Source: Macrostomum lignano
Lineage: Eukaryota
Length of the DNA: 64,000 nucleotides
Direction of reading: 5' to 3'
Assembly (NCBI GenBank): GCA_002269645.1
Contig: NIVC01002222.1
Span: 62,001 to 126,000, forward strand
This document shows, one piece after another, positions 1-64,000 of this stretch (positions within the stretch are counted from its first letter, which is position 1; every line of letters starts with the position of its first letter). The notes under the pieces were generated by a model that saw only the letters and a program-made list of their open reading frames with translations, was not told the origin of the DNA and did not search any database. The position numbers and the translations under genes were made by a program.

Positions 1-1383
1 ACAATGGAAGTGTCAGTACCCTCGACGTACCTTTTCTTGAATAGTTGTTCGAGTTGATTTCTGTGGAGATGTCCTAGACGTTGATGCCACAAATTGGCAA
101 TTTCGAGCTCTGACTTTGTAGTCGTTACTGCAGCTGTAGCTAAGTTGCAATCTACATCACACTCAAGTTGGTACAATCGATCAACTAGTGTTCCAAAGCC
201 TACTAGCTTCCTTGTTTGGTTTCGAATCCAGCACCTAGTGTGACCAAACTGAATGACATTGTTCTTAAGTGTAGCCGCACGTACACTGAACAGATTGCAG
301 GCTAGTCTAGGTACGAAAAGTACAGATCCAAGTACTGCGTTAGAACGCTCACCACCAGGGAGTCTCGTGACGATGTCCACTCGTCCAGTTCCGTAAGCTT
401 GAACTGTTCGCCCGTCTCCGAGCCCTACATTTTCCGGTTCATCGAATTCAGTGTAGTCTTTTAGAGCATTCCTTTGACAGGTCATATGTCTTGTCGCACC
501 AGAGTCAATTATCCACCGTGCAGTTGTGTCCTGAGGACCAGTTTCTTCAGAGGTAAGAAATGTAGCGGCACTATCGGCTATCTCGTTGTCCAGGTTCGGA
601 TTCGAATGACTCGTACTTTCTGCAGTTTTAGCTTTATGCAGAGTCGATTTTGAGTTTTGCTGCCTGTTGCTCACGTTGAACCTGCACTCTCTACTGAAGT
701 GTCCTTCCTTGCCACATGTGTAGCACTTAATTGGTCTGCGTCCCTTAAATTTGTCAACACGAAGAGCAGATTCCGAATCACGGGATTCGTATTTCATAGT
801 TTCACTTCGTTTCATTTCTTCATTAAGCAGTGCTTGTTGAACCGTCAGCAAAGTCAGCTCCTCTTCCTTTCGGGTCTCCAGAGCCGTAACCAGACGACTG
901 TAGCTGTCAGGTAGACTGCTAAGAAGAATCACAACCTGGTCTTCGTCAGACACAGCAGCATTAATGGACGCCAGCTTGTCAGTTAACTCCTTCAGACAGC
1001 GAAATGTGCTCCTAAACTGGAGTCCCATCAGTCATCTGCAGTCTAAATAGTTTTTTCTTCAAAAACAACTTGTTGGCAGTCGAGTCACGTTCGAAATGAC
1101 CACATAAAATTTGCCACATCTGCCTCGGATCATCATCGCATGTAGTCACAAGGTAGATGTACTCACTGCTGAGAGACAGAACTATCATTGCTGCTGCTCG
1201 CTGTTGCTGTTCCTTGAATTCATTGCGTCGTGCTTCATTTGCGTCTTGCTGAAGAACATCTTCTCCGGTAGCTATGCCCCAGAGTCTTCTTGCGATTAAG
1301 CAATGTTTCATTTGGATTTTCCACGTCATCCAATTGTCCTTCGTGAGCTTCTCTATGTGCCATTTTTCTTCGCTTGCAGCCAT
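1..1383 (-). pseudogene. Disrupted copia gag-pol ORF
   Basis: ATG at 1383 (MAASEEK). In-frame TAG at 1012-1014, then one extra base in the A-run at 1002-1004. The frame resumes as RCLKELTDKLASINAAVSDEDQVVILLSSLP and stays open to base 1. Confidence 0.88.
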
Positions 1384-1492
1384 AGCAACGTAACTGATCG
1401 ACCGAGCGATCAAGTTTCCAGATGGCACGAAGAACCAGATTACCAGAATGATCTAGTACCCTGGTACATCGAAGTACTCGCAGTGGCCTCGG

Positions 1493-1506
1493 CTGGGCCC
1501 ATAACC
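1493..1506 (-). other. Primer-binding site GGTTATGGGCCCAG (copia-type, internal initiator-tRNA-Met fragment)
   Basis: Lies immediately after the LTR end ...TTTCAACA on the minus strand; same motif as the Drosophila copia PBS. Confidence 0.85.
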
Positions 1507-1788
1507 TGTTGAAATTTGTTTCTTTTAATTAAGTATATTTTATCAGTTTGAACAAAAAGAAATACACAAGATGAAAAACTAAGCAGTTTGGGGGGGCACT
1601 TAAAGTATTAGCGTATTTGCGATATGAACTAACAACCATAGATATATCGGTACGTGTATTGGATATTTATTGAACTTTCTAGAAAGGGATACGCACAGCT
1701 ATTTGCATTAACAATATTAATCAATATTATGTATCTGACAATTACTATATAAAGTACTAAAAGTACGAGCTATATACTATAAACAACA
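1507..1788 (-). mobile_element. 5' LTR of the copia element (~282 bp)
   Basis: Bounded on the + strand by TGTTG (1507) and CAACA (1788), the canonical inverted LTR ends. Abuts the PBS on one side and 23-bp satellite remnants on the other. Confidence 0.8.
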
Positions 1789-1885
1789 TTTGGAGCGATT
1801 CTCTAGGTGGATTTGGAGCGATTCTCCAAGTGGTTTGGGGAATCGGGACGATTCGCCATGTGGATTTGGAGCGATTTTTAGACGA
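1789..1885. repeat. Degenerate remnant of the 23-bp GGTGGATTTGGGGCGATTCTCCA satellite
   Basis: About 4 diverged units such as GGTGGATTTGGAGCGATTCTCCA. Confidence 0.8.
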
Positions 1886-2350
1886 TTCATATCCGACCTC
1901 TCCAATTCAATTTTGAACCGCAAGTAGGCCTTTATCTACTTGTAGTAGCATGTGCATAATTAAGGAGTGCAACATCTTTCTACTTGTTTTTTTAAAAGTA
2001 CTTGACTTTATAAATTGAGCTAATCAATTTATTCCTAGAGTCCCCAACCAGAGTGCGTATGTACCCTTGACCAAAGGGCGACTCTCAAGCTCCTAATGTC
2101 CACACACCCTCAATAAGTAGTTAATTAACGAGTCTAATTATCGCGCTACGAGTGTAAAGTTCTATTTCTCAGTGCTCGGAAAGACTTGATAAAAGTGCTT
2201 GTACACAAAAAATTGTTTAGTGCAATTTTCACCTACGATTGCCAACCAAAAAGGCGTAGACTGTACACTGTACATGTCTGACAATGAGATAGTCAATCGA
2301 TTGTCGCCCATAAGCCTCCTCCCCGTGCATACATGTACATCCCTAATGTA

Positions 2351-2645
2351 GGAGCCTGTCACTAGCTGGTCAGAGCGTCGAACTCACGACTGAAAGGTCG
2401 GGGGTTCGATTCTCGACCCACTCGGAACAATTTGTGTCCTTGAGTTAAGACACTTAACTCTGCTTTGCATTGCTTCAGTTCTAAAATGGGTGCCAGCATT
2501 AGCTGGGGTAAAATTGGTGTGTGTGGCGACCCCACCCCCCGAGTCCTTGGACTGAACATCCGTACGCAGCCTTCAGATGCGCCGCGCAATAGCTGCGGCT
2601 GAGCCATCGGTTGTCAATAAGGCAGATGTAATCGTTATTTCTATT
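2351..2645 (+). mobile_element. tRNA-derived SINE, family A, copy 1
   Basis: A-box-like TAGCTGGTCAGAGC and B-box GGTTCGATTC; central CCTTGAGTTAAGACACTTAAC...TAAAATGGG resembles the CORE (MIR-like) domain; TATT-rich tail. Homologous copies at 8898 and 55508. Confidence 0.8.
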
Positions 2646-2981
2646 AATGTACAAAAAATCAATAAAAAGTCTAATATAATCATGTTCAAAGACCAACCGG
2701 CAACAAAAACAAATATTTTATATTTTATTCAAAACAGAAATAAAAAAATATAGAAAATATGTGTCAATAAGAAATTCGATCAAACAATTAAATCAGGTAA
2801 AAAGTCACCAAAACAAAAAATGAATGGAATAAGAAATTTAGCTTAAAAAATAAGTGAAAGCATAAATAGATATCAAGAACTGTAGAAAACAAATGCAAAT
2901 AGCACACTGAGAAGCAACAAAACAGCTGATTGCAATTGTACGGAGCAGTCAACTGATCAAACTGCAATCAATGTGCCGAAG

Positions 2982-4184
2982 TCAGCAGTCCGGCTCCACA
3001 ACGATGCAGCAGCTGCCGGCATCGACAGATGAGGCGGGCTCGAACACAGCTGAGCAGAGGCGGGGCCGGTTGGGCCAGTCGCTAGTCAGGGTCACGTGAC
3101 GAAGCCGAATAGCCGCGTGGCGACCGAGAAGCTGCTGGAGGCTGGCCAGGGGAGGCTGGCACAGGCGGGGCAGGTTGGCGGCCGTCTCTGATTGGCTGAG
3201 ACTGCTGGGACTCGACTGCATCCTGACTAGGATGGTCAGCCAGCACCGGCTGTCATCGGCTCCTCCGGCGTCCATCGGATCGCACACCTGCTAGTGCAGC
3301 GGGCAGCGATGCTGGGCTAATGCTTCTGGGCTAATGGCTGGTGATGCTGAGCTAATGCTTCTGGGCTAATGACTGGTGATGCTGAGCTAATGCTTCTGGG
3401 CTAATGACTGGTGATGCTGGGCTAATTACTGGTGATGCTGGGCTAGTGGCTGGTGATGCTGGGCTAATGCTTCTGGGCTAATGGCTGGTGATGCTGAGCT
3501 AATGCTTCTGGGCTAATGGCTGATGATGCTGAGCTAATGCTTCTGGGCTAATTACTGGTGATGCTGGGCTAATGGCTGGTGATGCTGGGCTAATGCTTCT
3601 GGGCTAATGGCTGATGATGCTGAGCTAATGCTTCTGGGCTAATTACTGGTGATGCTGGGCTAATGCTTCTGGGCTAATGGCTGGTGATGCTGGACTAATG
3701 CTTCTGGGCTATTGGCTGGTGATGCTGGGCCAATGGCTGGTGATGCTGGGCTAATGCTTCTGGGCTAATATAAATAAAACAAAAGCATGACTGGCACCTG
3801 AAAAACCAGATGCTGAGAATGTTTCCGATTAGTAGTTGGAGCATCGCAGCCTGAGCACATAATGAAGTGGCCAAGCACCAGCCCCGGCCAGATTGGATGG
3901 CCCAGCTGACCGGCCCAGCCCTTGTCACCCAAATCCGCATCCTGAACTCGATAGCTATCAATAGGGTCCAAGCAGGCGGCCAGGTGAGTCATAAACCTGG
4001 CCCAGCCAACCAGCTTGGCTAGTCGAGCGCACTCAGACCGATGGCTGGACCAGTGAGCCACCTGGCAGGCGCGGCAGCAATAGCTGGCGTTCCGGCAGCG
4101 GCCGCACAGCTGACAGTCCCGACTGACCGAGCAGTTCAGGCAGATCTGCGAGCGGTGCCGCAGTTGCTGGGCGGCCGAGTCTGC
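2982..4184 (-). CDS. zf-MYND domain protein, copy 1 (exons 4184-3798 and 3287-2982; no genomic ATG before the MYND domain)
   Basis: After acceptor TTTTCCAG| the exon reads ADSAAQQLRHRSQICLNCSVSRDCQLCGRCRNASYCCRACQVAHWSSHRSEC, a complete MYND signature. A phase-0 GT-AG intron (3288-3797) joins it to a 101-aa terminal exon ending in TGA at 2982. Confidence 0.8.
3310..3775. repeat. Intronic minisatellite, ~35-bp unit GCTGGGCTAATGCTTCTGGGCTAATGGCTGGTGAT built from shorter subunits (second copy at ~9857-10322)
   Basis: Directly visible tandem units filling the MYND intron. Confidence 0.9.
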
Positions 4185-4234
4185 CTGGAAAATTGCAGGA
4201 GATGATGTCAGTCACTCTGAATAAGACAGTCCCC

Positions 4235-7200
4235 AGGATTTGAGGCGATTCTACAGGTGGATTTGGGGCGATTATACAGGTGGATTTGAAGCGATTCTCC
4301 AAGTGGATTTGGGGTGATTCTCCAGGTAAATTTGATGCGATTCTCCAAGTGGATTTGGGACGATTCTCTAGGTGGATTTGGGGCGATTCTCAGGTTGGAT
4401 TTGAGGCGATTATCCAGGTGGATTTGAGCGATTCTCCAGGTGGATTTGGGCGATTCTCCAGGTGGATTTGGGTCGATTCTCCAGGTGGATTTTGGCGATT
4501 CTCCAGGTGGATTTGGGCGATTCTCCAGGTGGATTTGGGGCGATTCTCCAGGTGGATTTGGGGCGATTATCCAGGTGGATTTGAAGCGATTCTCCAGGTG
4601 GATTTGAAGCGATTCTCCAGGTGGATTTGGGGCGATTCTCCAGGTGGATTTGGGGCGATTCTCCATGTGGATTATGGGCAATTCTGAAGGTGGTTTTGGG
4701 GCGATTCTAAAGGTGGTTTTGGGGCGATTCTAAATGTGATTTTGGGGCGATTTTAAATGTGATTTTGGGGCGATTCTACAGGTGGTTTATGGGCGATTCT
4801 AAAGGTGGTTTTCGGGCGATTATCTAGGTAGATTTGGGGCGATTCTCTAGGTGGATTTGGGGCGATTATCCAGGTAGATTTGGGGCGATTCTCCATGTGG
4901 ATTATGGGCAATTCTAAAGGTGGTTTTGGGGCGATTCTAAATGTGATTTTGGGGCGATTCTCCAGGTGGATTTGGGGCGATTATCCAGGTGGATTTGAAG
5001 CGATTCTCCAGGTGGATTTGGGGCGATTATTCTACAGGTGGTTTTGGGGCAATTATCCAGGTGGATTTGGGGCGATTCTCCAGGTGGATTTGGGGCGATT
5101 ATTCTACAGGTGGATTTGGGGCGATTCTCCAGGTGGATTTGGGGCGATTCTCCAGGTGGATTTGGGGCAATTATCCAGGTGGATTTGGGGCGATTCTCCA
5201 GGTTGATTTGGGGCAATTATCCAGGTGGATTTGGGGCAATTATCCAGGTGGATTTGGGGCGATTCTCTAGGTGGATTTGGGGCGATTATCCAGGTGGATT
5301 TGGGGCGATTCTCCAGGTGGATTTGGGGCGATTATCCAGGTGGATTTGGGGCGATTCTCCAGGTGGATTTGGGGCGATTATCCAGGTGGATTTGGGGCGA
5401 TTATCCAGGTGGATTTGGGGCGATTCTCCAGGTGGATTTGGGGCGATTATCCAGGTGGATTTGAAGCGATTCTCCAGGTGGATTTGGGGCGATTCTCCAT
5501 GTGGATTATGGGCAATTCTGAAGGTGGTTTTGGGGCGATTCTAAAGGTGGTTTTGGGGCGATTCTAAATGTGATTTTGGGGCGATTTTAAATGTGATTTT
5601 GGGGCGATTCTACAGGTGGTTTATGGGCGATTCTAAAGGTGGTTTTCGGGCGATTATCTAGGTAGATTTGGGGCGATTCTCTAGGTGGATTTGGGGCGAT
5701 TATCCAGGTAGATTTGGGGCGATTCTCCATGTGGATTATGGGCAATTCTAAAGGTGGTTTTGGGGCGATTCTAAATGTGATTTTGGGGCGATTCTAAATG
5801 TGATTTTGGGGCGATTCTCCAGGTGGATTTGGGGCGATTCTCCAGGTGGATTTGGGGCAATTATCCAGGTGGATTTGGGGCAATTATCCAGGTGGATTTG
5901 GGGCGATTCTCCAGGTGGATTTGGGGCGATTCTCCAGGTGGATTTGGGGCGATTCTCCAGGTGGATTTGGGGCGATTCTACAGGTGGTTTTGGGGCGATT
6001 CTCCAGGTGGATTTGGGGCGATTCTCCAGGTGGATTTGGGGCGATTATCCAGGTGGATTTGGGGCGATTCTCCAGGTGGATTTGGGGCGATTATCCAGGT
6101 GGATTTGGGGCGATTCTCCAGGTGGATTTGAAGCGATTCTCCAGGTGGATTTGGGGCGATTCTCCATGTGGATTATGGGCAATTCTGAAGGTGGTTTTGG
6201 GGCGATTCTAAAGGTGGTTTTGGGGCGATTCTAAATGTGATTTTGGGGCGATTTTAAATGTGATTTTGGGGCGATTCTACAGGTGGTTTATGGGCGATTC
6301 TAAAGGTGGTTTTCGGGCGATTATCTAGGTAGATTTGGGGCGATTCTCTAGGTGGATTTGGGGCGATTATCCAGGTAGATTTGGGGCGATTCTCCATGTG
6401 GATTATGGGCAATTCTAAAGGTGGTTTTGGGGCGATTCTAAATGTGATTTTGGGGCGATTCTCCAGGTGGATTTGGGGCGATTATCCAGGTGGATTTGAA
6501 GCGATTCTCCAGGTGGATTTGGGGCGATTATTCTACAGGTGGTTTTGGGGCAATTATCCAGGTGGATTTGGGCAGTGTTGGGCAAGTTACTCAAAAAAAG
6601 TAACTTGCGTTACTGTAACTTAAGTTACCAATTTTTAAAAAGTAACTTACGTTAGCCTAGTAACTTTAGACAAAAACCCGGTAACTTTTAAGTTACTGTC
6701 CGTTACTCACTTCCGTTACCCATGTTATTAACAAAATTTTCTGCTTTTTTCACATTGCATTTTTTTACATTGTTGTTACCGAAATTTGCCATTGGGCATT
6801 GGGATTAACCGATTAACAGACAGAGACAGCAATTGGCGACACGATGTGAGGCAAGTAGAAGGACCGATGGGCAATGGCAATCAATAATTAAAATTATAAA
6901 TGATAAAATAAACGAATATCAATAATTCAATAGAGTAAAATAAATAACTGTATAAAATGGTGTAGTGTACTGCAGTGCCAGTGGAGGGACTTGTGGAGGC
7001 TACAGACGAATTTCTTTCTTTGGTTGTTTGTTTGAATCAAACTTGAAAATTTTTAGTAAATTGAAAATGAGAAATAAAAATTGAAAAATAAAATGAAAGG
7101 CGAAAATATTTTACTGAAATTATAACTAAGCAAAACATGTTTTAAGTATTTCTTCATTAATTAAAGCGCAATACCAAATGATACTATTCACTTAATTTTG

Positions 7201-8775
7201 AATTAGGAATGAAAAATGCAAAAAAATGTGACAACCGGCGTAATAGCTAAGCATTTCAGTTTTAAATTTAAATATTGCGATTGTTGCAAAGTAACTGTAA
7301 CGGACTTCTGAAATTTGAGTAACTTACCGTTACTCCGTTACTAAAATAAAAAAGTAACTTGCGTAAGGAACGCTTTACGAAAAAGTAACTTGCGTTACCA
7401 TTTGCAAGTTACTCGGTAACGGAAGTGCCCAACACTGGATTTGGGGCGATTCTCCAGGTGGATTTGGGGCGATTATTCTACAGGTGGATTTGGGGCGATT
7501 CTCCAGGTGGATTTGGGGCGATTCTCCAGGTGGATTTGGGGCAATTATCCAGGTGGATTTGGGGCGATTCTCCAGGTGGATTTGGGGCAATTATCCAGGT
7601 GGATTTGGGGCAATTATCCAGGTGGATTTGGGGCGATTCTCTAGGTGGATTTGGGGCGATTATCCAGGTGGATTTGGGGCGATTCTCCAGGTGGATTTGG
7701 GGCGATTATCCAGGTGGATTTGGGGCGATTCTCCAGGTGGATTTGGGGCGATTATCCAGGTGGATTTGGGGCGATTATCCAGGTGGATTTGGGGCGATTC
7801 TCCAGGTGGATTTGGGGCGATTATCCAGGTGGATTTGAAGCGATTCTCCAGGTGGATTTGGGGCGATTCTCCATGTGGATTATGGGCAATTCTGAAGGTG
7901 GTTTTGGGGCGATTCTAAAGGTGGTTTTGGGGCGATTCTAAATGTGATTTTGGGGCGATTTTAAATGTGATTTTGGGGCGATTCTACAGGTGGTTTATGG
8001 GCGATTCTAAAGGTGGTTTTCGGGCGATTATCTAGGTAGATTTGGGGCGATTCTCTAGGTGGATTTGGGGCGATTATCCAGGTAGATTTGGGGCGATTCT
8101 CCATGTGGATTATGGGCAATTCTAAAGGTGGTTTTGGGGCGATTCTAAATGTGATTTTGGGGCGATTCTAAATGTGATTTTGGGGCGATTCTCCAGGTGG
8201 ATTTGGGGCGATTCTCCAGGTGGATTTGGGGCAATTATCCAGGTGGATTTGGGGCAATTATCCAGGTGGATTTGGGGCGATTCTCCAGGTGGATTTGGGG
8301 CGATTCTCCAGGTGGATTTGGGGCGATTCTCCAGGTGGATTTGGGGCGATTCTACAGGTGGTTTTGGGGCGATTCTCCAAGTGGATTTGGGGCGATTCTC
8401 CAGGTGGATTTGGGGCGATTATCCAGGTGGATTTGGGGCGATTCTCCAGGTGGATTTGGGGCGATTATCCAGGTGGATTTGAAGCGATTCTCCAGGTGGA
8501 TTTGAAGCGATTCTCCAGGTGGATTTGGGGCGATTATTCTACAGGTGGTTTTGGGGCAATTATCCAGGTGGATTTGGGGCGATTCTCCAGGTGGATTTGG
8601 GGCGATTATTCTACAGGTGGATTTGGGGCGATTCTCCAGGTGGATTTGGGGCGATTCTCCAGGTGGATTTGGGGCAATTATCCAGGTGGATTTGGGGCGA
8701 TTCTCCAGGTGGATTTGGGGCAATTATCCAGGTGGATTTGGGGCAATTATCCAGGTGGATTTGGGGCGATTCTGG
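4235..8775. repeat. 23-bp satellite GGTGGATTTGGGGCGATTCTCCA with 1501-bp higher-order duplication
   Basis: Well over 100 tandem units. A diagnostic variant block CTCCATGTGGATTATGGGCAATTCTGAAGG occurs at 4661, 5495, 6162 and 7869. The many ORFs called here are repeat artefacts. Confidence 0.97.
6573..7437. mobile_element. Non-autonomous hAT-type DNA transposon (MITE, 865 bp) inserted in the satellite
   Basis: 12-bp TIR CAGTGTTGGGCA / TGCCCAACACTG; perfect 8-bp TSD GATTTGGG (6565-6572, 7438-7445); many subterminal GTAAC/GTTAC motifs; no ORF. Confidence 0.92.
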
Positions 8776-8897
8776 GGACAATCGATTGCCAACCAAAAAG
8801 GCGTAGACTGTACACTGTACATGTCTGACAATGAGATAGTCAATCGATTGTCGCCCATAAGCCTCCTCCCCGTGCATACATGTACATCCCTAATGTA

Positions 8898-9192
8898 GGA
8901 GCCTGTCACTAGCTGGTCAGAGCGTCGAACTCACGACTGAAAGGTCGGGGGTTCGATTCTCGACCCACTCGGAACAATTTGTGTCCTTGAGTTAAGACAC
9001 TTAACTCTGCTTTGCATTGCTTCAGTTCTAAAATGGGTGCCAGCATTAGCTGGGGTAAAATTGGTGTGTGTGGCGACCCCACCCCCCGAGTCCTTGGACT
9101 GAACATCCGTACGCAGCCTTCAGATGCGCCGCGCAATAGCTGCGGCTGAGCCATCGGTTGTCAATAAGGCAGATGTAATCGTTATTTCTATT
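8898..9192 (+). mobile_element. tRNA-derived SINE, family A, copy 2 (part of the duplication)
   Basis: Matches 2351-2645. Confidence 0.8.
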
Positions 9193-9528
9193 AATGTACA
9201 AAAAATCAATAAAAAGTCTAATATAATCATTTTCAAAGACCAACCGGCAACAAAAACAAATATTTTATATTTTATTCAAAACAGAAATAAAAAAATATAG
9301 AAAATATGTGTCAATAAGAAATTCGATCAAACAATTAAATCAGGTAAAAAGTCACCAAAACAAAAAATGAATGGAATAAGAAATTTAGCTTAAAAAATAA
9401 GTGAAAGCATAAATAGATATCAAGAACTGTAGAAAACAAATGCAAATAGCACACTGAGAAGCAACAAAACAGCTGATTGCAATTGTACGGAGCAGTCAAC
9501 TGATCAAACTGCAATCAATGTGCCGAAG

Positions 9529-10731
9529 TCAGCAGTCCGGCTCCACAACGATGCAGCAGCTGCCGGCATCGACAGATGAGGCGGGCTCGAACACAGCTGA
9601 GCAGAGGCGGGGCCGGTTGGGCCAGTCGCTAGTCAGGGTCACGTGACGAAGCCGAATAGCCGCGTGGCGACCGAGAAGCTGCTGGAGGCTGGCCAGGGGA
9701 GGCTGGCACAGGCGGGGCAGGTTGGCGGCCGTCTCTGATTGGCTGAGACTGCTGGGACTCGACTGCATCCTGACTAGGATGGTCAGCCAGCACCGGCTGT
9801 CATCGGCTCCTCCGGCGTCCATCGGATCGCACACCTGCTAGTGCAGCGGGCAGCGATGCTGGGCTAATGCTTCTGGGCTAATGGCTGGTGATGCTGAGCT
9901 AATGCTTCTGGGCTAATGACTGGTGATGCTGAGCTAATGCTTCTGGGCTAATGACTGGTGATGCTGGGCTAATTACTGGCGATGCTGGGCTAGTGGCTGG
10001 TGATGCTGGGCTAATGCTTCTGGGCTAATGGCTGGTGATGCTGAGCTAATGCTTCTGGGCTAATGGCTGATGATGCTGAGCTAATGCTTCTGGGCTAATT
10101 ACTGGTGATGCTGGGCTAATGGCTGGTGATGCTGGACTAATGCTTCTGGGCTAATGGCTGATGATGCTGAGCTAATGCTTCTGGGCTAATTACTGGTGAT
10201 GCTGGGCTAATGCTTCTGGGCTAATGGCTGGTGATGCTGGACTAATGCTTCTGGGCTATTGGCTGGTGATGCTGGGCCAATGGCTGGTGATGCTGGGCTA
10301 ATGCTTCTGGGCTAATATAAATAAAACAAAAGCATGACTGGCACCTGAAAAACCAGATGCTGAGAATGTTTCCGATTAGTAGTTGGAGCATCGCAGCCTG
10401 AGCACATAATGAAGTGGCCAAGCACCAGCCCCGGCCAGATTGGATGGCCCAGCTGACCGGCCCAGCCCTTGTCACCCAAATCCGCATCCTGAACTCGATA
10501 GCTATCAATAGGGTCCAAGCAGGCGGCCAGGTGAGTCATAAACCTGGCCCAGCCAACCAGCTTGGCTAGTCGAGCGCACTCAGACCGATGGCTGGACCAG
10601 TGAGCCACCTGGCAGGCGCGGCAGCAATAGCTGGCGTTCCGGCAGCGGCCGCACAGCTGACAGTCCCGACTGACCGAGCAGTTCAGGCAGATCTGCGAGC
10701 GGTGCCGCAGTTGCTGGGCGGCCGAGTCTGC
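9529..10731 (-). CDS. zf-MYND domain protein, copy 2 (exons 10731-10345 and 9834-9529)
   Basis: Same translation and splice sites as copy 1. Confidence 0.8.
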
Positions 10732-10781
10732 CTGGAAAATTGCAGGAGATGATGTCAGTCACTCTGAATAAGACAGTCCCC

Positions 10782-11275
10782 AGGATTTGAGGCGATTCTA
10801 CAGGTGGATTTGGGGCGATTATACAGGTGGATTTGAAGCGATTCTCCAAGTGGATTTGGGGTGATTCTCCAGGTAAATTTGATGCGATTCTCCAAGTGGA
10901 TTTGGGACGATTCTCTAGGTGGATTTGGGGCGATTCTCAGGTTGGATTTGAGGCGATTATCCAGGTGGATTTGAGCGATTCTCCAGGTGGATTTGGGCGA
11001 TTCTCCAGGTGGATTTGGGTCGATTCTCCAGGTGGATTTTGGCGATTCTCCAGGTGGATTTGGGCGATTCTCCAGGTGGATTTGAAGCGATTCTCCAGGT
11101 GGATTTGGGGCGATTATCCAGGTGGATTTGAAGCGATTCTCCAGGTGGATTTGAAGCGATTCTCCAGGTGGATTTGGGGCAATTCTCCAGGTGGCTTTGG
11201 GGCGATTATCCAGGTGGATTTGGGGCGATTCTCCAGGTGGCTTTGGGACAATTCTCCAGGTGGTTTTGGGACAAA
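10782..11275. repeat. Short array of the 23-bp GGTGGATTTGGGGCGATTCTCCA satellite
   Basis: About 21 units, ending in variants GGCTTTGGGACAATTCTCCA. Confidence 0.95.
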
Positions 11276-11571
11276 TATCCCCCCTCCTGCTGAACATCAG
11301 AGAAAGAACACAAACAACTCAGACGAACAGTTTCAACAGATGTACAAAACCCCTTAGGAACAGATTTATTTATTTAACCAAATCCACAAGAAGCCGTCAC
11401 GTTAAAGATCACCCAGTGCTTAGTATTCAGTAATAACAACAGACTCAAATGGGCTTTGAAATGGACAGAATATGTTTATTATAAAAACAGGAGGCAAACT
11501 GCCATGCAACTGAGACGGGTGGTACATGTAGAGACGAAAATTGGAATATGAAGTAACAGCAGAGCAGTTGG

Positions 11572-13130
11572 ATACCGGATGTGGGTCATTACACTACTGG
11601 ATGTGGGCCATCACACTAACCGGATGTGGGCCAGTACATTAACCAGATTTAGGCCATTACATTAACTGGATGTTGGTCATTACACTAACCGGATGTTGGT
11701 CATTACACTAACCGGATGTGGGTCATTACACTAACCGGATGTGGGTCATTACACTAACCGGATGTGGGTCATTACACTAACCGGATGTGAGTCATTACAC
11801 TTACCGGATGTGGGTGATTACACTTACCGGATGTGGGTCATTACACTAACCGGATGTGGGTCATTACACTAACCGGATGTGGGTCATTACACTAACCGGA
11901 TGTTGGTCATTACACTAACCGGATGTGGGTCATTACACTAACCGGATGTGGGTCATTACACTTACCGGATGTGGGTCATTACACTAACCGGATGTCGGTC
12001 ACTACACTAACCGGATGTGGGTCATTACACTTACCGGATGTGGGTCATTACACTTACCGGATGTGGGTCATTACACTTACCGGATGTGGGTCATTACACT
12101 AACCGGATGTTGGTCATTACACTTACCGGATGTGGGTCATTACACTTACCGGATGTGGGTCATTACACTAGCCGGATGTGGGTCATTACACTAACCGGAT
12201 GTGGGTCATTACACTAACCGGATGTGGGTCATTACACTAACCGGATGTGGGTCATTACACTTACCGGATGTGGGTCATTACACTAACCGGATGTGGGTCA
12301 TTACACTTACTGGATGTGGGTCATTACACTAGCCGGATGTGGGTCATTACACTAAACAGGTGTGGGTCATTACATTAACTGGATGTGAGTCATTACACTA
12401 ACCGGATGTGGGTCATTACACTAACCGGATGTGGGTCATTACACTTACCGGATGTGGGTCATTACACTAACCGGATGTGGGTCACTACACTAACCGGATG
12501 TGGGTCATTACACTTACCGGATGTGGGTCATTACACTTACCGGATGTGGGTCATTACACTTACCGGATGTGGGTCATTACACTAACCGGATGTTGGTCAT
12601 TACACTAGCCGGATGTGGGTCATTACACTAGCCGGATGTGGGTCATTACACTAACCGGATGTGGGTCATTACACTAACCGGATGTGGGTCATTACACTTA
12701 CCGGATGTGGGTCATTACACTAACCGGATGTGGGTCACTACACTAACCGGATGTGGGTCATTACACTTACCGGATGTGGGTCATTACACTTACCGGATGT
12801 GGGTCATTACACTTACCGGATGTGGGTCATTACACTAACCGGATGTGGGTCATTACACTTACCGGATGTGGGTCATTACACTAGCCGGATGTGGGTCATT
12901 ACACTAGCCGGATGTGGGTCATTACACTAACCGGATGTGGGTCATTACACTAACCGGATGTGGGTCATTACACTTACCGGATGTGGGTCATTACACTAAC
13001 CGGATGTGGGTCATTACACTTACCGGATGTGGGTCATTACACTAGCCGGATGTGGGTCATTACACTAAACAGGTGTGGGTCATTACATTAACTGGATGTG
13101 AGTCATTGCACTTACCGGATGTGGGTCATT
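11572..13130. repeat. 23-bp minisatellite CCGGATGTGGGTCATTACACTAA
   Basis: About 67 tandem units, downstream of the hnRNP stop codon. Confidence 0.97.
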
Positions 13131-13622
13131 ACTTCATAAGGAAACACGAGACAGGCAGACTCAGCAGGAAGGGGCAATACAAAAACAATAGAGCATGCAG
13201 GTATGAGTACACAGAGACACTAGCTGGGGTCGCCCCATCCCACCAAGATAAACGGCGCACAACAGTGTTAAATGCGGCGCCCAGACAGACACGCAAAAAT
13301 TTGGTTCGAAGCGATATAATTTGGAGATAACTAATAATTACCAATTATTTAACAGACTAATAGTTAATGAGACACAACAGGAAACAATGTTTCTAATCGT
13401 TAGTTAATAAATGAACAAGTTCACACATTAACAAGCCCGCTAGCATTGAACAAATAGTCGCATTAAGCACAATATAGATAGAAGAAGTACATTATGTTAC
13501 ACTAGACGGGTGTGCAAGCGAAACTCGTCCACAATTCAGCTGGACTAAGAAGCTTGCTGGACAATACGAAAACCCGCGCCTCCAAGACGGAACCCCACCG
13601 GTGCGGACAGCGGCCGCGGATC

Positions 13623-16600
13623 TCAGTTCGTAAAGATTTCAATGTAGCGAGTGCCTGCATCGGAGTTGCGAAGGGGCTAAGTTGTTAGGGGCCGTGATAG
13701 TTTGAGGTATTGAATAAAACATTCCAATTTTTTGGAAGGCTTTACAGGATGGTTAGGGCGTTTGGAAATAATTCATGGGGATCTAGAGCATGTGGGGATA
13801 ATTTATGGGGATCTAGGGGATTTGGGGATAATTCATGGGGATCGAAGGCGTTTGGGAATAATTCTTCATGGGAATCTAGGGGATTTTGGGATAATTCATG
13901 GGATCTAGGGGATCTGGGGATAATTCATGGGGTTCTAGGGCATTTGAGGGTTAATAACTCATGGGATTTCGTGGGGATTGAGGATAAGTAAAAAGATATT
14001 AACCAGACACCATGAGCCGCAACTCACCGATAACTTTGCCATTGTACTCGGCAGCCTGGCGGACCTCATCAGCTGACTGAAAGAAGGCGTCGGCCTCGCC
14101 GGAGCTCCGACCGCCGGGGTCGCGCCCGATCTGCACCCGGGTGGGCCGCAGCGGCGCGAAGAAGTCGTAGATTTCGGCTTCGCCGGCCGACCAGGGCAGG
14201 CCGCGCAGGTGGACGCGGAAGCCGTCGCCGACGCCCGGGCCGACACCGCCGCGGTAGCCGCCGGGCTGGTGCATCGGCTGGTGCATCAGCTGGGGCGGCC
14301 CGCCCCCGCCAGCTCCGCGCCCGCCTCCGCCGGCCCTGTGCAGGAACAGGTCGACATAGCGGCTGCCGAGGTGCTGCTTGTTCTTCTCCATCGCCCGGCG
14401 ACAGTCGGCTTCCGAATCAAAATCGACGTCGGCCTCGCCGCTTGGCCGGCCGTCCGGGTTGAAGCGAATTTCCACGTGGGCGGCGGTGAGCGGGGCAAAG
14501 AACTGCCGGATGTCCGATTCGCTGGCCGAGTACGGCAGGCCACGCATGTGCACCCAGTAACCCGTGGTCGACGCCCAATCGCTGCCAGGCGGCCCGCCGC
14601 CGCCGCCGCCGCCAAAGTCGCGGCGCATCCCGCCCGGGCCGCCGCCACCGTAGGGACTCGGCCTTGCGCCGCCGTAGCCGCCGGGGCCACCGCGGCCGCC
14701 GCGCATCGAGCCGCCGCCACTGGCCATAGCGCCAGAATAGTCGCCCATCTGAGGCCCGTAGTCGTAATCGTAGCCGTAGCCACCGCCGTAGGGTGGCGGC
14801 ACCGCTGCGCCTCCGGCCGCATACGGGTCGCCTGTGAGAGTGCGATGGGACAAGCAAAAGATGGAGTCTCACTATGAGATAACAGTCCCGAAATCTCACC
14901 ATGAGATTAAAGTCCCGAAACCTCACTATGAGATAACAGTCCCGAAACCTCACCGAGATTAAAGTACCGAAATCTCACTAAGAGATAGTGAGAAATCCCG
15001 AAATCTCACCATGAGATTAAAGTACCGAAATCTCACTAAGAGATAACAGTCCTAAAATCTCACCATGAGATTAAAGTACCGAAATCTCACTAAGAGATAA
15101 CAGTCCCGAAATCTCACCATGAGATTAAAGTACCGAAATCTCACTAAGAGATAACAGTCCTGAAATCTCACCATGAGATTAAAGTACCGAAATCTCACTA
15201 TGAGATAACAGTCCCGAAATCTCACCATGAGATAACGGTCCCAAAATTTTACAATGAGATAACAGACCCGAAATCTCACTATGAGATAACAGTCCCGAAA
15301 TCTCACTATGAGATAACAGTCCCGAAATCTCACTATGAGATAACAGTCCCGAAATCTCACTATGAGATAACAGTCCCGAAATCTCACTATGAGATAACAG
15401 TCCCGAAATCTCACTATGAGATAACAGTCCCGAAACCTCACTATGAGATAACAGTCCCGAAACCTCACTATGAGATTAAAGTACCGAAATCTCACTATAA
15501 TATAACAGTCCTGAAATCTCACTATAATATAACAGTCCTGAAATCTCACTATGAGATTAAAGTACCGAAACCTCACTATGAGATAACAGTTCCGAAATCT
15601 CACTATGAGATAATGAAATAACAGCCTTGAAATTTCAGTGGTTGCAGGTAACACAGGTACAATAGGAAAGAAGTGACTCTAGGCGACTCTGGGGCAGTAA
15701 AGTCGTATCTGAGGCATACTAGAGTCGCTGTATAGTCAGAGTTGCATCTAAAGCCTATCTGCTGTATGAATTAGAATCGCATCTCGCAATAATAAAAAAA
15801 ACTCTGTTTAGTCTACTCAAGTTAGTAGAAAGTTAAGCGCTAATTACTCAAAAGTCGCCTCTCCGTCGCATTTGGGTCGTTAAAAAGCTACAAGTGTCGC
15901 TCAAGAGTCGATAGAGTCACTAGTGGGGACAGTGGGGAAGGGCGGGGGGATATTCTAGGCACATCAAATGCGAACAAACGCCTCACCTCCGGACGCCATC
16001 ATCTGCTGCCTATTAGCCTCAGCGTATGCCTCAGCCATAGAGCTGGGGAACAGCTCAATGTAGCGGCTGCCCATATTCTGCCGGTTGCAGCTGCTCAAAG
16101 CACTGCTGGCAGTCTCCGGGGTGTCGAACTGCACGTAGGCCTCGCCGCTAGGCCTGCCGTCCTGGTTGTACACCATCAGGATGCCGTCCTTCACCACGTG
16201 AAAGCCGTGAAAGAACTCTCTGATGCCGTCGAAATCCGCGGCAAACGGCAGGCCGCGCATCCGCAGCACCGGCTCCCGGTTGTGCCCGCCGTAGGCGCCG
16301 CCGCCGCCGCTGCTGTTCGCTGGCCGGCCAGTGGGTCCGGGGACTCCGGCGCCAGGGACCATGCGAGCTAGCTCGGCCTCGCTGGACTGGAACAGCTCCA
16401 CATAGCGCCTGCCCATGTGCTGCTTGTCGTGCCTCATAGCCGCAGCGGCGTCGTCGGGTGTCTCAAAGACGACATAGGCCTCGCCGCTGGGCCGGCCAAG
16501 GTGGTCCTGGGTCAGGTGCACACCCTGCTGGCCCCGGCTGATGCTGCAGTCGTCAAAGAATTTCACAACATCGCTAGCCGTGGATTCGAATGGCAGGCCG

Positions 16601-16659
16601 CGCATTCGAACTACACAGGACGGCCCGCTGGACGAATTGTTGGCATTGTTATAGCGCAT
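13623..16659 (-). CDS. hnRNPF/H: hnRNP F/H-family RNA-binding protein with four quasi-RRMs (exons 16659-15987, 14831-14028, 13654-13623; 502 aa)
   Basis: Motifs VVRMRGLPF...GEAYVVF...RYVELF, VLRMRGLPF...RYIELF, VHMRGLPY...GEADVDF...RYVDLF and VHLRGLPW...GEADAFF...(G)TRYIEIF; Gly/Tyr-rich linker; two phase-1 introns with GTGAG donors and CAG acceptors; the last exon completes qRRM4 and ends in TGA at 13623-13625. Confidence 0.93.
13755..13985. repeat. ~30-bp minisatellite (GGGGATAATTCATGGGGATCTAG...) in hnRNP intron 2
   Basis: 30-bp period visible at 13794/13824. Confidence 0.85.
14868..15612. repeat. 27-bp minisatellite GAGATAACAGTCCCGAAATCTCACTAT in hnRNP intron 1
   Basis: Tandem units; these produce the spurious RFRDCYLIV ORF. 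Confidence 0.95.
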
Positions 16660-19232
16660 GGCTCTGGGGATCGGCTGGCTGAAGTATTTCGTAAGTTTTT
16701 CTATATACAAAAGGAGAGTTTAACAGATTTAACAACTTTGCACTTACATGTACAAATCTTATTTTCAAATACAAAATTATGTACTTATTATTTCGAAAAT
16801 GGTTATTGCACTTTATATCTCTAACCTTAAGCTTGCTTAAGCATTGTAATTAAATGCTCTAATTTTAATCTTCTGCAATTTAAATAAGTTTTATACGAAA
16901 ATCATATATCAAAGATAAATGAAAAGTCCTTTTAAAAGAGTTTATCAAAGAGTCGAACCTACTATGTATCTATGCTATAATGCATAAAAGGTGAAGGTTC
17001 CAACTTATAATATAAGTAACCATTTGTGGGATGTATACTTAAAAGAATAGTCTAGTTATTAAGGAAAATTAATTGTTAACTAATCATTTTTAAAAGTAAA
17101 TAAACAATTCAGTTATTGGTAAAAGTGTTGGCATTAAAACAAAAAAATCTTAACTTATTAAGTTTCTTTGAGTTGACTAAAAGTTAATTAGAATATGCTA
17201 ATCTATTATCAATAACACAGAATATACAGAAACTTAGCACTTTCATTTACAAAAACAAACTTTAAAATGCATTGTCTGCATTTTCATTCTTTTAGCTAGC
17301 ACAGAGAGGTCATTGAAGTAATTTACAATTTATTAAGTAACACATACTAAGAAAAAAATTGTAATATAACTTATCAAACATATTTTTGTTCTTTCTTGTC
17401 TTTGGTCTCATTGACATTTTCATTATCATAAATGACAAATTTGTTGTTAATTTACTAATTATTAATGCAAATTCATTAATCAACAAAAAATCTTAATGAC
17501 ATTTCATTAATGTTAATGAAAATCTAAATGCTTATTAATGGATTGTTACCCAATACTGCTACCTAGATTGTTATAATATGGTCATGGTTAGGTTAATCAT
17601 ATTATTAGTTGTTTTATTTTTTAGAGGAAATGTTATAATTCATTATGATATATACAAGTTATGATAATTATACAAGTTATTTTAGCCAAGCTATTTATTA
17701 TTCATTAAAATAAAAAATACATTTTTATGATAAAAAATATTGCAAAGTATTTATTTTAGATTATAGTCTACTTTTTGACATCTAATTATAATTTATAATT
17801 TATATACTGAAAATCAACCTTATGATTGGAATAAATTCTGAAAATGTATGGATGCCTATCAAGGGTCTAGCAAAAATGCACCAAAAGGTCACTCTAAAGT
17901 ATATAGACTATATCAATGGGTCATCAAGCAATGGTGGCACACCAAAAAACAGCATTGTTATGCAGAGCACACCTAATAACTTTGCCAACTTTTGAAATTT
18001 TGACATTTAGGCCATTCTGACATGGATTCCAAGCACTATACAAGTACCAAGTGTTGCATTGCATTATACCATACTGCACTAAGTGCTACCTTACAGAAAA
18101 TACACCACATCTCAGGGTTATTTTAAAAATGTCTAGATAGCTATCTGCCATTTAGAAACTTTTTTAATAAGGAAAAGCAAACTAGGATAAGGGCTTCCAA
18201 AATGCCAAATTACTAAAAAACATAGGCAGTGAAAAGTTTAGATCCCCTAATGTATCCCCTAGACTAAGTTTATCTTTGATTGGGACATTAAAATTTCTAA
18301 ATTAACAAAGTTTAATAATACAATGTTCTAATAAAAACAACTTGAGCATACAATACACTTTGTGACTTTCCAACTATATGTAAAGTCAATCACTATCTAT
18401 ATTTTATTGATCCAAATGATCTAACTATGTACAAACATAATAAAAAACATCTAGGCACAAATGAAGACAAAGTTCTATAGCTAGCATGGCATTAGGCCTA
18501 ATGATGATTTTTTTGACTTTCATAAAATTCAAAGTTCCTTAGAGCAAGTTCTTCTAGTAGTGATATCAATTTTACCCAAGGAAATGCTTTGACAATTTCC
18601 TATATTAGGTGACCCATAACTATGCTAAATAGGGTCTAATGCTATTTTTAAGGCTAAAAAAATTTAAATAATTAAACTTGTTTTTGTTTGTTTGTGAAAA
18701 ATCTAGTGTCAAAATAATTTAATGTAGAAAACTAAGACATTGCCACTTTAGTAAGCCTATTAATTAGTAGGTATATGGTCATTTTGTCTGCTATTAGGCC
18801 TAGTTTGTCTACTAGCAAACAAAATGACTACTCATTAGTAGGTACATTTATTGTTTGTTTAGCATGCTGCATGATATTATATAACATTAATATTGATTTA
18901 TTATAGTTATTCTTTCTTCTATTTTTTCACTGTGAACTCTTATTTTGACCTATATATGCTAATACCTCTAAAAACTATATGAACTTCGAATTTTGTATGA
19001 AATTTCTACCAAAACATACATTCATTTTAATAAAAGTAGCACTAAATAGTAAAAAATAGATGCTTATTAGTAGCAAATATTTTATTGTATACAATACAGT
19101 AGACAAACATCTACCTTAGCAATGCTTTGATAGAATGATTAGGCCTACTCTTAATTTTCAAGTTAAAAATTCAATTTATAATTATAGAAACTTTAAATGC
19201 ATAGGCCCAATCTAGGCAAAAAGCATAACATC

Positions 19233-19541
19233 TAAATAGAAAGCTTAATATCAACATTTGAATATGAGTGCAATTTCTAACAACTTCAACGCGTTTCGCA
19301 TGCCATGGTGCATTGTCAGGATTTTATTAGAACGATTTGAGAAATTGAAATTGAAAGTGATTGATTAAATATTGGTTTTTGCAACGTACACAGGTAAGGA
19401 GGGTAAGATTGAAAACAATTGATTACAACTTGGCTTTAACAACATACATAGGTCCTGATAATGCATCATGGCGTGCAAAACGCTTTGAAGTTGTTAGAAA
19501 TTGCACTCATATTCAAATGTTGATATTAAGCTTTCTATTTA
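19233..19541. mobile_element. Foldback/MITE-like inverted repeat, ~89-bp arms with ~131-bp spacer
   Basis: Arms 19233-19321 and 19453-19541; outer ~55 bp perfect, five mismatches in the inner part; TA at both outer ends. Confidence 0.7.
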
Positions 19542-20329
19542 TTCTTCTCGCCAAGTGAGCAACTCTACCAGCACATAACATCTAACTACATGCCTATAGC
19601 AACTCATACTCATTCATGTTAATTGTCAAGTCAAGTTACAAATTAGGCCTAATTTAATTGCATTCAACATTCTAAAATTTTCCTAAATCAAACTTAATTA
19701 ACCTGTTTTTATACAGGTCCTTCTTCCTAAGAGCAAAAAACTTCTTTCAAATAGTTGAACCATCATTGCTTCCATGTTCCACCTATTTTTTATTAATCTT
19801 TAGCTTTTTTGTTCTCATTTGGCAAGGACCAAGGAGTCAAGGACCAGCAACCAGGTTCAAGTTAAGAATAAGATGTTATACCTTATACATTATATTCATT
19901 TACTAAAAATTATAATCTATAAGCTATTGAAACTCACAGATTTTGAACCCAGGGATTCCAATCCCTAGAATTATTTTTGTATATATTCTGAAATCTGAGG
20001 CCATACTTAAACAAAAACTTGATAATACTTAGTAGGATAGAGGTAAACATAAAATGGAATACAATTACATAAAATTAGGATTTGAGGCAAGCGGTTGATC
20101 TTGTTAGATAGGGTGCTACATAGTTGGACAATGTTTATCTAACTTTAAAACATATATTGGCAAACTGTGGCCTCTGCCTCTCCTCTTTCTGAAAAATAAA
20201 AAGAAATTCAAAAATCAACATGTGGTTTTTTTATGCATTTTGCATACCAAGGTACATTATCAAGTATATTGTTAGAAACAAAAGGTATGACTATGACTAA
20301 GTAAATTTAAAATTTTTGGATTTTTAGAT

Positions 20330-20720
20330 TTCTCTCTTTGACTTTTCTTATGTCCTTTGGATCCTTTGAAACTTCTATTTTCTCTTCTGTTTTCTCTTTT
20401 CTTTCTTTTGTCTTTTTTTCCTATCTTTTTTCTTTCTACTTTCTCCCTGTTCCACTTTCATCTCTTGTCTGTTCACTCAAGTCCCTGCTCTCATCTTCCC
20501 TCTTTCATCTGTCATCTTTACTGTTTTATATGTTCTATTACCTCTCACCTCTATACTTCTTTTTTCCTTTCTTTTGATTCTTCACTTTCCTTTTTCTTTT
20601 CTTTTCCATTTTCTATAGTATAGGCCCTATTCTCTCTCTTATTTCCTCTATTCTCTCTCTACTCTCTTCCTTTATCTTTTATCTCTCATTTCTCATCTTT
20701 CCTTACACCTTTTTAGTTTA
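20330..20720. repeat. CT-rich low-complexity tract
   Basis: Pyrimidine-biased; gives F/S/L-rich spurious ORFs. Confidence 0.85.
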
Positions 20721-21768
20721 TAGCCTAGAGAATGAAGTCAATGAAAAATTGTGCATTTTGAGCAGAAATTTTAAGGTAGCCTATAAGTATGACATTTTCT
20801 ATAGTGAATTTAAGGTGGGTGCAAAATTTGGTGTAATTTGGTTGAGCCATGTGGGAGTCCATAGCAAAGTAATTTGTACACACAAACACACACACACACA
20901 TCATTTATTTGCAGCAACCAGGTTCAAGTAGGCCTAATAAGAATAAGATGTTATACCTTTATTTATACATTATATATAGACTATACCCTATAGTTGATAA
21001 TAGACATCTAGTAATTAATTTTAAATATCATTTATTTGTTAATTGCAATTCAGCTAGCTAAAAGCCAAAGTAGCCAAAATTGGATCCAGTATTATCTGAG
21101 CAGTTGAAAAAAGTAGGGCCTACTGATTCACTGATTTATCATTGGGGCCTAGTGCACTGTAAATGTAAATCAACTAAGTAAATGAAGGCCTATGCAACAA
21201 AAGTAACATATTTTTCCTTCACAAAAACGCAAATAGCTGCGTCTTACTAATAGTAAGTTCTAACATTAACAGTAACAGCCATATAACTTCTTTGTAATCT
21301 ATTGTTTGCGTTTATAAAAGTTTTATCTAGTCTCAGCGACGATATAAATTACAAATCGACGAATTAACAAACCCGTTACCCAAATTTGCACTTTTACAAT
21401 ACTTATCTGTGAATTTTTTAGACTTATTAATTATTGCATTAGCCACGTCTGAATTTTAGTCACCTAGCACTGATATAAATTTTGTAGTTTTTATAATTAC
21501 TTTTGTAAGTTTTGTTTAAATTACAAAAAATCAACGAAATGGATCTCCTAACTTAAATCCAACAAACAGCAAATTCTTCCTCGAAAGGCAAATATTTCTT
21601 CTTGCATGAGCAGAAGAGTGACTACAGAAGTCCCTTAAAAGTTCTATGGCATTCTATCATTTAAATGTTATAAAAAACAAAATCAAATCGTCATTTAAAT
21701 ACAGACGACGTAGACACAGCTTTTCTAAATTAGTTTTTGCAATTTATTAATTATATATTTGATGTATG

Positions 21769-22226
21769 GGCATTGTCCTAGTTACCCGCGTTAAATTATT
21801 ATTTTGACCCAAAATTTGAAACGAACAAACAAAACAAAAGCAAGTTTATTCAAGATTTTAAATGAGTCTTGGGTATTAAAAGGAGTAGTACACGGCGTAG
21901 TAATGTGTCAGCCAGTACAGAAAGTTGCCGAAGCTCTTTTTGGGTAGGCCCCTAGAGTCAGTGCCAGAGAAAATTGCTAAAGTGAGAGTCAAAAAGGTCG
22001 TCATTGGTGCCATGCTGACTACAAAACTTCACCTTCACGTGGGCCCAGGTGCCTTCAATGGTGTTCTCAATTACTGATTCCAAGGTCACAGAGGTCAGCC
22101 AATGGCCGCAAAAATTGGCAGGAGGTAGGATATTTACAGGCGCTCAAGGTTGTCCCGCCATGATTTACACTGAAAATAATGAAGATTGGGTCAAAATAAT
22201 TTAATGGGGGAAAGTAGGACCTTGCC
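21769..22226. mobile_element. MITE candidate (458 bp) with ~40-bp imperfect TIRs
   Basis: GGCATTGTCCTAGTTACCCGCGTTAAATTATTATTTTGACCCA versus the reverse complement of the right end, GGCAAGGTCCTACTTTCCCCCATTAAATTATTTTGACCCA; flanks GATGTATG / AATGTATG (7/8 TSD). Confidence 0.65.
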
Positions 22227-24344
22227 AATGTATGCCTATGTATCTTATATAGATCTAGACCTAGGATTCTAGATGGACATTGATTAATTCAATTAAATGT
22301 TTTATTTTTTGTAAAATATAAATTGATTTTTCTGTTATTAATTTAAAAATTAATAAACACTTGCTGGTTTAATTAGAAAGATAAGATACCAATATAGTAT
22401 AAAACATTTAATTTATATAATTATATAGCAATATACCTATATCTTATAAATTATTGAACTAAGGATGGTGAATAATGTGTAAGTAGGAATTAAAGCTTAG
22501 GCCCCTAGCCATAATCTTTTTATTGTATTTCTATAATATATTTTTTAAAACTTTGATATTATTACATTAGGCCATTAAGGGCCTACTTTTCAATATATAA
22601 TGTCAATGATCCCATGACTTCCAATATTATATTTGGCATATGACTAAGACCGCCGCACACCAAGACCACCACAGCTATTACTGGCTTTTAGTATTGAGGG
22701 GGAACTACCAATCTTCTAGCATTGCTATTCCTCTCATAGGTTCTTTTCTCGCTGCTAGCTCTCCTACCTACTCATCTCCTCTCTAGCACCATCTAATAAC
22801 ACATAAATTCAAATTTTCCCCTAGCCCCCCAAGTGTAGCTTGGGGAATAAAAAAGAAAATTTAACAAAAAAGTTGATTTCTTTGCAAATAAATATTAAAT
22901 AACATTGCAAAATAATTACAAAAGATAAAAAACTTTTACAAAAAAAATTGGCCTTAACTATATTAAATAAATAGCAAAACATCTTTTGTAAGCCCTACTA
23001 ACAATGTATTAGTTAGTTTCTGGCATTAAATTATTTTGACATTAATTTTTAACAAATAAACCAAAACAAGTATATTAAAGCATACTTAAGATATATATAA
23101 TCAATAAGTCTTTAAACTGTAGAGATCTTAAAAAAGCAACATTACATAATATAGTGATAACTGATAGGTCATTTTGGTCATCTAATATAAAAAGTTGCCA
23201 AAGTATTTCAATAGGTAGAGTTGGCACTAGGGTCTATAAGAATTTTTGCTAAGATAAAGTGTGCTCTTTTTAAGTTGCCATTAATCTTTGTGTGCAGAGT
23301 GATCTAACTAGTAGATGTCAGGGTTCTTGCTGCTCCAAGAAGATAGGCCCTTGTCATTGTATGTAGACAATCTGGTTGCAGATAAATGACTGGTGTTGCT
23401 TTTTAAACTGGCAGGCTACAGCTGCATTGCATAGTCAGTTGTACTAGTTGTTAATATCTGCTAAAAATATAATATAGAATCTACATGGATTTTCCATATG
23501 GAATTGATATCAAATTTGTCACAGCAATTACATATGGAATCTATGTAGAAAATCCATATGGAATTGATATTGAATTTGACCCAGTGATTCCATGTGGAAA
23601 CTATATAGACTTTTCTACCTGAAATCAAGCTTTATTTTGCAGATTGAGCTGAATGCTATCTAGGTATGCCTAAATGTTTAATTCAAAATAAGCTTGAAAT
23701 TGAAGTCAACCATCTTGATCTTTACATTAGAAAATGATGCCAGCCAAGTCTGTATATATTGAAATGTAAGATAGTAGCAGCCTTAAATTAATTTAAATCA
23801 TTTGTGATACAAATTACATTTAGTGTGTTTTAAAATTAAAATATAATATACAATACAATATAAAAGATCTTCAAGGCACTCAATCAGGGCCAACATTTCT
23901 GGGTCTTAGTTGTGTAGTTCCTTCCATTTTTGTTGGACTTCTCCTAGAGCATACAGTCTAATAGACGATTGACATAGGCTTTTATGTGCTTTAGTAGTCT
24001 CACTTTCAAGTATGCGCAGTAAACAGATCTAAAAAAGTACCAAATGCTATATTAGGAAAATTATTGCAAGATACTTACAATTAACTATTGTTGCATTAGT
24101 TAGCATATTTAAATTAATAGGCAAATATATACATACATGCGCAACTGCTGGCCGACCTGGCCGATCCGGCCACCGTAAATTGTGGCTGACCAGGGGTAAG
24201 TCGCAAAATTGAGTCAACCAAAAACAGAAAAACACAAGAACCAAGAAAGGCAAGAGGAAAGCGAAATAAAGAGCAGTTCAGGGAAAATCGTGAAGCAAAA
24301 GAAAAACTATTCGCAAAAGAAGCAAACTAAGTTGTAAAAATAAT

Positions 24345-25045
24345 CAGGTAAGTCGCAAAAAGGATCAGGTAAGTCGCAACAGGAATCAGGTAAGTCGCAA
24401 AAGGGTTAGGTAAGTCGCAAAAAGGATTAGGTAAGTCCCAAAAAGGATTAGGTAAGTCGCAAAAAGGATTAGGTAAGTCGCAAAAGGGTTAGGTAAGTCG
24501 CAAAAAGGATTAGGTAAGTCGCAAAAAGGATTAGGTAAGTCACAAAGGGTTAGGTAAGTCGCAAAAGGATTAAGTAAGTCGCAAAAAGGATTAGGTAAGT
24601 CGCAAAAAGGATTAGGTAAGTCGCAAAAAGGATTAGGTAAGTCGCAAAAAGGATTAGGTAAGTCACAAAGGGTTAGGTAAGTCGCAAAAGGATTAAGTAA
24701 GTCGCAAAAAGGATTAGGTAAGTCACAAAGGGTTAGGTAAGTCGCAAAAAGGATTAGCTAAGTCACAAAGGGTTAGGTAAGTCGCAAAAAGGATTAGGTA
24801 AGTCGCAAAAAGGATTAAGTAAATCGCAAAAAGGATTAGCTAAGTCACAAAGGGTTAGGTAAGTCGCAAAAAGGATTAGGTAAGTCGCAAAAAGGATTAG
24901 GTAAGTCGCAAAAAGGATTAGGTAAGTCACAAAGGGTTAGGTAAGTCGCAAAGGGTTAGGTAAGTCGCAAAAGGATTAGGTAAGTCGCAAAAAGGATTAA
25001 GTAAGTCGCAAAAAGGATTAGGTAAGTCGCAAAAAGAAGCAACTA
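24345..25045. repeat. 21-bp minisatellite AAAAAGGATTAGGTAAGTCGC inside the transposon
   Basis: 21-bp period, about 33 units. Confidence 0.95.
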
Positions 25046-25196
25046 AGTCGCAATAAGAGGGAAGTAAGTCACAATCAGAGGCAATCAGGGGGTAGTAGGT
25101 GCAAGTGTGGCAGGAGAGCAAAAACAGAATAGAAGCCTTCAACCACAGACAAGATCTTTGAAATCAGAAGCCCGCGTCATTTCTTAAACTCTAAAG

Positions 25197-25975
25197 CAGG
25201 GGTTGGCAAACTCCGGCTCGCGAAGCCCCTCTATCTGGCCCTCGCCCCTCGGGTTCTTTGAAACTTCCTAACTACGAGTAGCAAGGTTGGTGTCTCTTCA
25301 ACTCTCATCTCTCTCTTCTTCTCTACCTTGCCTCCCCTCTTCTCTCTCTCCCCCCTTTTCCCTCTTCTCTCTCCTCTCATTTTTACTCTCCTCTCTTCTC
25401 CCCCTTTCTCTCTACCCTTTCTCCTCAATGCCCTCTTCTCTCCTCTTATCTTCAGCAAAAATATGTGCATATTTTCTTACTTCAAAGTAGAGGGAATAGA
25501 AGATTAGAGATAAGCAAACAGAGGAGAGGCGAGCGATGCGATGGGAGAAAAGATAGAAGAGGAGAGAAAAGCTGAGGGAGGAAAAAGAGATGAGAGAGAA
25601 GAGGAGATGAGAGAAAAGAGGAAAGAAAAGATGATGGATGAGATCAGAAGAGAGGAAAGAGGAAAGAGGAGAGAGTAGATGAGAGAAGAGAGGATAAAGA
25701 GGAGATGAGAGGAGAGTGAAGAGAGGAGAGATGAGAGAGTAGAAAAGAGAGGAGAGATAAGATGAGAGAGTAGAGTGGAGAGAGACGAGAGGGAAGATAA
25801 GATGAGAGAGTAGAGTGGAATGGAGAGAGACAAGAGGAGAGATAAGAATGTAGAGAGGAGACAGAAGAGATAGGAGAGGAGAGGAAAGAGAGGAGAGAGG
25901 AGAGGAAAGAGAGAAGGGATAAGGGATGAGAGAGAAAAGAAAAAGAGGATGAGAAGATTGAGGAATGGAGAGAAT
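25197..25975. mobile_element. Truncated hAT-like end followed by a CT-rich then a GA-rich low-complexity tract
   Basis: CAGGGGTTGGCAAAC is a typical hAT terminus; it shares GGTTGGTGTCTCTT and ATCTGGCCC with the element at 40517. No matching right end was found. Confidence 0.5.
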
Positions 25976-26748
25976 TTGCAAAGGCCTCAAATCTTAGTTT
26001 AACATGCATTACTCCCATCTTTGCCTTTTTCCTAACTGTTAACAAGTTTTTGTTTGAGCATGACTTCAAATTTAGAATCTATGCAAAAATAGTTCCGGGA
26101 ATTAGAATTCAGTGGTTTAAAAATCTGTGGGTTTTCACAGCTTGTATCTCTACTGGATTCGTATTCTGCATCTGATGAGCCATCTGAATCAGGGCTCTCA
26201 TCTTCCATGCCAAATCGTCTAGCAAATCGTTCTTGAGCTATAGGTCACACTGTATTCACTTCACTTACTTCTGGACATTCATGAATCATGACTTTTGTAG
26301 TATGCTCACTACACTGTACTGACAATTTACTAATTGCTTCATGCCGCCACTAGATGACATACTGATTAGCTGTTATAAAAACGCGGAATCTGCACGCAGC
26401 ACTAATTAGCTGGCGAGGCATTTAGCTTTAAAAATATGGTCATAGTTACTCCTGCCGTTTACCTAAAGTTTTTGCTTGGCTCTTTCATAGGTAAGTCGCA
26501 TTTTTTATCGAAAACTAAGTCGCACGGCCAGCGTAATTTCAGAAGTTGCGCATGTATGAATATATAAATGAACATACTTAAATAGGCCAAAATGTGCATT
26601 TGCCAGATGTGCTAGAAGCCATGGCTTTTTACTTAAACCAGGCCTACTTCTTATTTAGTTTTAGATCTTAGGCTAAAAAACTGCAATGAAAAAGAAATAA
26701 ATTATCATATACCATATAAATATTCCTTATAAGTAAAACATACAAATA

Positions 26749-27107
26749 GGAGGGCTGTAGCCCAGTCGTAGCGCAGCTGCTCTGGTGTGCCAGCGACCCA
26801 GGCTCGATTCCAAGTGCAGTCACATTAATTTGGGGCTGAATTGGAATCTCGGCTTGGCTCTGCTCGTGCAATTAACGGCCTTGAGAGCCAACCCCCCAAG
26901 GCGCAGTGAAGTGTACATGCCTAACGATAATATAAAGTTAGGGCCGCTGTGCACTCCTGTGTGAGTGTGTGCCTGCGTACATATCCGCACGCTTGTATGC
27001 CTGCTCAGGGGAGTCGGCAGAATGGGCAGTAATGCCTCTCGCCAGTTGTGTGCCCATGTTGCTTAAAGTGCGCCAGGGTGCACACAACCCCCCTGCCTCT
27101 AATAAAA
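26749..27107 (+). mobile_element. tRNA-derived SINE, family B, with poly(A) tail and 14-bp TSD
   Basis: A-box TAGCCCAGTCGTAG, B-box GGCTCGATTCC; ends in AATAAAAAAA; TSD AAAACATACAAATA at 26735-26748 and 27108-27121. Confidence 0.85.
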
Positions 27108-27461
27108 AAAACATACAAATATCTAAAAATTAATTTACAAAATGAAAAATTTAGAAAAAGTGCAATAGCTAGGCTAGTCTTCATATTTGGCAAATCTTCT
27201 ATTACAAGTTGCAATTTTAAATTTTCACTTTAAGAATAATTATTAAATATATTTAATCAACTTTGCCTGTTCACCTTGCCTATGTCCCTAGTGTTAAGCT
27301 CGCGGAGATTATTGGTAGCGTTAACTCCACTACCATAGACAAACTTAAAATTGATAGTAAAACAAGAACACGTATATTTATTGAACATTAAAACAGTAAA
27401 CAAGTGTTTAGTCAGTTATAGTTGTTTTAGTTCGTTAGTCTACAACTTTTTATTGCTATCA

Positions 27462-28814
27462 CTATTGCATCTTGTTTGTCGGGGAACTGAAATTGATCGT
27501 GGTTGGCCCGTAGAAGTTTAGTATAGGGGTGGACCATTGTTGACTTAGAGCCAAAGCCTGCAGTCCAGAAATATTGGAGTTGCCATTGGCAATTGCTGTT
27601 TCAACCTTACTCACGCCGCTCATTTTGGCTGCAGCAGTGGGCTCTCCATATAGTACTGCCGACATGTTCTTCTCTGACTTACGGATGTCAATGTAGGACC
27701 TGTCAGCCTTTTCGATAATCCTTCCAGTCTTCTGGCTTGCTATTTCCTTACTGATGCCGCCTTCCACCAACCTAGTCTTGCAGGTCCGACATAGACTACT
27801 GTTCATGATAGGTCTGGTCGTACTGCCGGCTTCAATCTGCTTGCCAGAGAACAGATTCTTCACAACGTTTTCAATTGTATGCACACCCATTGGTTGACTA
27901 CGATACCATATATCAGATGTCGGCGCCTTGATCGGTGTCAGATAGAACGCAGAGTGACCCTTGAGTCCAAATTGCTCCGGCCAGTGACAAATGTAGGTCT
28001 TATACATCGTGATGACACATTTGTCTGGGTCGCCATTCAAATAGATCCTGGTTGTTTTCGGCTCAACGTGTGCCTTATGCAAACCAACTCTCCCATTATT
28101 CGACATTCGCTCGGTGTACACCAGACATTCAGTGTCATTTTCCTTGGCAAGCACAAGCTGCGATCGCTCACCAAATTCTAACACGCGATGTTCAGCACTC
28201 ACTCTGAGCGATAGGTGCAGACCTAAGTGGTACAGCAGGGTATTCACCAGCTGTGTCAGATTAGACATTCCAAAATGTCCCTCTGCCCAGAGTTGCACTT
28301 TTTCGTCTAGGCCGATTACCCTCGCTCGCTTTGGTGTAAGATGAAAACCTGATTTGGCACTCAATTTCATGGCGGCATCGATGCACTGCCTGGTTAGGAT
28401 AAACTCGTTGTCCTTGAAGATGGACCAATCATGCAGAAACTTTGTTTGTAGGTGGAACTGTATACTGGTGACAAAACCTTTGATTGTGGCAGGCGGGTAC
28501 ATATCTCCGTTGTCCTTGCGCAGTTCAAGCAGAAAGCACTGCAGCATGTAGTCCCATTCCTTCTTGCTCCACTCGAACATATCCTTCACAACTTTCAACT
28601 GAGCAGTTTGGCACACTCGCCAGTCAGTATACCAAGCGCACAGTTTATTCCAATTGCTACGAACCTTTGTGGCCGTTGTTTTTGGAATTCGCAAGTCTCT
28701 AAATTCGGCAAGCTGGACGTCAATGTTGGTGCTAGTGCTTTGCACTGTAGACGCTTCTTCATTGGTAATTGTTCGCATCACTTCCATTACATCGTTAGCA
28801 GTTAGCTCCTCCAT
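27462..28814 (-). CDS. DUF3504 / Crypton-type tyrosine-recombinase-fold protein (450 aa, single exon), catalytic motifs degenerate
   Basis: Family motifs FLLELRKDNGDMYPP, LWAEGHFG...QLVNTLLY, LSLRVSAEHRVL, LVYTERMSNN, CVITMYKTY, FYLTP, WYRSQPMGVHTIEN, NSSLCRTCKTRL, KTG...SY. Uninterrupted ORF with AAAATGG start context. Confidence 0.88.
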   Translation of the reverse strand: MEELTANDVMEVMRTITNEEASTVQSTSTNIDVQLAEFRDLRIPKTTATKVRSNWNKLCAWYTDWRVCQTAQLKVVKDMFEWSKKEWDYMLQCFLLELRKDNGDMYPPATIKGFVTSIQFHLQTKFLHDWSIFKDNEFILTRQCIDAAMKLSAKSGFHLTPKRARVIGLDEKVQLWAEGHFGMSNLTQLVNTLLYHLGLHLSLRVSAEHRVLEFGERSQLVLAKENDTECLVYTERMSNNGRVGLHKAHVEPKTTRIYLNGDPDKCVITMYKTYICHWPEQFGLKGHSAFYLTPIKAPTSDIWYRSQPMGVHTIENVVKNLFSGKQIEAGSTTRPIMNSSLCRTCKTRLVEGGISKEIASQKTGRIIEKADRSYIDIRKSEKNMSAVLYGEPTAAAKMSGVSKVETAIANGNSNISGLQALALSQQWSTPILNFYGPTTINFSSPTNKMQ

Positions 28815-29012
28815 TTTGGTAAAATTTGTGGCTTGTTTATTTCACAGCTTGCTTCTCTCTTCCTAAACCATCAGTCCTCTTTGATTTAGACTTAGTATTT
28901 TACCATAGACAATACAGGGAGCGGAGATTTAAATCTCCGCTGGAGATTAACTCGTGCTAAATATAGATTGCCTCAAGGCTTACAGGCTATTGATTAAATT
29001 AAAATAACCCAC

Positions 29013-29173
29013 TGAAACGAGGAGATACTCTATGGCAAAATCTCCTCGGCTTTAGAATGTCCGAGGCTGCATTTAATGGTCCCGAGGCGAGCAAAGCGAG
29101 CTGAGGACCATTGATTGTAGCCAAGGATATTCTAACGCCTCGGAGATTCTGCATAGAGTATCTCCTCGTTTCA
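29013..29173. repeat. Short inverted-repeat element next to the DUF3504 ORF
   Basis: Perfect 22-bp arms TGAAACGAGGAGATACTCTATG (29013-29034) and CATAGAGTATCTCCTCGTTTCA (29152-29173), extending imperfectly inward. Confidence 0.8.
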
Positions 29174-30463
29174 CATATTTTATTACACATATAATCTACT
29201 TTTAAATAAAATTTAAGATAATTCTAATGGCTATGACTCATGAGCAAAATTATAAAAAAAATCATTTTGCAATAGGCCTATGTCCTTGTTTTATTGAATC
29301 ACAGGCCTACACTTAGGCTAAAGACAGAGTAAAAAATAGAATAAACTCAGGAAAAAATGCAATTTAATGAGACAAAGCAAGAATGGATAAGCATGTATTT
29401 TTTAAGAGTTATTCATCAACTTTACAAATCAATTATTTAATATAACTTTGATTGAGGTTACATAGCTAGCTATAGTAAAAGATTCTTATAGGGCATGCTA
29501 GGCCTACAAACAAACAACTGAAGGCCTAATGATAGATTAGTTAGGATAATACTTATTTGAATAAATATAATAATTTAAGATTTAAGTATTACAAATTTTA
29601 TGGATCAAAGAATGAGATTTTTGTCCACATTTAATATTTGTTCACAATAAAAAGACAATTAAAGACCCTGAAACCAACTTTTGATTCAAGTACTTACAAG
29701 GAGAGACACATAACACACATGTTAACAAAAATTTTATTCATATCCTTTACCTTAAATAGAAAATAAAAAACAATAAATCTCCAAGTGTCATCCAAGATTC
29801 TTGATGCTACCAAGAATTGCTTTAGTATGGTAGCCCACTCTGTCCAATGCTTGTGATAGTGTGGGGGTCTGCACTGATGCTGAATGCATATGGCGGCTAT
29901 AGCTATAGTTGCACCATTGGGTTCTGGCTTGTGATGCCAATGTAGTGAGCAACTCTAGCTGGTTCAGAGTGTTAGTTAGCCACTTTAAAAAGGTGGAGAA
30001 ATAGGTGGCTGTGCCTAACTAATTATAGGTTACAGCATTGCCTAGCCAAGTGTAAATATAGTAACTAAAAAGAAAAATAACAAATAACAAACAAAATTAA
30101 TAGGTTGAAGGTAGAATTGTACAATTGTAATAAATCATCAGAAACTAACTCTGTATATCCTATGAATCTGACTCACATTCACAGTGACTACTATGACTGA
30201 TGCAATGACTAACTAAAACGAATTAATAATTTTTTAATTTCTAGAGTCTGATATAATTATTAACTTCAAAAGAAATAAAATTATGGGAAAATGTTTCTTT
30301 AGCTTAAAAGTTACAAATTGTACAAGTTGCAAGTGCGATAAGTGAGCAATGAACTTTGGAAAATGCAGGGGTTAACAATTCAACTGTCGCAAATGCCATT
30401 TTGCAGGCCAAAGTGCAGACCCATGTTGCCAATGGCGGCATCAAACTGGCCTCGCAGCCAGCC

Positions 30464-38419
<7,956 letters not shown>

Positions 38420-38594
38420 CAATAATTAAGCCGTGTCTTTACTTGAAAGCGCCATAATAGGTAGAATTGGTGAACTTTTCCAAAGAATTTAGTAAACTTC
38501 AATAACTCTTCAAAGAGTGTCCTCTAATGCTTAAGTTTGTGTGGCGTTGGCGTCAAAAATTGGGGTATCTAGCACCAAAATGTGCGAAAGTTGG

Positions 38595-39985
38595 CGCCAA
38601 AAGATGATGTAGGGAGGCGTCAAAGAATGATGTAGGGAGGCACTAAAGAGATAATGTAGGGAGGCGCCAAAAGAAGATGATGTAGAGAGGCGCCAAAAAG
38701 ATTATGTAAAGAGGCGCCAAAAGAAGATGATGTAGGGAGGCACCAAAGAGAGATGATGTAGGGAGGCGCCAAAGAGATGATGTAGGGAGGCGCCAAAGAG
38801 ATGATGTAGGGAGGCACCAAAGAGAGATGATGTAGGGAGGCGCCAAAAAGATGATGTAGGGAGGCGCCAAAGAGATGATGTAGGGAGGCACCAAAAATAA
38901 TGTAGGGAGGCGCCAAAGAGATGATGTAGGGAGGCACCAAAGAGATGATGTAGGGAGGCGCCAAAGAGATGATGTAGGGAGGCACCAAAGATAATGTAGG
39001 GAGGCGCCAAAGAGATGATGTAGGGAGGCGCCAAAGAGATGATGTAGGGAGGCGCCATAGAGATGATGTAGGGAGGCGCCAAAGAGATGACGTAGGGAGG
39101 CGCCAAAGAGATAATGTAGGGAGGCGCCAAAGAGATGATGTAGGGAGGCGCCAAAGAGATGATGTAGGGAGGCACCAAAGAGATAATGTAGGGAGGCGCC
39201 AAAGAGATAATGTAGGGAGGCGCCAAAGAGATGATGTAGGGAGGCGCCAAAGAGATGATGTAGGGAGGCACCAAAGAGATAATGTAGGGAGGCACCAAAA
39301 GATAATGTAGGGAGGCACCAAAGAGATAATGTAGGGAGGCACCAAAAGATAATGTAGGGAGGCACCAAAAGATAATGTAGGGAGGCGCCAAAGAGATAAT
39401 GTAGGGAGGCGCCAAAGAGATGATGTAGGGAGGCGCCAAAGAGATGATGTAGGGAGGCACCAAAGAGATAATGTAGGGAGGCGCCAAAGAGATAATGTAG
39501 GGAGGCGCCAAAGAGATAATGTAGGGAGGCGCCAAAAGAAGATGATGTAGGGAGGCACCAAAAGATAATGTAGGGAGGCGCCAAAAGAAGATGATGTAGA
39601 GAGGCGCCAAAAAGATGATGTAAGGAGGCGCCAAAAGAAGATGACGTAGGGAGGCGCCAAAGAGATAATGTAGGGAGGCGCCAAAGAGATGACGTAGGGA
39701 GGCGCCAAAGAGATGATGTAGGGAGGCTCCAAAAGAAGATGATGTAGAGAGGCGCCAAAAAGATGATGTAAGGAGGCGCCAAAAGAAGATGATGTAGGGA
39801 GGCACCAAAGAGAGATGATGTAGGGAGGCGCCAAAAAGATGATGTAGGGAGGCACCAAAGAGATGATGTAGGGAGGCACCAAAGAGATGATGTAGGGAGG
39901 CACCAAAAAGATGATGTAGGGAGGCGCCAAAAGATAATGTAGGGAGGCACCAAAGACCCACAAAATGATGTATTGAGGTGCCAAA
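38595..39985. repeat. 24-27-bp minisatellite GGGAGGCGCCAAAGAGATGATGTA
   Basis: About 55 units downstream of MAGI; the long ORFs here are repeat artefacts. Confidence 0.96.
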
Positions 39986-40516
39986 GAGATGCTGTAGATG
40001 TAGAAAGGCGCAAAACAGTTGGAGCTAACAGCGCCACAGAATAATTCAGCGTTAGTGCTCTGTATCGTTCAGGCTTTAGCAGTTAAATTGGCGGCTGTGC
40101 CTTTAGTGTCCATTGTGTATGTACCAGCCTAATGGCGTAGTATCTGTACAAGCAGTGCTCATTTCAGCTGTACATAAAAACCACATCAGCTTTTGTATAT
40201 AAAACTGGCATGCGTTTTTTTTAAACTGCACTTCCTGTTCCGGTTCGAATCTGATCAAAAGCCTCATTGTTAAAGTTTGAATAAAGTTCATCTGGATCTG
40301 TCTGACTTCTTTGTGTCGCATTTAAGTCGCATGAATTTTATTAATTTTTTCCTTCTCTCTCATTTCCCCGCGCGACACCGTTTTTAGCAATGCAGCCACC
40401 GTTTCGTTCGTTCGTTCGTATTTTAATTTTTTTTTTGGTATAGAAAAACATGCCTCCTTTGCATGTTTGACTTTTCGCACTCTTGAGATTTGCTGCTCGA
40501 AATGAAACTCTTAACC

Positions 40517-41302
40517 CAAGGGTCAGCAAACTTTTGAAGCTTCTCTTGGTTGGTTGGTGTCTCTTTTCTCTCCTCTCTCTCCTCTTATCTCCTCTCTTCT
40601 CGCTTCTCTCCACTCCCTTCTCTTCTCAGGCTCCCCTCTCCTCTTTCTACCCTCTGCTCTCTACTCTCTCCTCTCTTCTCTCTCCTCTCCTCTCCCCTCT
40701 TTCCACTCTCCACCGTCTACCCTCCCTCCTCTCCCCTCTCTCCACTCTCCACCCTCTACCCTCCCTTCTCTCCCCTCTCTCCACTCTCCACCCTCTACCC
40801 TCCCTTCTCTCCCCTCTCTCCACTCTCCACCCTCTACCCTCCCTCCTCTCCCCTCTCTCCACTCTCCACCCTCTACCCTCCCTCCTCTCCCCTCTCTCCA
40901 CTCTCCACCCTCTACCCTCCCTCCTCTCCCCTCTCTCCACTCTCCACCCTCTACCCTCCCTTCTCTCCCCTCTCTCCACTCTCCACCCTCTACCCTCCCT
41001 CCTCTCCCCTCTCTCCACTCTCCACCCTCTACCCTCCCTTCTCTCCCCTCTCTCCACTCTCCACCCTCTACCCTCCCTCCTCTCCCCTCTCTCCACTCTC
41101 CACCCTCTACCCTCCCTCCTCTCCCCTCTCTCCACTCTCCACCCTCTACCCTCCCTCCTCTCCCCTCTCTCCACTCTCCACCGTCTACCCTCCCTTCTCT
41201 CCCCTTTTCTCTCCCATCTTCTCCCATCTCTCATCTTCTATTCCGCAGCCAAGAGCTGGATTTTTATCTGGCCCATGAAGTACAACAGTTTGTCGACCCA
41301 TG
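40517..41302. mobile_element. hAT-type MITE (786 bp) carrying an internal 39-bp CT-rich array
   Basis: Ends CAAGGGTCAGCAAAC and GTTTGTCGACCCATG (imperfect TIR); flanks TCTTAACC / TCTTAACT (7/8 TSD); 39-bp period at ~40700-41205. Confidence 0.75.
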
Positions 41303-41959
41303 TCTTAACTCCTGAAGCTTCTTTGTCTTCGCGTCTGTCGGTTTGTAATGAAGTTTTTCTTAGAAATATTCCACCACAGCTGCTGGTGTTTTTTTTCAAC
41401 ACGTTAATTCCGTCATTTTCCTTTCGAATTTTTGCTTTACATAACTGACCGCTTTTTTCTCTGCTTTAAGTTTGGCGTTTGTTTCAGCTTCAGGTAGAAG
41501 TCCCTGCCTAGCATAGCATGTATCCATCACACTGTCTGGTGTAGCTCTTGTGCGTCTTCTTCTTTTGCGTTTTATTTTATTTGTGAATGAAAGTTTTTTT
41601 TGGCACACCTTTTTATATTTATATACATCTATAAATATGGTTTATTTAATTTTATAGTCGATCAATTCTGATTGCTAGAATCACCGCCTAATAATGAAAC
41701 CATGTTTATGTTTTTACTCAACTGGACTCTTGTCTGCTCCACAAGCTTTGTTAATACTAGTAATTATATTGTTTATGAAATTATATTTATATCTATACAT
41801 ACTATTATAGTAATATTTGATTGCGATAAAAATGTGGCTCCTGGTTCGATCCTGGGTGTGTTCTTTCATTTTCTGTTGCTAACGGGCATGATGATGTAAA
41901 AGTGCGTCTCAGACATTCGCTTTGCTGCTGAGCTGCATGGATTTCGTGGCTTTATTTAT

Positions 41960-42335
41960 TATTTAAGATCAGGATCTGGGATTTCAGATTGAGATTTTGA
42001 ATTTCAGATTTAGATTTGGGATCTAGGATATCAGATAGTCCAATATACTAAATAGGGATCTAAGATTTTAGATAGGGATTTGGGATTTAAGATTTCATAT
42101 TGGGATTTGGAATTTCAGATTGGGATCTGGGATTTCAGATTGGAATCTGGGATTTCAGATTGGGATTTCAGATTGGGATTTTAGATTCGGATCTAGGATT
42201 TCATATTGGGATTTTGAATTTCAGATTGGGATCTGGGATTTCAGATTAGGATTTGGGATCTGGGATTTCAGATAGGAATTTGATTTCAGATTGGGATCTG
42301 GAATTTCAGATTAGGATTTGGGATCTGGGAATTAC
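41960..42335. repeat. Degenerate GGGATCTGGGATTTCAGATT repeat upstream of ADCK5
   Basis: Recurrent ~20-bp motif. Confidence 0.8.
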
Positions 42336-42448
42336 AAGGACTCTGGAAGCAGACCATTGTTTTGCCCCGAATCAGTTAAACTCTCACATTTGTTTATGCT
42401 TGAGACTAGCGCCTACATATTAATAGATATATTTTCTAAACCGAAATT

Positions 42449-45400
42449 ATGAGCGGCCGAATGCGTTCAGTTGCCATGGCAACCGTTGGCATTGGCGCCG
42501 TAACTGCGGCGGCCGCCACGGTAGCGACGTCGTCGGTCCCGCCGCAGGGCGCCGGCTGGTTCCGGTTCGCCAACACGGCGCGGCACGGCGCTGTGGTGGC
42601 GCTGGACTACAAGCTCAGCCTGCTGCTCCTGACGAGGGCTCGCCTGAGTACGACCGCGCCCTGCACCGCTGCCACTCCCGGGCCGCCGACCGCATCCTGG
42701 CCGGCTGTCTGCAGAACGGCGGCCTGTACATCAAGCTGGGCCAGGGCCTGTGCGCCATGAACCACATCCTGCCCGCTGAGTACGGCGCCAAGCTGCGCCT
42801 GCTGCAGAACGAGGCGCTGCGAAGGAAGAAGCACGACCTGGACCGGATCTTCGCCGAGGATTTGGGCACATCGCCGGAGGCCGCCTTCGCTAGCTTCGAT
42901 CGGCAGCCGTGCGCCTCGGCTAGCATTGCCGATGTGCACCGGTGCGAAAGGGGTGTAACCCGGGCAGGTGGCAGGGGTGCATGTAGTTAGAGTAGGGGAT
43001 AATTGATGTCATTGTGGGGTGCGGGTAATTAGGGCAGGTGATAATTGATGTCATTGTGGGGTGCGGGTAATTAGGGCAGGTAATAATTGATGTCAGTGCG
43101 GGTAATTAGGGCAGGTAATAATTGATGTTAGTGTGGGTTGCGGGTAATTAGAGCAGGTGATAATTGATGCCAGCAGGGGTGCTGGTAATTAGAGCAGGTG
43201 ATAATTGATGTTAGTGTGGGGTGAGGGTAATTAGAGCAGGTGATAATTGATGTCAGTGTGGGGTGCGGGTAATTAGGGCAGGTGATAATTGATGTTAGTC
43301 TGAGGTGCGGGTAATTAGGGCAGGTGATAATTGATGTCATTGTGGGGGTGCGGGTAATTAGAGCAGGTGATAATTGATGTCATTGTGGGGTGCGGGTAAT
43401 TAGGGCTTAGGGCAGGTGATAATTGATGTCAGTGCGGGGGTGCGGGTAATTAGAGCAGGTGATAATTGATGTCAGTGTGGGGTGCGGGTAATTAGGGCAG
43501 GTGATAATTGATGTCAGTGCGGGTAATTAGAGCAGGTGATAATTGATGTCATTGTGGGGTGCGAGTAATTAGGGCAGGTGATAATTGATGTTAGTCTGAG
43601 GTGCGGGTAATTAGGGCAGGTGATAATTGATGTTAGTCTGGGGTGCAGGTAATTAGGGCAGGTGATAATTGATGTCATTGTGGGGTGCGGGTAATTACGG
43701 CAGGTGATAATTGATGTCAGTGCGGGTAATTAGGGCAGGTAATAATTGATGTCAGTGTGGGGTTCGGGTAATTAGGGCAGGTAATAATTGATGCCAGCAG
43801 GGGTGCTGGTAATTAAAGCAGGTGATAATTGATATCAGTGTGGGGTGCGGGTAATTAGGGCTGGTGATACTTATAGTCAGTTGAAGGTGTGTGCTAATAT
43901 AACAGGTAATAATTGATAAAAGCTTGGTGTGTCTACATGTAATTGGAGCCGTTAAAACTGATTGCCTAATTTGGTTGAGCATAAATAACAATAATATAAT
44001 CATTCAATATTTTGCAGCGCTGTGACCCAGTCTGGCCAGCCCGTGGCAGTCAAGGTGCAGCACGGCGACCTGCGCGGCCGCTTCCCCTCGGACATTCGCA
44101 CCCTGGAGCTGCTGCTGCGATTCGTCGGCCTGCTGCACCCGGACTTCAATTTCGCCTGGGTGCTGGCCGATCTCAAAGACACCCTCGCTCAGGAGTTGGA
44201 CTTCGAGAATGAGGCGGCCAACGCTGAGCGATGCGCGACCGATTTGAAGGGGCTGGCCGCGGTCCCGAGGGTGCACCGGGGACTCATCAGCAAGAGAGTG
44301 CTCACCATGGACTGGATTGACGGCGTCAAGGTGAGCGCTGAGCTTCGAGAGTTGGGGAAGCGGTTAAAAAGAGAAGAGATGAATTGAGGGGAGAGAAGAG
44401 ATTAAGGGAGGGGAGAGAAGGAATGAAGGGAGGGGAGAGAAGAGATGAAGGGAGGGGAGAGAAGGAATGAAGGGAGGGGAGAGAAGAGATGAAGGGAGGG
44501 GAGAGAAGAGATGAAGGAAGAGGAGAGAAGAGATGAAGGGAGGGGAGAGAAGAGATGAAGGGAGGGGAGAGAAGAGATGAAGTCAGAGGAGAGAAGAGTT
44601 TCAGGACAGAGAACTCAGTTGAGCTGTCAATAAAGACTCCAGCCGCTCTCGCCCCCGGCGCAGATCAACGACAAAGCCGGCATTCAGTCGCTGGGCCTGT
44701 CGCTCACCGACGTCGACAACCAGCTGGTGCGAGTCTCGGCCCGCCAGATCTTCGGCACCGGCTTCGTCCACGCCGACCCGCACCCGGGCAACATTCTGGT
44801 GCGCAGGTCGGCGACGCGGCCCGGCAGGCCGGAGCTGGTGGTGCTGGACCACGGCCTGTACCAGCGGCTGAGCGAGTCGGAGCGCCTGGGGCTCTCCAAG
44901 CTGTACGCCGCGGCGCTGTGGCAGGACGATGCGGCGGCGAAGGCGTACGCCGCCGAGTTGGGCGTGTCGGACCATCGGACCCTGTGCGAGATCCTGCTGC
45001 AGCGGCCCGTGCTGAGCGGCGCCGGAGCGGCCAGGTCGCTTGCTTTTTTATGCTTGAGTCTTGAGTCTCCCTAGTCTCACATTGGTCTTACCTTTCAATC
45101 TCACCTCAGTCTCAACTTTCAATCTCACCTCAGTCTCAACTTTCAATCTCACCTCAGTCTCAACTTTCAATCTCACCTCAGTCTCAACTTTCAATCTCAC
45201 CTCAGTCTCACCTTTTCATCTCACCCCAGTCTCACCTTTCAATCTCACTCGAGTCTGACCTTTCAATCTCATCTCAGTGTCACCTTTCAATCTCACTCAA
45301 GTCTCACCTTTTAATAACATCCCAGTCTCGTCTTTCAATCTCATCTCTCATCTCACTACAGTGCTCATTGCAGTGTTCCCTCCGCCACCCACCTTGGCAG

Positions 45401-46790
45401 GCGCCTGTTCCACGTGCACCACATGACCCCGGAGGAGCGGCGCTACATGGTGCAGATGGCGTCGGAGCGATTCGACCAGATCATGGCCACCCTGCGCCAG
45501 ATGCCCAAGTCGCTGCTGCTCTGCATTCGCAACATTAATACTGTGCGCTCTGTGCTGCAGGTGAGCGCTGAGCTGATTGCGGCTCTCTTCCCCTCTCTCG
45601 TCTCTTCCCATCCCTCTTCTCTTCCCATCCCTCTTCTCTTCCCATCCCTCTTCTCTTCCCCTCCCTCTTCTCTTCCCCTCCCTCTTCTCTTCCCCTCCCT
45701 CCTCTCTTCCCCTCCCTCTTCTCTTTCCCTCCCTCTTCTCTTCCCCTCCTTCCTCTCTTCCCCTCCCTCTTCTCTTTCCCTCCCTTTTCTCTTCCCCTCC
45801 CTCCTCTCTTCCCCCTTCCCCTCCCTCTTCTCTTCCCCTCCCTCTTCTCTTTCCCTCCCTCTTCTCTTCCCCTCCCTCCTCTCTTCCCCCTTCCCCTCCC
45901 TCCTCTCTTCCCCTCCCTCTTCTCTTCCCCTCCCTCCTCTCTTCCCCTCCCTCTTCTCTTCCCCTCCCTCCTCTCTTCCCCTTCCCCTCCCTCCTCTCTT
46001 CCCCTCCCTCTTCTCTTCCCTCCCTCTTCTCTTCCCCTCCCTCCTCTCTTCCCTTCCCTCCTCTCTTCCCTTCCCTCCTCTCTTCCCCTCCCTCTTCTCT
46101 TCCCCTCCTTCCTCTCTTCCCCTCCCTCCTCTCTTCCCCTCCCTCTTCTCTTCCCCTCCCTCCTCTCTTCCCTTCCCTCCTCTCTTCCCTTCCCTCCTCT
46201 CTTCCCCTCCCTCTTCTCTTCCCCTCCCTCTTCTCTTCCCCTCCCTCCTCTCTTCCCTTCCCTCCTCTCTTCCCTTCCCTCCTCTCTTCCCCTCCCTCTT
46301 CTCTTCCCCTCCTTCCTCTCTTGCCCTCCCTCCTCTCTTCCCTTCCCTCCTCTCTTCCCCTCCCTCCACTCTTCCCCTCCCTCCACTCTTCCCTTCCCTC
46401 CTCTCTTCCCTTCCCTCCTCTCTTCCCCTCCCTCCACTCTTCCCTTCCCTCCTCTCTTCCCTTCCCTCCTCTCTTCCCCTCCCTCCCTCCTCTCTGCCTA
46501 AGTGTGTCAATCGCAAAGCGCTGGCAACCGCCCTCCAGGACCATGGCCACCCGATGAACCGCTACCCGGTGATGTTCGCCGCTGCCCTTCGCGGCCAGTT
46601 CCCCGACCGCCTGCGCTGGCCGGACCGCCTCCGCCTCGGCTGGCTGCTGGCCGCCGCCTGGCTGCGCCTGCTGGCCGACCGGCTGGTGGCCGGGCTGGCC
46701 GCCTTCTACCTGAGCCGCTTCGCGCCGGAGGCGAGCGCCGCGATAGCCAAGACGGCGGCCAAGACCAGCGAGGCGCTTGGCGGGGTCTGA
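42449..46790 (+). CDS. ADCK5: ABC1/aarF-family atypical kinase ADCK5 (exons 42449-42941, 44018-44330, 44664-45034, 45401-45560, 46539-46790); 1-nt frameshift near 42625-42631
   Basis: [91 protein letters not shown] match the ADCK5 subfamily. Splice phases are consistent once one missing base is restored in exon 1. Confidence 0.9.
42995..43875. repeat. 42-bp minisatellite GCGGGTAATTAGGGCAGGTGATAATTGATGTCATTGTGGGGT (ADCK5 intron 1)
   Basis: 42-bp period (43021/43063) with shorter variants. Confidence 0.93.
44385..44585. repeat. 22-23-bp purine minisatellite GAAGGGAGGGGAGAGAAGAGAT (ADCK5 intron 2)
   Basis: About 8-9 tandem units. Confidence 0.9.
45085..45345. repeat. 24-bp minisatellite ACTTTCAATCTCACCTCAGTCTCA (ADCK5 intron 3)
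   Basis: Tandem units. Confidence 0.9.
45585..46495. repeat. Pyrimidine minisatellite (CTCTTCTCTTCCCCTCCCT-type) in ADCK5 intron 4
   Basis: C/T-only tract with recurrent units. Confidence 0.93.
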
Positions 46791-47594
46791 CATGCCTGCC
46801 GCTGCGTCGCTGACCTCAGGGATGATTTAGTGTAGTATATTTGTCAGACCATGAAGCGCTGCAAGTTAAGCATAGTCTATCGCGGTTAGTATGCAGCTAA
46901 ATGGGCTCCTTGCGTCACCGTCACTTCTCCAGCGAGCGTGAAAATGTTAGTTAATCACAGTTTCACCGGCTTTGAAGTATAACAAATCACCAGAACAAGT
47001 CCATCAACCCAGTGCAAAGAAAACTCGGTTTGATATCTGTGAAACCTTTCTGAACCAACCCTATAGTATCTATTAATTATAGCTTCCCATGCCGTTCGTA
47101 GTTGAATTCTAGAATAATTCCAGTTATTATCGATCATATATGCATAGCTAACTCAATTTCTGTGTAAATTGCATTTTATAGTTAATTGCCTTTTTGCCCA
47201 AGTCAAACTGATTAATTACCTGTACTATTACTAATAGTAGTTCGAGTATTCACTTTAACTGATCGATTTTCGCTGGCCTATCTGCCTGGTTAATTAATGG
47301 CGTTTGCAACTTTAGTTCAGTAAAAAAATTAAGTGTCTCAACATTCTCGTCTTTCTATCAATGAGCTGAGATTCAGTGTATGTGACTTTAAAGCATCGTT
47401 ATTGTAATCGGTTCCTGAACTCAAAACTCATTTTGAGCTCGCGAAAAGTACACTCTGTCCTTAGAATTGCAGCTTTGTATTTTATTCTGATCTTTTGAGT
47501 TGAACTAACTAATCTCTTAATTGATCCATTTTTGGCTTTCTTTTTTTGTCTTTCAACGCTTGTCAGTGCCAACATTTAGTTAGCCACCCTATGG

Positions 47595-49950
47595 CCCATG
47601 GCCTCCTCTTGTGTCCCATGTCCTCCTCTTGTGTCCCATGTCCTCATCTTGTGTCCCATGTCCTCCTCTTGTGTCCCATGTCCTCATCTTGTGTCCCATG
47701 TCCTCATCTTGTGTCCCATGTCCTCCTCTTGTGTCCCATGTCCTCCTCTTGTGTCCCATGTCCTCATCTTGTGTCCCATGGCCTCCTCTTGTGTCCCATG
47801 TCCTCCTCTTGTGTCCCATGTCCTCATCTTGTGTCCCATGTCCTCATCTTGTGTCCCATGTCCTCCTCTTGTGTCCCATGTCCTCCTCTTGTGTCCCATG
47901 TCCTCCTCTTGTGTCCCATGTCCTCCTCTGTGTCCCATGTCCTCCTCTGTGTCCCATGTCCTCCTCTGTGTCCCATGTCCTCCTCTGTGTCCCATGTCCT
48001 CATCTTGTGTCCCATGTCCTCCTCTTGTGTCCCATGTCCTCCTCTTGTGTCCCATGTCCTCTTGTGTCCCATGTCCTCCTCTTGTGTCCCATGTCCTCCT
48101 CTTGTGTCCCATGTCCTCATCTTGTGTCCCATGTCCTCCTCTTGTGTCCCATGTCCTCCCTGTGTCCCATGCCCTCCCCTTGTATCCCATGTCCTCCTCT
48201 GTGTCCCATGTCCTCCTCTTGTGTCCCATGTCCTCATCTTGTGTCCCATGTCCTTCTCTTGTGTCCATGTCCTCATCTTGTGTCCCATGTCCTCATCTTG
48301 TATCCCATGTCCTCCTCTGTGTCCCATGTCCTCCTCTGTGTCCCATGTCCTCCTCTGTGTCCCATGTCCTCCTCTTGTGTCCCATGTCCTCATCTTGTGT
48401 CCCATGTCCTCCTCTGTGTCCCATGTCCTCCTCTTGTGTCCCATGTCCTCATCTTGTGTCCCATGTCCTCCTCTTGTGTCCCATGTCCTCATCTTGTGTC
48501 CCATGTCCTCCTCTTGTGTCCCATGTCCTCCTCTTGTGTCCCATGTCCTCTTGTGTCCCATGTCCTCCTCTTGTGTCCCATGTCCTCCTCTTGTGTCCCA
48601 TGTCCTCATCTTGTGTCCCATGTCCTCCTCTTGTGTCCCATGTCCTCCCTGTGTCCCATGCCCTCCCCTTGTATCCCATGTCCTCCTCTGTGTCCCATGT
48701 CCTCCTCTTGTGTCCCATGTCCTCATCTTGTGTCCCATGTCCTTCTCTTGTGTCCATGTCCTCCTCTTGTGTCCATGTCCTCCTCTTGTGTCCCATGTCC
48801 TCCTCTTGTGTCCATGTCCTCATCTTGTGTCCCATGTCCTCCTCTTGTGTCCATGTCCTCATCTTGTGTCCTATGTCCTCCTCTGTGCCCCATGCCCTCC
48901 TCTTGTGTCCCATGTCCTCCTCTTGTGTCCCATGCCCTCTTGTGTCCCATGTCTTCCTCTGTGTCCCATGTCTTCCTCTTGTGTCCCATGCCCTCTTGTG
49001 TCCCATGTCTTCCTCTTGTGTCCCATGTCCTCCTCTGTGTCCCATGTCTTCCCATGTCTTGTGTCCCATGTCTTCCTCTTGTGTCCCATGCCCTCTTGTG
49101 TCCCATGCCCTCTTGTGTCCCATGCCCTCTTGTGTCCCATGTCCCTCTTGTGTCCCATGCCCTCTTGTGTCCCATGTCCTCCTCTTGTGTCCCATGCCCT
49201 CTTGTGTCCCATGTCCTCCTCTTGTGTCCCATGCCCTCTTGTGTCCCATGTCCTCCTCTTGTGTCCCATGCCCTCTTGTGTCCCATGTCCTCCTCTGTGT
49301 CCCATGCCCTCTTGTGTCCCATGTCCTCCTCTTGTGTCCCGTGTCCTCTTGTATCCCATGTCCTCCTCTTGTGTCCCATGTCCTCCTCTTGTGTCCCATG
49401 TCCTCCTCTTGTGTCCCATGTCCTCTTGTGTCCCATGTCCTCCTCTTGTGTCCCATGCCCTCTTGTGTCCCATGCCCTCTTGTGTCCCATGTCCTCCTCT
49501 TGTGTCCCATGCCCTCCTCTTGTGTCCCATGTCCTCATCTTGTGTCCCATGTCCTCCTCTTGTGTCCCATGTCCTCCTCTTGTGTCCCATGTCCCTCTTG
49601 TGTCCCATGCCCTCTTGTGTCCCATGTCCCTCTTGTGTCCCATGCCTCTTGTGTCCCATGCCTCTCTGTGTCCCATGTCCTCCTCTGTGTCCCATGTCCC
49701 TCTTGTGTCCCATGTCCTCTTGTGTCCCATGTCCTCCTCTTGTGCCCCATGCCCTCCTCTTGTGTCCCATGTCCTCCTCTTGTGTCCCGTGTCCTCTTGT
49801 GTCCCATGCCCTCCTCTTGTGCCCCATGCCCTCCTCTGTGTCCCATGCCCTCCTCTTGTGCCCCATGCCCTCCTCTGTGTCCCATGCCCTCTTGTGTCCC
49901 ATGTCCTCCTCTTGTGTCCCATGCCCTCCTCTTGTGTCCCGTGTCCTCAC
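47595..49950. repeat. 20-bp minisatellite TTGTGTCCCATGTCCTCCTC (~2.35 kb) with an internal 489-bp duplication
   Basis: 20-bp period; rare variant GCCCTCCCCTTGTATCCC at 48171 and 48660. The 800-aa C/P/S ORFs are artefacts. Confidence 0.97.
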
Positions 49951-51149
49951 CCGTGTTTCATACCCTCAGCACTCCCTGTGCTATGACTGATTCATCCTAC
50001 TCTACTTAAAGTAGCAAGCGCAGCAAATGCAAAATGCCCCAGCTACACTGCGAGCCTTGGAAATTTATCGCTAGCCCAAGGCAGTCAAAAATGCAGTTTT
50101 GTTTACGCATCAAACTCTCTCTGGCAGTGAATTTTTAGTTCGTTTCCAAAATTTGCTTTCCAAGAAAGCGAGCGCCGAATTAAATTCGTGCCAGTCTAGC
50201 GGGTCGGTCGGCGGCCCCACCCCCCCCCCCCTAGCAACGAAATCATCCACCATTGGTATTGGGAGGTTCATGGCAAAACATGACCGCTCACGTCAATGCG
50301 ATATTCTTAGCGAATTTCTGTCTATTCCTTGTTTCTGTTTGCCCCCGCGGGCTGCGGCCCTCTCTGCTGTGTTACCTGCGCTCCACCCTCCGGGGCACCA
50401 CTCTCTCTAAATCCCTGTTTAAACAACCATTCAACATATTGCTCCCTAGGGGCTGGGATAACAGTCGGGGGGGGGGGGTCTGGGCCGGCCTTTCAGAAAC
50501 AGCCCCCCTCCCCAAGGCAGACAGATCCGCCATCAATCAATCATTATTCTCAGCCCGCTCCCCCCATCACTCTGCTACTCCCTGTCTTGATCGGTCAGGC
50601 ATTTACCTGCGATGGCGCACTTGCAGGCTTCGCTACTGCTGTATCGCTCGGTTTTTATCCTTTATAAATTCTCTTAATCCAAGCCGGGGACTTCAAGGCT
50701 GCACTTTCGACTTTGACCGGCTATCGCCCCAGTATCCAACAGAGCTGGGACTCGAACTCTAATCACTCATCGAATAGGGGCGGGGGGTCTGTAGTGATTC
50801 TCTGGCACTCCTGATTAGTCCCTTCCGCTCCTCCCGTTCGGCCTCCCGGGCGCACTGGGTCCTTGCTAACTTGTTAAAAGGAGTCGATGAAGCTGAGAAG
50901 CTGGGGAGCTCAGGAGGGGGGGGGCAGAGGAAAGCCACGCGCCTGATTGGGCGGGGGAAGTGGCTCTTTTGAATTGATCTGCAGCTGCCCAGCTGCACTG
51001 GGTGGGAGCCGGAGTCTTCAAGCTTGTCCTGTTCTCATTCTTCACTTGATTGACATTTCACTGCCCGGATTCCACCCGGATGTGGGGGCTACAGAGCTCA
51101 CAGGATTGTTGGAGATTGCCGTACAGTGTCTAATCCTTCGGTTTTGGAT

Positions 51150-51430
51150 CTCCCTGTTGCTGAGCCAGCCTCCCAGATCCTCAGTTGCTGGGCCAGCCTC
51201 CCAGATCCTCAGTTGCTGAGCCAGCCTCCCAGATCCTCAGTTGCTGAGCCAGCCTCCCAGATCCTCAGTTGCTGGGCCAGCCTCCCAGATCTTCAGTTGC
51301 TGGGCCAGCCTCCCAGATCATCAGTTGCTGGGCCAGCCTCCCAGATCTTCAGTTGCTGGGCCAGCCTCCCAGATCATCAGTTGCTGGGCCAGCCTCCCAG
51401 ATCCTCAGTTGCTGGGCCAGCTTTCCAGAT
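51150..51430. repeat. 28-bp minisatellite CAGTTGCTGGGCCAGCCTCCCAGATCCT
   Basis: About 10 units, downstream of the Ig gene stop. Confidence 0.92.
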
Positions 51431-51842
51431 CCTTTGTTGCTGGGCCACCGCAAGGCTCACAGATAAGAAATTCCCAGATAAATTTTGCATGAGCGACCTA
51501 AGAAAACATTTTCTGAGTTTCCAAGCGGCATCCAGTCAGTCGGAGATGCTTGGTGATTGACATGCGAATGTCTGCTTTATTTAGGCTGAAACAATACACG
51601 AAAATTTATGGAATATTTCTGTAACTTTGGAAAAACTATAAGTATTATGCGCACACTTTTATAACAATTATCAAAGTAAATTGGATTACAAATACACAAA
51701 GAATTAGGTTTTTACAACGAACAGTGGTTTACGATCTACCAGAAATTGCACTAAGTGAAAGATGTGAGCTTAAAAAAAGCCCGTTAGTTTTAACAGCTGT
51801 GTAGGTAAACAGTTCCATTACTGAAATCCTCTGATTGACAGC

Positions 51843-52393
51843 CTAGATTCTGGGCCAGTTTGCAAGCCATGCTGTTGCTGCTGTTGCTGCGGTTAAAGCG
51901 AATGTTGATGAAGCTGATGCTTCTGACCCGGTTGATGATGACGTAACCAGGCTGCCGGCTGTAGCAGCGCAGAGGAGAGAGAGGGGGTGGGAGGGTGAGA
52001 GACTTCTGCGGAACTGCAATTTTGGGGATAATTGCAGGCTGGGGGCGGCTTGACCCCCCCCCCCGCCTGTTTCTGCGCCTTTCCGGGCTTCTCCTTGGCC
52101 GAAGCTATAGTCGCTTTGAGTCACTTTTGATGAAGCTCACTGACTGCTTAGCACTGAAGTTCAGGGATCCTGCAGTATATATGACTGCTATAAAGCTATC
52201 AGCATGGGCTATGCCTCATCATAAATATAAGTGTGGAAATTTCGCTGTCCATCCAGATATAATTTCCTCAAGGCGGCCAGTATTATTATTACTGAATTGT
52301 AATTTATAGCTTGCTTACCTTCTCTTGCCATAATCATAATGCAATTATCTCTGCAATTGCCTGCCTTGCTATGTGCCTGCTGTATTTCACTAC

Positions 52394-52460
<67 letters not shown>

Positions 52461-52503
52461 GCCTGCCTGCCTGTCTGTCTGTCTGTCTGTCTGCCTGCCT
52501 GCC

Positions 52504-52564
<61 letters not shown>

Positions 52565-52607
52565 GCCTGCCTGCCTGTCTGTCTGTCTGTCTGTCTGCCT
52601 GCCTGCC

Positions 52608-52644
<37 letters not shown>

Positions 52645-55600
52645 GCCTGTGTCTGTCTGCCTTTGTCTGTCTGTCCGCCTGCCTGCCTGTCTGTCTGTCT
52701 GTCGGTCTACCTGTCTGTCCTGTCTGTCCAGCTCACATGAGTGCTTGTCAATCCTGGACTCTGCAGCGTCGATGGCCTCAGCGCTGCCGGACGCTGTGCC
52801 GGGCTGGGAAGCGGCAGCGGGCCGGGACGCAGAGGATGCTGAGGCAGATGATGAAGCGTAATACGGCGGAGGCGCCGCTTTAGCCGCAGAATCCTTTGCC
52901 TTCTGCTGCTTCACCCGGCTGGGGTCTTGGAGCTCTGGAATGAATGAGAAGTGTAAAACTTAGCACTTTGAGATGCATTCCGGATTCGGGACTCCGATTG
53001 AGTATTCGGGACTCCGATTGAAGGTTCGGGACTCCGATTGAAGGTTCGGGACTCCGATTGAGTATTCGGGATCCGATTGAGTATTCGGGACTCCGATTGA
53101 AGGTTCGGGACTCCGATTGAAGGTTCGGGACTCCGATTGCGTATTCGGGACTCCGATTGAGTATTCGGGACTCCGATTGAAGGTTCGGGACTCCGATTGA
53201 GTATTCGGGACTCCGATTGAGTATTCGGGATCCGATTGAGTATTCGGGACTCCGATTGAAAGTTCGGGACTCCGATTGAAGGTTCGGGACTCCGATTGAG
53301 TATTCGGGACTCCGATTGAGTATTCGGGACTCCGATTGAGTATTCGGGACTCCGATTGAGTATTCGGGACTCCGATTGAAGGTTCGGGACTCCGATTGAG
53401 TATTCGGGATCCGATTGAAGATTCGGGACTCAACTGTCTCAAGCGCCAGGACTCGAACTCACCCAGCACGTGAGCCGCTTTGCGGTCCTCACCCAGCTCG
53501 GACTTGGCCACGCACTCGTACACTCCGAAGTCTCCGGCGGTGAGGTTCCGCACCAGCAGGTCGATCCGCGTCATCGTCTGGAACCCGTCGCCGTCCACCT
53601 CGTCGCCAGCGCTTGTCGTCTGCTGGTAGAGGCAGTGCCGCCCGCCGCTCCAGCAGGTGGCCGCATCCGGTCCAGGGCGGAAGCGGCGGCCGCGGTGCTC
53701 CCAGTAGAGCTCGCGGATCGGCAGGCCGCTGACGGCGCACATCACCATGGTAGAGTGGCCGCGGGACTGGCTGATCTGCTCGTTGGCCACGCTGACCCGC
53801 GGCCGGTCTGTGGCGGTCGAGAGCGAGAGAGGGGATCTCTTGCAGCGAGTCGTAGAGGTGAACCTTGAGACTTGAGAATGAATCGCAGAGAGTGAAACTT
53901 GGAGAGTGGATCTGATAAAGTGAATCGTAGAGTGAATCTTAAACATTGAGTCATAGACAACCCGTAGAGAGTGAGACCATACAGTGAGACCAAACAATTT
54001 TAGAGTGAATCTCATCGAGTGAATCACAGAATCCTACAAAGTGAGTCTTATCGATGGAATCATAGAGAATCGTACAGAGTGAATCTATAGAGTGAATCAT
54101 ACAGAATCTTAAAGAGTGAATCTTATCGAGTGAATCATACGAAATCTTACAGAGTGAATCTTATCGAGTGAATCATACAGAATCTTAAAGAGTGAATCTT
54201 GCAGAGTGAATCTATCGAGTGAATTATAGAGAATCGTACAGAGTGAATCTTCTAGATTGAATCATAGAGAATCGTACAGAGTGAATCTTCTAGATTGAAT
54301 CATAGAGAATCGTACAGAGTGAATCTTCTAGATTGAATCATAGAGAATCGTACAGAGTGAATCTTCTAGATTGAATCATAGAGGATCGTACAGAGTGAAT
54401 CATACAGAATCTTAAAGAGTGAATCTTAAAGAGCGAATCTTGCAGAGTGAATCTATCGAGTGAATTATAGAGAATCGTACAGAGTGAATCTTCTAGATTG
54501 AATCATAGAGAATCGTACAGAGTGAATCTTCTAGAGTGAATCATAGAGAATCGTACAGAGTGAATCTTCTAGATTGAATCATAGAGAATCGTACAGAGTG
54601 AATCTTCTAGAGTGAATCATAGAGAATCGTACAGAGTGAATCTTCTAGATTGAATCATAGAGAATCGTACAGAGTGAATCTTCTAGAGTGAATCATAGAG
54701 AATCGTACAGAGTGAATCTTCTAGATTGAATCATAGAGAATCGTACAGAGTGAATCTTCTAGATTGAATCATAGAGAATCGTACAGAGTGAATCTTCTAG
54801 ATTGAATCATAGAGGATCGTACAGAGTGAATCTTCTAGATTGAATCATAGAGGATCGTACAGAGTGAATCCTATAGATTGAGTCCTAGACAACCGTAGAG
54901 AGTGAATGGTACAGAGTGAATCTTATAGAGAGAATCTATAGAGTGAATAGTAGACAGTGAATCTTACAAAGTGAAACGCGGAGAGCGAAACTTAGAGTAA
55001 GTGAAGTGAATCTAAAATGAAGTCTAGGCATTACATAAGCTGTGCCCAGCTACTCACAGTGCACAACAACTCGAATCTCGCGCCTATCCGCCGGCTCCTC
55101 TCCGTTGTCGGCCAGACACTGGAAGATTCCGTCGCACTTCCGGCTAGCCGAGGCCACGGTGTACACCGGGCCGGAGCTCAGCGCTGTGAGGAGTTGAAGA
55201 GGGTGCAGGTGCTAATTGATTTGGAGCAGTTAATTTGGAAACCCAGGAGGGAGCAGAGTAGCTTAGCGGTAAGTCACGAGAAAGTCAGGGCCGCTCTAGA
55301 CCTTGTGCAAGCGTGTGCCCAGCGAAAGACCCAGCTGATTAGGCCATGGTAGCGGTTGTTGCCGCGATTTTCCGCAGTGCAGTCTTCTCCATACAGCCTT
55401 TTGCATGGCAATGGAGCGACCGGGTGACGCTGGTTTCCACAGAGAGAGTTTTGTCAGTCGCGTTTGTCTATGGTCGAACCCCATTCATCTATTAGTATAC
55501 TCAGTATGGGGGTTGCAGCCTAGTGGTTAGAGCGTCGGACTCACGACTTGAAGGTCGGAGGTTCGATTCTCGGTCCACTCGGAACAATTCGTTTCTTTGG

Positions 55601-56191
55601 CAAGACACTTAACTCTGCATTGCTTTAGTTCACCCAGCTGTAAAATGGGTGCCAGCATCAGCTGGGGTAGTTGGGGTGTGTGATGCGACCCCCCCCCAGT
55701 TCTTGGACTGAACAGCCGTACGCAGCCTTCAGATGCGCCGCGCAATAGCTGCGGCTGAGCTGTCGGTTGCACATCTGCTCAATTAGGGCAGGTGTAATCA
55801 AGTATTATTATTTGGAGAACAAAATGGTGTTGCGCCATAGACAAAATCGGTCGAGAGAAATCTGAGGCCATCTTTCAGCGGGTCAGGAGTGGGTTGCTAC
55901 GAGCCGTATTGTATTTTTACCGATAGTCTCCAAGTTCCCAGATTCCGGGTTGACTGTCGACTCCCATGAATTTCTCGTTTATCATCTGCCTGTCGGACCT
56001 TCAAAGCGACAATTGGCGAATCATCGAAGCGCAGACGGTTGGTTGCTGGGAGAAATCAATCAGACGGTTCGAAGCGTGACTGCTATTCCCCATGCAAACG
56101 ATATTTGTTGAGTTGTCAGGCAAATCCTTCGTTAATCCCTTTGAACTGTACTTTTACAGCGAATGGCCCGGGATTTAGTAAAATCTCTAAA

Positions 56192-56253
<62 letters not shown>

Positions 56254-59200
56254 TTTCCTATTTTTGACAGGAATCATTCCATTAAGTAAAGCCTCTGCCT
56301 ACCATATACCATTCATTCAGGAATCTATTACACATCTTCAGTAGTAATTTGTTACGCCTAACTCAGACCTGGTCTGGCGCCTCTCTTCCACCTGGTCTGG
56401 TGACTCCATTACAGCAGGTCTGGTGCCTCTCTTACACCTGGTCTGGTGACTCCATTACAGCAGGTCTGGTGCCTCTCTTACACCTGGTCTGGTGACTCCA
56501 TTACAGCAGGTCTGGCGCCTCTCTTACACCTGTTCTGGCGACTCCATTACAGCAGGTCTGGCGCCTCTCTTACACCTGTTCTGGCGACTCCATTACAGCA
56601 GGTCTGGCGCCTCTCTTACACCTGGTCTGGCGACTCCATTACAGCAGGTCTGGCGCCTCTCTTACACCTGGTCTGGTGACTCCATTACAGCAGGTCTGGC
56701 GCCTCTCTTACACCTGGTCTGGCGACTCCATTACAGCAGGTCTGGCGCCTCTCTTACACCTGGTCTGGTGACTCCATTACAGCAGGTCTGGCGCCTCTCT
56801 TACACCTGTTCTGGCGCCTCTCTTACACCTGGTCTGGCGACTTCATTACAGCAGGTCTGGCGCCTCTCTTACACCTGTTCTGGCGACTCCATTACAGCAG
56901 GTCTGGCGCCTCTCTTACACCTGTTCTGGCGACTCCATTACAGCAGGTCTGGCGCCTCTCTTACACCTGGTCTGGCGACTCCATTACAGCAGGTCTGGCG
57001 CCTCTCTTACACCTGGTCTGGTGACTCCATTACAGCAGGTCTGGCGCCTCTCTTACACCTGGTCTGGCGACTCCATTACAGCAGGTCTGGCGCCTCTCTT
57101 ACACCTGGTCTGGTGACTCCATTACAGCAGGTCTGGCGCCTCTCTTACACCTGTTCTGGCGCCTCTCTTACACCTGGTCTGGCGACTTCATTACAGCAGG
57201 TCTAGCGCCTCTCTTACACCTGGTCTGGCACCTCCCTTACACCTGGTCTGGCGCCTCTCTTACACCTACCTGTTCTGGCGCCTCTCTTACACCTACCTGT
57301 TCTGGCGCCTCTCTTACACCTGGTTTGGCGCCTCTCTTACACCTGTTCTGGCGCCTCTCTTACACCTGGTCTGGCGACTTCATTACAGCAGGTCTGGCGC
57401 CTCTCTTACTCTTGGTCTGGCGCCTCTCTTACACCTGGTCTGGCGCCTCTCTTACACCTGGTCTGGCGCCTCTCTTACACCTGTTCTGGCGCCTCTCTTA
57501 CACCTGTTCTGGCGCCTCTCTTACACCTGGTCTGGCGCCTCTCTTACACCTACCTGGTCTGGCGCTCTCTTACACCTGGTCTGGCGCCTCTCTTACACCT
57601 ACCTGGTCTGGCGCTCTCTTACACCTGGTCTGGCGCCTCTCTTACACCTACCTGTTCTGGCGCTCTCTTACACCTGATCTGGCGCCTCTCTTACACCTAC
57701 CTAATCTGGCGCCTCTCTTACACCTACCTGTTCTGGCGCCTCTCTTACACCTGGTTTGGCGCCTCTCTTACACCTGTTCTGGCGCCTCTCTTACACCTGG
57801 TCTGGCGACTTCATTACAGCAGGTCTGGCGCCTCTCTTACTCTTGGTCTGGCGCCTCTCTTACACCTGGTCTGGCGCCTCTCTTACACCTGGTCTGGCGC
57901 CTCTCTTACACCTAATCTGGCGCCTCTCTTACACCTACCTGGTCTGGCGCCTCTCTTACACCTGGTCTGGCGCCTCTCTTACACCTACCTGGTCTGGCGC
58001 TCTCTTACACCTGGTCTGGCGCCTCTCTTACACCTACCTGTTCTGGCGCTCTCTTACACCTGATCTGGCGCCTCTCTTACACCTACCTGTTCTGGCGCCT
58101 CTCTTACACCTGGTCTGGCGCCTCTCTTACACCTACCTGTTCTGGCGCCTCTCTTACACCTGGTCTGGTGCCTCTCTTACAGCAGGTCTGGCGCCTCCTT
58201 TAAAGCTGGGTTGGTCAGAAGGTCCAAAAGGTTGGAGCATAGTTAAATCTGCATTGACAATCTTCCATAATGGCTTAGATAGAGTACATTGGGAGATAAG
58301 ATGATGCTGGCCGAGTGCCAAGGCGACTCACGAACTAATCGTCGACCGCTACTCAGTGACTGGCCGCTGCTGAGCCGCTTAAACCACGAGATGCTGGGCG
58401 GCGGGCTGCCGTCCGCTGCGCAGCGCAGAGTCAGCTGCTGACCCTCGACAACCAGCACCTTCAGCGGCGAGGAGTCGGCGGCGCGAATGCGGGGCGGAAC
58501 TGCGGGAGGGTGAGTAGACTGTGAGAATTGGTGTGAGTAGAGTTTGAGAATTGGTGTGAGTAGAGTGTGAGAATTGGTGTGAGAGAGTGAGAGAATTGGT
58601 GTGAGTAGAGTGTGAGAATTGGTGTGAGTAGAGTGTGAGAATTGGTGTGAGTAGAATGTGAGAATTGGTGTGAGTAGACTGTGAGAATTGGTGTGAGTAG
58701 AGTTTGAGAATTGGTGTGAGTAGAGTGTGAGAATTGGTGTGAGTAGAATGTGAGAATTGGTGTGAGTAGACTGTGAGAATTGGTGTGAGTAGACTGTGAG
58801 AATTGGTGTGAGTAGACTGTGAGAATTGGTGTGAGTAGAGTGTGAGAATTGGTGTGAGTAGAGTGTGAGAATTGGTGTGAGTAGAGTGTGAGAATTGGTG
58901 TGAGTAGAGTGTGAGAATTGGTGTGAGTAGAGTGTGAGAATTGGTGTGAGTAGACTGTGAGAATTGGTGTGAGTAGAGTGTGAGAATTGGTGTGAGTAGA
59001 GTGTGAGAATTGGTGTGATTAGGGGCAGAAATGTATGGACTAATGCAACACCGTCAGGACTAGAGCAACTCGAAAACACATCATTAAGATCATTAAGACT
59101 CCAGTGTACTTTAATAGAATGTACTCTTTTGTGGCAAGTCAAATTTTAAATAATTTGGTTTCCTAGAAACCATTAAATTAGCTCTCTACTTCTATTTAAG

Positions 59201-60757
59201 TTTCAATCAATTTTCGAGCTCTGGATATTCAGGCCAGAATCTGCTTACTAAGACAAGTAGAAGGCCAGTGCAATCAGCATGCAGCTCAACGACGGACTAA
59301 AGTGCAACTAGCAGGGCAAATTTCTCGAAGACAAGATGGCTGGAAAATTGGTAAATCAATGGCGCCACGCCGGTAACCAAGGCTTTTCTTAACTTTTTTC
59401 AATTCTCAAACACCTTCTCAAATTATGAGCTAAGAATATGGCGAGGCCAAGTGAGGACAGGCTCAGCGCGCCCTGATCCTCCTGAGCAGGCTAATGGATA
59501 CGGCGGCTGCTGGGGATCGATGGAGCTGCATAAGAGTGCTGCTCTGCCAGATAACTGTTTACAGAGCTGGCTGCCTCCGCTTGACACGCGATCTGATCAC
59601 TATTGTGCTTGATATGTCGATTCCGGTTTACTGCAGGTGACTAATTAAGGATTCGGGACTAGGATTAAGGATTTGGGACTAGGAGCAAGAATTTGGGACT
59701 CATATTAAGAATTCGGGACTAGGATTAAGGATACGAGACTAGGAACAAGGATTAAGGACTCGGGACTAGAATTAAGGATTCGGGACTAGAATTATAGATT
59801 CGGGACTAGTATTAAGGATTCGGGACAAGAATTAAGGATTCGCGGGACTATGATTAAGGATTTGGGACTAAGATTAAGGGTTAAGGATTTGGGACTAAGA
59901 TTAAGGATTAGGGATTTGGGACTAAGATTAAGGATTAAGGATTTGGGACTAAGATTAAGGATTAAGAATTTGGGATTAAGATTAAGGATTAAGGATTTGG
60001 GACTAAAATTAAGAATTAAGGATTTGGGACTAAGATTAAGGATTAAGGATTTGAGACTAAGATTAAGGATTAAGGATTTGGGATTAAGATTAAGGATTAA
60101 GGATTTGGGACTAAGATTAAGAATTAAGGATTTGGGACTAAGATTAAGGATTAAGGATTTGGGACTAAAATTAAGAATTAAGGATTTGGGACTAAGATTA
60201 AGGATTAAGGATTTGAGACTAAGATTAAGGATTAAGGATTTGGGATTAAGATTAAGGATTAAGGATTTGGGACTAAGATTAAGAATTAAGGATTTGGGAC
60301 TAAGATTAAGGATTAAGGATTTGGGACTAAAATTAAGAATTAAGGATTTGGGACTAAGATTAAGGATTAAGGATTTGAGACTAAGATTAAGGATTAAGGA
60401 TTTGGGACTAAGATTAAGGATTAAGGATTTGGGACTAAGATTAAGGATTAAGGATTTGGGATTAAGATTAAGGATTCAGGACTTCAGGTAATGACTCCAA
60501 TCATCCCTTTGCCTGACCTTTCACCTCCAGCTCCGCCCTTCGCACGTGGTAGCCGCTGCCGGAGCTGGCCACGCAGGAGTACAGGCCCCGGTCGGCCAGC
60601 TGCACCGCCCCGATCGTCAGGTCGAAGTTGAGCGATTCGCCGGCGTCCTTGGCGGGAAGCGGCGAAACTTGGATTCGAGGGTCGACCAGCGAGTTGCGAT
60701 TGAAGGTCAGCGTCTGGGAGTTGCGCATCCAGATCACCTGCTCCGGGTTCGGGGGTT
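51843..60757 (-). CDS. Three-Ig-domain, probably GPI-anchored adhesion protein (Lachesin/IgLON-like), 5' end outside the window. Exons 60757-60518, 58499-58332, 55183-55058, 53807-53463, 52934-52737, 51958-51843
   Basis: Ig signatures VIW...DRGLYSC, LTLRCAADGSPPPSISW...GIFQCLADNG, MCAVSGLP...W...GDFGVYECVAKSELG; all introns phase 1; Ser/Ala-rich stalk and a short hydrophobic C-terminus with no cytoplasmic tail (the GPI anchor is an inference). Confidence 0.87.
52395..52730. repeat. (GTCT/GCCT)n microsatellite
   Basis: Tetranucleotide run in an Ig-gene intron. Confidence 0.95.
52982..53432. repeat. 20-bp minisatellite ATTCGGGACTCCGATTGAGT
   Basis: About 22 units in an Ig-gene intron. Confidence 0.95.
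53865..55010. repeat. 38-bp minisatellite AGAGTGAATCTTCTAGATTGAATCATAGAGAATCGTAC with degenerate edges
   Basis: Homogeneous core ~54230-54870. Confidence 0.93.
55508..55812 (+). mobile_element. tRNA-derived SINE, family A, copy 3 (most complete head)
   Basis: GGGGTTGCAGCCTAGTGGTTAGAGCG...GGTTCGATTC; CORE-like GGCAAGACACTTAAC...CTGTAAAATGGG; 3' part shared with copies 1 and 2; (TAT)n tail. Confidence 0.85.
56190..56252. repeat. 7-bp repeat CCGAAGT
   Basis: About 8 perfect units. Confidence 0.9.
56365..58195. repeat. Minisatellite of alternating 23-bp units (GGTCTGGCGCCTCTCTTACACCT / GGTCTGGCGACTCCATTACAGCA)
   Basis: 46-bp dimer on the left, mostly monomer on the right. Confidence 0.95.
58512..59018. 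repeat. 23-bp minisatellite GTGTGAGAATTGGTGTGAGTAGA
   Basis: About 22 units directly beside the exon acceptor. Confidence 0.95.
59648..60480. repeat. 27-bp minisatellite ATTAAGGATTTGGGACTAAGATTAAGG (left part a shorter GGATTCGGGACTAG variant)
   Basis: Source of the spurious IKDLGLRLR ORF. Confidence 0.95.
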
Positions 60758-60767
60758 CTGCAGTCAA

Positions 60768-61340
60768 TTCTATTCTATTCTATTCTATTCTATTCTATTC
60801 CATTCCATTCCATTCTATTCCATTCCATTCCATTATATTCTATTCTATTCTATTCCATTCCATTCCATTCTATTCCATTCCATTCCATTATATTCTATTC
60901 TATTTTATTCCATTCCATTCCATTCCATTCCATTCTATTCCATTCCATTCCATTATATTCTATTCTATTCTATTCCATTCCATTCCATTCTATTCTATTC
61001 TATTCTATTCTATTCTATTCTATTCTATTCTATTCTATTCTATTCTATTCTATTCTATTCCATTCCATTCCATTCCATTCTATTCCATTCCATTCCATTC
61101 CATTCTATTCCATTCCATTCCATTCCATTATATTATATTCTATTCTATTCTATTCTATTCCATTCCATTCCATTCCATTCCATTCCATTCCATTTTATTC
61201 TATTCTATTCTATTCTATTCTATTCCATTCCATTCCATTCCATTCTATTCTATTCTATTCTATTCTATTCTATTCTATTCTATTCTATTCTATTCTATTC
61301 TATTCTATTCTATTCTATTCTATTCTATTCTATTCCATTC
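60768..61340. repeat. (ATTCT/ATTCC)n pentanucleotide microsatellite
   Basis: Directly visible. Confidence 0.97.
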
Positions 61341-61554
61341 TGTTAGATGTATTAATTTGATATAGACTTTTATCTATGGCATGACCGCCACTAGCATTAC
61401 AGTACAACTTGAATGAGCGGTGCCTCGTTCTAAGGCCACAATAAATAAAAGTGATAGTGAGAGCTGCTCAACTGGAGCACTTAAGAAATTACCGAGTTAG
61501 CTATAGGCTACATCAAAATTGGTGTTATAGTGCCTGTGCCTTCAGAATCAACAC

Positions 61555-61569
61555 TGGTGACGAGGATGG
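61555..61569 (+). other. Primer-binding site TGGTGACGAGGATGG (tRNA-Ser(GCU)-type)
   Basis: Complementary to the eukaryotic tRNA-Ser(GCU) 3' end (...CCAUCCUCGUCGCCA) with one G-U pair; overlaps the gag ATG at 61566. Confidence 0.75.
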
Positions 61570-64000
61570 CGACGATTCTAATCGAACCCCTGGAGACAGA
61601 CGTGCCTGCCGAGGTCAGCAGATGGCTACAGTGATTCGAGGCCATAGCCAAAGTTAACAGGTGGAACGACGACGTGCTGAAGTACGCGTTTATAGCACAA
61701 CTGGGGAAGAAGGCGTTCAACCTTCTGGCTGACGCTGTACTGCCAGCAAAGCCAGAGGAAAAGACCTTCGATCAGCTGAAGACGCTACTAACAAACGAAA
61801 CGAAAGCATCGAAGTCGGGACTGGCCTATAGATACGCTTTCCACCACATGAAGCAGGAAAGCGGAGAAGACACGTCGGCCAATGCTAGGAGACTTCGACA
61901 AGCCGCGGACAACTGTGAATTCACGGACCTAAACGACAGGTTGCGCGACCAGTTTGTGTTTGGCTTGTCCAACAAAGACATCGTGAGGAAACTGCTAACT
62001 GAAAAACTCGCAGACCTCACCTGGGAGAGGGTGACGTCCGTGGCAAGCGCATGCGAAGCCGTAGCGCGAGGCGAAAAACAGATGAGCAGCAGCGAAATCT
62101 TATCGGTCAAGAGGACGGATCGACCGCGTTTGCCAGAGACTCGACAGAACGATCGCAAAGCGTGGCAGCCAACCGGGTACGGCAAGTGGAATCAACAGAG
62201 CCATCGCGACCAAACAAAATGTTTCTGCTGTGGCAAGGATGGACACCGCAAGGAAGTCTGCCAGCACCGTTCTAAGACCTGCCTGAATTGCGGAAAGACT
62301 GGTCACCTGAAAGCTGTGTGTAAGTCTAATCCATCAAGACCTGCTTAAGGGTCAAGACAGACTGTCAAGGTGAGAGCGATCGAACCGCAGAAAGATTCTT
62401 CAGGACCTGTAGAAGCACAGGACAGCATCTTCTCCGTAAATGGCAGCTGTGAGGAGCCCAGCAGGCGCAGGATAACAAGGCTTCTGCTGGTCAATGGGGC
62501 CAATCTTCATATGATTATGGACACTGGATCCGTCTCATCATTTGTATCGCTAAAGGTGTATCAAGGCCTTCCGTTGAAATCCAATTTAAGACCGACAGCC
62601 CGACGATTTACAGCATACCAAGGAGATCCGGTGCGTGTTTTAGGAGAAGTTACTGTCAGAGTAGAGCGTGGCGGCGCAGTAGCAAACCTGGCATTGTTTG
62701 TCGTTGACCACAGAGATGTGGAGCCCATATATGGTTTGGACTGGATTGCAGAGCTGGAGCCGGAGCTTTATGTCGCCATAACCCAAGGTGGTAATGCTGA
62801 CACTACTGAAGAACGGCAATCAAGTCGCATGTCTCCAGTCGACACCGTGAAGGTGTCACTATCGATCAGGCCAGGCGCAAAACCTGTTTTCTGCAAGCCA
62901 AGACCGATTCCCTATGGTATTCAAGAAGACGTAAAGAACGAGCTACGAAGAATGGAATCTGAAGGACAGTTAGAGAAAGTGCAATCAAGCGAATGGGCCA
63001 CGCCTATAGTGTGTGTCAGAAAGCAATCTGGTAGTATCAGGATTTGTGGCGACTATAAGATAACACTGAACCCAGTCTTGGAAGACATGGTGTCTACGAC
63101 GCCATCAATTGATGAAGTGATGTCCAGATTGGGTCGAGCCCGGAAATTCTCCACGCTAGATCTCACAAACGCATACTTGCAGGTATCAGTCGACGCCGAG
63201 ACAAGTCAGATGCAAACTTGGAGCACACCCTTCGGCCTGTTTCGTCCAACCGCACTGGCTTTTGGGGTAAAACAAGCACCCGCTATCTTCCAGTCACATA
63301 TGGATAAACTCCTGCTAAACCTCGACGGCGTGATATCCTACCAGGACGATATCCTCATCTGGGGCCAAGGTCAGACTGATCATGACAAAAGGCTCAACAC
63401 TGTAATGAAGATCCTGGAAAACAATGGACTTCGCATAAATGCTGACAAGTCTGTACTAAACAAGTCGTCAATACGATTTTTGGGCTACGAGATCAGTGCT
63501 GATGGAATTCGCCCTCTAAAGGAGAAAGTGGAAGCCATTGCCGGATTAAAAGAGCCAAGCGACCTCAAACAACTACAGGCGTTCTTGGGAATGGTCGATT
63601 TCTATGGACGATGCATTCCTAACTTGGCTACGTTGAAAGAGTCATTGACCAATCTAACCAGGTCAGGTGTGCGATGGACCTGGGGAAGGCAAGAACAGAA
63701 GGCATTTAACACAATCAAGGAAAGATTGCTCAACGCCGGACTTCTAAAGTCATTCGATCCAGCTGACAATATTATACTTACGACCGATGCATCACCGGTG
63801 GGACTGGGAGCCGTGTTGGAGCAGTCGTCCGGTCCTGTTCTATTTATCTCCAAGACGTTGACACAGGCTGAGAGAAATTATGCACAGATCGAAAGAGAGG
63901 CGCTAGCCATAGTCTGGGCGGTTAAAAGCCTCCACAAATATCTGCTAGGACGCAAGTTCGTGCTCAGGACGGACCATCACCCACTGAAATTTTTGTTCAA
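61566..64000 (+). pseudogene. gag-pol single reading frame with two in-frame stops
   Basis: TGA at 61632-61634 (WLQ*FE) and TAA at 62346-62348 between the knuckles and the protease; otherwise open to the window end. Confidence 0.85.

What the first reader, a model, noticed from the sequence alone, without database searches (positions are those of the whole stretch)
2982..4200. MYND gene without a genomic start codon: start probably supplied by the spliced-leader AUG
Seen: the first visible exon starts at a clean acceptor (CAATTTTCCAG|GCA GAC TCG GCC) in phase 0, has no ATG before the MYND finger, and only satellite DNA lies upstream; no convincing coding exon was found between 10732 and 13620. 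Established: flatworm spliced-leader exons end in AUG, and this AUG can initiate translation (shown in Schistosoma). Inference: SL-AUG + GCA GAC... gives MADSAAQQLRHRSQICLNC..., a natural-looking N-terminus with G at +4. The gene would depend completely on trans-splicing.
Basis: partly seen in the sequence, partly recalled or inferred. Interest (0 to 1): 0.78.

Follow-up and report, generated by a model that had tools for sequence, protein, structure and literature searches.

The report
Flatworm gene borrowing its start codon
In the flatworm Macrostomum lignano, two tandem copies of a small MYND zinc-finger gene have no start codon of their own and most likely take it from the AUG at the end of the trans-spliced leader RNA, a mechanism already known in flatworms; a sister copy elsewhere in the genome has a normal ATG at exactly that spot.

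Summary
The window is Macrostomum lignano (assembly Mlig_3_7). On the minus strand lies a two-exon MYND-finger gene (exon 1 4184..3798, intron 3797..3288, exon 2 3287..2982), with a 99.8% identical tandem copy 6,547 bases upstream (10731..9529).

- **No genomic start:** exon 1 opens right after aatTTCCAG|GCAGAC. An in-frame TGA lies 10 codons upstream, and no ATG precedes the finger.
- **Spliced leader:** the published M. lignano leader ends in ATG, and the published trans-acceptor motif YTNCAG fits this site.
- **Gene models:** the RNA-seq-based NCBI models are all "partial". One starts exactly at the first base after CAG.
- **Sister loci:** one homeologous locus (L002) has ATG in place of CAG and so encodes MADSAAQQ directly. 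Another (L001) has CTG.
- **Selection:** the coding sequence appears to be under purifying selection (dN/dS about 0.2).

I saw no SL-junction reads, so trans-splicing at this site is inferred. Leader-AUG initiation is known from Schistosoma, where more than 40 cDNAs need it, so this is a new member of a known kind. The CAG/CTG/ATG series at the start position is the only fresh element. The gene may be the downstream cistron of a repeat-inflated operon behind an hnRNP F/H-like gene.

The parts
4185..4207 (-). Pyrimidine-rich tract and acceptor of copy 1 (catcatctcctgcaattTTCCAG|). This is the proposed SL trans-splice acceptor. The CAG occupies 4187-4185.
   Evidence: Sequence read. Fits the [T/C]TNCAG motif reported for 9,551 M. 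lignano trans-splice sites (PMC8629364).
4212..4214 (-). In-frame TGA, 10 codons upstream of the first codon (GCA).
   Evidence: in-frame translation upstream.
3798..4184 (-). Exon 1 of copy 1: 129 codons, ADSAAQQ...HLVFQ, phase 0 at both ends.
   Evidence: Matches NCBI proteins PAA59836/PAA59837.
4029..4142 (-). MYND zinc finger (residues 15-52, C-x2-C...H-x3-C).
   Evidence: Pfam PF01753, E=9.8e-07, 29.2 bits, above the gathering cut-off. It is the only part of the protein with homologs among 1.84 billion representatives.
3288..3797 (-). Intron (GT..AG) filled with a 35-bp satellite.
   Evidence: The junction VFQ|VCDPM is used in the NCBI proteins.
2982..3287 (-). Exon 2 of copy 1: 101 codons plus the TGA stop (2984-2982).
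2724..2729 (-). AATAAA, the likely poly(A) signal of copy 1 (3' UTR about 260 nt).
   Evidence: Sequence read. Function is inferred.
4236..8773 (.). 23-bp satellite (about 100 plus 58 units) forming the presumed outron or intercistronic region of copy 1.
   Evidence: Tandem Repeats Finder.
9529..10731 (-). Copy 2 of the gene: exon 1 10731..10345, intron 10344..9835, exon 2 9834..9529. Its coding sequence is identical to copy 1. The NCBI CDS starts at 10731, the first base after the CAG.
10783..11270 (.). The same 23-bp satellite upstream of copy 2.
11365..11374 (-). AATAAATAAA in the unique stretch between the two satellites. Candidate poly(A) signal of the upstream RRM gene.
   Evidence: Conserved in L001 and L002. 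Function is inferred.
13623..16671 (-). Upstream same-strand gene, hnRNP F/H-like with RRM domains (506 aa model). Possible first cistron of an operon.
   Evidence: Its model starts next to CTTCAG|.

Best explanation
The two window copies of this Macrostomum-specific MYND-finger gene are transcribed as a pre-mRNA that runs through the upstream 23-bp satellite. That transcript may be polycistronic, starting at the upstream hnRNP F/H-like gene. The 35-nt spliced leader (…TTGCAUG) is then trans-spliced onto the acceptor TTCCAG| at 4185/4184 (copy 1) and 10732/10731 (copy 2). The last three bases of the leader, AUG, fall in phase 0 with GCA GAC UCG…. The mature mRNA therefore reads AUG-GCA-GAC and encodes MADSAAQQLRHRSQIC…, a 231-aa protein whose MYND finger starts at residue 16.

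Shown here: the gene structure, the lack of a genomic start, the fit to the acceptor motif, the organism and its leader sequence, the position of the gene-model 5' ends, and the ATG in the homeolog.

Inferred: that SL reads really join at this base, that the leader AUG is the codon used by ribosomes, and the operon arrangement.
For: 1. Organism: Macrostomum lignano, NCBI PAA59836/PAA59837, 100% identity.
2. Leader: its SL is CGGTCTCTTACTGCGAAGACTCAATTTATTGCATG. About 30% of genes are trans-spliced, and the acceptor motif is [T/C]TNCAG (PMC8629364). The site here is TTCCAG.
3. No genomic start: there is no ATG between the in-frame TGA and the MYND finger. There is also no upstream phase-0 ATG exon with a GTRAG donor in any of four loci.
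4. Gene models: Mlig_3_7 models are cut at SL-read peaks by TBONE, and ORFs are called by TransDecoder (PMC5730564). All four copies are annotated 5'-partial. The CDS of copy 2 starts exactly at the base after CAG, and that of copy 1 starts 3 nt later. The neighbouring RRM gene shows the same behaviour: in L001 and L002 its partial CDS starts directly after a CTTCAG| site. A partial CDS start therefore marks the 5' end of the mRNA.
5. Homeolog: L002 reads ttttcATGgcagac where the window reads ttttcCAGgcagac. The same N-terminus MADSAAQQ is thus genome-encoded there.
6. Conservation steps at that point. Comparing the window with L001: 0 differences in the first 58 coding bases, 1.4% over the whole CDS, 8-10% plus an indel in the 51 bases upstream, and 2.8-4.4% in the other non-coding flanks.
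7. Selection: 6 synonymous and 4 non-synonymous changes, dN/dS about 0.2, p=0.016. All four reading frames are intact.
8. Precedent: in Schistosoma mansoni the leader AUG is in frame in 28% of trans-spliced mRNAs, and more than 40 cDNAs need it (Cheng et al. 2006, as cited in PMC9851317).
Against: - No RNA read, cDNA or peptide was available to me. The protein collection holds only the four NCBI models and no transcript-derived product.
- The supplements I could search do not mention the gene.
- Three of the four gene models start 1-3 nt (copy 1, L002) or 10-12 nt (L001) downstream of the junction rather than exactly on it.
- Reads multi-map among these near-identical copies, so the models do not show which copy is expressed.
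- A second AG lies 4 nt downstream (CAG G CAG|). Splicing there would put the leader AUG out of frame, giving a 15-codon ORF.
- The protein has no homologs outside the MYND finger, so its function, and even its status as a translated protein, rest on only 10 substitutions.
Confidence: 0.7

Rival explanations
1. The window copies are start-less, non-functional duplicates. The working gene would be the homeolog L002, which has its own ATG. The CAG would simply be a decayed start codon, and the partial gene models in the window would come from multi-mapped reads.
For: L002 has a genomic ATG at the start position. The copies are near-identical, so reads multi-map; STAR was run allowing up to 1,000 multimaps (PMC5730564). 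L001 with CTG may also lack a start.
Against: - ATG to CAG needs two substitutions, and it lands on a perfect YTNCAG acceptor behind a pyrimidine tract.
- L002's own model is also 5'-partial and excludes its ATG. That is hard to explain unless SL-trimmed reads begin at or near GCAGAC.
- The window ORFs are intact in both copies, and dN/dS is about 0.2.
- The most parsimonious history of the triplet (CAG-CTG-ATG) does not start from ATG.
Confidence: 0.12
2. Translation starts without the leader AUG. It would begin either at the in-frame CUG nine codons upstream (4211-4209), on an mRNA that keeps this stretch, or at Met65 downstream, giving a protein without the MYND finger.
For: An in-frame CTG exists between the TGA and GCA. 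L001 has CTG at the start position itself. An upstream acceptor-like site, tctgatgttcag|, lies at about 11291.
Against: - The CUG stretch is the most diverged part of the locus, and a 3-nt indel changes its length between homeologs.
- The gene models do not include it.
- Starting at Met65 would discard the only conserved domain, yet the finger carries just one conservative change (V20A).
Confidence: 0.08
3. A cis-spliced upstream exon with its own ATG exists but is hidden in or beyond the satellites.
For: The acceptor would serve equally well for cis-splicing. Satellites hamper read mapping and transcript assembly (PMC8629364).
Against: - No phase-0 ATG exon with a GTRAG donor exists between the upstream gene and the acceptor in four loci. 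The only candidates are 6-codon satellite units with a poor GTGTAA donor.
- The RNA-based models show no such exon in any copy.
- L002's ATG sits at the exon boundary itself.
Confidence: 0.05
4. The CAG/CTG/ATG differences are errors of assembly or polishing in a repeat-rich polyploid genome, and all copies are really the same.
For: The assembly is PacBio-based and the genome highly duplicated. L001 and L002 are mosaic in divergence.
Against: - The two window copies agree with each other.
- Substitution errors are uncommon in polished long-read assemblies (my own general knowledge).
- The neighbouring 3-nt indel and several substitutions co-segregate with the locus type.
Confidence: 0.05

Closest known systems
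Flatworm mRNAs that use the 3'-terminal AUG of the spliced leader as initiator methionine (Cheng, Cohen, Ndegwa & Davis 2006, J Biol Chem 281:733, Schistosoma mansoni; 'slORFs' in PMC9851317)
   Same: The leader ends in AUG. The acceptor lies directly before the second codon. The leader AUG is in frame. No genomic AUG lies upstream of the functional domain.
   Different: The species is different: a free-living macrostomid. I found no paper that lists such genes for it. [quoted passage not shown] Trans-splicing and translation are inferred here, not shown. A homeolog with a genome-encoded ATG at the same position is present in the same genome.
Macrostomum lignano operons with repeat-inflated intercistronic regions (Ustyantsev & Berezikov 2021, PMC8629364)
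   Same: A same-strand upstream gene is followed by a presumably trans-spliced gene. The 2.9-kb gap is mostly satellite. After removing the satellites and the likely 3' UTR, about 100 bp remain, which is the reported mode for operons. This is well under the paper's 1-kb threshold.
   Different: The poly(A) site of the upstream gene and a continuous polycistronic transcript were not observed. The second MYND copy would extend the operon across a 4.5-kb satellite.
zf-MYND (PF01753) proteins
   Same: A complete C4-C2HC finger above the Pfam gathering score.
   Different: Only the finger is homologous to anything. The remaining roughly 175 residues are orphan sequence, so the protein belongs to no named MYND subfamily (SMYD, ZMYND, PDCD2, EGLN1).

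Membership tests
SL-AUG-initiated flatworm mRNA (Cheng et al. 2006 class) | The organism has a spliced-leader RNA whose exon ends in AUG. | tested here: met
   Organism identified as M. lignano. Leader sequence ends ...TTGCATG (PMC8629364).
SL-AUG-initiated flatworm mRNA (Cheng et al. 2006 class) | [quoted passage not shown] | tested here: met
   TTCCAG| fits YTNCAG. No phase-0 ATG exon with a GTRAG donor upstream in four loci.
SL-AUG-initiated flatworm mRNA (Cheng et al. 2006 class) | The leader AUG is in frame with the main ORF, and no genomic AUG precedes the functional domain. | tested here: met
   Phase 0. TGA 10 codons upstream. First ATG is Met65, after the finger.
SL-AUG-initiated flatworm mRNA (Cheng et al. 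2006 class) | cDNA or RNA-seq reads with the leader joined at this acceptor. | not testable with these tools
   Indirect evidence only: RNA-based, SL-cut gene models are 5'-partial and start at the junction, or 1-3 nt from it. No transcript-derived proteins in the collection.
SL-AUG-initiated flatworm mRNA (Cheng et al. 2006 class) | Translation initiates at the leader AUG. | not testable with these tools
   Supported indirectly by the homeolog that encodes ATG-GCA-GAC in the genome.
zf-MYND (PF01753) | Profile match above the gathering score, with the full Cys/His pattern. | tested here: met
   29.2 bits against 22.7; profile positions 1-39 of 39.
M. lignano operon, downstream cistron | Same-strand upstream gene and a repeat-adjusted intergenic distance below 1 kb. 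| tested here: met
   From the RRM stop (13623) to the acceptor (10732) is 2.9 kb, of which about 2.05 kb is satellite. Criterion from PMC8629364.
M. lignano operon, downstream cistron | A polycistronic precursor transcript, with the downstream gene trans-spliced. | not testable with these tools
   No RNA data available.
Processed or decayed pseudogene | A disrupted frame, or neutral evolution (dN/dS about 1). | tested here: not met
   Four intact ORFs. 6 synonymous and 4 non-synonymous changes over 166 and 524 sites, p=0.016. The intron is retained.

The most novel reading that the evidence does not exclude
Within one polyploid genome, the same start position of the same gene exists in three states. 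One is a genome-encoded ATG (L002). One is a CAG that removes the ATG but creates a trans-splice acceptor delivering the leader's AUG to the identical position (the two window copies). The third is CTG (L001), the one-step intermediate between them. This would be a snapshot of a gene switching between a cis-encoded and a leader-supplied initiator codon. It would also suggest a simple mutational route (ATG <-> CTG <-> CAG behind a pyrimidine tract) by which flatworm genes become dependent on, or freed from, trans-splicing.
Probability: 0.35. Interest if true: 0.55.

Novelty: new member of a known kind. Interest (0 to 1): 0.33.

Why it matters
For annotation, it shows that '5'-partial' models in the M. 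lignano genome can be complete genes whose first codon lies on another RNA. Such models should be completed by adding the leader AUG, not discarded or extended.

For biology, the mechanism itself is 20 years old. The CAG/CTG/ATG series among homeologs is a compact natural experiment on how a start codon can move between the gene and the spliced leader. It is directly testable with existing RNA-seq data and with the transgenesis available in this species.

Tried and rejected
- **Transcript-derived proteins.** I looked for contigs carrying MADSAAQQ. The homology search found only the four NCBI models.
- **Gene identifiers in the literature.** I searched for Mlig003296 and Mlig015444 in full texts and in the supplements of four M. 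lignano papers. Nothing was found.
- **Papers not held.** Cheng et al. 2006 and Wasik et al. 2015 are not in the library.
- **Leader copies nearby.** A scan of the window for a copy of the leader (an SL RNA gene or a retro-copied SL-mRNA) gave no match with up to 3 mismatches. The bases before L002's ATG are shared with the other copies and do not look leader-derived. cDNA-mediated conversion is therefore not supported.
- **Hidden upstream exon.** A scan for a hidden upstream ATG exon found none with a consensus donor.
- **RNA genes.** ARAGORN and Rfam on the window gave no hits.
- **Other gene models.** To survey other models in the window I looked up the DUF3504 ORF, but it is not on record. 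I therefore made no estimate of how common leader-AUG genes are in this genome.
- **Full-length homologs.** A search of 1.84 billion representatives matched only the MYND finger.

Full report
**What is there.**
The finding lies on the minus strand.
- Exon 1 runs 4184..3798 (129 codons, ADSAAQQ…HLVFQ).
- A GT..AG intron, filled with a 35-bp satellite, runs 3797..3288.
- Exon 2 runs 3287..2982 (101 codons plus TGA).
- An AATAAA lies at 2729..2724.
- Residues 15-52 form a complete MYND finger (PF01753, 29.2 bits against a cut-off of 22.7).
- A block of about 2.45 kb (2251-4700) recurs 6,547 bases further on at 99.6-100% identity. This gives a second gene copy at 10731..9529 with an identical coding sequence.

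**Checking the observation.**
- The exon opens after ctcctgcaattttccag|GCA GAC TCG.
- Reading the same frame upstream meets TGA at 4214-4212. There is no ATG, GTG or TTG in between, only a CTG at 4211-4209.
- The next in-frame ATG is Met65, after the finger.
- Upstream is 51 bases of unique sequence and then a 23-bp satellite: 4236-8773 for copy 1 and 10783-11270 for copy 2.
- Between the acceptor and the next gene upstream, no ATG-initiated phase-0 segment ends at a GTRAG donor, in the window or in two related loci.

**Whose genome.**
The spliced product is 100% identical to 'hypothetical protein BOX15_Mlig003296g2, partial [Macrostomum lignano]'. Its 90% cluster holds four NCBI proteins, all labelled partial:
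- Mlig003296g1 and g2, the two window copies, on NIVC01002222.1;
- Mlig015444g1, on NIVC01001398.1 (my locus L001);
- Mlig015444g2, on NIVC01002190.1 (my locus L002).

**What is known for this species.**
- M. lignano has one 35-nt leader, CGGTCTCTTACTGCGAAGACTCAATTTATTGCATG.
- About 30% of its genes are trans-spliced.
- The motif enriched at trans-acceptors is [T/C]TNCAG.
- About 15% of genes lie in operons. Their intergenic distances cluster near 100 bp once repeats are subtracted, and the authors used a threshold of 1 kb (PMC8629364).
- The Mlig_3_7 gene models were built from RNA-seq. The TBONE pipeline cut them at peaks of SL-trimmed reads, and TransDecoder assigned the ORFs (PMC5730564).
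- For Schistosoma mansoni, the leader AUG is in frame in 28% of trans-spliced mRNAs, and more than 40 cDNAs need it (Cheng et al. 2006, as summarised in PMC9851317; see also PMC12582326).

**How the locus fits.**
- The site TTCCAG| matches YTNCAG.
- The NCBI CDS of copy 2 starts at the first base after the CAG. That of copy 1 starts 3 nt later.
- TransDecoder extends an ORF to the first full codon of a transcript when no stop intervenes. A partial CDS start therefore marks the 5' end of the mRNA to within 2 nt.
- The neighbouring RRM gene serves as a control. In L001 and L002 its partial CDS starts directly after a CTTCAG| site, although its real ATG lies a few codons downstream.
- The MYND models thus place the 5' end of the mRNA at the junction or within 1-3 nt of it, except in L001, where it lies 10-12 nt downstream.

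**The homeologs.**
Aligning the four copies around the junction (raw reads) shows the following triplets before GCAGAC:
- window, both copies: ttttcCAGgcagac;
- L001: ttttcCTGgcagac;
- L002: ttttcATGgcagac.

In L002 the genome itself encodes ATG GCA GAC TCG = MADS…, exactly the N-terminus predicted from leader AUG plus exon 1. This is the strongest support available without RNA, because it fixes the start of the protein at this codon.

The triplet is also a hot spot.
- L001 and L002 differ at only about 0.25% of nearby positions, yet one of those differences is the C/A that makes or breaks the ATG.
- The window and L001 differ by 1.4% in the coding sequence, yet they differ here too.
- The shortest history is CAG - CTG - ATG (two steps). 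An ATG ancestor needs three steps. The direction cannot be set without an outgroup.

**Is the gene alive?**
- All four reading frames are intact.
- Between the window and L001 there are 6 synonymous and 4 non-synonymous changes over 166 and 524 sites (dN/dS about 0.2; binomial p=0.016).
- Divergence is 0 in the first 58 coding bases and 8-10% plus a 3-nt indel in the 51 bases just upstream. It is 1.2-4.4% in the other non-coding flanks. Constraint therefore begins at the GCA codon.
- Only the finger has homologs among 1.84 billion representative proteins. The rest is orphan sequence.

**Upstream context.**
- The next gene on the same strand is an hnRNP F/H-like RRM gene (CDS 16671..13623).
- Its stop is followed by 490 unique bases, a 1.56-kb satellite (13132-11574), and 285 unique bases that contain AATAAATAAA (11374-11365) and a GU-rich stretch.
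- Then come the 23-bp satellite and the acceptor. The unique parts are conserved in L001 and L002.
- If that AATAAA is the RRM poly(A) signal, the distance to the MYND acceptor is about 630 bp, of which about 490 are satellite. That leaves roughly 100-140 bp, the operon mode reported for this species.

I therefore think the MYND gene is probably a downstream cistron of a repeat-inflated operon. That would explain why 'only satellite lies upstream'. This step is an inference.

**Rivals.**
- **Start-less dead duplicates, with L002 as the working gene.** This is possible because reads multi-map. However, ATG to CAG needs two hits that happen to build a perfect acceptor. L002's own model also excludes its ATG, and the window ORFs are intact and constrained.
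- **Initiation at the upstream CUG or at Met65.** The CUG stretch is the least conserved part of the locus. Starting at Met65 would discard the finger.
- **A hidden cis exon.** None was found, and none appears in any RNA-based model.
- **Assembly error at the triplet.** This is unlikely, since the two window copies agree and linked variants co-segregate.
- **An out-of-frame acceptor.** A tandem AG lies 4 nt downstream (CAG-G-CAG|). It could give an out-of-frame, 15-codon product in a fraction of transcripts.

**Comparison and novelty.**
Leader-AUG initiation is an established flatworm mechanism, so this is a new member of a known kind in a species where such genes have not, to my knowledge, been listed. 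What is not textbook is the three-state start position among homeologs. That deserves a look in the existing RNA-seq data.

**Limits.**
I saw no SL-junction read, cDNA or peptide. The papers by Cheng et al. and Wasik et al. were not available. I made no genome-wide count.

Noticed in passing
window 4185-4187 and 10732-10734; L001 9986-9988; L002 9995-9997: The triplet just before the first codon has three states among homeologous copies: CAG, CTG and ATG. The surrounding coding sequence is 98.6-99.9% identical.
   Followed up: partly
window 2251-4700 versus 8798-11247: A block of about 2.45 kb holds the MYND gene, about 700 bases downstream of it and about 500 bases of the 23-bp satellite. It is tandemly duplicated at 99.6-100% identity with a 6,547-bp period. 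This is either a very recent duplication or an assembly duplication.
   Followed up: partly
L001 3960-5666 versus L002 4119-5869, compared with L001 8939-12600 versus L002 9129-12600: L001 and L002 are about 2.3% diverged over the RRM gene but only about 0.25% over the MYND gene. The mosaic pattern suggests gene conversion or recombination between homeologs.
   Followed up: partly
window 16671-16680 (- strand); L001 4670-4700; L002 4865-4895: The hnRNP F/H-like gene model starts right after CTTCAG|. There the leader AUG would be out of frame and would open a uORF of about 10 codons overlapping the gene's own ATG. This illustrates the opposite consequence of an AUG-ending leader.
   Followed up: partly
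window about 2362-2440 and 8909-8990: A tRNA-like remnant lies downstream of each MYND copy: GGGTCGAGAATCGAACC is the reverse complement of a T-arm. It is probably a tRNA-derived SINE. ARAGORN and Rfam gave no hit.
   Followed up: partly
window 11574-13132, 13754-13955, 14867-15613: Three further satellites (23, 30 and 27 bp) sit in the 3' UTR and introns of the RRM gene. Many satellites across the window (for example 38.6-40 kb, 40.5-41.4 kb, 45.4-46.8 kb, 47.5-50 kb) produce long spurious ORFs in several frames.
   Followed up: no
window 1012-1428 (-), 27462-28814 (-), 61674-62348 (+): Mobile-element ORFs: a copia-type gag (PF14223), a 450-aa DUF3504/QRICH1-domain ORF that is not in the protein collection, and a gag-like ORF with CCHC knuckles.
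   Followed up: partly
window 30356-38419 (+), 44022-45074 (+), 53000-59200 (-): Exons of other host genes, judged from the ORF translations only: a MAGI-like protein with GuK, WW and PDZ regions, an ADCK/aarF-like kinase, and an Ig-domain protein.
   Followed up: no
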